A DNA stretch of 63,518 bases, counting the filler, from Neoconidiobolus thromboides FSU 785 (taxonomy: Eukaryota; Fungi; Entomophthoromycota): NCBI GenBank assembly GCA_025603075.1. It is 7 parts of 7 records of this genome, joined end to end, with 100 filler letters (N's around TTAATTAATTAA, not from the genome) between each part and the next. Parts side by side here need not be neighbours in the genome. Positions count along the whole stretch, not along the records: positions 22,434 to 46,431 come from MU626522.1; 6 more parts are not named here. The stretch is one strand, 5' to 3'. The notes under the pieces are model-generated. The model ran no database searches, was not told where the DNA came from, and saw nothing but the letters and a program-made list of their open reading frames with translations. The position numbers and the translations under genes were made by a program. This document shows, one piece after another, positions 1-63,518 of the stretch. Position 1 is the stretch's first letter. Each line of letters opens with the position of its first letter.

Positions 1-717
1 AAATTGAGCACATGAAATAATAGTTTGTTTCTTTTCAATACCAGCAATAAGTACTTTTATTTCAGTTAATGGATTATCAACTTCATTTATTGTACTATCT
101 TTATTATCTGATTTAAATATTATTTCAAATGACATATCAACTAAATTAAGTAAAAGTTCATTTTCTTCTTTTGAAAATTTCACTGGTTTAGGTATTAATT
201 GTAATATTGGATAGTATAATAAAATCAATGAAGTATTAACTAATAATTGGAAATAATTATAAACATTTAATTGAGTGTTCTTGTTTACTATTTTATTATT
301 GTTCAATTCCAAATTTAAACTCATTAATATTGTATTCTGTTGATTAAACTCAGATGATGACAACTTTACCTCTTCATTTTTTATTATTGATATTAACTCT
401 TTTTTTTTGTGTTTAATGTTTAAGGTATGTTGGATAATAAATAAATTAATAGCTACAACCTTCTTAAGAAATATTTGATGTCTTTCATATTTTGTGTTCT
501 CTTCACTTTGTCCAACTTCCAAAAAGCGACATTCTCCAATATTTAAATAAGGTACTAAATCCACTTGATCAATATCAAATTTATATGCTGAAAAATTAAG
601 TATAACACTAATATAAATAATATACAATGTGTACAAAACATTCCATAAGCTATTACTTTAATAAGTTAATTTACGATTCAATTCCATTTCCTTATTTTTG
701 AGATTCAACCCTAACAT
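1..717 (-). CDS. 5' part of a multi-exon protein-coding gene of unknown function, running off the left window edge
   Basis: Manual reverse translation gives MLGLNLKNKEMELN / intron GTAAATT...TTTTCAG / YKFDIDQVDLVPYLNIGECRFLEVGQSEENTKYERHQIFLKK / intron / an open frame of ~130 codons (ELISIIKNEEV...IISCAQF) to base 1. The start codon is uncertain. Confidence 0.55.
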
Positions 718-2005
718 CTTTGTTATCTTAACCGCACCAAAAAAAGCATTTTATTGTCAATTTATAATTACAGTAATACAATCCTAAACAACTTTAAAAA
801 CCCAAAGCAATTAAATTATTATAGCTTGGTTTTACAAGTGCTTCAGGCAACAACGATCAAATATTTCTTAAACTATTAAAACAAATGAGATTATAAATGG
901 AACTTGTCGAGGGCAGAATGAATTTAACTATTAATAAAAAAACAAATAGAGGTAATTCATAATTCTTTCTTTGAGCTATCAAGAGATTGTGCTTCGATTA
1001 AGCCATTGATCCCCAGGATCAAAAAGAGTTGGTATGAGGTTCATATCAAATTCTAAAAACTTTCCAATATCTTATATGTTAGTGATAGTATTATACTTCC
1101 TATTGATGATAGAAGTGTTAGAGGTAATATATACATTTATTTGATATTATATTTGAATTTAAAATAGTTTAATTCTTTTTATTATCTCCAATTCGTTCAC
1201 TTACTAAATTCTATTATTATAATGAGACAATTATTCACTGACCCAATTTAAATAATCTAATACTTATTTAAAATTAAAATTAAACATACTAGAACTAATT
1301 CTATTCAGTTGAATGTCACCAATACTTTTAATAAAATGAGTATAAATGTTAATCGTTAATGTTAATTTTGCAATTTTTCGTTTAATTTGATCGGGTTGAC
1401 TTGTTCTTCTTTTAATTACTATACCCTTATTCGTTGTATAAAATAAAATAAAAAAAGCTGATATTTTATTCAATGAAAGTATTTATATTTTATTTGTTAC
1501 TAAAAACCTAGTAGAAATGTTCGGTGAAATTAGATACATACCACATCAAATTTAAGTGACATATAGGGCAATTAATTTTAGTATCTTAAAGTTATTATTT
1601 CTAAATTAAAATATTAAATTTAATTACCCTACATGTCATTTAAATTTAATGTGCTATAGGATTGGTTAATATTGAGTTTAAGTTCGAAAATTTGGAGTAT
1701 AATCTAAAAGAATGATAAAATAGTTTTGCATAAATTTAGTCGAAAAAACTAAAATTAAAATTTTAACTAAAAAATAGTAAATAGAGTTGCTCACTTGTTT
1801 GGAAGTGTATTTTATAATAAACATTTAGAAGCATTTAATTACTATTATCTAACGACTTGATTTAAACATTAAAAATTATTGAATCTTTATGATTACAAAT
1901 ATTATCTGAGTTAATAAACTAAGTTACTACTAATACGAAGGATTAATGGTGTAATCAAAATGATCAAAAAGTGATTGGAATTTTTTAACTCACCAAATTT
2001 TAATG

Positions 2006-2100
2006 AAAATGAGGTCATTTTGAGGTCATTTTTTCAAAGCTAGTCATTATTACGTCGTATTTCAACCTTAGAATTAAGAAATTTAAGAAAGTATATAAAT
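2006..2100 (+). promoter_or_regulatory. Candidate promoter of the CsbD-repeat gene: tandem TGAGGTCATTT (CRE-like), TTACGTC, TATA box
   Basis: AAAATGA-GG-TCATTTT palindrome (2006-2021) overlaps a direct repeat of TGAGGTCATTT (2010-2031). TTACGTC lies at 2050-2056 and TATATAAA at ~2092-2099, about 70 nt before the ATG. Confidence 0.35.
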
Positions 2101-2169
2101 AAGAGATCAGAAACTTTATTCTAATCAAAATAAAAAATCATCTTATAATCAAAAATCAATAAATCAAAA

Positions 2170-2961
2170 ATGAGTTTAGGACCATCCAAAATAACCGCTG
2201 GATTAAATAATGCTGCTGGTACTGTGAAAGAAAACGTAGGCCATGCCTTTGGTAATGAATCTTTGGAAGCTAGCGGAATTGCTCAACAAGCTGAAGGCAG
2301 TGCTGAACTTAAAGCAGCTAATGCTGAAAAGGAAGCTGAAAAAAAAGAAGAAAGTAAAGAACCATCTAAAATCACCGCTAATGTAAACTATGTTGTTGGT
2401 GCCGTTAAAGAAAATGTAGGTCATGTATTAGGAAATGAATCATTAAAGGCCACTGGATTAGCACAAAAAGCCAAAGGAGATGCGGAATATAAAGCAGCTG
2501 AACCAAACAAATTAAATGCCAATGTTAATTATGCCGTTGGTGTTGTTAAAGAAAATGTTGGCCACGTGTTAGGAAATAAATCTCTTGAAGCTACTGGTGC
2601 TGCTCAAAAAGCAGAAGGCAGTGCTGAAGCTAAAGCAGTTGATGTTGAAAATAGTACTGGTGAACCATCCAAAATCAACGCTAATTTAAATTACGCTATT
2701 GGTGCAGTAAAAGAAAATGTTGGTCATGCTTTAGGTAACAAATCATTAGAATCAAGTGGGGCAGCTCAAAAGGCTAAGGGAGATGCTGAATTTAAAGCGG
2801 CTGAAGCTTTAGCTTATGGTGAAGGTGTTAAAGATAACTTGAAAGGAAATGTTAAAGATACTGTTGGTTCAGCTATTGGTAATGAACAAATGCAAGCGGA
2901 AGGTAAAGCTTTGAAGCTTGAAGGGGATCTTAAAAAGGAAATTAACTCTCATAATTTGTAA
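2170..2961 (+). CDS. CsbD/Hmp1-like (LEA-type stress) repeat protein, five CsbD-like units, 263 aa
   Basis: Intronless ORF with four copies of PSKIxAxxNYAVGAVKENVGHxLGNxSLxAxGxAQKAxGxAExKA, then a terminal unit (YGEGVKDNLKGNVKDTVGSAIGNEQMQAEG) typical of fungal CsbD/Hmp1 proteins. Confidence 0.85.
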   Translation: MSLGPSKITAGLNNAAGTVKENVGHAFGNESLEASGIAQQAEGSAELKAANAEKEAEKKEESKEPSKITANVNYVVGAVKENVGHVLGNESLKATGLAQKAKGDAEYKAAEPNKLNANVNYAVGVVKENVGHVLGNKSLEATGAAQKAEGSAEAKAVDVENSTGEPSKINANLNYAIGAVKENVGHALGNKSLESSGAAQKAKGDAEFKAAEALAYGEGVKDNLKGNVKDTVGSAIGNEQMQAEGKALKLEGDLKKEINSHNL

Positions 2962-3377
2962 ATATTAATAAAATTGTTCTAATTATTATATTAATATTTT
3001 AATGCACTTGAATTTCATTTAAAGTTATATAGCTCAATTATTTCTAAAATAGTATATTAATATTTTACATTATTACTGTTTACAGCTCAGAGTACAAAAT
3101 AAGATTAAGTTTATTTTTAAAATCAATATGGTTTATGTACGCTATTGATACCAAAAATGTGTTAGTAAAAGTGATATTGTGATAAATTTTATTTTTTCAT
3201 TATACTTTTATAAACAATTTAAAGTTTTTAAAGATATTTGAAATTGTAATATCAGTTACTTATGAAGCATAAAGAATAAAAAAATTTTAATGAAAATTTA
3301 AACACCACTGACTGAATGCTTAACATACTATTTTCAAAAAAAAGATAATCATATCAATATTTTTTATTTCTGATAAT

Positions 3378-3482
3378 ATATGGGAGTGTTTTTTTTGACT
3401 TCATTATTTTTTCCATTTTTTAAGCATTATTTAAGCGGAAAATTTGTTAGTAAAATTCTTACACAAAAATACATCCCCATAT
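3378..3482 (-). mobile_element. MITE family A copy
   Basis: ATATGGGAGTG...ACATCCCCATAT, reverse complement of the ~105-bp consensus TGGGGATGTATTTTTGTGTTTAAGAATTTTACTAACAAATTTTCCGCTTAAATAGCGCTTAAAAAATGGAAAAAATAATGAAGTCAAAAAAAACACTCCCCA. Confidence 0.9.
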
Positions 3483-3870
3483 ATTATTAGCAACTAAAAA
3501 TAGACAAAATAATAAGCCCTCTGACGCCTATTAATTTGACTACCTGTCATCAGCAATAAAAAATAATATCAGTAATCTAAAATCACTTTTTATAGCTAAA
3601 TTCCTTGCCTAAAATCCTCTATTAAATAATCAATCATATTATTTACCAGCAAAAACTCTTTAGAAAAGGTGTCTGTTTAAACTAAACTATAGTTTATATA
3701 ATTGTCTTGAAAAACGGAGTTAGGGAACCTTTAATTGTTGATCAATATCCCTAAGTTGGGGCATTGCAATCGTATGATCATTTAATGATTTTTAATTGAT
3801 GAACATGCCTTAGGGCATCAAAATTTGATGCGACTATTAAGACCATTAAAATATGAATTGAAATAGTACC

Positions 3871-3973
3871 ATATGGGGGTGTTATTTTTGACTTCATTAC
3901 TTTTTCCATTTTTAAGCATTATTTAAGCGGAAAATTTGCTAGTAAGATTCTAAACAAAAATACGTCCTCATAT
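3871..3973 (-). mobile_element. MITE family A copy
   Basis: ATATGGGGGTG...TACGTCCTCATAT. Shares the variant core TAAGCATTATTTAAGCGGAAAATTTG with the 3378 copy. Confidence 0.9.
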
Positions 3974-4674
3974 AATTCAGGCTTTTTATTAAGTTTTTTA
4001 AGTGGAAACTTGACTGGGTTATCGAAAGTATAAATTCTAGATGGTCAAATAGCTTACAACTAGATGCCTTTTGTTGTTTTTAATTTATAGTCAATATTCT
4101 CTAATATGAATTTAAGAAATAAGGAAAGCTGTGGCTTTAATCTGTATTAGAAAAAATCGACCACAAACTAAATAATAAAAGACGTTTAGTTGCAAGTTAT
4201 TCTAACCACTTAAGTAGCGTAGATGGAACAATACCTGCTAAATTTTCGTAAACTAAATTGAATTTAGAATCATGTAAGCAATGCTCATTACAATTCAAAA
4301 AAATCTGAACATCACTCTCACAATCTAAATTGACTTAACCCTTCGTATATTAAGTTTCAAAAAAAACTGATACGACTAGTATAAAATCGATTTGAAATCA
4401 TGGTCCCAGTCGAATAGAATTTTTTAATACACTCAATGCTCAAAAGGGTTATGGATTTGGGCTTATTCAAACTACAGTTTAAAAAGCCCATTTTGATGAA
4501 TTCAATCTAAGCTTTGGGTTAAAATTCAAACATGAATTAATAGTGTTTGGCTTGAGGTGAACTATTGATTTTATAAAGTCCTGCTATAATAGTTTTAAAA
4601 CAAAATTATTTTAAAAATAAAAAACGTTAAATCATAAAAAATTAAATACTTTTAATATACATGAATAATAATGA

Positions 4675-7239
4675 TTAATTTCTATCCAAATCATCTGAAG
4701 AGATTTCTGGCTCACTACCAAATTGACTCGAATGTGCTGAATCCTCTGTATTTTGAGAAAGCGGAGAACGGGACATACCAGTAGGTAAAGTATTAACATT
4801 AGATTCAATAGCTACAGTTGAATGATTATTAACACTCAAATGACGTACTGAAGAATTAGTTGATGTTGGGGCAGAAGAGTAAACAGACAAACGACTAGCA
4901 AAGCTATTTGGGTCTAAAATTGTTGTATGTTTGGTGGAGGTTAACTTTTCCATTCTGGACAAAGAATTGAGATCTAAACTTGAGTTGGAGAAGGAAGGAT
5001 TATGTTTATGGTATTTACCATAAATGTATTTTTCATCAATACGGTTGATTGGGCTATTGGTTTCTTCACTTTGAATTACTATGTTGATATCACCTTCACT
5101 AATACTGCTCACTTCACTATCAATATTACTTAAGTTTCTTTTGTGATTAGCTAATACACCAGGATAAATTAAATCAGTAAAATATTCCCCACCACCTAAA
5201 ATTTCGACTTCATAAGGGAAAGGTAAAATCTTTTTAAGTGGCATAGCTCCATTTTCCGCTTTTTCATTTAAATAAGCTGAATTTTCTACTTTAGTGCTTT
5301 CACTCAATAAATTATGATTTAAAATCTTATAACGTTGTTTCATTTGCTTCAATAATTTTTTAGATCTTTTAATGGATTGTTGACGACGTTTCATCAATTC
5401 TTGCATTTTTTGTTTATGATCAATTTCTTCCTTAGCATCAGTTCTTGGACCTCCCCAACTACGAGTATCCCAAGTGAAAATGGAATAGATAGTACACCAC
5501 ATTTTAAAAATTGGATTGATAATAAAGAAGATTGGAAAAGAGATAAAAATTTTGGTACGATTCATAAAACTAGCATTAATACTTAATAATAAATATTTCA
5601 ATATTAAACATGGAAAGAACACACACATAGTCCAAATAGGTACAACTCCTTTGATAACACCAACGATATAAACCATAAATAACCAAGATAAAGAACCAGA
5701 AGCATAATCAAATAATTTCAAAAGTAACAAGATAGGCATCACTTTCCATAATCTGGGGGTACATAACATATGAGCCTCATTGATAAGAGCACCAAGGTAC
5801 CACCTTCTACGTTGTTTTACTAACTTTTGCCAAGTATCTGGGGCATCCGTTTTACATCTAGAAGCACCACATAAACCAATAGTATGAGCATGTTGAGAAT
5901 TTTCCATTAATAAATGAGTCATATAACGATCTTCACCTAAATAATAACGATGGAAGTTTAATGGTTTTCTTTTATCAAAATCAATAAAATATTGATCTGA
6001 AACTGATCGCATAGCTTGTAAACGTAACATAGTAAGAGCCCCCGGTAAACAGGTTACTGAACCTGCTAAAGCCTCTAATGAACGGGCAAACATTTGACCT
6101 TCTAAATATTCAGCATCTTGTAAATAATGTAATAAATTAGGTTTATCCGAAGTACGACAAGTAATATAACCAGTACAAGCATTCATCTTTGGATGATTAA
6201 CCATAGTAGAAACAAAGTTATATAAGGCATTATCATGTAAAATGACATCGGAGTCGATATACATTAATAAAGTGTTATCAATGGATCTTTGAGATGTACC
6301 ATACATCTCATTAATGATTTTAAATCCTTTACCTTGGGTAGCGGATTTACCTTCATGTGGAAAACGACAAATGGTTACCCTTACACCTTCCACAGTTAAT
6401 TCTAAACGTGGTGGAAATAAGAAAAGAGAATCTTTATCTTGTTCAGTTGTATTAATTTTTTCAAATTCCTGTTCCCATTCCATTTGGACGTTCTTATTTA
6501 AAACCTTTAATTTCTTTAATAAAGACCAATATAAGGAAGATTCACTAGCATCATCAAAAGCTAATAATAAATGTAATTTTTCTGGTGGATAATCAGAACG
6601 AATAGCAGACTCTACTGCACGAAATAAAGGTAACTCATCTTCATTATAAATTGGCATCATGATCACTACATTTGGTATCTCTTTTGTTTCTGGGTTAATG
6701 ATACCGCCTTTCAATTTTTTTCCTGAAAAGCCAAACTTAATAACAAAATAAAGTGAAGCGATTACAGGTAAATTAAAGAATACAATGTAGGAGATGGTAC
6801 AAGCATAAAAGGAAATTTCAATCAATAATTCAGGAAATTTGGGTGCCCAATCGTAAGGGATAGCATTCAAAATAAGTGGGATAAACACTAATCTTATGCC
6901 TATGAATAATAGGATGATAAGAGTTCCTAAGATGATTTTACCACCTCGGGAGTTTAATACTACGAAACAGAAGACATATAAGAATAAAAGGGTATAGATT
7001 AGATAATCGATCATGGCTAAGATCAAAAAAGCAAAGGTGGCAGCTTGAGCACCAATATCTCCATGTAATTTGTTACTATAGAATGGGGAATTACTAGACG
7101 AGTTGGTAGTTTCTGGATCATTGATTAAAATAGCGTTATTATTAGAAGTATCCTCTTGAGCATTTGAGAAAGTAATTAAGGAAACAAAGAGGAATAAAGT
7201 GATAATGAACAACTTCTTTAATATAATAGATAGTGACAT
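4675..7239 (-). CDS. Chitin synthase, GT2 Chitin_synth_2 domain only, ChsD-like (class VI / division 3), ~854 aa
   Basis: Motifs VVIMMPIYNE, YIDSD, LQDAEY, VTCLPGALTMLR, LGEDRYMTHL, KQRRRWYLG and WDTRSWGGPR. The layout matches my recollection of Aspergillus ChsD-type enzymes, with no myosin or cyt-b5 domain. First ATG at 7239 (the ORF track starts at a TTG, 7251). Intronless. Confidence 0.9.
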   Translation of the reverse strand: MSLSIILKKLFIITLFLFVSLITFSNAQEDTSNNNAILINDPETTNSSSNSPFYSNKLHGDIGAQAATFAFLILAMIDYLIYTLLFLYVFCFVVLNSRGGKIILGTLIILLFIGIRLVFIPLILNAIPYDWAPKFPELLIEISFYACTISYIVFFNLPVIASLYFVIKFGFSGKKLKGGIINPETKEIPNVVIMMPIYNEDELPLFRAVESAIRSDYPPEKLHLLLAFDDASESSLYWSLLKKLKVLNKNVQMEWEQEFEKINTTEQDKDSLFLFPPRLELTVEGVRVTICRFPHEGKSATQGKGFKIINEMYGTSQRSIDNTLLMYIDSDVILHDNALYNFVSTMVNHPKMNACTGYITCRTSDKPNLLHYLQDAEYLEGQMFARSLEALAGSVTCLPGALTMLRLQAMRSVSDQYFIDFDKRKPLNFHRYYLGEDRYMTHLLMENSQHAHTIGLCGASRCKTDAPDTWQKLVKQRRRWYLGALINEAHMLCTPRLWKVMPILLLLKLFDYASGSLSWLFMVYIVGVIKGVVPIWTMCVFFPCLILKYLLLSINASFMNRTKIFISFPIFFIINPIFKMWCTIYSIFTWDTRSWGGPRTDAKEEIDHKQKMQELMKRRQQSIKRSKKLLKQMKQRYKILNHNLLSESTKVENSAYLNEKAENGAMPLKKILPFPYEVEILGGGEYFTDLIYPGVLANHKRNLSNIDSEVSSISEGDINIVIQSEETNSPINRIDEKYIYGKYHKHNPSFSNSSLDLNSLSRMEKLTSTKHTTILDPNSFASRLSVYSSAPTSTNSSVRHLSVNNHSTVAIESNVNTLPTGMSRSPLSQNTEDSAHSSQFGSEPEISSDDLDRN

Positions 7240-9901
7240 TTTAAGAATCAAAAAAATTGAATTGTTGAACTAAATATAAAACCCTTGTTTAAATACTTTT
7301 TTTTAACTATAATGCAAGCGCTATATTATTTTTTTTTTCTATTGTTGTCTATATATGGATATACGAAATTAATTACTCTATTTTTAAATAATATTCAGGT
7401 TGATTGGTGGATAAATTTGTATTTCTGATAATTAGAGTGCTTTAATAAGCCTATTTTTAGATTTACTTGCTCAACAATTTTAAATAGGGGTTAAAATAAA
7501 ATTTATAAATAGTGTCAGCAGCTCAGGGTACGTGGGGCTTTCTTTTAAAATTGAAAAGCTAAGGAATGATCTGATCACTGTTTTAACTAAGTTGTAAAAT
7601 TTCAGTAATTAACTGACTTTTTCTTTTTATTTATACTATTATCATTTAATGTCTTTAATTTTCAAAAAATTAATTGGCCTGCAAATGTCGTGGTTAAGTT
7701 AAAGGCTGGGCTACATTAGCTTAATTATTTGTTGAATAATAATTATGCCTTGGTGATCTCTTTAGCTTTTTATGCACAAAGATTAAGTTTAATTTTTTTG
7801 TATTAAATTTATGTCAGACTGTTTCAAAAAGGTTTGGAATAATACTTTATTTATGTTTTTGTCCTCTATGTCTTAATATCTATTTTTATATTAATATTTA
7901 TTTACATGTCTTCGTCTATTTACATTAACTTATATTTTCATTTTCTTTTCAATAGAAATTTAGCTTAATTTTAATTGAAATTTTCTTTTTTAAAATAGCT
8001 CAATTTTTTCATGCTTAACCTCTGACTATTAACAAGTTTTTTAGACCCACCTATTAAAATTTCAGTTTGACATCATCAATTAGCGAAAAATACTATTCAC
8101 TTTTAAGTTCCACTTCGAATAATAAGTAGTCAAACTAGCTTACTCATACACAGATAAGATAAAACTACAAAAATCGCCATATTCCATTGGTGGTAATCTT
8201 GTTAAATATATTAATGAAAACATAGAACTGTTTATTTGTGTAAGTTTTTTGGTATTCAAATGCAAGTCCTGTGGCACATTATGTAACTTTTTATTGAATA
8301 AGAATGGAAAGTTCATTTTTCATTAATTTTTTATTGATCATTTTTTAGTCAACATAAAATTCCAAAATACTCTTGTTTAATATTAAGACAAAAGAGCAGT
8401 TAATTATGAATTTTTACTAAATTTAAAAAAAGTTTGTAACAAAACAAAACCCTCTTCCGTAGAAAGTTTCAAGATTAAAATTTTTTTAAACAAAAAGAAT
8501 ATATTTTGTATCAATTAAAAAAAAAGAATAACCCACCTCTTCTTTAAAAAAATACAAGCGACCTCCTCTTTTTCTTCTTTTAAAGCATAGTTTCTATTTC
8601 TCTGGCTTAGATGTAAAACTGACTTAGAAAAAACTCAAAGATGGACCACAAAAATTAAAAATTGTACAGCGTTCAACTAACATTCACAGAATTAATTATA
8701 AAAATTTTAAAATTAGGCCATTTTTGTAAGTTTGTGGCTACTTTTTAAGCTAAAAACTTGGCCTAGAATTTAAGTAAGATTAGTTCACCTTTAAACTGTA
8801 TAAAAGTAGTGTAAAAATTAGTACAAAAAATCAATACAAACTTTTCTACCGAGTACAATATCCTTAGACTAGAACCCAGCTCTCCCGAACTCGCATACTT
8901 TCCTATAATAGGGTAAATGATTTTATTCTTTTCCTTACCCATCCTATTTTTTTTGTTTATCTGCTCTTACTTTCTGTGTTTATTTGCCTCCAGAAATAAG
9001 ACAACTCAGAATTGAAAAACTAATTTTTTTAAAAATTGAGGAGACTGTTCTAGCATATTTGACCTGCAAAAACAAGGAAAAGAAACACTTGTAATAATAC
9101 ATTTGTTTCATTATTATTTTTACACCAAAATTAGTTTTTAAGTGTAAGTATTTCTAAACTATTTGAAAAATAGAGACTTGGTTCCAGTTGTAATGTTATA
9201 AATTGATTTTTTCAATCTCCTTACTATATTTCTAGTACCTTAAGTCTAACTTTAATTTATTACACTCTATCTTGGATACTAATATGCTTGTTTGGTCTAA
9301 GATTCAAGAGATTTACTTAGTACAACTATCTTTTATATTAATTATTTAATTGATTAAAAAGATAAATTTCGAAACTACTGACCATTTGATCATAATTGAA
9401 ACCATAACCAAGCCTTGATTAATTGACCGACATTTATTTAATAATATTCAAATAAAACATGCTTTTGAGTTTAAATCTTTTTTTAAAGCTTATATATTTT
9501 AGCTCAATTATAAATAAAGCTATTGGTCAACTACACACAACGAAGTGTTCATACAAATATTATAAATAATAATAGCAATATGATATCTCAATTTTCTGGT
9601 TGAATTTTTAAATTAATTACTTTAAATTACTGAAGGATGTTTAATACTACTCGACTCATTCTTCAACTTCAAATGATGAGTATGGATAGTTAATTTTCTA
9701 ACTTGAAGTGTAGAATTAATAACATTAAATAATGGTTCTTTTAAAATACATAAAGACACTACACTTTGGATATGAGGTAGAATAGATTAAGATGATATCA
9801 GTATTATTTAAATAGTTTATGCACTTATTCAATCGTTATATTAACTGAAAAAATTCAATTAGTATTATATTAGTGATCTATCGTTAGAGTAATAAAAAAT
9901 G

Positions 9902-10005
9902 ATATGGAGTATTTTTTGGTCTCATCATTTTTTCCATCTTTTAAGCGCTATTTAAGTGGAAAGATTTGCTAGTAAGATTTTTAAACACAAAAATACATCC
10001 CATAT
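9902..10005 (-). mobile_element. MITE family A copy
   Basis: ATATGGAGTATTTTTTGG...AATACATCCCATAT matches the reverse-complement consensus. Confidence 0.88.
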
Positions 10006-10101
10006 CTATAATAGTATTGATGAAGCAAATAGTCTTAGTAATTTATTAATAGTAGCAAATAAAACGGCAGAAAATCAAAAAATTGTAAGAAAAATACCTG
10101 A

Positions 10102-10175
10102 TGTTTCCGTCCAGATTCGAACTGGAGACCTTCTGTGTGTTAGACAGATGTGATAACCAACTACACCACGGAAAC
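10102..10175 (-). tRNA. tRNA-Val(AAC)
   Basis: Reverse complement GTTTCCGTGGTGTAGTTGGTTATCACATCTGTCTAACACACAGAAGGTCTCCAGTTCGAATCTGGACGGAAACA. Acceptor stem GTTTCCG/CGGAAAC, anticodon arm TCTGT-CTAACAC-ACAGA, T-loop GTTCGAA. Confidence 0.97.
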
Positions 10176-10494
10176 TTGGATCTTCTGGTTAGATTTTATT
10201 AAAGAGAATAATATTTATATAATTTGGATAAAATCGTATAATTATTTTTTTTAATTTGTTAAAAAATTGATTTATATGGTAATATAGATCATGTGCAAAA
10301 ATACAAAACGATGAATTCATTTAAAAAAAATATGACAACAAATTAAAATAAAAGTGAATAGCTAAATCCAACCTTATTTTAAAACACTAAAGAATTCTAT
10401 AAAAATCATTTAATAATTCTTTTGATAATAATATTAATAAAATAAATAACGTTAACTGCAATTAAAAAAATTATGATGAGAAACCTTTTTTATG

Positions 10495-10600
10495 ATATGG
10501 GGATGTATTTTTATGTTTAAGAATTTCGCTAACAATTTTTCCATTCAAACAGTGCTCAAAGATGGAAAAAATGATGAAGTCAAAAAAAACAGCCCCATAT
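10495..10600 (+). mobile_element. MITE family A copy
   Basis: ATATGGGGATGTATTTTTATGTTTAAGAATT...AAAACAGCCCCATAT. Confidence 0.9.
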
Positions 10601-12153
10601 AATGAAAACAATTATATTAACGTTTCATCTAAGAGTGGAGTCATATTTAAGCACTATTTTATTAAATAAAAATATTATTATTAACTAGATGACTATAACA
10701 TAGCAATAAGTATACCCTTTCAATACCTCTACTCAAGTAGCAACAATCAATATTAAATCCAGTACTATTAAAACTATCATTTTATTAAAGGATAATATCT
10801 TTGATAGAAAATTACCCTGATTTGAGTTTTTAGTAGAATACTTAGGATACTACACTGACGTTGATGACGATGTTCTAAACTAATTATAATTCTCTATTTT
10901 TAAATTAAATGACATCGTTTAATACTAATGTATGTGTTGATATATGTTAAGTAGATTTATTAGGTTGATTTAAAGGATAAAATAATACTCAGCTTAAAGT
11001 ATTTTTAATTTCTAGCAATTTCTTTAAACATGAGTTTTTAATAATTTAATTTTTATTGTTTCAAAAAAAAGTCACATTCAGCTTCTCGATTAAATAGAAT
11101 CTAAATAGAAATAAATTAGAATATTTTACTGCTTTTGACTATTAAAAAACAAGTTTTTAATAGTAACTTTAATACCTATTGAGAGATTAAGGGAGTATCA
11201 TATTTATTAATTGGAACTCTTTAAATAATAATAATACTTAAGCTGATATTTATTTTAAAATCATACATCATAGAACCTTGTTTATCATTATTTTTGTTTT
11301 TTATTTTTTTATACGATTGATTGAATTTTTTGTCATCTTTGTTATTTTATTTTTATTTTTAATGATAAAATAATAATATAATAATAATAATATAATACTT
11401 AGTATATTATATATTATTATTTTATTTTTTAAATTATAAAAATAACGAATTTCTTTAATTTTATCAACGTAGCGTAATAACTTAAAAATTTTAAATAATT
11501 TAATATTATTGTAAATTGATTAAGATAATTATTATTTTTATAACAACATTATCCATTTTTAAGGTAATAATGTATCAAGAATACTTAAATGTTACAGACA
11601 AAATGGATAAAAATAGTAATCTATATCTTTACGGTAGTTTTTTTTATTCAAGTTTTTTAAAGTAAAATAATAGTTTTGTATATTTTAGTTAATTTTAAGT
11701 TTAAAAATATAAGATTAAATCAAGTTTTATAGCTTATTTAATAACAAATTACTAACATTAAGAACTACTTTTATTACTATATTCATTGAGGTTTTCAAAT
11801 ATTATTAGATTCGACTACTATCTATCAATTTCTTTCATTTTGCTTTTACTATAACTTATCTTATATATATTATATCTTCTTTATCTCTATCTTTATTATT
11901 ATAAACTTAAATTACGAATAGTATTCTACTCAAGTTTAAATTTATTTCATAATCAAGATATAAACCAAATATAGACATTAAAAATTAAAAATGGTAATAA
12001 AGTTTTATCAGTATTTATAAAGAATAACTAAATCATCCATCAAACCTAATTTACCAATCAAATAAATTTTATGATTTGACTATCAATTTGCCTTATCAAT
12101 TTTCTCACTAATTGGATTTTTTTATCTTTTATAAATTGGAAATTCAATTTATA

Positions 12154-12938
12154 ATGTCCAACTCTACTGTTGAAGCTGAAGTTAAAGATTGTTTACAATG
12201 TCAAGTTCAAAACATACGCTGTGATCAAAAATTACCGGAATGTAGTCGATGTAGTCGCTTATTTGTAAGTTGTAGTTATACTGAATCGGAACCTGAAGAA
12301 ATCAGTAATCATTTATCCATTCCACAAAATATTTCCAATGTTTATAAAAGACGCTATAATTTCAATATAAGTTCACAAAGACCTCTATACTCTTTTAGAT
12401 CTTATTCACCAGATCCAATAGATAATGTTCAACATCATAATCATCCAACTTATTTAATTCATTCCCTTGGTCCTCCACCGCTTTATCCTTATCCTAAACC
12501 TAGTTTTATGACGGATGAGATCAATCAAGGTAATTAATAATAAGTTTTAATATTTCCTTTTGATTAAGTTATAATCCATTATTAGTGGATACACAATCAA
12601 GTTTTTATAGTAAAAGTAAAGTAGAAAAGATGATGGAAGAAGAAGATAATTATATTTATGATAATCCTATTGTTTGGCAATCCACTATGTTTAATAATAC
12701 TATGTCTGAAGATATGCAACCTTGTGAACTATGTTTTAAAAAAAATTTATCATGCAATGGAAAGAAACCAAAATGTGAGAACTGTGAAAGTACACAGGAA
12801 AAGTGTAATTATAAGAAAGGAGGTAATAATAATGATTTTTTAATAATAAACGGGGCTACTCAGAGAAAAAAAAAAAAAGTAGCAGAAAAGAGTTTAGGGG
12901 ATAAAGAAGTACCTTTAAAATTTAAAAATGGTATCTAA
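12154..12938 (+). CDS. Small protein with two Zn(II)2Cys6 binuclear clusters (2 exons: 12154-12529, 12586-12938; ~242 aa)
   Basis: Cluster 1 is CLQC-QVQNIR-C-DQKLPE-CSRC-SRLFVS-C. Cluster 2 is CELC-FKKNLS-C-NGKKPK-CENC-ESTQEK-C. A 56-nt intron GTAATT...ATTAG (12530-12585) joins the two track ORFs in frame (CAA G|TG GAT). Confidence 0.82.
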
Positions 12939-13564
12939 TTTTCGGAATCTATATGATCTTGTTTTATAGTTATGTTTTTATTTCTATTCTCACCTTATTT
13001 TAATAAATTTATATATTTTATCTGTCTATTATTAATTGTATTTTATTAAATTGTTATTACTATATTAATAATAATAACATTAAAATATAAAATTATATAG
13101 ATAAAGTTTAAAGTAGTAAGTTATAAAAACATAAATATATAATGTAAAGTTCAAAAATGCAGCTTGTTACATAAAAAAAGAATTAAACAAAAAAATACAT
13201 CTACACTTCTACTCACCTTTTATTTTCAATAGCTTTTGAAAGTTGAAGTTCACTAATAGTCTTATTACATCTACCAATCACTAATAAATAAGTATTATCT
13301 CCCCTTTTTGTTGTTGATTTATTTTCAAAACTATTAAATCAAAATTTCTTTTCTTTCACTCAAATTAAATCTTTTTTCATCTTTCTATAATGCTATGTTT
13401 TTATTTTAACATTGAACTTTTTTAAATCTAATTTTGTTTTTTTGTAAATTTAGAAATATATTCAATTTGATTAAAATTTAATAAAACTAAACTTTAATTT
13501 GTTTTTTTAAATCAAACTTCTGTTAATTATTTTAATTATTTTAACTATATTCTTGTATTAATAC

Positions 13565-13669
13565 ATGGGGATGCATTTTTTTGTTTAAGAATTTTGCTGA
13601 TAACTTTTCCACTCAAATAGCACTCAAAAGATGGAAGAAGTGATAAAATCAAAAAAAACATCTTCATAT
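13565..13669 (+). mobile_element. MITE family A copy (first of a head-to-tail tandem)
   Basis: ATGGGGATGCATTTTTTTGTTTAAGAATT...AAACATCTTCATAT. Confidence 0.88.
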
Positions 13670-13772
13670 GGGAATGTATTTTTGTATTCAAGAATTTTAC
13701 TAATAATTTTTCCACTCAAATAACGCTTAAAAGATGGAAAAAAATGCTGAAGCTAAAAAAACATCCCCATAT
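13666..13772 (+). mobile_element. MITE family A copy (second of the tandem, shares ATAT junction)
   Basis: ATATGGGAATGTATTTTTGTATTCAAGAATT...AAACATCCCCATAT. Confidence 0.9.
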
Positions 13773-13814
13773 GCTTATAAAACATTGATATATATAAACT
13801 AGGTAAAATAATAT

Positions 13815-13927
13815 ATATGAGGATGTATTTGTGTTTAATAATTTTATTAACAAATTTTTCATTTTTTAAGCGTTATTTGAGTGCAAAAGTTGGCAAAATT
13901 CTTAAACAAAAAAATACATCCCCATAT
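13815..13927. mobile_element. Chimeric MITE family A copy carrying two 'left' ends
   Basis: Begins as the forward consensus (ATATGAGGATGTATTTGTGTTTAATAATTTTATTAACAAATTTTTC). It then switches to the reverse-complement consensus (ATTTTTTAAGCGTTATTTGAGTGCAAAAG...TTCTTAAACAAAAAAATACATCCCCATAT). Confidence 0.8.
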
Positions 13928-14686
13928 ATTTAATCAAAATATAACTAATATTAGGCAAAAAAATAGTATTTGATATTGTTTTCTGGGATATTATAATATT
14001 AATAATTTAAGATTGATTTGTTTAGAATTACAGTATAATATATATAAGTTATCAAAATTAAGAAAGCTATTTATTAAATTATAATTTGTTGATTTGTTAA
14101 CTATATTAAAATAATTATTCAAATTATGAGTAAATTGAAGTAATTTTGCTCTTAAAATTAAACGTTTTTTTGAATTTATGGATAATTAATCTGAATTTTT
14201 TTACTTAAATTTGCTTTAAAAAATTTCATTTATGTATTTTAACATCTATATTTAGTAACTGTAATATAAAATTATAACTGTTATTATTTTATATATATAA
14301 CACTTTAATGCAAAGTTTAAAATTATTTTTTGATGTAATAGTTTTCTTAAAATTTAATTATTCTTAATTTGATTATTTTATTTTACTTTATTTTATTTTA
14401 TTTCATATAAGTTATATATATACTAATATGATGTTTATCAATATAGCATTTATTGATTTTTGGAAGTTTTCAAAGCTTTTTTAAAATACATATAAATAGG
14501 TTGTTTATATTTCATCTTTATAAAAAGGACCATTAACTGTTAGTTAAGCTTTAATTGATTAAGGAATACTGGATATATTAATTGAAAGAAGTTTTTATAA
14601 AATTTTAATAATATTTATAATAATAGGAGGTATATTATTTTTTACCACTTTTTTTAAATACAAATTAATAAAAATTAAAAAACAAA

Positions 14687-14792
14687 ATATGGGGGTGTTT
14701 TTTTGTGTTTAAGAATTTTACTAACAATCTTTCTACTCAAATAGCGCTTAAAAAATGGAAAAATAATGAAATCAAAAAAAACATCCCCATAT
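14687..14792 (+). mobile_element. MITE family A copy
   Basis: ATATGGGGGTGTTTTTTTGTGTTTAAGAATT...AAACATCCCCATAT. Confidence 0.92.
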
Positions 14793-15181
14793 AGCTAGTT
14801 AACATTTGGACTAAATTTATTACAATTTAATTCGAGATTTAATTTTAGCCAAAAAAGTGTTATTTAATTTTTAACTTTAAATTAAATTATTAAAACTCGA
14901 ACTACAATAGATTTGGCATAGATTGAGCTGTTCATACTAACAAAAATACTGTTGATGTTTATAAGAATTTCCTTTGACCAAATTCTTAGCTTAAAGTATT
15001 AAAAAAATTAGAGATTTGAAAAGATTATTACTTGACTTATTTGATTTGTATCTTTAATACATATCAACTTATAAGTTTAGAATATTTGCGATTTGTATTT
15101 CTATCAAAGTACAATTTATGTAACAACTATCTATTATATATGCTATCTACTGTATAAATTATTTACCATATTTTTATATAT

Positions 15182-15282
15182 TGGGGCTATTTTTTTTGGC
15201 TTCATTACTTTTTCTGTCTTTTAAGCGCTATTTAAACGGAAAATTTGTTACTAAAATTCTTAAACATAAAAATACATCCCCT
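15182..15282 (-). mobile_element. MITE family A copy
   Basis: TGGGGCTATTTTTTTTGGCTTCATT...AATACATCCCCT. Confidence 0.88.
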
Positions 15283-16473
15283 ATTAATACATATTTTATA
15301 AATTTAATAAAGTAGATGAAAAACTCATTTCAATAATAAATCAAAAAGATTAAAAATAAATAATTTATTGAGAAAAAATAGATCAAAAGATGCTAGAATC
15401 TTTTTATTCATTTATTTTTAAGTTATTAAAAGCTTTAAATAACTTAAATTAAGTATACTAATAAAAGAATATGATATCTTTCTAATCTATATCCTTTACC
15501 GAATTTTAGTAATAGGTTAATAAGTTTGACATTATATGGAAATGTGTCTTATTTGAAATATTTATAAATTGTTAATTTTATTTTTAAACTTTAAAGAAGA
15601 TAGATAATTTATATTTTTAAATTTATGAGTTATTTTTAAAAAAATCACTAGTACTAATTTTACGACTAAAACTATCTAAATTTAGTACATAAATTATGTA
15701 GTGATAATTTAAATAGTAAAATTTAATAATTTTCATATAGCATTGAATAGTAAGAACTATATCTAAGTGATCTATCAATTGATCATATAATTAATATAGT
15801 AATATTTCATATAGTAAAAAAAATATGATACTAACAATATAAGAAATAGGTATTTTCTCGATATTGTATTTGATCGAATGTCTATTTTATAAAAACAAAG
15901 TGCTTTAAGATATTATTTCTAAAGAACAATCTAAAGACAATAATATATTGCTATTAATGCTATAGCTTATTTTATTTATTTTATTAATTTGATTTACTAT
16001 ATTTAGATAGGAATTAATTTTGAATAGATTTGTATTTGATTAGATTTAATTTTATCTCAAAAAGTTTATTAAAAGGTATTTCGCAGCACATTATGTATAA
16101 TTGATTTTGTCAACAGGTTGTTAATATTGAATTTAACGCTAACTGCTTATATTGTTTTATAAAATCAGAGCTTTAGTTTGTCACTATATTACTATTAATT
16201 AATAGTATAGCTTCTTATTATATATCAATGATTATTGATTTTTAAGCTTTAATATCAACTTATTTGCAAAGATATCTTTTTAAAGGCAGTATATTTATTT
16301 TACATTTTACATTAAAATTTTTAAAATGCTATAGCTTAAGGTTATGTTCAAATTAATAATTGAAATATTTATTCGCTAATATCTATATTTTATTCATAAT
16401 GAAATTACAAAAAAAGGTTAGTTAAAAAATCAATTATTGCAATATTCGAATGAATATAGTCCAATTTATAACA

Positions 16474-16581
16474 ATTTAGATATATTGATATTAAGTTGAT
16501 ATAAACAAGATTTAAATATATTAGTATCAAGTTAATATAAATAAAATTTAAATATATTAACATTAAATTGATATATAAAGA
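16474..16581. repeat. Degenerate 36-bp tandem repeat, three units
   Basis: ATTTAGATATATTGATATTAAGTTGATATAAACAAG / ATTTAAATATATTAGTATCAAGTTAATATAAATAAA / ATTTAAATATATTAACATTAAATTGATATATAAAGA. Confidence 0.7.
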
Positions 16582-18339
16582 TGAGTTGCTTTATTCAAGA
16601 CATTATCTATTGTATTATATTGTTTATTATTAATAGAATTATATATATAACATGTTAAAGCAATATGATCTTAAGTGGAAGTGGCTTAAAAAAGGCTATG
16701 TCACTACGTTTTTGTGATAAAAAATAAAGTTTAGTTATAATTTATAAACGGGTTTTACTTGGTATTCTATCACTCGACAATTCAAAAGAATAACTAATAA
16801 TTCAATGTAGTATACTGAAAAAAGAAATTTCTAAATCAAATCTTTTGATGTACTAGATTCCATTCACTTTTAAAATTACAAATATGAAATTAAAGAACAT
16901 CATTTACAAAAATTAATAGTATTACGAATAGAGTTTAAAGTCAAAAAGGTATAAGCAAACATGTATTAGTATATTTTTGATACTCTTAATATATATCAAT
17001 ACTATTTATTCTTGTATAACTCTTAGCTTTAGTTAATCATAGAGCTATATTTTATCTAAGAGTTAACTGTAAGACGCACCATTTCTTGGTATTATAGAAA
17101 CAAAGTAAGGAATAATGTTATATAGATTATCCATAATTACTATTAATTCAATGATCTGTTCGTGTATGAATGTATTAATTATATTGAATTAATACAACTG
17201 ATTCGCAATAAACTATAAAGTAAAGATCCGTGAATAACTTGAAACTAGCTTTTATTTGAAAACATATTTAAAAATAAGTTCCGTAAATTATTTTTATTTG
17301 TATATTATTAAATTTGCAGTAGAAAATAGTTTAATTATATGGATTAAATTTATAAATAGAATCTTTTTTTGAGTTTTATGATTAATTATAAAGCAACATT
17401 ATTATATCGGTTATTATTTTGGGATACTACACCTTTTTAATGAATAAAGATGGTTACTGTTGATCATACTTTTATTGTTTTAAAAAAGTTAAACTAGTAA
17501 TAAAAGTATGATTTTATTATACAAGTTTTAAATACTCTAATGTATTAGGACTATTGATTCTTATTCTCTTGGTTTAGTAATATATCTATTAGCTCATTCA
17601 TTAACAAATCCAGTTAATTTTAGAGCAAGTCTATTCTGGAAACGTCGGAATCAGCTCTCCCTGACCAAAAATAAATGCTTTCCAACAGTCTGGTAGCTAT
17701 TAGTTCACTATAAGAACAAACGAAAAAATTTAATATAAGATCATACAACAGTACAGTGTAAGTGTAAATATAAATACAAATCTAATACTAAGTGTGAATG
17801 TACATAAAAATATAGAGGCAACGGTTTTAGTTTGAGGGGTTGGTGTAATGATACTTTAAATTACAAATATTAAAAATTGAGTTAAGGCAGTTTTAAATTT
17901 AATATTATGTCTAGATTTGTAAACCTATTATTTTATCATTTAATTTATTAAATTTTAAATTCAACTTTGATATTAACTTATTTGTCAATTCTCTTCCAAC
18001 CTAAATCATGGCTCAAAATTTATTTTATAATGGATGATTCCAAATGTAGTAATTTTAAGCCAAGTGACAGCAAATTCCAGTTCCAATTTGTAGTAGCATT
18101 GGCTAATGCTTTGCTTTTAAATATTAATATATGTGAGCTTATAGTAATAATATGTGTATGTCAGGCTCATCCGACTCATATTTTTTTTTTTAGACAAGTT
18201 TTGATCTGAACAAATTAATATATTCCCAATTTATCAAGTTAAAATAATTAATCTATCATTAATAAACTCAAGACAAACCCTATTTAAACAGCGTTTTTGG
18301 AAGAAAATTATAAAATTATAAAATCCAAAATTAACAATA

Positions 18340-19350
18340 ATGTGTAATCCAAATAATATCGATTCAACCGCAGATAAAACAACAGCTACTATTAGTACTT
18401 TTAAATGTAAACCATGTCAGCGTAGAAGGCTTAAGTGTGATATGACTATGCCAACTTGTAAGAAATGTATAAAAAGGGGTATGGAGTGTGTATATGTCTA
18501 CAAACCACCACGTGTCAGAAGGCAAAAGGACGAAAGCTACCAAGCTTATGTTAATAAATTTTCAACTAAAGATGATCAAGATTGTGATATTGATTTTGAT
18601 CCTCCTAAATTTAATCATAATGGTTCCGGAACTGAAAGCTCTGAATCAATAATAACAATTTCTCCTTCACCATCTAAAGGTAATTATGATATGTTGGTAG
18701 ATTTAAACGTTGAAAATGAATTACCAAATGACTTCGAACTGAAGAGTAACATTGCAACAAATCATGTTGTTGAATCCAATTGCTTTATTACCAATTATAT
18801 GGAGCTTTTACCATACAACTTAAGTAGTCCAACTTATTCTCCTGGTATAAGAACACCTTTTAATCAAACTTCTGAAGAGGAATTAACATCAATTGCACAG
18901 AATTTATACTTTAAAAATGTAAACAGTACCTTTATTTTATTTCCTATTACCTCTTCACAAAGATGGAGGTATTTCAATTATATATCAAATGCTGTTACTG
19001 CATTAGGGCTTTTATATTTACCATCACATTATGAAGGGTTTGAATCTTTAAAGTGTACATTGGAGGAAAAATTACTATCAGATTTAAGTAATAACTATGC
19101 CACATACTCTCTAGAAACTTTACAATTTTATATATTATGTTATCAAATAATATTATTATCTAATTCTCTTTCCCCATGCCCTTTTCCAATACTTACTCAG
19201 CTCGGTACTACCTGTCTAAACCAAGCTAAAGCAACTTCAGAGTACTTCAAAAGCTCATCACCTAATCTAGTTGAGCTTTCACGTAGTAATCCTTTTTTCA
19301 GTTTAGAGCTTAATGCTGCTTTAGATTTACTAACTAGTTTCGAACAATAA
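18340..19350 (+). CDS. Zn(II)2Cys6 (GAL4-type) transcription factor, 336 aa, possibly C-terminally truncated
   Basis: Canonical CKPC-QRRRLK-C-DMTMPT-CKKC-IKRGME-C with a basic linker (KPPRVRRQK). Protein-like text continues in frame past the stop. Confidence 0.88.
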   Translation: MCNPNNIDSTADKTTATISTFKCKPCQRRRLKCDMTMPTCKKCIKRGMECVYVYKPPRVRRQKDESYQAYVNKFSTKDDQDCDIDFDPPKFNHNGSGTESSESIITISPSPSKGNYDMLVDLNVENELPNDFELKSNIATNHVVESNCFITNYMELLPYNLSSPTYSPGIRTPFNQTSEEELTSIAQNLYFKNVNSTFILFPITSSQRWRYFNYISNAVTALGLLYLPSHYEGFESLKCTLEEKLLSDLSNNYATYSLETLQFYILCYQIILLSNSLSPCPFPILTQLGTTCLNQAKATSEYFKSSSPNLVELSRSNPFFSLELNAALDLLTSFEQ

Positions 19351-20082
19351 TCTTTTTATTTAATGTTATCTGGTAGTATAACAATTTTATCCCCTTCTTG
19401 ATCCTTCGAAGTTTTCTTTTAATAAAATAATTTTCAATCTTTAAATATAATGACGGATTTATCACTATTTGAAACATCTTTAAGAATAGAATTAAAATAA
19501 CATCTTATTATGTAGCTCTATTTTATTATCTTTAAATCATTTATATTATTAGTCAATATACACTTACTTTTAAAATGTTAAAGCTTTATTAAATATATGA
19601 TTTATTAAAAATACTATAAAAAGGAAAGCGTTTTCTTTGTATAATAAGATAATATTTACTATAGAAATAAAAGTTAAGCAAATAGTAAATTATTTTCTTA
19701 AATGTCTATATTAAAACTAAATGTTTATTATTAGGACATAAACATGACTTAATGGCAACCTAAATGAGTCACACTTAAAGTAGAAAAGCCTTGATTGTAA
19801 TAAATACGATGGAGAGCGATTAATTATCTCAATTTGGATTAGTATTATGATATAAATTGAAATGTAAGCTTTTAGTTGTAATTTGACAGAAGAATTGATA
19901 GTAAATCTTTAATAAATATTAGCTAGATGTAGACCATGATTAAAATAAGGGATAAAGAAGTATAAATCCTATTTAACCACTTTCATGTGATAAATATAAT
20001 AATATTGGGGATATGATTACAATTGAAGGGATTTCCATTCCAAATACGTAATAGATCTTAAGTTAGAGTAAAAAAGTGATCA

Positions 20083-21200
20083 CTTATAGCTCTCATAAAA
20101 TATTCTCAAAGTGGTTGAAATGGTAGTTTCTTTTATAGGTAAAAATTTTAACATCAATCTTGATAAAAGAATTGTAAATACTTTAAAGTAAACATCATGC
20201 TGCAGTTTGATCACACTAATATTTTGTTTTGCTCTTTCATTGTGGTTTTTGTTTAATACCGTCAATATTTTGAGAAGATTAACTTATGAAAAATTGCCAA
20301 ACTGTTTTGAAGAATCTATAGTGAAAATTCATTTTTGTCATATTAATATAACATCTTTATAATTGAAAGATGAGGCTATAAAATTGAAATGATTTCAGTT
20401 ATTTAGAGAACGAATTCTTAAATGAGCGATTCTATTAAGGTTTAATAATAATACTATAAACTGAAATTCAACTATGGTGTGATATCCAGTTTAATCATTT
20501 AATTGAGTTTATACAAGCTTCAAGATAGATAGTGCCAAGGTTCCAAGGTGCCAACATATTGGTTAAAAAGCCAAACCGAGTAAAGGTTTGGACTCTTCTT
20601 GATTTCAGTGAATACAACAAATAATAGACAAAGAGTAAATAGGAGATGATAGTTGACATCTTTACCTTAATATACAAAGGAAAAACTTAAAAAAATTGAC
20701 TGAATAATCATATATGTTGTTTCTTATAGTTTAGATATGTTATGGTTAATAAAGTAATTAAGCTTTGTGGATTTACAACTGCTATACTTAGCAGTGTTTA
20801 GTAGTTTTCAAGTTGATTAAATTTACTTAATCAAGTAATAGGTAAAAGAATAAATATCCCAATGAATAAATACTTTTAAAGCTGGGCCAATTCCTTACCA
20901 AAATGGCGTAAACCATTTTTAATCCGTTCATTAGGTAAAATATCGGGGGTAAATAAAATTGAGGAATAGTTTGCTGAATAATGTTAAAAATAAGGTCCTG
21001 GGTCTATTTTCTCACTAAGTTTTAAAAGAACCACAAAAAACATAAACTTACTGATTTGTGAGCAACTCGAGAATTCTAGATTTTAAAACAAAATCAAACA
21101 AATCTGATGGTTTAATTGTTACACATGGCAAGCAGTAGATGGTTTATTCTTTTAGTATCAATAGTTGATAAATATGTAGAGTATAAAATAAACATAGATA
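20083..21200 (-). pseudogene. Decayed gene resembling the C-terminal (dimerization) region of RFX-family transcription factors
   Basis: Reverse frame reads TIKPSDLFDFVLKSRILELLTNH / intron GTAAGT...TTAG / EKIDPGPYF*HYSANYSSILFTPDILPNERIKNGLRHFGKELAQL*. This recalls RFX ILIPDVLRPIP...AIRNFAKSL. The downstream piece ...RLMLK...LRIFYESY recalls RDLTLR...IRLLYDEY. Several in-frame stops. Confidence 0.42.
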
Positions 21201-21502
21201 AACAACATAAAAATTGAATCAGTTAAACAAGAAAGATATTTGATATTATTTTTGTTGACTAATTATTAAATAAATACAGTATAAAGACAGGTTACAACTT
21301 ATAACAAAAAATAATGAGAAAACATTTTTAGGTTGTTTTAATTTATTAAATATAATTTAGAAATAAATGTTTTCTATAAAAGCTACTTTGCTTCAAGTCT
21401 GTGAATATCGAAAACAAAATTACAATGCAAGAATATTTCTTTTAAAAGCGATTATGAAATAATCAATATTATAAGTAAATTACATGTTCAAACATTAAAA
21501 TA

Positions 21503-21580
21503 TGGAGATGTTCTTTTTAATTTCAACACTTTTCATTTTAAGTACTATTGAAAGCGGAAAATAAGTTAGTAAGTCTCCTA
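21503..21580 (-). mobile_element. Degenerate/partial MITE family A copy
   Basis: TGGAGATGTTCTTTTTAATTTCAACACTTTTCATTTTAAGTACTATTGAAAGCGGAAAATAAGTTAGTAAG; the other end is eroded. Confidence 0.65.
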
Positions 21581-22132
21581 TAGAGACACCATTATATAGC
21601 TGTTAGGATTTCCAAAGTTATATATTACGGTTCTACTGATAGATTTTTTTTTGCTAAATTCAATTAAATTTCTGCTATCTATAATACCATGCTTATCTAA
21701 TTTTAGTATATTATTCAATAAAAGTATAATATAAATATTATTTACAGAGGGCTTTTCAAATTGTAATATTTATTTTAAAGTTTTGTGTGTTTTTATATTA
21801 CAACTTTAAGATTTAAATAAAAGATTAGCCGCTATTTTCAATAATTGGCTTTGTGAAAACATCTTAATTATTAGTATTTTTGTTTAATCAAGTTACATTC
21901 AAAAATTTAATAATTATTTCTAGTTAGACAATTTACAACATGGATCCTCAAATTGATTTCATTATCTAATTTTAAAATTCTATAAAATAAATTCTTTATT
22001 GAAAAACAAAAGTGTCTAACAGTTAAATTATTTTATTATTTATATTGCAAGTTAGCAGAATTTTACCAAATTTAATAGAAATTCCCGGATTAGCAAGGAT
22101 TTTACTAATATGACCTATATATTAATAACGTA

Positions 22133-22225
22133 ATTCTAACATTAAGATAATTTATTTAGTAGCAAATCTGTTTTATAGCCAATATTGCAGATTTGCTATT
22201 AAATAAATTATCTTAATGTTAGAAT
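22133..22225. repeat. Near-perfect inverted repeat: 38-bp arms (1 mismatch), 17-nt loop
   Basis: ATTCTAACATTAAGATAATTTATTTAGTAGCAAATCTG (22133-22170) pairs with CAGATTTGCTATTAAATAAATTATCTTAATGTTAGAAT (22188-22225). Confidence 0.9.
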
Positions 22226-22226
22226 C

Positions 22227-22333
22227 ATATGGGAGTGTTTTTTTTAACTTCATTATTTTTTCCATCTTTTAAACACTATTTAAGCGGAAAATTTGTTAGT
22301 AAAATTCTTAAACACAAAAATACATCCCCATAT
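22227..22333 (-). mobile_element. MITE family A copy at contig end
   Basis: ATATGGGAGTGTTTTTTTTAACTTC...AATACATCCCCATAT, immediately followed by the N spacer. Confidence 0.92.
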
Positions 22334-22433
22334 NNNNNNNNNNNNNNNNNNNNNNNNNNNNNNNNNNNNNNNNNNNNTTAATTAATTAANNNNNNNNNNN
22401 NNNNNNNNNNNNNNNNNNNNNNNNNNNNNNNNN
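22334..22433. other. Artificial contig spacer (44 N + TTAATTAATTAA + 44 N)
   Basis: An identical 100-nt structure occurs six times. The 12-mer contains stop codons in all six frames. Confidence 0.97.
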
Positions 22434-22436
22434 AAA

Positions 22437-22536
22437 TGGGGATGTATTTTTGTGTTTAAGAATTTTACTAACAAATTTTCCGCTTAAATAGCGCTTAAAA
22501 AATGGAAAAAATAATGAAGTTAAAAAAACACTCCCA
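22437..22536 (+). mobile_element. MITE family A copy at contig start (closest to consensus)
   Basis: TGGGGATGTATTTTTGTGTTTAAGAATTTTACTAACAAATTTTCCGCTTAAATAGCGCTTAAAAAATGG...CACTCCCA. Confidence 0.93.
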
Positions 22537-22545
22537 AATGTTATA

Positions 22546-22611
22546 TAGAGATGTGTTTTTGTGTTCAAGAATGTTAGTAATGATCTTTCCACTCATAGCG
22601 CTTAAAAAATG
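22546..22611 (+). mobile_element. Truncated MITE family A copy
   Basis: TAGAGATGTGTTTTTGTGTTCAAGAATGTTAGTAATGATCTTTCCACTCATAGCGCTTAAAAAATG; right end missing. Confidence 0.75.
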
Positions 22612-23200
22612 TTTAAATAATTAGAATGTAAACTATGAAATTAGCTTTGTAGTTTTTATTACTTTGCTAAATTATTTGAAATTGTCAAAAGTTTAAGTTA
22701 ATTTCAAAACTTTTGTATTTAAATTAATTTATATAAGTAGCATTGTTTTATTCAATATGTATTTGATCAAAATATAATAAATTTTATACTTAAAATAAGT
22801 TTGTATTGTAATGCTATAATAATTACATTCATTCAAGTAAACTGATATAGATAACTTAATTTAAAAATGAATATAAAAATTTCAAATTAAAAAATACCAG
22901 TTATTTTACATTTTATACTGTCTAAATATCTATATCTATATTTATGATATATTTTATTAAACTAATTAATATTCAAAATTATACTAAATAACATATTCTA
23001 TATTCATTACTGATAAATAAAAATCTATACTTTTTATTATATAAGAAAATGAATTATTAAAATTAGTTGAAATTAAAAGAGTGCTTAGCTAATTAAACTG
23101 ATTTAGCTTTCTGGCAAAAATTAAAAAAAACTCATAAATTGAATAAACTCAGTTTATCGTCATTAAAAATTTAAAACTGAATTAAATTGAATCAACTAAT

Positions 23201-23304
23201 ATATGGGAGTGTTTTTTTTGACATCATTATTTTTTCCATTTTTAAGCGCTATTTAAGCGGAAAAATTATTAATAAAATTCTTAAACACAAAAATACATCC
23301 CCAT
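23201..23304 (-). mobile_element. MITE family A copy
   Basis: ATATGGGAGTGTTTTTTTTGACATC...AATACATCCCCAT. Confidence 0.92.
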
Positions 23305-23701
23305 TTATTGCCACTAAATTTTTTTATTTTATTACTATTGTTTTACTTTATGTTCAAGTAAGGATTACACTTAATTAAAAAAAACTTACATTGGAGTATT
23401 TCTCGTTTTTTGATATAGTAAGTCTTTTATATATAAGCTATTGTTTACTTGAATATAATATCATAATCTAAACTTTGTAAACTCTAAATTTCACTTTCAC
23501 TTTAAATCTATGGATATTATCTCGATAAAACCATTTCATCACTATATTATATTTATTATATTGATTTATTAGCTAGCTATATTAGCTTATCAAGTCTATT
23601 TTGTTTTAGCATCAAGTCCTTTTATAATTTATATTTTACTATGAACATTCGTTCTTTGACATCCCATTATAAATTCTTTAGTACTAAATTTTTAATTCAA
23701 T

Positions 23702-24431
23702 ATGAATAGCAGTAAAAGTAATAAGTACCACCCGATTCTTGTTTGAATCAAGAAACACTAATTGAGCTATGTAATAAATATAAAATATATAGATCATTGC
23801 TTCAGTATGGAATAATGATGAACTTTTCAAAAGTTAGATTTTATTATAATAAACCCAGTATAAGGATTAAAATAGAAAATTTCCATGAATGTACCAAACA
23901 TGTAATTGGAAAACTTATATATTCCACAATAGGAAAAGCCAAAGGTAATAAATTGGAAATTAGATTTTAAAAAAAAAAGGTCAAGAAGCAGTGTTAAACC
24001 AAAAATGGATTATTGATGAGTATGAAGTTAGAGTTTATAGGTCGTGGTGTTATTTAGAGATTATTATCCGTTTAATAATATTAAGCTTTGGGCAGGGATT
24101 TGTTGGCAAAGCATTCGAAGAAAAGCAAAAAACTAGCTTCAGTATTTATGGCAAAGTTGTTTATTGTACTCCTCTATTAGTTGATAAATATCCTTTTTAT
24201 TTCAATCTTGCGATGTTATTTCTTATGCCAAACGATGAAGTGTATTATAATAAAGTAATCATCACAAGCAAGTTTTTAATCAGCACAAATCTTCTATCAG
24301 CCATTTATGTATATGAACCACCTGAAATCAAATGTATTTATTGTAGAAATACCACTCATATGAACAATCAATGCGTAACAATTGGTGTTTTAAGGAATTT
24401 ATTTGATATTGCAAAGAGAGATTCGTCATGA
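23702..24431 (+). pseudogene. RRM-like + CCHC zinc-knuckle gene (LINE ORF1/gag-like), copy 1, frameshifted
   Basis: MNSSKSNKYHPIL-(fs)-LNQETLIELCNKYKIYRSLLQYGIMMNFSKVRF...KLEIRF-(fs at the A10 run, 23969-23978)-KKKGQEAVLNQKW...SIYGKVVYCT...LFLMPND...EIKCIYCRNTTHMNNQC (CX2CX4HX4C). Colinear with the 38302 ORF. Confidence 0.8.
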
Positions 24432-24664
24432 CAATCAAGGACTCAGAAATAAAATAAAATTCAATCATACTGCTATTCTACTTGCTTTGAGTTTACACGA
24501 AAATTGCTAATATGATTTTTAATTCTTGTTTTAATCTTAAATATACTTTGTTTAATATATTAATCTAAATCAATAAGTAAATTGTATCTTGTTTTTACTA
24601 TAATATATATCTTATTAGAGTTTTGTTTAATAAAACTATTCAAAGATTTTGTAAAAGGATCAAT

Positions 24665-24769
24665 ATATGGGGATATATTTTTGTATTTAAGAGTTTTACT
24701 AACAGTTTTTCCACTCAAATAGCGCTAAAAGATGGAAAATTAATGAAGCCAAAAAAAACACCCCCATAT
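24665..24769 (+). mobile_element. MITE family A copy
   Basis: ATATGGGGATATATTTTTGTATTTAAGAG...AAACACCCCCATAT. Confidence 0.92.
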
Positions 24770-25567
24770 ATAAGATAGTAATGTAATAAAAAGGATTGTG
24801 AATTTTATAAAATGGGTTTAAAATAAATCGTATTCTAAGCATAGCGGATAAAGTAATAATTTTTTATAAAATTTGTATTTAATTTTGTTATTAGCTAAAC
24901 ATAATTACATTTCTATTCTATCCCGTAGATTCAAAAAGAAATATTCATTATATACGTATATAAACATTTATTTTATAAAGTCATTATTTATTAAACCTGG
25001 AGAGTTAATTATATTATCATAAAGCTATATTTTATAGCATTAATGTAGATAAACTGGCTAAAAACGTTTTATATTTATTGTAACAAATTTTACGATCCTT
25101 TCGATCCTTTATGTTAAACTAATACTTGATTTTAAACTTCTCTATATCAAGGTATTCATCGTTGTTTTTACATGCTTTGGGGATTTTAAAATATAGCACT
25201 GATTTCTTTGACTATGTAGCTTAATATAAATACAAAGCTACTATGTTCTAGACACTGTTGTTATGACATTGAGTTTACTATGTTATTTTGTCAAGCCTAT
25301 CAAATTATTTTAAGTTTCATTATTTTATCAAGTTTCTTGTATTTGTGCTCTCGTTTTTATTATGAAAGTCCTTGATTCTTATATAAATGGCTTTCAAATA
25401 TTAAATTCTTATATTTATATATTATATCTTGAAGAAGCCTTATTTATAACTGTTATAATATTTAATAACAACCTTTTTATAAATAAGTGACGATTGATTT
25501 ATGATAATCGTATTTTAGTATAAAATATCAAAAGTTTTGTTGTGACACTTATCAAATCAAAACCAAA

Positions 25568-26261
25568 ATGTATATTGATAACGTTGATAAGCGTATTGTG
25601 TAGATTTTTTTAATCAAATTCTTAAAAATTGAATATTTTAGATACAAGTATAAGATCAATAAATCATTTCTTTGATATGGGATAATGATTAACTTGTCCG
25701 AAGTTAACTTCCGACAACATAAAGTAAAGAGTCAAAAGCTTACTTTTATAAATATTAAGGATTGTGTATCAACTATATATTTACCACACTTTATTTTTAT
25801 CCAATGATTGAATTTAAAGAATCTAGTAAAGTTGGAATTGGGTTTAAAAAGGAATTGGAAAGAGAATTCATGTTAAACAAAAATGGGATATAGATGGACA
25901 TGTAGTTATATGATGTCGATTATGGGATTATTCAGAAAACGTTATGGGTATAATGTTATCAAACTTTGGAACTAAAATTGCTTTTGGAAAATTTGAAGAG
26001 AGAATAAAATCCTAACTTAGTATCTATAGAAAAGTTATTTCATGTACTTGATTGTTTGAACCTAGTAAAATATTCCGAATTGATATTGTAATAATCTTTC
26101 TAATATCAAATGATGGGACAGGGAATAGACCAGTGTTATCACATGAATTTCTAACTAGTAATAACCTTCCGCCAGCTATTTGTATCTATGATATTTCTAA
26201 AGCTAAATGTATTCATTGTGGAAGTATTAATCATAAGAGTAAGAAATGTGCAGATATTTGA
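25568..26261 (+). pseudogene. RRM-like + CCHC zinc-knuckle gene, copy 2, multiple stops/frameshifts
   Basis: KYKINKSFL*YGIMINLSEVNFRQHK...KVGIGFKKE...RLWDYSENVMGIMLSNFG...SIYRKVISCT*LFEP...IFLISND...KAKCIHCGSINHKSKKC aligns with copies 1 and 3. Confidence 0.8.
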
Positions 26262-26726
26262 GGCTATAAAAAATTATTTATTTAGCCTGAAAAAGATTAA
26301 CGTAACAACTTATTTGTTTTTTTGTATGCTAATTATTATAAAAATTAGAATAAACTTATCCGTCTTAAACCTTTAATATGACTATTTTTGATTTATATTG
26401 TATATGCTTCTTCCATTAAAAAATTGATCTTGTTTAGGTTGACAAATGTTTAAAGACTAATTTAATTATTAGAAAAGTTAAAATCGTAAAACAAACTATT
26501 ATTCATAGTATAACAATTTGATCAAAATTATGTTTATTTTATGAAAGCATAAAAATTAAAAAATTGTTTTAAAAGAAATAAAACTTTAGTTAATCATTTT
26601 AAAAAAAAATGAAAACTGAATTAATTTCAATTTAAATAATAATTATGCATAACTTCAAGAATCCCCCAAAAAACCGAAATTTCTCATTTTAAAAGCTTGA
26701 CTTTTTTATATATAAAATAATCAAAA

Positions 26727-29700
26727 ATGCCCAGAGATAAAAATAGAAGACCCAGACGTAGACCAAAGACTCAAGAGGAAGAAGAGAATAACCAAATCAA
26801 TGAAATCAAACCGGAAGAAATTGAGCAAACAATTGATAATCAAGACAACCAAATAGGAGACGATAATTATGAAGCAGAAGAACGATTTAATGGCGGTAGA
26901 CCATCTTATATTGATCCAGCATCATTCGGTCAAGTAGAACCTGAAGTTCAACATTATTTTAAAAACTTAGAAAAAGTTATTGATGATAAAGATAATGTAC
27001 CAGAAGGTAAGTGAGTAGGCTATTTTTTTATAAGAATAATATTAAAATTTATTCTAGATTTGGATCTTATGATTGAAAGTGCTTTTAGTGAAATTAAAGA
27101 TAAAGAATATCAGTTGTTTGTTGATCATGAATGTTCAAGAGTTTTAGAAAAAATTGTTTGTTTAGCTCCAACTTATAGAATTGTTCAATTATTGAACGTT
27201 TTAAATCAGAAGTAAAAAGATTTGTTTACCAATAATTTATATATTAATATAGTTTAGACTTCTTACTTGTTTAACTCATCGATTTGCCTCCCATGTATGC
27301 CAGACATTAATTATTTTATCTTCAGAAATCTTAGATAGAGAAGTAAGCTTTTTTATTTACTTTTGAGTAAAAATAAGTATTAATAAAAAAAAATAGTGTA
27401 AAGGACAACCAGTAAAAATACCTGAAGATTTAAAAGAGGAGATAGGTGAATTACCAACTATGGAAGAATTATTTATTTCAATATCCAATGTAAGTTTTGT
27501 GTGTAAAGGAATTTTTTATTTATATTTAATCTAAATAGAACCTTTCCGGTCGTTGGTCCGATCTAATTTTTGATACTTTTGCTTCCCATGTGCTTCGAGT
27601 AGTACTTCAAGTATTTCATGGCTCACCAATTGAGGATGCCAACTCCCATAAATCCGTAGTTAAAAGTAAAAGTTCCAAAAAATACATGGAAGCTAAAAGT
27701 GGCGGGAATTTTATAGTAAATTTATATCATTACTCTAACCTATTTATTTTGTATTAATATGTTTATAGGCACCAAAATTAGAAGGAAATAGACAAGTACC
27801 AGATTCTTTTAAAGATTTATTGAAAAATGTAACTACTGAGTTAATTGTTGATGTATCAGAAACTGTATTGAGAACCACTGTTTTTCATACAACGGCTAGT
27901 CCAGTTATTCAATTATTATTACAAATTCAATCTAAAAAAGATGGACCTGAAAGTGTGGATGCCTATGTTAATACTTTATTACATGATATTCCTACTGAAG
28001 AAGGTAAGCTGTTTTAATTATTATTTTGTTATAGAATATATATTAATTTTTTTTAGCTATCATAAATCAAGGAGATAAATTAAAAAATCCATATGTACTT
28101 GCTATTATTAAAGATAATGTAGGATCTCATTTATTTGAAAAAATAGTACAAGTAAGCATTATTTATATAAATTATTATTCAATATTAGATGCTAAATCAA
28201 TTAACAATTAGGTCGTTTCAAATTCAATGTATAATCGAATTTATCAGTTATATTTCCGTAATAAAATGATAGATTTAAGTTTACATGGTACGGGAAATTT
28301 TGTTATTCAAAGTTTGATTTCAAATGCTAGAAGTGAAGCTCAATTACAATCTATGATTGATGAAGTTGTTCCTTCTTTTGAAAGGCTTTTGAGTAAGTTT
28401 GGATTTTTTATTGGTAGGTATATGTTTTTTATAAAGTTTTTAAATAGAGGTTGGTCGTCCAGGTGTCGTTAGAAGTGTTGTCGATGCTTGTCTTAATTTA
28501 AATGCTTGTTATAAGGAAGCTGTTAAGGTAGTTATTCGATTTAATATATAAAGAGTTTAAATTCCAAGTTATAACAATATGTTTAGTTGACTTCAACATA
28601 CACTAAATGATTAAACCTTATATTAATTTTTATTTTGCTTTAGGGACTTACATCAGCATTCCATATCAATACGCCAACTGAACAAAAAGATTTAATTCAT
28701 GTTGTATTAAGAATGGAAAGTTATCCAGTAATTTTATTTATTAAGATTAATACTTAATTATTAAATGATATATTATAGACATATAAACAATATGAGCATG
28801 AAAAAGTTAAATATCATCTTCAAGGATCAACACTATTACAATCTTTAATAAAATATCCAGAACCACATAATGGATTAGTTATTAATAGGTAACATAATAA
28901 CTAACAGTATAAAAATGTGAAATACTAATATTATTTAATAGTATATTAAGTCAATCTAGTGAAACATTATTAAGTTTATCAAAAGATCAAACAGCTTCAT
29001 TTATTATTGAAAAGATATTAAAATCGGACAATATCAATCTTAAAGTTAAACGTAGAATATTAAATGCATTTGATGGCTCATTTCATTTGCTTGCTATTGA
29101 CAAATTTGCTGGTCGTATTTTAGATGCTTGCTGGGCTATTGCTGATATTAAAGACAAAGTAAGTTTATAATAATGTTAATATTAATATAAACTAATTACT
29201 AATAAATATTTAATTTTAATAGGAAAAAATAGCTAGTGAATTAGTACAACATGAAAGTTTACTAGCAACAAATTTCTTTGGAAAATTTGCTTTAAGAAAT
29301 TGTAAAATTGAAAGTTTTAAATATAAAAAAGACGATTGGATATTACGTGAAGAAGGATTTGATCGTAAAAAACAAATGTTTAATGAAATATTTGATGAAA
29401 AAGATCAATCTTTATTTACAAAGAAAAAATCGTTATTAGCTAATAGTTTAAAGCCAAGTATAGCATATCAAGGTAATAATGAGAATGAGAAGAATGGGGG
29501 GAAGGTAATTTTGATTGAACTTTTTTTAGTAACAAAAATAATTGATTTTTTATGTTAGAATGTATCAAACAATGATAAGGTTTCAGAAATTGATGAGTTA
29601 TTTTCAAAAGTTAAGAAAGAAAATAAAGAGGATGATATAATAAATAAGAACATAGAAATAGAAAAACCAAAAAAGAGTAAAAAGAATAAAAAGAAAGATA

Positions 29701-29888
29701 AAGATATGGAAGACATATTAGAAGCTATAACATTCTCCTCTGGTAAAAAGAAGCGTAAGAAAGAAGAAAAGAAGGATGAGAAAAAAGAAAAGAAGGAGAA
29801 AAAAGAAAAAAAAGGCGAGGATAGGGTTAAGAAGGAAAAAAGTAACGACGATATCTTTTTAAACGTAAACGGAGATTCAAGAAAATAA
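26727..29888 (+). CDS. NOP9: Nucleolar protein 9 (Pumilio/PUF-repeat 18S rRNA processing factor), multi-exon
   Basis: Spliced fragments FGQVEPEVQHYFK / QLFVDHECSRVLEKIV / LLTHRFASHVCQTLI / FDTFASHVLRVVL / KDNVGSHLFEKIV / LSLHGTGNFVIQSLI / LAIDKFAGRILDACW / NFFGKFALRNC, and a Lys-rich C-terminus. About 10 short GT-AG introns; exon boundaries approximate. Confidence 0.9.
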
Positions 29889-30355
29889 AGGAAGAAAGTA
29901 TCTAAAAAAGTATGAATGATTTTGAGACATAATAAGTATTGTAATAATATATAGAGTTTTATCGTATAATATAGGTTATACTTTTATAGAGAGTTAGGTT
30001 ATGAAATAAATATAAATTAACTATTTAGTGTTTTTGTTTTATTGTTTTGATTTATTTATGCTTTGTTTAAACTTTCTATAACTTAGACCATCAAAATGGT
30101 CAATTAGGATAGTATTTATGTTGAATTCAACTTCATGATTAATTTATTTGATAAATTGGTATTCTGATTATTACTATAACTTCAATGAACTATTGTTTAA
30201 TTATTACAATATTTTTTAGAAATCCCAATTTCAAATTAAACGCTTACTAAAAAAGACTCAAAAAAAACAAGCTTCAATTTAATTGGTAAAAATTTCGAGC
30301 TAATTCAGTTTCACTTGTGATAAGCTAATTTTTAACTTTTTTATAATTAACTACA

Positions 30356-31352
30356 ATGGCCAGCAAATTGATTAGAGTAAATAAACAACTCATAGTATAA
30401 TACTACATTATGTTAATAGCAATGAACTATTTAGAAAGCCTTTATTGGAACCTCATTACTTGGGGTAGGAAGTTTAATTAATAAACAAGCTATTTTAAAT
30501 CAAGGAGAGAAAACTAAAGTAAATAAGATTAAAATGAACAAAACATAAGAAGAATACTAATATAATAATTTAGCCAAGTATTTATGATGATAGTGTCATT
30601 GAGTTGGTTTATCTTGAAGATAAAACTTCAAGACTTGAGCATAAAATTAAAGAAATTCGTTTAGAAACTAATGAACAAATTGTAGGCTATAAAGTAAGTC
30701 TTATTATTGCTATCTTAATCTGTTAATTAACTAATTGTTTCTATCAAAAAATGTAGAGTTTTATTCAAAGTTATATTGATAAAATTGTTCATTTTGAACA
30801 AAAAACTGAAAGTGAGCGGTTTATATTTGATTAAAATGAATGATTTTATATTAATTTTAATAGAATTTGTCCACTCTTTAGTACCAAAAAATGAGACTTT
30901 ATTACCCAATTCTTTATATGTCGGTATTGCTACTTTATATGGTAGTATTTTAGCTAGAAACAGTAATCACTTTAATTGATTTTTTATTATCTTAGTTAAC
31001 TAACCGACAATTTTACCATATAGGATTCTTCCTCCTTCGTTTAGCTTCCCCCCTAGCTTTTGGTATTTCCTTTTCTTATTTCTTACTGCCAGGTACCACT
31101 CAAAATATAGCAGATCGATTAGTTGATTTTTATAAAAATAATTCAACCAATTTGAACTTCAATGAAATCAGTTCTGCTTCAAGTACTACTACTGAACATT
31201 CTAAAAGTTATACATCTCCAGAGTTAGATATCAATAATAAAAATCAAAATGCTCCACTTGAACAAACAATTCAAGAAGTTGAGGCTATGTATACTACTCG
31301 TGGTGATCCAGGCGTCCGTCCTGTTTTGGAGCGTAAAGAAACTTCAGAATAA
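30356..31352 (+). CDS. MIC26: MICOS subunit Mic26/27 (apolipoprotein O family), multi-exon
   Basis: Spliced pieces PSIYDDSVIELVYLEDKTSRLEHKIKEIRL / FVHSLVPKNETLLPNSLYVGIATLYGSILARN / FFLLRLASPLAFGISFSYFLLPGTTQNIADRL match the ApoO/Mic26 pattern. N-terminal exons are uncertain. Confidence 0.75.
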
Positions 31353-31547
31353 ATATAAAAGTTTAATTAATATGTTTTGTTATTGAAAGGTAGCTGTAAT
31401 TTTTTGTGCTTTAGTTTTTTATTAGGATTTTTTAAACAAATTTATAAAGAAACAATTAAATAGAGTGGAAAAAAGATTAAGATTTTAATATTTTATTTAA
31501 TGGAACAATTAAGCCAGTTTAATAAACTAGTATATCGTTCAATGGAT

Positions 31548-32653
31548 TTATGCTTTGGCAATAAGTTCTAAAGAAAGAAGTAATAAATATATAATCAAAG
31601 ATAAAACAACAAAAAAAATTACTTTGGGCATCAGCAATAGCTTCTTTAAGGAGTTGAGCTTGCTATTAAAATATTAATACCAAAATAACAATACATATAA
31701 AATCACTTACAATTTTTGGATCCTTAATAGATTTTTGAACATTTTCTAAAACTTGAGCAGCAACAGCTTTTTGTTCTTGTTCACGTACAGCGTTTTCATA
31801 ACGTACCCAAGAATCAAGAGTAGATTTAATTTCACTGTTGACTTGAACTTGTTGCTTAAGTTCAAAAATTTTACTTTGCATAGAAGCTAATTCCTATTAA
31901 TTGAAAATGAAATTATTGATATCGTAATAAAATATAATTCAAGTATTAAGGACTACCTTTGACATAGTAAATAAATCTTTGGTAACTGGTACAATATCAG
32001 ATAATTGAGTAGCAGATTCAATACGTTCTTTGACTTGTTCTTTATGATTTTGACGAGCTTCAACTAAAAGGTTTTTAATGAACTAAATAAAAAAAATCAG
32101 TTATTCTCAAACTCATAATTTCAGCTCAAATAAACTTACATTTAATCGATTTTCAGCCCATTCATTATAGGGAGCTTTAGCATTTTTTAAAATTAAAGCA
32201 ACAATAGCTAAGAAAGAAGCAGCAACAACAGTTTCTTCATTAACTACATAAATTTCTTTAGAAATTAACCAAGTAGATAAAGTAGCTCCGATGGTAACAA
32301 ATCCAGCTTTTGATACAATATTGTTTCCTGGAAGGGAATCAATCAAACTAGTAGCTTTGGTTTTTGGATCAACTTGTTTAACTAAAACAACAAAGGTTAA
32401 TAAAAAAGGTACAAATAAGATGATGAAAATTACCTTCTGGGGTGCTGGAAGAGTTACGAACACTGAAATATTTTTAATATTTTTTTAGTTTAAAATGTAT
32501 AAATAAAATTACATTTGGTTACAAACTGAAGTACGTAAACTTTTAGCAGCTACAGTACGGGATACAGCTATTTAAAAAAATTAACCTTTAAAATCTTCAA
32601 CTATGTAATAATATTTTACTTGATAATGAAGAAATCGCAAATTTGGAAGCCAT
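31548..32653 (-). CDS. ATP4: Mitochondrial ATP synthase subunit b (subunit 4), multi-exon
   Basis: Presequence MASKFAISSLS..., then DPKTKATSLIDSLPGNNIVSKAGFVTIG...SKEIYVVNEETVV and KSTLDSWVRYENAVREQEQK. Introns have GT-AG ends; stop TAA at 31548-31550. Confidence 0.95.
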
Positions 32654-33068
32654 TTTTAAATCTAAAATTTAATCTTAATTAATAAACAACGTAATTTCTG
32701 AAGTATCTTGTATTGTCTTACTAACTATTGTTTTAAGATAGAGTTTTTTTAACCTTAAAATTAAAACGTTGTTTACTCGCAACTATCAGATTCGAAATTG
32801 ATAAAATAAACCAATCAGATATTGATAAGTTAGGGTTATTTAATTTTACCCTAATTTTAAAAAAAATTACTGGCTGAAATACTAAGTTTAGGTTTGGGGT
32901 ACAGGGCATTATACTTTTGGGGTACTTAATTTTAGTGTAAAAATTGTAGTGATGCAAAATTAAATGATTGGATTTATCCCAAAATTAAATCCCATCGCAT
33001 TTTATTTAGGATAAACTTTATTTTAATTTTAGTTACAATTTTATCAAAAAAATCAAAATCAAAATCAA

Positions 33069-33522
33069 ATGTCCATTACGCCTAGAAGTCGAGTATTAAA
33101 AGTATATAGAGAATTATTGAGCTTAACCCAAGAGATACCAAAAGATCATTTAAGACCAAAAAGACAATTTCGAGATGAACTTAAAGAGCATATTGTTAGT
33201 AAGTTTAAATTAAATAAAGAAGTACCCGTTGGGAGTGAAGAATGGAATATTTTAATAAAAGATGCGGAAGAACAATTAACAGCTTTTGAAAATTTAGCGG
33301 ATAATAAATATCATGATGAGGTAACTTAATAATATTTGTACTGCTAAATAATTAAGGATATAAATTAAACGAATAATATTTTAGTTTCCATTATCTAATA
33401 AGATGTTAAATCCAGCTAGTAATCCAAAATATTATGAAAATTTAGTTTTGGATTTAGCTAAAACGGATCCAAATAAAAAACCAACGGTTAAAGATTATTT
33501 AAAAGGATTCTTTCGTAGATAA
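33069..33522 (+). CDS. CBP6: Cbp6/UQCC2-like cytochrome b translation and complex III assembly factor (2 exons)
   Basis: MSITPRSRVLKVYRELL...IPKDHLRP...LADNKYHDE / intron / FPLSNKMLNPASNPKYYENLV...KGFFRR*. Confidence 0.75.
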
Positions 33523-34907
33523 GGAAGATATAAGAGGAGTAAAAGGAAGTTGAGCTTAAAATAAATTATTCAATAGCTTATTAACAGATGAGGCGTGATT
33601 GAAGTTATTAAGTGGTGAATTTCAAAATAAAATATAATAAAATAGTATTATTTATAAAATTTTAATTATGTTTAAAGTTGTGATATGTTAAATAAGAGGC
33701 TTATGTCTATTATTGTAGGGTTTTTATTAATAAAGTTTAATAAAACATCAAAATAGATTTAATAAAGTATATACAAACGAAGGTGAAGGTCTTTTTTATG
33801 TAAGTTATAAATATAAGATTCTTTTTGTGGTATAAAATTGTGATTAAAACTGTATAAAAATTCCAAAACCTAACTTAAAGTTGTCTAGACTATGCGCAAT
33901 TAATATTTTATAAAAATCGAACAATAGTTTACTTGAATAAATTTAGTCCAGTATTCTAATCTGAAGGCCAATCATATTTATTTTTAATTTATTTTAAAAA
34001 TTAAAACATACAATAACGATATTAATAAAAAGGATATTATTTTATAGAGATTTTGATTATTTATTATTTATTATTGCTATAATACTCTACTAAACTTAGG
34101 GATAGATTTTGCAAAAACAAAATTTGGCTTTGAAAACTCTTTCCTGCAAAGTAAATTCCCAGTCAAAGCTATTTTTGCAATAATAATGATAATTTTTGAA
34201 AAGAGCTTATGATTTTAAACTTTAAATTTAAACTGAATAAACAGTTGATTTTTAAGCTTAAATTTAAAAGTTAACTCAAAAATTTGATTCTGAGATAAAA
34301 ATAAAATATCGAAAATAATATTATTTATAAAAATAAAAAAATCCATAAAAAACAATTTTTGAATTAAAATGCTTAATCCTATAAATAAATGAAGTTAAAT
34401 TTTTAAAGACAATCATTTTTTATTGTAAATTTTTAAAAATGAAAGAAAACAATTTCTATTTAAATTTTAAAACAATAACTCTCTTTAAAAATAGTATGAT
34501 TGTTTTTGATAATTATTGCTAAAAGTAGTTTGCAAAAAATAAAGTTAGTCCAAAAGCCGACTTTATTTTTGCAGAAATCCATCCTTAATTTTGAAGAGTA
34601 TTATACTAAACTCTACTTATGATAATGAAAATTAATTATAATAATATATTGATTTGAATTTAGTATAATTAATATCATAGTTTTTAATTCCAACTTATTA
34701 AATATTGAATAATAATATTTATTTTAAATATTAATATTAAAACTTTTTTTAAATTTTTAAATTTTTAAAATAATCAAAAATTTATTACGTTTAATAGTTG
34801 TGTAATCAATTTCTCTTTATTGTTTATTGGTTGAACTATAACTAAATTATAATTTATAAAACATAAATTACTTTCAATTTAATAAACAAAACACAAGGTA
34901 AAAAACA

Positions 34908-37165
34908 ATGGATGAAGATGATATTTTATTATATGGGGAAGCGGCATATGAGATGAATGATAGTGCGAAAGAGGATGAAAAGACACCATCTGAATTACAA
35001 AAAAAAGAAGAAAAAGAAGAAGAAAAAGAAGAGTTTAATGATTTTGATTTATATGGAAATAGTAATATAACTGAAAGCAATGATGTTCAAAGTTCCACTC
35101 AAGCAGACAGTACAACAAAAAAAGAAGTTGCAATCAATCAATTAAATCAAGATGAACAAGATTTAGTATTAACGGGTGGATTTATGAATGAACAAACAGA
35201 AGGGTTAACATTGAAAGAAGGTCAACAAGATAGTAATTTAAAGACATTAAATCAAGATTTATTACAAAAACAACAAGACGCATTAAAATCATTAGCTAAA
35301 GAAGAAGAACATAATGAACAATTACCTTCTTTAGATAATTTAGATAGTGATAGCGAAGAATCTATTGATATTATCTTAGATTGCCCAGAAGATAATGAAG
35401 ATGAAGAAAATAATAATAATAATAATAATCAACAATTAGTGAATGTTAAAGTAGTAGTGGACAATAAAATGAAACAAAACGAAAAGGGAGGAGGTATTGA
35501 TTTAAATCCAGAACCTATTTACGATGGGGATAATTTATTTGATTTAAATTTGGATCATTTTGAAGATAAACCTTGGAAGAAACCGGGTAAATTTAATTTA
35601 TCAAATTTAAAATTCAGCTGCAGCTTCATTAAATCAATATTATTTTAGGTGCTGATATTACTGATTATTTTAATTATGGATTTAATGATAGAACATGGGC
35701 TTTGTATACTCAACGTCAACAAGCTATGAGATTAGGTGGTAGTAAAATTTTAGTAGATGTCTTAGCTAATCAAGTGAAATCAATTTACCATAGTAAATTT
35801 ATCATCTATTATTTACTTTTAATTAAATGTATCAATTTATTTAGATTCTAATCCAGGCTTTAATCAAAATATGAATAATAATGATAGAGATGATCCTGAT
35901 AACGTGTAAGTTAAATAAGAATAAAATAATTTATTAATATCAGTATTAATGTTAATATTAAGGAATCGACAAAGACCAATAATAAATTACAATACAGGTA
36001 ATGATTAAAAAGAAAGATAAAATAAAATAATATTAATATTAATATTAACATATTAAATTTAGATCCTAATACAATGTTTCATGGAAATAATTTTAATGTA
36101 ATTTACATTATATAACTATAAACATTGAAAAACAAACCAATGAGCTAATAATATTTATTTTATAGCTATCAAACCAAAATCAATTAAATTCAAATCAAAA
36201 TAATATGAATCAAAACTTAAACAGTAGAGATGAGCGAAATAATAATAATTTATCTCCAATTAAAAATCGAGGAAAATACAGTGATGATGACAATTATAAT
36301 AGTAATAGATAATATAATATAATAAATTAATTTAATATAATTCACAGATAAAAATAAAGATACTCGTCGTAGAAGAAGTCCTAGCCCTAATTATAAATAT
36401 TCACCAAATCATCGACGCTCTCGTTCACCTAACTATAAAACGAATATTAATTCACCAGGAAGACATTCAAGATCACCAAGTTATCGACGATCTTTATCTA
36501 AAAGAAGATCACGTAGTCCGAAGAGAAGATCACGTACACCATCACGTAGAAGATCTAGGTCTAGATCAAAATCAAAAACTAGAAATCGATCTAACTCTAA
36601 AGTTATTAAAGATAGAAGATATGATAAAGTTAAAGATACTAGTAAATCTAGAGATTTAAGCATAGACTCTAAAAGAGTAGAAGGTAAATTATTTATATTT
36701 ATATTTAATACTAATATAAAATAATAATAATAATATTTATTAAATTAGATAAAAATAAAAAAGATAATGGAATGAATAATAATGAAAGAAATCGAAAAGA
36801 GATTAAAAATTATAGGGAAAATATTGATTTGAATTATAACAACGATAATAGGGATAGATTATCTTTTACTAAATCAAGTGAAAACAAAGTAAGCTAATCG
36901 TAAATTATTGTTACTATTATTAATTATTAACTATTAATTATATATTATTGATATAATTTTATTAATTTTTTCTTTTTAGAATTTTGATAAAGAAAGAGAT
37001 AACAAAAGATCTACACAAGGAGATAGATCAGGTAGAAAATCTCCTGAATATTCTAATATTAGGTAATAACGATTATTATAAATAATGTTTTATAATTTAC
37101 TTATGTTATTATTTAGTGAAAAAAGAAGCAATAGAAATGATTATGATAGTAAACGACGTCGATAA
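34908..37165 (+). CDS. FIP1: Pre-mRNA 3'-end processing factor Fip1, multi-exon, Arg/Ser-rich C-terminus
   Basis: Fip1 motif DLNLDHFEDKPWKKPG / intron 35587-35648 / ADITDYFNYGFNDRTWALY. Acidic N-terminus; RS/RD-rich 3' exons. Confidence 0.93.
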
Positions 37166-37508
37166 ATCACAATTTATTATATTTTTTTAATTTAAAAGTT
37201 ATATTAAAAAAATCATTTTATTTTTGCTACTTTTTTAAATTTAATAAAAATTCAATATTATTATTTAATATAAAAGTAATATTTTATTTTGATTTATCAA
37301 TTTAGATAAATTTTTTGTTCTTAATTCATTTTCTAAAAATCCTACAAAATTTTAAAAACTATCAAAAGCTTATCGTATTTCAATTATACCCCAAAGTTGC
37401 TCAACAACCAATTTTTCTTTCTCTCCTCCTATCTTTTCCTCCTCTTCTATTGATATAAAATACTCACCAAATTGTTTTGATATATTAATTATATATTCAT
37501 CATCTACT

Positions 37509-37611
37509 ATTTGGGTGTATTTTTTAGCTTCATTACTTTTTCCATTTTTAAGCACTATTCGAGCGGAAAAATTGTTAGTAAAATTATTAAGTAAAAAATA
37601 CATCCCCATAT
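37509..37611 (-). mobile_element. MITE family A copy
   Basis: TTTGGGTGTATTTTTTAGCTTCATT...AATACATCCCCATAT. Confidence 0.88.
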
Positions 37612-38301
37612 AAAATTCTTAAAAGTACAATTGGAATTTGGAACCAGATTAATAAAAGAGCATGAACAGTTCTATTATGTAAATCCTTATATAATCAGAG
37701 TATAAGTGCATTTATTTAGAGAATATATACTCAAACATTTGCTTTTTAATCCAAGATTAAGCAATCAATATAAAATTTTGAATTTCTTAAGGGATAAAGA
37801 TTGACGCAATATAGCTTTACTCAATAATTCTATTTATTGGTCAAAGCGGGTATAATCGCTTGTAAATTGAAATACAGTTATATAATTGTACATGTTTATA
37901 ATATTGAATAGTAATAACATCAATTAATAGAAATAGCAATAACTCCCTTTTTGAATTTTTGAGAGTCAGGCCCCAAGTGCTTTACTCAATGAGAAATAAC
38001 AAAATTATGAGAATCGGAGAAATTGTTAGGAAATTAAGAGAATGTGGGGATTTTTGTTAAAACTGCTTTAAGAATTCTAGCTTTTAAGCCTCTGTGATAT
38101 CTGTAAGCATTCTATGGTCCAGGTAGAAATTCATTTGCAAAAAAAATGATGACTCTATTATAAAGGTTTCATAAATGGTTTTGAATATTCAACACAATTT
38201 AATGTATTCATTTTAGTAAAAATAGTCATAAAATAAAATACAAACGAATAAAACTATTTACAACCTTATTTTTTATTTTGAAATTTTGAAGTATTACTAA
38301 A

Positions 38302-39026
38302 TTACTCCGATTGCTCAAATAGCTTTTCAACCCCATAAGCATTAGAACAGTAGCTACTGACATGATCAGTTTTTTCACAATGTACGCATTTGATTTCGGC
38401 TAATTCATATGTACATTCGATTAGTGGGAGGCTTCTACTAATTAAATAATGATCTTGTATCCTTAATCTTTTGTTTAATGTAGCGTCATTTGGCATGAGA
38501 AATATTAAGGCTTTATCAGAATAAAGTATTTCTTTAAAGTGAAACAAATGGGTACAAGAAATGACTTTTCCATAAATATTAAATTTTGCTTTTAACTTTT
38601 CCTCCAATTCTTCTCCAATAAACTCATTTCCCAAATTTGATAACATTATACGCATAACAATATCTGAGTGATGCCACAGTCTATAAGTTTTGATTGTATA
38701 GCCGTTGACCTCCCATTTTTGATTTAATGCTAATACTCTATCTTCTTCATTTTTGAACCCAACTTCAAGCTTATGCTTATCAAGTTTACTTACTGGGCGA
38801 TATCCAATTTTTCCAACTATACATCTAATACAATCAGTCATATCCCTTGCTTTGATCTCTTTACATGGCATTTTGTGCTTTAAAAAACTAACATTTGATA
38901 AGTCCATCATTATTGCATGTTGAAGCGATGTTCTATTTATTTTATATTTCTCATCTAGTATAATTTTGTCTTAGGGTTTGAGGCAAATGAAGATATAAAA
39001 TATTTACCAGTCAAATATGTATCCAT
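38302..39026 (-). pseudogene. RRM-like + CCHC zinc-knuckle gene, copy 3 (202-aa ORF intact; 5' part broken by a stop and a frameshift)
   Basis: ORF 38302-38910 ends in CVHCEKTDHVSSYC (CX2CX4HX4C). Homology to copy 1 extends upstream of the first Met (*DKIILDEKYKINRTSLQHAIMMDL) to a probable original ATG at 39026 in another frame, preceded by TATAAAA. Confidence 0.78.
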
Positions 39027-39727
39027 ATCAGCTTTTATACTATTTACCATTTAATGTGTTTTAATGAATTTGTTTATAAAAAGAATAAGGAATCAATGAA
39101 CTCATTCCAATATAAATATTCTTCTATTGACTGATCCAATTAAGCGCCTTAGCTTAATATGGGGCGATAAAAATAATTTTTTTGATTAATCAAAATAAAT
39201 ATAAAGTATTTTAAAAAGGATGCATCAAATAGAAATTAAAATACAATAATACAAGCACTTGGTGTAGCAGTATATATTAATTAAATGCTTACACAATTAA
39301 TGAGTAAATGGATTTTTATCAATTTAATGTTAGGAAATGAAAATTAAAAATTAAGGGATAAAAGATAATCACAGATGAAATTTAGCCAATAACAAAACGA
39401 AACTATAGCTTTTCACATGAAACATTTGTATTTCTATTTTTAAATTGGTATAAATTTGAAACAAATTTTATAAAATATAGCAACAGGCAAAAGTAACCAA
39501 CATAGATTCACTTTTATCCTTCATTGTATATAACGGTTCGAATAAGTTGCTATATTATAAACATTCATATAATATTTTTAATATCTATTTTTGATAAACA
39601 AATTAGGTAGGGGGTAATGAGCAGACAGACAGGTGTTTTTTTGGTAGAGTATTAATCTATGTAGAACAATTTGTCAATGATTTTTAATAAAAACTCCAAC
39701 TCTTTAATCTAACTTAATAGAAATCAC

Positions 39728-39832
39728 TTGAGGATGTATTTTTATGTTTAAGAATTTTACTAACAATTTTTCCGCTCAAATAGTGCTTGAAAGATGGAAA
39801 AAGTAATGAGCCCCAAAAAAACACCCCCATAT
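39728..39832 (+). mobile_element. MITE family A copy
   Basis: TTGAGGATGTATTTTTATGTTTAAGAATT...AAACACCCCCATAT. Confidence 0.9.
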
Positions 39833-40106
39833 AATTATTTACTCATTAGAATATAGAGAAAGGTTAAGTAAAATTTGCTTATCATCACTAAAAAACTCAT
39901 ATTGACTCTTCAATGTGCTTTTTATATAATAGCCTTCCAGTTGCTTTGTTATAATCAAAACTATTATCCAAAGATTACTTAGCTTAAATGTTTTATGTTA
40001 GATGATACAATTCGGTGTCTTAACTTAGCATAGGATATTAAAAGTAATCATAGCCTTTTAGTTGTTGGCATAAAATGCCTCAAAAAAAACTGTTGATTAT
40101 AAACTA

Positions 40107-40210
40107 ATGGTGATGTTTTTTTTGATTTCATTACTTTTCCATTTTTTTAAGCGCTATTTGAGTGGAAAAATTACTAGTAAAACTCTTAAACATAAAAATA
40201 CATCCTCAAT
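40107..40210 (-). mobile_element. MITE family A copy
   Basis: ATGGTGATGTTTTTTTTGATTTCATT...AATACATCCTCAAT. Confidence 0.88.
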
Positions 40211-40549
40211 GTTTAATAACAAAAGGTCATACATAATGTCATACTTTAATTAATATATTATATAATTATCAAGCAGATGTATTTTTTATGAAGTGCGCAC
40301 TTATTGCAACTTTTATCAACTCAATGATAAGAAGTGAATCGAAGGTATAGAAAATTTAAGGCCAAAAGATCATTCCAATTTTTGATATCAGTAATTCTGT
40401 TTTGTAGTTAAAGAGGTTATAGCCAGCTAAAAATAACAATAAAGCCCAGTACTTTTGTAGAATTATAACCTCTAATGTTAAAAACATCATATTAAGAGGA
40501 ATAATAGTAGTTTTATTAAATACAAGTTGCAGTATATTGAACAATTTAT

Positions 40550-40655
40550 ATACGAGAGCGTATTTTCTTGTTTGACAATTTTACTAACAGCCCTTCTAAT
40601 CAAAAAGTGCTTAAAAATTCGAAAAACTAATGAAATAAGAAAAACATCTCTATAT
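40550..40655 (+). mobile_element. Highly degenerate MITE family A copy
   Basis: TACGAGAGCGTATTTTCTTGTTTGACAATTTTACTAACAG...AAGTGCTTAAAAATTCGAAAAACTAATGAAATAAGAAAAACATCTCTATAT. Confidence 0.7.
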
Positions 40656-40799
40656 TTAAAAAAGGACTGCTTGTGATATAAAATCAAAATAATAACTTTT
40701 AGACGTTTAAAATAAGTAAACTTACTATAATTTTTATGATAAAAGTATGCAAACAAAAGTCATAAAAGCTCTCTACTACTTAATTTTATTGAAATATAA

Positions 40800-41220
40800 T
40801 TTGAGTTGCCTTCTGTAAAATCAAAGAGTTTTTGGTATCCTTAGGTACTTATACAATGTTCAGTTTTATGTTCAGTACCTCCATATCTAAAACATACAGC
40901 TTTAAAGATTTCATAATTTCAAATATCTGGTGGAAAATTGTCACTAATTAAATTTTTATCTATGGGAGCTGCCTTCTCATTTAATACATTGTTATTTAGT
41001 TTGAAAAATACTATTGTAGTATCAATATAAGAACATTTGATTCTGATTAGATAGCTAAAGACTTGTAATAATCTCTCTATAAGTACTAAGTTTAGTTCTT
41101 AATGTCACTTTCAATTTTCTACCAAGGAATTTACCTTTATATTTTGATATCTCTAAACTTATGTATTTCCTGAATGATGAAATATCTATATAGTTTAATT
41201 AAATATCTGTTAATATAGCA
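40800..41220 (-). pseudogene. RRM-like + zinc-knuckle gene, copy 4, heavily decayed and cut by a MITE
   Basis: Reverse frames read YINRYLIKLYR...GKFLGRKLKVTLRTKLSTYREIITS...NLISDNFPPDI*NYEIFKAVCFRYGGTEHKTEHC...GYQKLFD. These match copy 3 (NGYTIKTYR, KLKAKFNIYGKVISCT, YGVEKLFE) and copy 2 (SNNLPPAICIYDISKAKC). Confidence 0.68.
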
Positions 41221-41221
41221 C

Positions 41222-41325
41222 ATGGTGATGTTTTTTTTGGCTTCATTGCTTTTTCCATTTTTTAAGCACTATTTGCGTGGAAAATTTGTTAGTAAAATTC
41301 TTAAACACAAAAATACATCCTTAAA
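41222..41325 (-). mobile_element. MITE family A copy
   Basis: ATGGTGATGTTTTTTTTGGCTTCATT...AATACATCCTTAAAT. Confidence 0.88.
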
Positions 41326-42110
41326 TACTACCTTTACAGCTATTACTAATTTGTACAAAAAAGTAGCTTAATAAATAACAAAGTTAGTTGGTTATGAAAA
41401 TTATATTTACAAAAGCTATTATTACTTAGTATTACAATGTTTATAAATGAACTTCACTAAAATATGATATATAAATCTAAAGATATAAAAGTCAAAGAGT
41501 ATATCCTTAAATATAAGAGTTCTTTTGATTATCTCTAGGTTTTAATTTAATCAATATTAAATTAGGGTTAAGCTTTGCAAAATGTAAGATTGTTTGAAAT
41601 TAGGATTGTTTTGAAAATGCACTGAGTAAATTGTGCATATTATAATAGAAAAATTGTAAACTATAATAAACTAAGAAGATCTAATAGAGAAAGTAGTGTA
41701 ACTTATAGGCTTAGGATAGCGAAAAGAGCTTAAAAGATGCCAAGCTCATACTTTTGATGTACTGCGTAAGTAAACAATACCATAAAAAATATTTATGATT
41801 TTAAAATACAAACCAATATTATAATAAATTGTAAAACACAAAGAAATACAAATAAAGGCATACCGATAAATGTATAAATAGCGATATATATATTATGTCA
41901 AGATATACAAATAATGAATAAGTTTTTTAAGATTTACTAAGGGACAAAATATTGAAGCAATTGAATATAGCTAATAATAAAGCTAAATATCAGCTTTTGC
42001 ATAAGAAATATGTAGTTATATCCCTTAAAATTGACACAAGATTATATAATTAGAAATCAAATTATAAAGAAGCCAAGCTGATGTATTAAGTATACAAAAG
42101 ATCTTTTTAA

Positions 42111-42213
42111 ATATGGGGATGTATTTTTGTGTTTAAGAATTTTATCAACAAATTTTCCACTCAAACAGCGCTTAAAAAGTGGAAAAAATAATGAAGTCAA
42201 AACACTCCCATAT
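42111..42213 (+). mobile_element. MITE family A copy
   Basis: ATATGGGGATGTATTTTTGTGTTTAAGAATT...CAAAACACTCCCATAT. Confidence 0.93.
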
Positions 42214-42345
42214 ACTAAAGTTAAATTTATATATTTTGATTCTTAGCATTAGAGCGTTATTATAAGTTCACTTGGTTTATTTTGTACATAACATATAGTA
42301 AAGATATTACTTCCTTTTGGAATAGCAAAACTAAAAGACCTAAAA

Positions 42346-43200
42346 CTAAGCATCGCTACGTTTACCTATAGTAAGTTGATAAATAGCTTTAAATAAAGTA
42401 ACAACGGAAAACATTGGCATTGGGAGAGCATATACATGAGGAGATGATGATAATGAATTAGAAGATAAGTCAGTTTTTCCTAAATGACTACTAGAAGATT
42501 CTTTTCTAAGCATTCTTTTCTCGTTTTTTGATAGTGATAAAGAATATAACGGCATAGGGAGCTCACTTAACTCGAAAGAGTTGGTCTTAGTTACAATTAA
42601 TGAATCAGAGCAGTCTATTAGATTTTGAGATTTTTCAATTACTAAAGAACTCTTCAAGGGATCTTTTTTTGAGTATGCAGGAGGAGTTAAAGTATTACTG
42701 AAACCCATTGCTCTTTTTGTTTTCTGTATTATAAAGAAAATTCTCTGCTTATATTGGTTTATATACCCAGGCATTATAAACAGTTTTTTTTATTATAGTT
42801 TGCCAAGGCAATTTCCAAGATATTTGAGAACTTGCTTATAAAAATCATTATTCTCATAGGGTATAATTATTTCCATATTAGTAGAATCATATTATACTTA
42901 GGATGAAAAACAACAATTTTAATATATTGTAAAACCCCGGCTATTGCAATTAGTATTTTACAAGACATTTATAGTATTATAAAGACTATAAACATTTTGG
43001 TATTTGTAAAATGCAGTATGTTCTGATAATATTTTACGAAACTATAGATAGTAACTGTGAAAAAAGATAAAACTAAAAATCATTTTCTAGTAGTAGCGAG
43101 AATAAATGAAATTCTTTCTATAAATAAATGTCCGATGAGCCAAGAAATTTTTTAAATGAATTTAATATATAATTACTATATTTGAGCATTGGATTAACTT
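42346..43200 (-). pseudogene. Decayed multi-pass membrane protein (possibly GPCR-like); the 142-aa ORF is probably its Ser-rich tail
   Basis: One reverse frame reads WLIGHLFIERISFILATTRK*FLVLSFFTVTIYSF...MFIVFIIL*MSCKILIAIAGVLQYIKIVVF...IMIFISKFSNILEIALANY, i.e. hydrophobic helices with scattered stops. Confidence 0.4.
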
Positions 43201-44402
43201 TTAAGTTTGATTTAATTTTAAACTAAAATCAATAAATTGGATTAGCGATTTATAGCCTTTTTAACCATCATAAAATAAATTGTTTGAAAGGTAAGAACAC
43301 TACATGGAAACCCCATTTTTTGTTTAGTATTTGGCTAATAATTCTTAAATTTAATGTTAAATAAAAAGTGAACAAAAGAACCAAAGACATTAATGTTATA
43401 AAAAACATAAAACTTTAATATCAATTTTCAAAAGTTCTATTTTATTTTATTATATCTTATCATTTTTTGAATAAATCCAGCTCATATATCACTATTAGTA
43501 AGAATAGCTGTTTTTTTATGATTCATGAGTAATTTAAAGGAATTAAAAGGTAACTTATGACTTAGCTTTGGGCTTTTCACTACTTTATTAATTGTAGGAA
43601 AAACTCTCAGGAAAAACAAGCAAATGAACTTTCATTTTATGATATGACCTATCAATACATTTGTTTTTAAATTCAAATAGAGCGCATTTATCTCTTTGTG
43701 TTAATAGAAAACCATGTGTATTAATAAAAAGCAAAAAAACAACCAATTATGAATAATTTTATAGGATTTAGTTTAAGCTCCCTTTGTTATTCAAAAGTAA
43801 ATTCTGTTGTTTACCAGTTTTTGATTTGAATAGCTAAAGGGGTTATAAGGGTTAGAATGATGAAGAAAAAGAAGAGTCAAGCTAGAGATTTAGATAGTCT
43901 AAGGGTGTGAAGTAGTATGAAAAAAGGTAGTAAAAACGAGACTAAAGGTTAGAAGGTTGATATAGCTTGTGAGGACTGCTAAGGTTGCGAAGAGCGAAAG
44001 AATGGTAGGAAAAACAGAGGCAAATATTGTGATAGATTTTAGGTTTTTATGCGGGATCCCCTGTGTTGGCTTAAATGAATTACTTGTAAAACTATTTAGT
44101 TTCTTTTATAGCTTTGATTTATTTCAAAGGTATTGTAAGTGTACTTTGAAAATTGGCAATATTTTTTTCTAAAATTCAATCCAGACTTTCAAGGATAGAT
44201 ATTAACATTTTTTTTTACAATATCTGCTAATTTTCAAAGTGAAGTGTCCATTAGTTAATAATAAATGAATCAATAGTGAACAAAAAACTATACTGTTAGA
44301 AATCATTAAATAAAATACGCCAATATTTCAATATGCCACACAGCTTATTGTTCTGCTTTTTTTAGCTATAGTGAAAAGATAAATTTTCTTGAAGCCAAAG
44401 AT

Positions 44403-44507
44403 ATATAGAGATATATTTTTGTGCTTAAGAATTTTATTAAGAATTTTCCTGCTCAAATAGGGCTTAAAATGGAAAAAGTAATGAAGCCAAAAAAAGCATC
44501 TCCATAT
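44403..44507 (+). mobile_element. MITE family A copy, ~150 bp downstream of the multicopper oxidase stop
   Basis: ATATAGAGATATATTTTTGTGCTTAAGAATT...AAAGCATCTCCATAT. Confidence 0.85.
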
Positions 44508-44655
44508 GCTTGTCTTTTTAAATTGTCAGGAGTTAAAAAATTGCATAGGTTTTCTCAGAATTGCTTCATTTCATATAAAAGGTAACAATAGCATTTAAAT
44601 CTTTGAAAAGTAATATAAAGATAGTAAGTCTAATCTATATGTTTATTAAATTAAG

Positions 44656-46374
44656 TTATTTTCTAGGGGATTCGTTAATGATAACTTGTTTTCCCATAGT
44701 TAAATGGGCAGTAATATGACAATGCATAAACCAAGAACCTGGGTTATCAGCCTTGAAGCGGATAGCATACCATCCACATGGTATATCAGTTTGAAGCATA
44801 CGGGAGTTTCTAACATTGGCTAAATTTTCATTAGAATTTTGGTTATTGACTTTGACACCAAAAGTATCTGATAATTGATTAGTAGCTAATCGAGCAGAAT
44901 TAACAATATTATTTGCATATTGAGTAAAAGTATCACGATAAACTGGGATTTTATCAGAAGATGAAATTCTATCATCAATTATTTTTCCATCAACTTCTGG
45001 GTTATATACATCAGATCCATGGCCTACAACAAAGAAAGAGTGGCCATGTAAATGCCATGGGTGGGTAGCACAAGCGCGTCCAGCAGGCATGAAGTGTTGC
45101 AATACAATTTGGACGTCATCACCTTCAGTAATCTCATAAATACCTGGAGTAGGTTTATGGCGTCCAGCAATAACATCATCCCATACAGTTGCATTTCTTG
45201 GTTTTGTGATAACATCATTGATAGTATAAATTGAATTTCCTTCAAGTGTAGTTGATGGGATTACATTTAAGACGATTTCTTTAGTTGCTTTTTTAGGAAC
45301 TGGATAATAATGAGAGCTGAGCCCTTTGTTATACCATTTAGATGTAAATAGTTGAGCTTCTACCCAACGATTGAATGGTCCAGTAGGAGTTGGTAAAGTA
45401 GCTGGGATTCTTCTTAATGCATCAGCACTTTCAGCTCCTTCATAATGTAGGATAGCAGCACCGTTATTAGGAGTAGTAGAACCACCATTGACTTGAGTGT
45501 AAGCATAATAATTGTCAACTTGTTGATTAGTTTCCATAATTACAGAGTATCTTTGTCCAGCAGACATTTCAACTCTATCAACTTCAACAGGTTCAATAAT
45601 AGTACCATCAGCTTCAATCAAGGTAAATCTGTGTCCTGGAATACGGAAAGTAAGGAATGAAAGCCCATTAGCAGCAATTAAACGTAATCTGTATCTTTTG
45701 TTTGGCTTTACGTTAATAACATTGTAACCATTATTAAATGGTACAGTTGAGTTATTAGCACCAGCAGCATTCCATACATTGTAAGTCATACCATTTGTTA
45801 AAATACTATCAGATGGACCAACAAATTTAAAAGGAAGACCTAATAATCCTTTAAGTAACTCATCACTTGATTTGTGCCATAATTCTGATAACATCACTAA
45901 TCTTTCTTCATCATATCTATATCTTGGATCGAATTTTACTACATCGTCCCAAATGTTCTTTTTATCTTGTACAATTAAAGCGCCATAAGCATGTTCAGCA
46001 TCTAATCCAGTATGGGCATGATACCACCAAGTACCAGATTGATCATTTACTTTAAAATTATAAGTATAATCTTCATTTGATTTAATTGGTGGGGAGGTAA
46101 CGTATGGTACACCATCAGACTTTACACTACCACTTTGAGTAATTCCGTGCCAATGAATAGAAAAATCTTTATGAAGTCTATTACGTACTTTTACGATAAT
46201 AGTATCACCAGCAGTAGCATTAATAGTAGGACCAGGGAACTGACCATTAATAAGGATACCATCAAGAGCATAATTATCTGGGGCAATTCTGCCTTCTTTA
46301 ATTTCCCAATCGAAATTTAAAGTTGCAGCTAATATTGAGGAGGTTAAAAGTAATGAAGAAGTAATATATTTCAT
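44656..46374 (-). CDS. Secreted three-domain multicopper oxidase (laccase/ascorbate-oxidase-like, AA1), 572 aa
   Basis: Signal peptide MKYITSSLLLTSSILAA. Cu motifs SIHWHG, WWYHAH, HPWHLHGH and WFMHCHITAH. Intronless. Confidence 0.96.
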   Translation of the reverse strand: MKYITSSLLLTSSILAATLNFDWEIKEGRIAPDNYALDGILINGQFPGPTINATAGDTIIVKVRNRLHKDFSIHWHGITQSGSVKSDGVPYVTSPPIKSNEDYTYNFKVNDQSGTWWYHAHTGLDAEHAYGALIVQDKKNIWDDVVKFDPRYRYDEERLVMLSELWHKSSDELLKGLLGLPFKFVGPSDSILTNGMTYNVWNAAGANNSTVPFNNGYNVINVKPNKRYRLRLIAANGLSFLTFRIPGHRFTLIEADGTIIEPVEVDRVEMSAGQRYSVIMETNQQVDNYYAYTQVNGGSTTPNNGAAILHYEGAESADALRRIPATLPTPTGPFNRWVEAQLFTSKWYNKGLSSHYYPVPKKATKEIVLNVIPSTTLEGNSIYTINDVITKPRNATVWDDVIAGRHKPTPGIYEITEGDDVQIVLQHFMPAGRACATHPWHLHGHSFFVVGHGSDVYNPEVDGKIIDDRISSSDKIPVYRDTFTQYANNIVNSARLATNQLSDTFGVKVNNQNSNENLANVRNSRMLQTDIPCGWYAIRFKADNPGSWFMHCHITAHLTMGKQVIINESPRK

Positions 46375-46431
46375 TGTTTTTATTGTTTAAAAGGTTGATA
46401 CTTATCTTTATTTATACTTTTTTTGATACAA

Positions 46432-46531
46432 NNNNNNNNNNNNNNNNNNNNNNNNNNNNNNNNNNNNNNNNNNNNTTAATTAATTAANNNNNNNNNNNNN
46501 NNNNNNNNNNNNNNNNNNNNNNNNNNNNNNN
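46432..46531. other. Artificial contig spacer
   Basis: 44 N + TTAATTAATTAA + 44 N. Confidence 0.97.
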
Positions 46532-49500
46532 ATCTTTTAATTTTTCTATTTTCTATAGACTTTATAACTCTAATTGGAACTATATCGCTCTTTTTGATGT
46601 ATCAGATACTGGATAATAATGTAGTTTATTGTTATGTTTAATAAAGTGTAAACACTTCTTTTAGTGCCTTGGATCTCTATTATTATTTTTGTATTTTTGT
46701 TTCTTTCATACTTTTTAAAAATTATATCTGTTTTCCTATTATTAATAGTCGAGTTATTAATTTTATTATGCTCGCAAATAAAAGCCTCAAATCTTGAAAT
46801 TAATTGATTGATATTCGATATTCCTATTTTACCTAACGCTTCAAAACTACTTTTCCATTTTGAAAGATTTCCAAAAATGTTCAACTATACTTTTTTCATG
46901 ATGCTCAGCAAAAAAATTAAGACCAATATTCAAACTACTATTTACTTTATAAATTTTTTCAAGTATATGGAAGTGTTTAGTTATTTTAACGTTATTAAGC
47001 CAACTTAACTTATAAGGAAACTCCACTTTATTGCCCTTTTATTTTTTTAGTTTTACATGGACAACAACAAAGGTAAAAATTATAAACTTAAAGCTTTAAA
47101 AAGTCCATTATCATTATCTCGAAAATTTCTCTTTTGAGGGGTTTGGAGGTTTGGGCTAATTAAGTACAGGTATTATACAATATGTGTTATACAATCTACA
47201 AATTTTCTAAATTTAGTTTTATACGTATATATAATCTAAATGTTTTGATAGTATAATAACTAAATAATCTCTTTTCTTTAATAATGTAGCCCTTTCTGTA
47301 AATAAAGTTTTAAAATATGTGATTATGATATTAAGTGCTTAAAATCATTACTGTGTCTATTCAGCAGCTCAACGCTTCCCCCCTTACTAGTGTGTAATAT
47401 TTGTATTCGTTATATAAACGAAAAATTTAAAGTTGGAAACATTAAGACAAGCTTTTAAAAGTTTGTTTCTTAGTTGTTAGAGACTAAATAAGTGGGGGAT
47501 TGATTGACTTGGTAACAATTAAAGCTTTTTAGCAATTCAAAGTAAAGGGAGTTATAGTAAATTTTAAGTATGAACTTTTTTTATAATATTTTCTGAATCC
47601 AAAAAGAAACTCAAACTTTCTTTATTATAGTATTAGTATAGAGCAGAAAAGCATCTAGCAAATACATGGTTTTTAACTTATTAAGTATAGAAGGCTAATT
47701 TTTGATTTAAACTTATCTAAAAGGATAAATAAGCAGTTGTGATTATAGTTTGAAGTGTTAATTGAGCAAAAACAATTAGACACTTTGTTTGAGATAATTA
47801 ATGATATCTTGATTTTGGGGAAGTTTATAAAAAAATGTTCATTAAATCATAAATATAATTTAAAAGTATATATTTGAATAATTCCTAAGATTTTCTTCTT
47901 AGTTGTTTGAAAAAGCTTTTTTATGAGGTTTTTAATGTATCTTTTTCCTGGTTTCCAATATCTATTTGTAACTTAATTAGCACTTGGGCATTAGTTTTAC
48001 TACCTAAAAACCATTTTAACTATCAAAGCCTATCAACAGCATTATCAATTTCTGAGAATACAAATATTGTTTAAAATGACTTTATTAGGTTTTTAGTAAT
48101 TTAACACAAAACTACTTTTGGAAACTATCTTTTTAATTATTGTAAATTTTTGATTGAATATCATTTTAAACTTAATAACTTTCAAACTTTTTTCCTTTTT
48201 GCTTTAGTAATTGTATTTAAATAAATTTTCTCAAGTTTTGAAGGCTATAAAGGACAGAGTCTCATATTAATATAGACTTTATATTCTGTGTAACACCCCC
48301 CTTTTAAGGCCTTAAGCTATTTTAAAAATGCCCTTTTGTTTTTGTCAATCTAAAAAATTGAATTTTATTTTCCTGATAAATATTTGATTTATATAATAAG
48401 GCAACTACTGCACTTCTATAAACCGCTTTATCAACTTTTTTAATAATTCTATTATGTCAATAAAATGGCTAGTAGAACTTTTTGGTTTTTAATATATTAT
48501 AAAGTTTCAAACTTAACACCGGTAGTTTTTAAATAAAAACTAAACCCCTACAAGCACAAACACAAATACTAAATTTGTTAAAAATATACTTTATCTATTT
48601 TCTGATTTAGTTAATGTTACATATAATACATAATGTGGTAAATTTTTAGATAGTTTAAACCTTTTGCTTATATGAAAGTTTTTTTAACATTGGGTTGAGA
48701 TTTAGAATTTTGTTTGCCAATTTAAATTTTGTGATAACTTTTACAAATAATTATAAACCACAACTCCACAAAAAGCAATTTTTTTACCAAATTTAAAACC
48801 ATTAGCAGAGGTGATACATTACATTAACAAGCATAATTTGAGAAAAGTTTTTTCTAGCAGACAATTTAAACAGTTATTTTAGCCCTAAAATAACAGCAAT
48901 AACTTTTGGTTAAAATTTGTATCACTTAATTTAGTATTTATAGACATTATAGTATCAGTGCTGTCTTTGAACTAGTTAATTAAACTCTGCTTTGTAGAGT
49001 AGTATATAAAAACTAAACTGGATAAGGCTATAACAATTTCCAGATTTTGTTAATGTTGTATGGAAACTGATTATAATATTTAAAAAAAATTAATTAAGTG
49101 AAGGATTGTAAGTAACATTATTATCAAGCACCATCATTATGAGAAAAGCTATATATAGTATAATTTAGCTAGTTTTTTAAATTTAGTAGGAATTGAGTAA
49201 AACACACTTAGGCTTTTTATATGAAATAAAAACCAGTTAGTACTAACAAAAGTACCTAAATAGATTGATTATATTAGATTTATATAATAACTGCTCAACC
49301 AAGCTTGTTTAATATAATTACTTCGATATGCTTCTTATCACTTAATCCATTAATGCGTGTATAATCTCTGTAGCTTGAATTTGATTATTACTTGGCAACA
49401 AATACACTTTTTAAAAAGAACAAGGCTTTGTTAATAATTGTTTTTTAATGATATGAAAAGTTGTTCATTACTAAAGATGACTAAAATAATTTAGCATTAT

Positions 49501-50899
49501 TCATTAGCATTCAATACCTGAAATTATTGTATTTGTCATCTGACTCAATAATTGGTTAATACACCTAAAAGTTACAATTATTAAAGTTTCAATCTTTTTA
49601 GCAGTTTATTTATGGCCTTGTGGATTAAGACTTTAATAAAGTTAAAATAATTTTGGGTTATAATTTGAAGAAGCGAGGATTGATTTAGTTATTAATATTA
49701 TTGTAATTATAACTGTTTTTAGGTAATCTGAAAGGAAGATTTTTGTATTGATTAGATTAGGAGGGGGTTTATCTTCATTTCGTTCTTAAAGGTTTTTTTA
49801 ACTTGCTATTAAAGTTAAAAGCTTTAATATATTTTCATTAGAATACTATCTCTGCTATCAATTTCAACATGAGTTATTTAACAGTTATGTACTCTCCAGT
49901 TTTTTAACAAAACTGGCCAAACAATATTACAGGTCCCTATATCAGGAAATTTTGTAAGTTCACAAATCTGAGTTTATTGGTTTTTCCTAAATAATCCTAG
50001 GATTTGAAAAAAAATTGTTTTTCGTTAAAACTTATTGGTGGAGATGATTAACAAAACATTATTAACGCTCTAGTTTTGTGATTCTACAAACTTTTTTATA
50101 CTTTTTGGATTTATTTTCTGCTTTTTAGCCAAACTTTTTTAAAGTATCAATTAGCTCATCCAAATGCACATGGGTGTGCTCCTCCTCCCCCTCCTGCACA
50201 AAAAAGTTACCCTTATCCAATTGTGTAGACTAACCATTAAATCAAAAAATTTAGCGTTAGCAAAAATTGGGGGGACTTTTTAGTTAGGCAAAAAGATACC
50301 TTAGGCTGATATGTCAAAAAGATTGTTATGTAACTAAAATATCCCAAAACTATGGCACCAAATATAAAGGGGATTTTAGAAGGTTGTCAACCAAAACCAA
50401 TGTTTTAAGTTAAGAGCTAATTGATATAATATTCTGTATTGAATTAGTTTATCAAAGTTTTTTTCAATACTTTTTAACAGGTTTTTAATTGATAACATTT
50501 TAAAGTTGCATTTTTATAAAAACCTTCCCCACTTTAAACTATCATTATTGTTAAAAAGTTACTAGCTTGGTAATTAAGGGATTGTTAATATTTTGCAGTT
50601 AACCTGAGGGGGTGTTTGTACTAATAGTTAGTACTGCTCTCATTTTATAATTAGATTTTGTTAATTTCATCAATAATTTGAAACTCTGAAATTAAAACAG
50701 AAACCAGTCATGTATTAGAAAATTATAGACTAAGTACTAAATTTAAAAGCATTATATATTTCAAAAAGTCAATATAAATTTAGCTGTTAAACAAAGATGA
50801 GAATATTTCTACAGTTTTGATAATATGGTTTAATTTACAATTCATTTTTTAGATTATTTAATTTTTTTGTTAAGCTTGATTATAGTGCTTTTATCTTTA

Positions 50900-51070
50900 G
50901 AATATCCGTTTTCCATAAGTCTCTAGCTTTTTAAAACCTAGTTCGATAGGATTGAATATAAGTGTGTAAGTGTAAAAAGCCTATAAACTTAGTTTTATAA
51001 ATTGATTAAGCTATTAAGTAAAACTGCTTTCACTCCCTCGTTTTTGTAGATCGTGGCTTATCTATGATAA
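50900..51070 (-). pseudogene. Possible relic of an IS630/Tc1-mariner (DDE_3) transposase
   Basis: Reverse strand gives IIDK... followed (frame change) by FYTYTLIFNPIELGF*. This resembles the xxDN...YLPPYSPxLNPIExxW segment. Short and degraded. Confidence 0.3.
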
Positions 51071-51074
51071 TAAA

Positions 51075-51183
51075 TGGGGCTGTCCTAATTGGTTTCAGAA
51101 TTTACTTAGAAATTAATCCAAATTTTAAATTTTAAATTTATGTCTTTAATGTGATGGTTAAATCTAAAAAGCCTAAAATTAAA
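51075..51183 (+). mobile_element. Family B element end (diverged copy)
   Basis: TGGGGCTGTCCTAATTGGTTTCAGAATTTACTTAGAAATTAATCCAAATTTTAAATTTT...GGTTAAATCTAAAAAGCCTAAAATTAAAT aligns with 63410-63518. Confidence 0.85.
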
Positions 51184-51346
51184 TCTCTTTATTTAAAACT
51201 TATTTTAATTGTTTCCTTTTCTTAAATAGCTAATTTTCCTAACTATATATTTTATGTTAGTTCTGTTAGATATTTAATAGATATATAATATATAACTATA
51301 TAATTATATAATTATATAAATAGAGTTATTTGACTTTATTTCTTGT

Positions 51347-51401
51347 TAAAATAAAATAAAATAAAATAAAATAAAATAAAATAAAATAAAATAAAATAAA
51401 A
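51347..51401. repeat. (TAAAA)11 microsatellite; short (TATATAA)n run at ~51281-51318
   Basis: Direct reading. Confidence 0.95.
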
Positions 51402-51457
51402 TGCAAACTTTCATAACTAAACTTCGAAATGGAATTTTTGAAAATTTTAATACAATA

Positions 51458-51557
51458 NNNNNNNNNNNNNNNNNNNNNNNNNNNNNNNNNNNNNNNNNNN
51501 NTTAATTAATTAANNNNNNNNNNNNNNNNNNNNNNNNNNNNNNNNNNNNNNNNNNNN
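51458..51557. other. Artificial contig spacer
   Basis: 44 N + TTAATTAATTAA + 44 N. Confidence 0.97.
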
Positions 51558-52302
51558 GATACTAAATTAATCAAATAGTCTCCTGAATATGGTGAATTAT
51601 AATTTAGCATTTTAAACAAATGATTAGAATAAACTTTACATATTGTTTTATTATTTTGTTGTTTTTTAAATATAAAGCTTAAACTTTAATATTGATATAA
51701 CTTGTTTATTATAATGATTTAAATTCATCAAATCTGATTTTGTCTTCATTATTAAATCTTAATAAAATAGTTGTATGAAATCTAATACTCAGCGATTGGA
51801 GTCAAAAGCAGTTATTGCTTGGTTGACTAGCTGTAAGTTGAAAGATCTTAATTTATATGATTAGGACAGACTTGAATTATAAAGAATAACGCGTAATAGG
51901 CTACTGACTATGTAAGATAAGTAGAGTAGATAATACTAATGTAAAATTTACGTAAGGTACTATTAAGAAAACTCAGTGGCTTTATTAAATGTACGAGATA
52001 TCAGAGAATAATTCAGTTAAAAAGCCTTGAGTTACTATGTTCTAAAATCTCTTTTATATTCTGATAAGTATAGATATCAAAACGAGAAGATAAGAGCTTG
52101 GGTTTAATTGTGCCTGAACTCGAGAACACAATTTAAGTGATTATCATGCTATAATCAATCACGAAGCTGACAAAGGGATATTTCGCAATTAATTTATTAA
52201 GTAAACATTATATAATAATAGGCTATAATATTAACATTTTATTATTTTTAATTATTTTTAATAATTATATTAATTTCTACTTATATTAAATTTAAATTTT
52301 TT

Positions 52303-52415
52303 ATTTAATTTTAAGCTTTTTAAATTCAATTATGTATTCAAGACTTGTAAATCTAAAAGCTTAAAATTTAGATTGATTTAAGTAAATTCTAAAACTGATT
52401 CAAACATCCCCATAT
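52303..52415 (-). mobile_element. Family B element end (strongly diverged copy)
   Basis: ...AAAATTTAGATTGATTTAAGTAAATTCTAAAACTGATTCAAACATCCCCATAT versus ...AAATTTAAGATTTGGATTAACTTCTAAGTAAATTCTGAAACCAAATCGGACAACCCCATAT at 61279-61390. Confidence 0.65.
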
Positions 52416-52556
52416 GTCCCTAGGGATATAAGGGATCAAATTACCTTAGTTTTCCCTATCTGGTCCTTCCAGAGGAAGGAGCCGCTTAAACTTGCTTTCT
52501 TTTATTTCAGAAGCATTTCATTGATGATTTAGCCCTTTAAAGAATAAATTTAAAAA

Positions 52557-52656
52557 TATTGGAAGTGTTTTTAGTTTCACTACTTTTTCGTTTCTTAAAT
52601 GCTATTTGAATGGAATAATTGTTAGTGAAATTCTTGAACAAAAAATACATCCCCAT
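52557..52656 (-). mobile_element. MITE family A copy (diverged)
   Basis: TATTGGAAGTGTTTTTAGTTTCACT...AATACATCCCCAT. Confidence 0.82.
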
Positions 52657-53149
52657 TTAAAAAAATATTTTAGCTACTGTCATTAAATCAATAATAAAAA
52701 CTATAGAACTATCTCGAGAAAATAATTCCAATTAATTTATTAATTACTATTTTATCACCATTTATAATAATAATTGGTATTTATTATGTTAGGTAGGTAT
52801 AATGGAATTATTTTGTTGTATTATAGTATATAACAATTAGCTTAGGCTAATCAAATAAAACTAAGTATCTAAATTTTAAATACATAAAATACTTTGGTAT
52901 TCAAACAGATAGCTCGTGAACCGTTAAATAAAATATAGAGTATTTATTTAAAGTTGCTGTATTGCAATATTAAAATAACTATACACAATCATGTTGTTCC
53001 TATTAAACAGTAAATAGCGGTATGAATTGTTAAATCATATTTATTGATTGTATTAGTATTTTATAAATAAAGTTACTCGAATATTATAAGTTAAGAACAT
53101 CGCAATAAAAACAAAATAGATTAAATTTATTATCTTTTTTATTTAAACA

Positions 53150-54136
53150 ATGGCACATAGAACTTTGATAATCGAAATTGTTGGAGACACTCTGGGAGTG
53201 ATTGCATTATCAATCAATCTTTTAGTGGGGGTATTAGTAATCTTAGTAAGAAAAGACAAATCGCTGTTACTGGGCTTAAACTTTATGATTTTGACCATTT
53301 TATGTGATATAATTACTCCTATTGTAGGAATAGTTCAAGAAACTATATCCGTTTCAAACAATCGTAATATCATGCTTGATACGCATCCATGCCAAATTCT
53401 TGGAATATTTCATACATTAGTTCCTATATGTAGTAGCTGTGGCATAGCTTTATTAGCATTAGAGCGTTATTTTACTATTAAACGATATGATATACATAAA
53501 TGGATCTTATGGTCTACTGGTATGACTATTATGGTAATATCAGTCATATTTGCAGTACTTACTGCTTGTTATAACGAATTTGCCTTTACTGAATCTAGGA
53601 TGATGTGTATGCCTTTACCTAATAGTGGATCTATTAGTAAGTCATATTACTATATCATGATGTTTAGCCTCATATTAAACACTATTGTAATTTCTTTTGG
53701 TTATTCTGGAATAATATTAGTATTAAGGGATAGGAAGGTGTTAAAATCTAACCCAATAATCAGTCTAAAAGATATGCCTGATAAGGATAGTGACTCTAAC
53801 AGTAGTAACTCTCTGACACATATCAACTGTTTTAAAAATAGAATTGAACACGAGAAAATTAAAACTCCAACAAGAGTAATTGCCAAAGGAATTGCTTTCG
53901 TTGCATGTTATATCATTTGCATCTGCCCTGCTATTTTTATAATGATTTATCATGCTGTAATGGTACACATTAATAAAATTTTCATATTGAGCCACTATTA
54001 TTCAGTAGCTGTCTTTGCATCACTTTGTTCTTTTAGTTTAGCGAACCCCATCTTTCTCTTGTTGCTTCACAACAAGGTTTATGCAAGGCTTGTCAATTTG
54101 TTATTATCTCTAAGATCAATAATAATAAAGAAATGA
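53150..54136 (+). CDS. Rhodopsin-class (class A-like) 7TM G-protein-coupled receptor, 328 aa
   Basis: Seven hydrophobic segments. TM3 starts with Cys (HPCQILG) and ends in ALERY (E/DRY). ECL2 Cys in MMCMP, long ICL3, TM6 ICICP, TM7 ANPIF. Intronless. Confidence 0.85.
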   Translation: MAHRTLIIEIVGDTLGVIALSINLLVGVLVILVRKDKSLLLGLNFMILTILCDIITPIVGIVQETISVSNNRNIMLDTHPCQILGIFHTLVPICSSCGIALLALERYFTIKRYDIHKWILWSTGMTIMVISVIFAVLTACYNEFAFTESRMMCMPLPNSGSISKSYYYIMMFSLILNTIVISFGYSGIILVLRDRKVLKSNPIISLKDMPDKDSDSNSSNSLTHINCFKNRIEHEKIKTPTRVIAKGIAFVACYIICICPAIFIMIYHAVMVHINKIFILSHYYSVAVFASLCSFSLANPIFLLLLHNKVYARLVNLLLSLRSIIIKK

Positions 54137-54660
54137 TTTAATTCTTACTAGGGGTTACTAAATTATGATGTTCTAAAAGACCCTATTTTAGTCGAACTAT
54201 TTTATAAGAAGTTATTTTATAAAGTTGAAAAAATGTTTAATAATTTTATTTGCTTGATCTGGATTAAAAATCTTAAACTGAAGTAGTAATTTAATTAAGA
54301 TGAACGCTAAACTACTCACATGATTAACTTAATTTCGCTGTAGCCTTAATATTGGCTATTGGAAAAATACCATGAAGGCTTATAGATATTTGAAAGCCTG
54401 TATATATTTAAATATGCATTTATAGAATAGTTGTCCTATCTACTTTAATTATCCTGCTTTTTAATAAATTTGTCTTGTATATATAATACTTCAAGCGTAA
54501 TATAATAATGATCATAAGTTTACAAATACACATTTTTTCAAAAACAAATAAAACTTCAAGCATATATATGTTGTCTTTAATAAATTAGATAAGTTGTTTC
54601 CAATCTGTATTTAGTGCTATAAATAAATAAATTAGCATTTCTTATAAGTTGACTTTCATT

Positions 54661-54765
54661 ATATGAGAGTGTTTTTTTTGACTTCATTATTTTTTCCATT
54701 TTTTAAGCACTATTTAAGTGAAAAACTTGTTAGCAAAATTCTTAAGCACAAAAATACATCCCCAT
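54661..54765 (-). mobile_element. MITE family A copy
   Basis: ATATGAGAGTGTTTTTTTTGACTTC...AATACATCCCCAT. Confidence 0.92.
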
Positions 54766-54784
54766 TATTAACTATAGATTTAGT

Positions 54785-54874
54785 ATACGCGGATGTATTT
54801 TTTTGTTTAAGAATTTTTTCGCTTAAATGATGCTTAGAAAATAGAAAAATAAAGCCAGAAAAACACCCCCATAT
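54785..54874 (+). mobile_element. Internally deleted MITE family A copy, inverted relative to and ~20 bp from the previous copy
   Basis: TACGCGGATGTATTTTTTTGTTTAAGAATTTTTTCGCTTAAATGATGCTTAG...AAACACCCCCATAT. Confidence 0.8.
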
Positions 54875-55214
54875 TCTTAACAGATATAAAAGTTTTAAAT
54901 TTAACGCAAGTAGGAATCAATATGACTATTTAAAAACAATTAATAATGAAAAATACTAATACTATAATATATTATTATATATAATAAACATGACCAAATC
55001 AAAATTATTATATAAATTTATTTGATAGTTTTAAAAATCCAGCAGAAAAAAAACAGATTTATATAATACATGTGTCCAGTATATAATTAAAAAAAAGTAA
55101 AAATAAAAAATAAGATAAAAATAAAACAATATGTAAAGTTTATTCTAATCATTTGTTTAAAATGCTAAATTATAATTCACCATATTCAGGAGACTATTTG
55201 ATTAATTTAGTATC

Positions 55215-55314
55215 NNNNNNNNNNNNNNNNNNNNNNNNNNNNNNNNNNNNNNNNNNNNTTAATTAATTAANNNNNNNNNNNNNNNNNNNNNNNNNNNNNN
55301 NNNNNNNNNNNNNN
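55215..55314. other. Artificial contig spacer
   Basis: 44 N + TTAATTAATTAA + 44 N. Confidence 0.97.
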
Positions 55315-55508
55315 CAGCCGTGAAATTCAATACTGTGTTGAACAAAGACCCAAGCAAATATACACAATTACAAGTTGAGTATGAAGCTATTAAAAGAAAA
55401 ATCGTTGATACTAGAGACAAATTCAGACCCAAACGCTCTTTAATCACTCGTGCTAAGAAAGTTGTTAAAAGTTATATCAAGCGTCGTGTTGACTCCATGT
55501 TAAGCTAA
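55315..55508 (+). CDS. 3' end of an unknown gene, truncated by the gap
   Basis: Open frame from the contig start ...VKFNTVLNKDPSKYTQLQVEYEAIKRKIVDTRDKFRPKRSLITRAKKVVKSYIKRRVDSMLS*, with codon usage like the expressed genes here. Confidence 0.6.
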
Positions 55509-56223
55509 ATTAAGTGTAAATAAAATGCAAATTATATCATATTGTCTTTTTTAAAATAAATTTTTATATTTTAATTTTCGATATAAGGATATTATTACAA
55601 TTTAAAGCGTATAGTATAAAGATATATATTGAATAAAGTCTTGAAAGCTATTAAGTAAGTGATTGTTTATGATAGTATAATAAGTCATTAGCTAATTTGA
55701 TAATAAAAAATCTAATAAATCATCTTAAACTATCAATCTTACGCTTTTAAATATTACAAAAATCATTAAAAGAATTAAAATTTTATTTTTGAAAGTAGTC
55801 ATGAACTGTTTATAAAATAAAATGAGATGTTTACTATAGAAAGCTATCTCTATAATCTTATATATATTAAAAGGTAAAATAAAAATTAAGACTTTATCAA
55901 AATAACAAATCGATGCTAGAATAACTCCATAAAGTTAAAATTTAGCTTTAAGCATGTGTGAAAAACATGTAACTATATGGAAGTAGCTTAAGCTATTTTC
56001 AAATAAACCTTATTATGAATCTAACCCCTGTGTTATCATAATTGATATTTTATTATTTTGATATAGTATATCATATATTAAATAACTATATTAATTATCC
56101 TATAATGGTACTCAAATAAAATTAACAATACTGATTAGCTATAAGTAACTTTGACGGTTATTTTTAGTACTTATTTTAATGGCTTTTATACTGGAGTAGT
56201 TTTTTCTATTGTAAAGTAAAAGA

Positions 56224-56327
56224 ATATGTAGAGATGTTTTTTTGATTTCATCGCTTTTTCCATTTTTAAGCACTATTTAAAAAAAAGGTTGCTAGTAAAA
56301 CTCTTAGATAAAAAATACATTTCCATA
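56224..56327 (-). mobile_element. Degenerate MITE family A copy
   Basis: ATATGTAGAGATGTTTTTTTGATTTCATCG...AATACATTTCCATA. Confidence 0.75.
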
Positions 56328-56927
56328 CAATATAAAATAAAGTTATTGCTATAAATAGAGTTAATTTTATAATGTTTTTGGATAGTCAACAACGCTAGAT
56401 AATTTATTATATTGTACTTTAAAATAGACTGTTACATAACATTGTCCCAGTTTATATTGTAAAATATAGTTACTGTTAATTTGTTGAATTATCATAATAG
56501 CAAAATAACATTTGAGATTTGAGCATTTATATTTCTATACCTTTACTTAAAGGTTTTTATTTATCTGACATTCAGCTTATATTGAGTTATATTAAATATT
56601 TAAAAAGCTCATTAAAAATAGTAATTTTATGTAATGTGTTCTCTAAAAGTATCCCAGAATTGCCAATTAATGAATATTTATTTTATTTTTATAAAATAAA
56701 AACAATTTTTATTTTTAAACATTATTCTAATTCAAAAATCTATTTAAAAATTTTAGAATTAAAACGAATATAAATAAATTCAGGTTAAATTAGTATGGCT
56801 AATTCAAGGATACTATTTCAAGTTTGCCGTACACGGAGTAATTATTTATTGAGGAGCCTTATTTTTAAAACTATATAAAATAAAAATATATCAGTCCAAA
56901 AAATTATCAAACTATATTAACCAGAAA

Positions 56928-57137
56928 ATGAAGTTTAACACTATTACCTCCACTCTTCTAATCTGTCTAGCTTCTACTATAGTAGCTTCCCCATCTAAAC
57001 ATCATGGCTTAAGAGCTATTGGTGACAATTTTTTTGGTAGCGTTAAAGGATTATTACATATCCGCGGCGGACAATCAATTGCTGATCATTGCCAGATTGA
57101 GCAAAAGATTTCTCAAGTTACAAAGAGAGAACAATTT
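56928..57137 (+). CDS. 5' end of a secreted protein of unknown function, truncated by the gap
   Basis: Signal peptide MKFNTITSTLLICLASTIVA-SP. TATATAAAA at ~56872-56880. Confidence 0.7.
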
Positions 57138-57237
57138 NNNNNNNNNNNNNNNNNNNNNNNNNNNNNNNNNNNNNNNNNNNNTTAATTAATTAANNNNNNN
57201 NNNNNNNNNNNNNNNNNNNNNNNNNNNNNNNNNNNNN
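57138..57237. other. Artificial contig spacer
   Basis: 44 N + TTAATTAATTAA + 44 N. Confidence 0.97.
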
Positions 57238-58675
57238 CCAGTACATGTAAGGGCTGTAGCAAGTCCACCCCATACTCCTTGAACTCCAAAGTGTAGCCCA
57301 AAGCCAAGGAGGGAGCTAATTGGTATAGCAATAATATACCAACTGACTAAATTAACTACTGCACCAATCTTTTGTCTACCTTGTCCTCTTAGAATACCAT
57401 TGCTGACGCAAGCGATACTATCAAATACCTTTAAAAAGTTAGTCATAGTTATGATTAAAAACGAAAATATTTTACATGATAATAGCAAAGGAAAGGGACT
57501 AAAGTAAGAATGATCTTTTGTAAATTGGCATCATGAGTAAAGATAGAAGCAAATTGATTTTTAAATAAAACGAGAATACAAGCATTCATCATAGAAATCC
57601 CCAATCCCAATCCAACCAAACACAAAGTAGCCAACTTTGCTCGATTGATATGCTCTGAACCCAACAAGTTCCCGATTCTGTTACTGGCTACGATTGATAG
57701 GCTTATAGCAAATGAGTAGAATATGATATCAATATTGATAGTAATAGCATGTGCTGCCAATGCTTCTCTGCCTAAATAACTGACACTGAATGACATAATA
57801 TTAACTGCCCACCATTCAGAACATACCATTAGGATTCCAGAGAGCCCTAGTTTAATATAGACTCCCCAGTTTTTAAGACTTTGTTCTTTCCATCCTCCCC
57901 AGCATTCTTTACCTTCAATAAAGTTGATATACAATACCATAAATATAAATAAAGTCCAGTTAGAACCAAGGAGAGTATAAGGAGCGCCTAAAAATCCAAT
58001 AGAGGTTTTTGGATTCCACATAAGCATATAGTTCAAAAAGAAAGTAACTGGTAATGAAGCCAACAGAACCCAGGTTTGAGCACGCATGATTTTTTGAGCT
58101 TGTAAATACTTCTTCAGTAATTCAAATGCAATGTATGGTGGAGTAGCTAAAATCATGACTCTTAAGTATTGACCACAGAGAAAAGCCATCTCAGCGTCTT
58201 GCTTTAAGAGAAGTAATATAGACTCAGAATACCACCATATAATATAAACTGGTACTAACATTAATTGCTGAATAATCATTCCTTTTTGTAAATGTAAACC
58301 AACTTGATGTTTGTCACTTGAACCTGTGAAAGACTGGGAACATAATGTATCTAATGCAGTTGCCATCCCCAAACTTAATGAATTAGCGGTGGCATTATAA
58401 AATAAATTCGAAAGCGCAGCAGAACTAACCTCTAAAGCAGAAAACTGACCCATGGAATATAAATTAAGTGTAGGAGTAGCAAATTGGGTAAAAGTAGATA
58501 GAATGATTGGAACTGCACATGATATTATGTAAAATATTTCATTAATAATCGCCTGAGTTTTAAACGGATAAGATATATCTTGTTCTTTATCGTCAATTGG
58601 TTTGGAAAGTAAGGAGCTGGTTTCAGTTAGCGGCAAATTACCACTTGACTGATTTCTGTCTTTGATATTGGCCAT
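57238..58675 (-). CDS. MATE-family multidrug/toxin efflux transporter (exon 1 58675-57476, intron 57475-57429, exon 2 truncated by the gap)
   Basis: GMATALDTLCSQSF, LKKYLQAQ, LGLSGILMVCSEWWA and SNRIGNLLG, then after an in-frame intron VFDSIACVSNGILRGQGRQKIGAVVNLVSWYIIAIP. Confidence 0.94.
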
Positions 58676-60566
58676 TTCTGTAATTTTTAAGTTTTTGATT
58701 TTAATTTATCTCTATATTTATACTTTTTTTAGATGCTTCTAATTACTACTTCGCTTTTTTTTCGAAAGAATAACTCCTTTTAGAATCTAGTTCAAATTTA
58801 AATTTAGGCCTTATACCTTTTATTTGATATTTTAAACCTTATTAAGGGTCAACCTTATTATGAATAATAAAACTTAAACTTTGATATTTTCGATTATTAG
58901 CCCATATTACATTTTTATCCCTTACAAATCTTCAGATTTATTTATCTTATTTTTACTTTATAAGTCAAAGTTCTACTGGTGATAAGCTTAATAAAAGAAA
59001 AGAAAAGCAAATATGCAATAAGTTATAAAGGTCTATTATAAAAATTCAGAGCATTCACTTAAGAAACAATTGGCTAAAATGAGTACGTTAGATGAATTTA
59101 ATTTACATTATTTTTTGATTAATAGAGTTCTCAGAAGTGATGAAAAAATGGGGCTTTCAAAATTGATAGAAAGATGGGGTTTTGCAATTATTTTTTAAGT
59201 CACAAGATAAAAAAACTCAAATTGAGATGTGCCACCACCAATTATTATTTTAATCGAACTTTGAATAGAAAAAGTAATAAATGCTATGTCTAGATTATAG
59301 GAATATAAAATCCTACATTTAGGTAAATAAGCTATAATATCATTTTCTTGTTTTTTATAGTTACAACTAGTGGAAAATAACGAAATTAAGAAATAAAAAG
59401 CTAAGCTGCCACATAAACTAAGTTCCTAACTATGGTTGGCTGTTTAAAAAACTACCGAGAAATGCAAGATCTTGGGTTTTTACTTTTGAATAATTAGAGT
59501 GAATTTTAACACCAACATTTAATTAAAATTAGATAGTGATAGTACCATTAAAATAAGCTAAACTCGGAATTATCTTATTGAGGTTTCTGCTTCAACTAGT
59601 TCGATAATTTGTTGGATAATGTATTTAATAAAATGCAAAATTCATAATTATTTGATTGTAGTGTATAAAAATAGGGAGAATTATGCTAATATAATAAAGT
59701 AAACATTTGATCAAAACGAAAGAAAACCGGTTTCTTTATAATCTTGAGAGAACCTTTGACTTTCAAATGAGTTGCTTATGAAGGAGAAATGTTAAAAAAA
59801 CTTATACAAAGATGAGGTCAAAAGATCTGAAAGGGCAAAATAAGGAAACTGCTTAAACCTCGGAAGGCATTTTGAGTTTGTTTTTCCTTCTTTAAATTAA
59901 GAAAACTCACGTCAAGCAGTTTTTATTATGTTTTATATAGATTTGTCCAGATATAGAATAAAGGAGAAGGGATGGTAGAAGACGAAACTATTGGTTTAGA
60001 ATTATATCTTTATTCGAATATTTTTTAAAAGGTAAAGTCCTTTGAAAGCACAACAATATCAATTTCATTTTATTTATTCACGCTATTTTGATTATATTCA
60101 TTATTAAATGGCATTTATAAATGTACATATATCATTATTAAGAAGTAAAATTTTATTAAGTTAAAATGTTTAAAAAACAAGATTACTTGATAGTCAAGCT
60201 AATAAAGGTTAATAAAGCTGTTAAATGGATATGCATAAGAGCAGCGCATTGGCTTTTGTTAGAAGGAATAAATGATTACAATGTTTATAGATCTATAAGC
60301 TTTAATTTTTTTCCACTAGTTTTATGAATAAACGTATTTAGAGTACAAAGCAGCAAATATCATAGGAAATACAATGACAATATTGATAGCTATTTCATAT
60401 TACTGTGATATAATATATTATTCAAACAAATCTGATTGGTTAGCTTATATACTTAGTCAACTATAATATCACATTCATTTTAAATAATTAAATAGTTAAA
60501 TAATTAAGCAATTCAACTTAACTATATGACTTTCTAATAAATGATCGAGTACAACAAAACATAAAG

Positions 60567-60672
60567 ATATGGGGATGCTTTTTTGGCTTCATTACTTTTT
60601 TCATCTTTTAAGCACTATTTAAATGGAAAAATTGTTAGCAAAACTCTTAAATACAAAAATATATCCCCATAT
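60567..60672 (-). mobile_element. MITE family A copy
   Basis: ATATGGGGATGCTTTTTTGGCTTCATT...AAATATATCCCCATAT. Confidence 0.92.
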
Positions 60673-61091
60673 GTTAGTTAAATTTTGTTAATTTCAACTA
60701 AGTGTCTTTATAAAAATGGTTAAAATTTAATGCTCAATCTTATACCGATAATCTAAAACTTATGCAATTACACATGTTTTTATTTTATTTATTTCTTCTA
60801 ATTCTTTATTTTATCTTTAATTGAATCTTTACAAAGTTAATGAGCCTATAGTAAATACCACTTTTTAAAATAGTTTAATTGATTGTTATACTACTCAGAA
60901 CTCTACCGTAATCAAACCAAACAATACAGTTTATATAGCAGTGACTTAAAAAAACCTGATGGTATATTCATTTTAAACGCCTTCAATTGTTAGAATGATA
61001 TAGTTAGCAAAATAGTATGATCAAATATCTAACTTGCTTTAAAAATATTAACCAAAAATACCTAAATTACAAACTACTTTTATTAAATTAA

Positions 61092-61178
61092 TTAAGGCAT
61101 TTTCTTAAAGAAATCAGTAATCTTCTTTTGATCACCACCTTTGGCAACAGTCTTAGCTTTAGTAAGTGCTGCTTCTAT
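61092..61178 (-). CDS. Last 28 codons of a gene ending in a PIP-box (PCNA-interaction) motif, truncated by the gap
   Basis: IEAALTKAKTVAKGGDQKKITDFFKKMP*; QKKITDFF fits Qxx[ILM]xxFF. Confidence 0.65.
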   Translation of the reverse strand: MEAALTKAKTVAKGGDQKKITDFFKKMP

Positions 61179-61278
61179 NNNNNNNNNNNNNNNNNNNNNN
61201 NNNNNNNNNNNNNNNNNNNNNNTTAATTAATTAANNNNNNNNNNNNNNNNNNNNNNNNNNNNNNNNNNNNNNNNNNNN
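61179..61278. other. Artificial contig spacer
   Basis: 44 N + TTAATTAATTAA + 44 N. Confidence 0.97.
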
Positions 61279-61387
61279 AATTTGACTTTAAGTCTTTTAG
61301 ATTTAACCGTCATACTAGACACAACTTAAAAATTTAAGATTTGGATTAACTTCTAAGTAAATTCTGAAACCAAATCGGACAACCCCA
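61279..61387 (-). mobile_element. Family B element end at contig start
   Basis: Reverse complement of 63410-63518 with one mismatch over 109 nt. Ends GGACAACCCCA followed by TA. Confidence 0.92.
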
Positions 61388-61936
61388 TATAGTAGATTTT
61401 AAATGGTAAATAAAAGTACATTTATATATATTATATTTTTACTTATAAAGATTATATAAGAAACTTTTTAAATATAGGAAGGAGTATTAAATATTAGATT
61501 CTTAAAAGCACCAAAATTTTAAGAAATATCAATTTCTTATGCGTAAAATTCTTGTTAACAGGAAAACTCGAATCTATCTTACAACTCATGTTTTTTAGCT
61601 ATTAAGTTGATAAAGAACTATTTAATATCAATAATTTGTTTGTTTACTACTTATATACACAATAAATATTAATTTATTGTAACATTTTTAATAAAAATAA
61701 ATTGTAGTATTGCTCTACAAAGTCAAGCTTTTAACAATACCTTAGCTTTTGTCTTTATTTCCCATTTTTTGATATCTTTTTATGTCTTTTTCAAAAACAA
61801 TCATAAAAACTCTACTAAAGACAATTTTCTGTACTAACTAATATAGTGATTTGGATGTCCTTTTGATGCATTATAAATTCTATAACAAAATCCTAGCATC
61901 ATTCAATATTTACTTATGATTCTGTTTATTTATAAT

Positions 61937-62046
61937 ATATGGGGATGTATTTTTGCGTTTAAGAATTTTATTAACAAATTTTCCGTTTAGATATAGCGCT
62001 TGAAAAATGGAAAAATAATGAAGTCGAAAAAAACACTCCCCCATAT
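61937..62046 (+). mobile_element. MITE family A copy
   Basis: ATATGGGGATGTATTTTTGCGTTTAAGAATT...AAACACTCCCCCATAT. Confidence 0.93.
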
Positions 62047-62157
62047 ATTGTATTTTTTGGCTTCACTTTTTCGATCTTTTGAAGCGTTATTTAAAAGCGG
62101 AAAATTTGTTAGTAAAATTCTTAAATACGAAAATATATTCACAACCAACCCCCATAT
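62047..62157 (-). mobile_element. MITE family A copy, abutting the previous one in inverted orientation
   Basis: TGTATTTTTTGGCTTCACTTTTTCGATCTTTTGAAGCGTTATTTAAAAGCGGAAAATTTGTTAGTAAAATTCTTAAATACG...CCCCCATAT. Confidence 0.82.
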
Positions 62158-62323
62158 ATATTGGTTTTTTTCCAAGCAAAATCTATTTTTTGAAAGAATA
62201 TGTATAAATATAACGGGGCTTACATTAAATATTTTTGAACTTTCTAAAACTTCGCTTTTTTTGATATACAAACTCTAACTTTACTTTTTTTGTTTTTAAA
62301 TGATACTTTATCTCTTAAATAAG

Positions 62324-62427
62324 ATATGAGAATGTTCCTTTCGATTTCATCACTTTTTCCATTTTTTAAGCGCTATCCTATTTGAGCGGAAAGATAGTAA
62401 AATTTTTGAACAAAAAACACATCCCCA
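62324..62427 (-). mobile_element. MITE family A copy (diverged)
   Basis: ATATGAGAATGTTCCTTTCGATTTCATC...AAACACATCCCCA. Confidence 0.82.
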
Positions 62428-62699
62428 AGTTTTAGATTTTAGCAGTAATTAAAAATATATGAAATAGGGTGATTGTATTTAATATTCTAAGTAAAATTCT
62501 CTATTTTTGATTTACAAATATACCCTTTAAATCAGAGAAAATCTTTATCTTACAAGAAAATAATATTGTTATGCTGATATTTATATTAAATTTAAATCTT
62601 ATTAAACATATGTATGTAATAAGCTTTTAAGGATTGTTCAGAAGCCTAATCCTGCAGCAGGAGCAAAGCTAAAAATAGGTATTAATTTTTTTAATCATT

Positions 62700-62799
62700 T
62701 GGGGATGTGTTTTTGTACTTAAGAATTTTACTAACAATTTTCCGCTCAAGTAGGGCTTAAAAAATGGAAAAAGTAATGAAGCCAAAAAAAACATCCCCC
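62700..62799 (+). mobile_element. MITE family A copy
   Basis: TGGGGATGTGTTTTTGTACTTAAGAATT...AAACATCCCCC. Confidence 0.92.
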
Positions 62800-63024
62800 T
62801 TTATTAATAGCATTTTTTAATTTATAATAATTCAGTAATTAACTTTATTGCTTGAAAATTCTATTTAAAGTGTAATGATTCAAAACTAAATTTTATAATC
62901 TTTTATAAATGATATGATTTTCAAAATTAAATAATAGTCGAGTTTGCATTCCTATAACCTCTGAGTCGTACTCTATTAGCAGATGATTAGAAATAATAAT
63001 CTTATAGCATAGGGTCAAAAATAC

Positions 63025-63097
63025 TGATCCCGCCAGGGATCGAACCTGGAATCTTCTGTTCCGTAGACAGACGCCTTATCCATTGGGCCACGGGACC
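63025..63097 (-). tRNA. tRNA-Arg(ACG)
   Basis: Reverse complement GGTCCCGTGGCCCAATGGATAAGGCGTCTGTCTACGGAACAGAAGATTCCAGGTTCGATCCCTGGCGGGATCA. Anticodon arm TCTGT-CTACGGA-ACAGA; T5 Pol III terminator at 63017-63021. Confidence 0.97.
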
Positions 63098-63409
63098 ACT
63101 TTAAATTTCTAGTTCAAAAAATATATATATATCACCAAAATTGAACTACTCTACAAATGTTGTCATTTGAGAACATTTAAAATATGGAGGATGTTTCAAT
63201 TAGTTTCGTTTTTTATTCAATTTTTAAATATTTTGTATTTTTAAACGAAATTTTAAAATTCTATAGAAACAGATTTTTTTATCAAAACAAAAGCACCCAA
63301 ACACAGTTCTAAATTATTCTGTTATAGTTTGTATTCTAAGTTGGCTGAATTCCTACTAGATCTGATAAAAAATCCCAGATCAACAAGGCTTTTACTAATA
63401 TAATATATA

Positions 63410-63518
63410 TGGGGTTGTCCGAATTGGTTTCAGAATTTACTTAGAAGTTAATCCAAATCTTAAATTTTTAAGTTGTGTCTAGTATGACGGTTAAATCTAA
63501 AAGACTTAAAGTCAAATT
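63410..63518 (+). mobile_element. Family B element end at window/contig end
   Basis: TA|TGGGGTTGTCCGAATTGGTTTCAGAATTTACTTAGAAG..., an inverted copy of 61279-61387. Confidence 0.92.

What the first reader, a model, noticed from the sequence alone, without database searches (positions are those of the whole stretch)
23702..41220. Family of stand-alone RRM-like + single CCHC-knuckle (LINE-ORF1/gag-like) genes with no ORF2
Seen: four colinear ~230-codon paralogues within 18 kb (23702-24431 +, 25568-26261 +, 38302-39026 -, 40800-41220 -). They share KYKI...IMMxxSxVxF, KLExGFK...LNQKW, IYGKVISCT, FLMPND and a terminal CX2CX4HX4C (decayed in copy 4). Each stops shortly after the knuckle, with no endonuclease/RT frame, poly(A) tail or LTR visible downstream. 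Copies are highly diverged from each other, so the family is old, and copy 3 has a TATA box before its original ATG. Established: tandem RRM plus CCHC knuckle is the ORF1 architecture of L1/Tx1-type retrotransposons. Inference: either an ORF1-only non-autonomous retroelement or a domesticated RNA-binding gene family in birth-and-death turnover, possibly a decoy/restriction factor against LINEs. This is the best candidate for an undescribed system in the window.
Basis: partly seen in the sequence, partly recalled or inferred. Interest (0 to 1): 0.75.

Follow-up and report, generated by a model that had tools for sequence, protein, structure and literature searches.

The report
Orphan tandem-RRM zinc-knuckle gene family
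Four old copies (one intact, one nearly intact, two dead) of a small predicted RNA-binding gene found only in Conidiobolus-type fungi have the domain layout of a LINE retrotransposon's first protein, but they are not part of any LINE here and were probably copied as DNA.

Summary
The piece comes from Neoconidiobolus thromboides FSU 785. It holds four colinear paralogues with 25-40% amino-acid identity to each other.

- **Copy 3** (38302-39026, minus strand) is intact.
- **Copy 1** has a single frameshift in an A10 run.
- **Copy 2** has several stops and a frameshift.
- **Copy 4** is a 3' half cut off by a MITE, with a decayed knuckle.

An AlphaFold model built from 15 family sequences (pLDDT 76) shows two RRM folds followed directly by one CX2CX4HX4C knuckle. 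Foldseek hits tandem-RRM proteins at E about 1e-6, and VIA gives Z 8-9. That layout matches Type-I LINE ORF1p, but also the cellular RBM4/Lark and ZCCHC3 proteins.

No copy has room for an ORF2, or any ORF2 remnant, downstream. No poly(A) tail or shared flank was found. Copies 1-3 share an aligned upstream ATG and a probable short 5' intron, which points to DNA-level duplication.

An exhaustive HMMER search of 1.84 billion proteins found only 10 relatives. Seven are N. thromboides gene models, clustered on three contigs. The others are one of two intact C. coronatus paralogues and two environmental sequences. No Pfam family matched, and no sequence link to any LINE ORF1p was found.

Best reading: an old, lineage-restricted, stand-alone RNA-binding gene family in birth-and-death turnover. 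Descent from a LINE ORF1 is possible but unproven. Interest is moderate to low.

The parts
38302..39026 (-). Copy 3, the intact gene. Proposed structure: exon 1 at 39026-39008 (ATG plus 6 codons), intron at 39007-38955 (53 nt, GTAAAT...TACTAG), exon 2 at 38954-38302. The product would be about 223 aa. The NCBI/JGI model (P0001, 189 aa) starts at a later Met.
   Evidence: ORF list. The reading frame stays open upstream of Met-Met as far as 38970. Intron size fits the 48-63 nt introns of the neighbouring ATP4 gene. Chance of an open frame this long is 8e-10. The intron is inferred, since there are no RNA data.
38677..38946 (-). Copy 3, first RRM-like module (model residues about 4-93). Its first strand spans the Ile-Met-Met-Asp stretch, so translation starting at Met-Met would truncate this strand.
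   Evidence: AlphaFold model mcae21968ba41. Tandem-RRM alignments covering residues 10-190 to UP1, NONO and PSF.
38398..38658 (-). Copy 3, second RRM-like module (model residues 100-186). RNP2-like I-M-L-S-N-L and RNP1-like K-A-L-I-F-L-M-P stretches carry few aromatic residues.
   Evidence: VIA Z 8-9, rmsd 2.2-3.2 over 75-82 residues to many RRM domains. pLDDT 84-92. RRM_1 at E 0.087 in relative P0010.
38347..38388 (-). Copy 3, single CX2CX4HX4C zinc knuckle, directly after the last strand of RRM2. A short conserved tail ending in K-L-F-E follows.
   Evidence: Read directly from the translation. The knuckle is conserved in copies 1 and 2 and in P0003, P0004, P0009 and P0011.
23702..24431 (+). 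Copy 1, nearly intact. ATG at 23702, possible 35-41 nt intron ending at 23752, and one frameshift in the A10 run at 23969-23978. There are no in-frame stops. It is annotated as KAI9291619 (P0002), with a model intron that skips the frameshift and removes a conserved strand.
25568..26279 (+). Copy 2, a pseudogene. It has at least 4 premature stops (25673, 25911, 26013, 26049) and at least one frameshift between 25804 and 25872. The knuckle is still intact. The stop at 26259 is followed by the conserved G-Y-K-K-L-F tail.
40811..41180 (-). Copy 4, a 3' half only. It has a frameshift and two stops, and the second Cys of the knuckle is Tyr. The 5' part is cut off by the MITE at 41222-41324.

Best explanation
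These are members of an old multigene family restricted to Conidiobolus-type fungi. It encodes small (about 220 aa), mildly basic proteins built from two non-canonical RRM folds followed directly by one CCHC zinc knuckle.

**What is shown:**
- The four copies, their state of decay and the predicted fold.
- The absence of any ORF2.
- The rarity of relatives and their taxonomic restriction.

**What is inferred:**
- Copy 3 is a working two-exon gene whose product binds and chaperones single-stranded RNA. The two RRM sheets would hold the RNA and the knuckle would add a contact to unpaired bases, as in other RRM + knuckle proteins.
- The copies arose by DNA-level duplication. They share an aligned start codon and a 5' intron, and they sit in local clusters on three contigs.
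- They diverged for a long time under coding constraint and are now being lost one by one (birth-and-death). In this window one copy is intact, one is one frameshift away from intact, and two are dead.
- They lie in two MITE-rich islands either side of a housekeeping block (NOP9, ATP4, CBP6, FIP1).

The layout equals that of Type-I LINE ORF1p, so descent from a captured ORF1 is possible. I put that at about 40%. In this window the genes are not parts of retroelements.
For: - **Copies and decay:**
- **Coding constraint:** chance of copy 3's open frame is 8e-10. NG86 dN/dS is about 0.35-0.38 between copies, with dS saturated.
- **Fold:** AlphaFold pLDDT 76. Foldseek finds NONO/SFPQ, IMP3 RRM12, HuR, HuD and UP1 at E 1e-6 to 1e-5 with probability 1.00. 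VIA hits RRM domains at Z 8-9. The family profile against PDB sequences gives only tandem-RRM proteins and retroviral knuckles at the top, at E 0.07-0.1.
- **No ORF2:** the gaps downstream of the four stops are 1.1 kb, 0.47 kb, 0.7-1.6 kb and 1.8 kb, and they end in other genes. None of the ten longest same-strand open stretches in those gaps hits Pfam.
- **No retroelement ends:** homology stops just after the coding sequence, with no poly(A).
- **Shared 5' structure:** the ATG-xAT-A start aligns in copies 1-3, the TAG|AT acceptor aligns in copies 2 and 3, and the sequence between is poorly conserved. The strand upstream of Met-Met is conserved in distant relatives and is structured in the model.
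- **Rarity:** 10 hits in 1.84 billion representatives, and word searches add only P0011.
- **Sources:** N. thromboides contigs of 23998, 37142 and 77841 bp, C. coronatus, one ENA contig and one IMG contig.
- **No recent copies:** no pair exceeds 53% identity, and each window copy's nearest relative lies on another contig.
Against: - The intron and start codon are inferred from sequence only. In AT-rich DNA an in-phase GT..AG pair is easy to find by chance. Copy 1's candidate intron (35-41 nt) is shorter than the 48-63 nt seen nearby.
- Most known members are fragments or pseudogenes lying in repeat-rich islands, which also fits transposable-element relics.
- Window copies are not each other's closest relatives, so simple local tandem duplication does not explain the clusters.
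- Codon-position GC is less gene-like than in neighbouring housekeeping genes. GC1 is 0.39 and GC3 0.26 in copy 3, against 0.44-0.56 and 0.12-0.19 in most of the neighbours.
- I believe JGI annotation masks repeats before gene calling. If so, LINE-borne relatives could exist in these genomes without being in the protein databases. The genomes themselves could not be searched here.
- No expression or binding data exist.
Confidence: 0.55

Rival explanations
1. The copies are relics of the ORF1 of an extinct LINE (Tad1-like or other), or of an ORF1-only non-autonomous retroelement. In that case the divergence between copies reflects old element lineages, and copy 3 merely has not been hit yet.
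For: - The Type-I ORF1p layout, an RRM directly upstream of a CCHC knuckle, is met (definition in PMC4120745, which lists the Tad1 clade, a fungal LINE clade to my knowledge).
- The copies are multi-copy, mostly decayed and sit in MITE-rich islands.
- Nearest relatives lie on other contigs.
- Two members with about 23% identity to each other both land next to the same multi-member CCHC and ZCCHC3-like clusters in the ESM Atlas, at 0.93 and 0.90.
- Codon-position signal is weak.
Against: - None of the four copies has an ORF2 or room for one.
- Dead LINE copies are normally 5'-truncated and keep ORF2, not ORF1. This is established knowledge.
- No poly(A) tail and no shared ends.
- An aligned start codon plus a probable intron would not survive retrotransposition.
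- No near-identical copies among known proteins.
- Only two complete predicted paralogues, and nothing else, in C. coronatus.
- Copy 3's 217 open codons are very unlikely without selection unless it is young.
Confidence: 0.2
2. This is an ordinary cellular RNA-binding protein family with no transposon ancestry, for example a fast-evolving offshoot of RRM + knuckle proteins such as RBM4/Lark, ZCRB1 or SRSF7. The resemblance to ORF1p would then be convergence of a common domain combination.
For: - The best fold and profile matches are all cellular RRM proteins. ZCRB1 (RRM + CCHC) is among the profile hits.
- The Atlas structure neighbours include Lark and RBM4.
- A probable intron is present.
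- Copy number is low and both predicted proteins are complete in C. coronatus.
Against: - No Pfam RRM_1 or zf-CCHC match reaches threshold in any member.
- RNP aromatic residues are largely missing.
- The family is absent outside one fungal lineage.
- There is a high proportion of pseudogenes. This is unusual for a core RNA-binding protein.
Confidence: 0.2
3. The gene is cargo of a larger DNA transposon whose ends are the roughly 107-bp repeats that flank copies 1 and 3 in inverted orientation.
For: Copy 1 lies between repeats at 23202-23304 (minus) and 24663-24769 (plus). Copy 3 lies between repeats at 37508-37598 (minus) and 39724-39830 (plus). Relative to the gene, the arrangement is the same in both cases.
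Against: - Each repeat is a complete small element with its own terminal inverted repeats.
- Spacing to the gene differs widely: 398 and 232 nt for copy 1 against 698 and 704 nt for copy 3.
- Copies 2 and 4 do not follow the pattern, and one repeat interrupts copy 4.
- The sequence between repeat and gene shows no homology.
- Matching orientation in two cases has a chance of about 1 in 4.
Confidence: 0.04

Closest known systems
Type-I ORF1p of non-LTR retrotransposons (classification of Khazina and Weichenrieder 2009, as summarised in PMC4120745 and PMC5203782; found in the I, Jockey, R1, Tad1, plant L1 and L2 clades)
   Same: One or two non-canonical RRMs directly upstream of a gag-like CCHC knuckle. 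The proteins are small and basic, and sequence evolves fast while the fold is kept. Copies are multiple and many are decayed.
   Different: There is no APE/RT ORF2 downstream of any copy, no poly(A) tail and no shared element ends. A probable 5' intron is present. No detectable sequence similarity to any ORF1p family was found, and there are no near-identical copies.
ZCCHC3 (vertebrate stand-alone zinc-knuckle protein that suppresses LINE-1; PMC10351740; Pfam RBD_ZCCHC3_1st and RBD_ZCCHC3_2nd plus zf-CCHC)
   Same: A stand-alone host gene with two RNA-binding domains followed by CCHC knuckle(s). A ZCCHC3-type cluster is among the nearest ESM Atlas neighbours (0.90) for two divergent family members.
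   Different: It has one knuckle rather than three. The ZCCHC3 RBD Pfam models do not match. The family is fungal and lineage-restricted, and no functional data exist.
RBM4/Lark (metazoan RRM-RRM-CCHC splicing and translation regulator)
   Same: The domain order and number are identical: two RRMs and one knuckle. It appears among the Atlas structure neighbours.
   Different: Pfam annotation of the Lark/RBM4 clusters shows RRM_1 in all members. No member of this family reaches the RRM_1 threshold. To my knowledge RBM4 is a conserved single-copy-type gene, whereas this family is multi-copy and decaying.
EKA family (AVRk1/AVRa10) of Blumeria graminis, derived from the ORF1 of a LINE (PMC4641428)
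   Same: It is a precedent for a fungal multi-copy family of stand-alone genes that come from a LINE ORF1.
   Different: In EKA the link to the LINE rests on sequence homology. Here no such link was found. There is also no sign that this family encodes effectors.

Membership tests
LINE Type-I ORF1p | At least one RRM immediately upstream of a CCHC knuckle | tested here: met
   The AlphaFold model has two beta-alpha-beta-beta-alpha-beta modules. The last strand ends 4-5 residues before the first Cys of the knuckle.
LINE Type-I ORF1p | Encoded as the first ORF of an element with an APE/RT ORF2 downstream | tested here: not met
   The downstream gaps of 0.47-1.8 kb end in other genes or copies. 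No open stretch in these downstream gaps exceeds 90 codons, and none matches Pfam. This was tested only for the four copies in this window.
LINE Type-I ORF1p | Sequence homology to the ORF1p of a classified LINE | tested here: inconclusive
   There were no Pfam hits, including to DUF4283, RBD_ZCCHC3 and Transposase_22. HMMER against 1.84 billion proteins finds only the orphan family itself. Type-I ORF1p RRMs are known not to cluster by sequence (PMC4120745). Repbase and HHpred were not available.
LINE Type-I ORF1p | Retroelement hallmarks: intronless copies, a 3' poly(A) or simple-repeat tail, target-site duplications | tested here: not met
   The 3' flanks lose similarity just after the coding sequence and have no A-tail. 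The 5' ends share an aligned ATG and a probable intron.
RRM fold superfamily | Four-stranded sheet packed on two helices (beta1-alpha1-beta2-beta3-alpha2-beta4) | tested here: met
   This rests on a predicted structure only. Foldseek gives probability 1.00 to tandem-RRM chains. VIA gives Z 8-9 and rmsd 2.2-3.2.
RRM fold superfamily | Pfam RRM_1 gathering score and canonical aromatic RNP1/RNP2 residues | tested here: not met
   The best result is E 0.087 (13 bits against a cut-off of 20.7) in P0010 only. The RNP2-like stretch I-M-L-S-N-L lacks the aromatic residue, and the RNP1-like stretch keeps one Phe.
zf-CCHC (PF00098) | CX2CX4HX4C spacing | tested here: met
   Read directly in copies 1, 2 and 3 and in P0003, P0004, P0009 and P0011. 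The Pfam model itself gives no hit at E up to 1, probably because the usual Gly residues are missing.
ZCCHC3 family | Matches to RBD_ZCCHC3_1st and RBD_ZCCHC3_2nd, and three knuckles | tested here: not met
   No Pfam match, and there is a single knuckle.
RBM4/Lark | Two canonical RRM_1 domains plus a knuckle, with orthology across metazoa | tested here: not met
   No RRM_1 match at threshold. Relatives occur only in Conidiobolus-type fungi.

The most novel reading that the evidence does not exclude
An ancestor of Conidiobolus-type fungi captured the ORF1 of a LINE as a host gene, which then acquired an intron. The family has since been kept and turned over as a stand-alone RNA-binding guard that binds or decoys retroelement RNA. 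This would be a fungal counterpart of vertebrate ZCCHC3, with the birth-and-death pattern reflecting an arms race.
Probability: 0.1. Interest if true: 0.6.

Novelty: new member of a known kind. Interest (0 to 1): 0.3.

Why it matters
If the reading holds, this adds an uncharacterised, lineage-restricted family with no Pfam model to the set of RRM + CCHC RNA-binding proteins, in an insect-pathogenic early-diverging fungus.

It is also a small cautionary case. The 'ORF1-like' domain layout alone does not show that a gene is part of a retroelement.

Should a LINE with a homologous ORF1 be found in these fungi, the family would be a second fungal example, after the Blumeria EKA genes, of an ORF1 turned into a host gene family. 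Otherwise it is an ordinary orphan gene family with several pseudogenes.

Tried and rejected
- **Alternative genetic code.** I considered whether the stops might be sense codons (ciliate-type code), because one stop in copy 2 aligns with Gln. Rejected: that stop is TGA, and the neighbouring 572-aa multicopper oxidase is open in the standard code.
- **Composite DNA transposon bounded by the 107-bp repeats.** Rejected; see the rival explanations.
- **Pfam.** Scans of every member and of the downstream open stretches found nothing useful.
- **First AlphaFold run.** With only the window's own six pieces the model was unusable, at pLDDT 32.
- **Sequence search of the PDB.** Only marginal hits.
- **Word-index searches.** Three searches gave only the family itself plus P0011.
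- **Metagenome scans.** One alignment was too variable to search with.
- **Further copies in the piece.** None found, apart from a doubtful knuckle-like relic at about 38200-38270 on the plus strand, E 0.31.
- **tRNA genes.** None.
- **dN/dS.** YN00 failed on saturated data, so only the NG86 and LWL85 values were obtained.
- **Spliced model.** The joined exon 1 + exon 2 protein was not built or searched. Exon 2 was used by reference, and exon 1 (6 codons) is too short to search.


Full report
**Source and setting**

The piece (22434-46431) is about 25% G+C. One copy's gene model is KAI9291619 of Neoconidiobolus thromboides FSU 785, on a contig of 23,998 bp, which is the length of this piece. 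It is fungal, not human.

Neighbouring genes, from Pfam:

| Gene | Coordinates | Strand |
|---|---|---|
| NOP9 | about 26727-29900 | + |
| Mitochondrial ATP synthase B chain (ATP4) | about 31560-32463 | - |
| UQCC2/CBP6 | 33069-33329 | + |
| FIP1 | 34908 onward | + |
| Multicopper oxidase, 572 aa | 44656-46374 | - |

ATP4 shows this genome's introns to be 48-63 nt, starting GTAAGT or GTAxxT and ending YAG.

The four family copies lie in two islands, 22.4-26.5 kb and 37.5-44.5 kb. These islands also hold all 11 or more copies of a roughly 107-bp MITE. The housekeeping block between them has none.

- **Copy 3** has a 202-codon ORF that stays open for 15 more codons upstream. At this composition 217 open codons have chance probability 8e-10.
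- **Copy 1** has no stops and one frameshift inside an A10 run. The deposited model (P0002) skips this with an intron that deletes a conserved strand.
- **Copy 2** has at least four stops and a frameshift.
- **Copy 4** is a 3' half with a frameshift, stops and a Cys-to-Tyr change in the knuckle. A MITE cuts it off.

The copies share 25-40% amino-acid identity and about 66-69% DNA identity. Similarity is confined to the coding region. NG86 dN/dS between copies is about 0.35-0.38, with dS saturated. Most of the divergence therefore happened under coding constraint.

**Gene structure**

- In copies 1-3 an ATG aligns in one column, in the pattern ATG-xAT-A, 50-70 nt upstream of the strongly conserved K-Y-K-I block.
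- In copy 3, removing a 53-nt GTAAAT...TACTAG segment puts that ATG in frame.
- Copy 2 has the acceptor TAG|AT at the aligned position.
- Copy 1 has an in-phase GT..AG of 35-41 nt.
- The stretch just upstream of Met-Met aligns with a hydrophobic strand in the distant relatives and forms the first strand of RRM1 in the model. The protein therefore very likely starts upstream of Met-Met.

I take the two-exon model as probable, about 65%, but it is an inference. Exon 2 was searched by reference, and exon 1 is too short to search.

**What the protein is**

Pfam gives nothing at threshold.

A profile of the window's copies searched against 1.84 billion representative proteins found only ten proteins. 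Their sources are given:

| Source | Proteins |
|---|---|
| This window | P0001 (copy 3) and P0002 (copy 1) gene models |
| N. thromboides, 37,142-bp contig | P0003, P0004, P0007 |
| N. thromboides, 77,841-bp contig | P0005, P0006 |
| C. coronatus | P0009, 423 aa |
| ENA contig | P0008 |
| JGI/IMG contig | P0010 |

Word searches added only a second C. coronatus paralogue of 442 aa, 59% identical to the first.

With these 15 rows AlphaFold gave a usable model. Mean pLDDT is 76, and 85-92 in the cores. The model has two beta-alpha-beta-beta-alpha-beta modules.

- Foldseek against the PDB returns tandem-RRM proteins (NONO/SFPQ, IMP3 RRM12, HuR, HuD, UP1) at E 1e-6 to 1e-5 with probability 1.00.
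- VIA, independently, returns RRM domains at Z 8-9 for residues 100-186, and tandem alignments over residues 10-190.
- The family profile against PDB sequences puts hnRNP A1 and A2/B1 first, at E 0.07-0.1. The alignment runs from the end of one RRM into the start of the next. ZCRB1 and retroviral nucleocapsid knuckles follow lower down.

The knuckle follows the last strand directly.

**Is it a LINE ORF1?**

The layout meets the definition of Type-I ORF1p, an RRM immediately upstream of a CCHC knuckle, which PMC4120745 lists for the Tad1 clade among others (Tad1 is a fungal LINE clade, to my knowledge). The same layout occurs in cellular proteins such as RBM4/Lark, ZCRB1 and ZCCHC3.

Evidence against retroelement copies in this window:

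- There is no room for an ORF2, and no remnant of one, downstream of any copy.
- There is no poly(A) tail and there are no shared ends.
- A probable shared intron is present.
- No two known copies exceed 53% identity.
- C. coronatus has only two complete predicted paralogues.
- Dead LINE copies usually lose their 5' end, where ORF1 sits, and not the 3' end.

Evidence that keeps transposon ancestry open:

- Most members are decayed and sit in repeat islands.
- Each window copy's nearest relative is on another contig.
- Codon-position G+C is less gene-like than in the neighbours.
- Two members with about 23% identity to each other both land beside the same multi-member arthropod CCHC clusters (0.93) and a ZCCHC3-type cluster (0.90) in the ESM Atlas. 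By structure, one also lands beside a 79-member Mucoromycota CCHC cluster, at TM 0.64. These are leads, not tests.
- I believe repeat masking in genome annotation may hide LINE-borne relatives from the protein databases.

**Verdict**

The retroelement reading is not supported for these copies, and the ORF1 ancestry and any anti-LINE role remain open.

Most likely this is an old orphan family of RNA-binding genes, restricted to Conidiobolus-type fungi and evolving by birth and death. Copy 3 is the one working gene here. The decisive test is a genome-wide search for linked APE/RT.

Noticed in passing
window 22436-22545, 22545-22634, 23202-23304, 24663-24769, 37508-37598, 39724-39830, 40107-40209, 40552-40641, 41222-41324, 42109-42215, 44401-44507: A MITE-like repeat of about 104-108 bp with terminal inverted repeats of about 17 nt (TATGGGGRTGTWTTTTT). 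There are at least 11 copies in 24 kb at 66-92% identity, all in the two intergenic islands and none in the housekeeping block. One copy truncates copy 4. The target-site duplication was not resolved. Its short ORFs (F-K-R-Y-L-S-G-K...) are artefacts of the repeat.
   Followed up: partly
window 38200-38270 (+): A possible fifth relic lies tail-to-tail with copy 3. It has a knuckle-like K-C-I-H-F-S-K-N-S-H-K stretch followed by K-L-F. tblastn gives E 0.31 to P0003, and a 31-nt DNA repeat matches the knuckle of copy 2. It may be chance.
   Followed up: partly
window 23893-23966 (copy 1 gene model KAI9291619 / P0002): The deposited gene model bridges the A10 frameshift with a predicted intron. 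That intron removes the conserved V-I-G-K-L...K-L-E-I-R-F strand, so it is probably an annotation artefact over a pseudogene or a homopolymer sequencing error.
   Followed up: partly
window 42346-42774 (-): A 142-aa Ser-rich ORF with no Pfam match sits between two MITEs. It is the only long open frame in the right-hand island besides the family copies.
   Followed up: no
P0009 (C. coronatus KXN70332): UniRef names this relative a '4Fe-4S ferredoxin-type domain-containing protein'. The only Cys cluster is the CCHC knuckle region, so the name is probably an automatic false positive. Both C. coronatus paralogues carry an extra Pro-rich tail of about 160 aa that the N. thromboides copies lack.
   Followed up: no
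window 26317-26398 and 40676-40757: Copies 2 and 4 share about 71% identity over 83 nt of 3' flank beyond the coding region, and both have a stop at the same position before the conserved G-Y-x-K-L-F tail. They may form a sub-lineage of the family.
   Followed up: no
window 22434-46431, coding regions: Housekeeping genes here mostly have GC3 of 0.12-0.19 (one NOP9 exon 0.22) against about 0.25 overall G+C. Third codon positions are therefore more AT-rich than non-coding DNA. The family copies have GC3 of 0.15-0.26 and lower GC1.
   Followed up: partly
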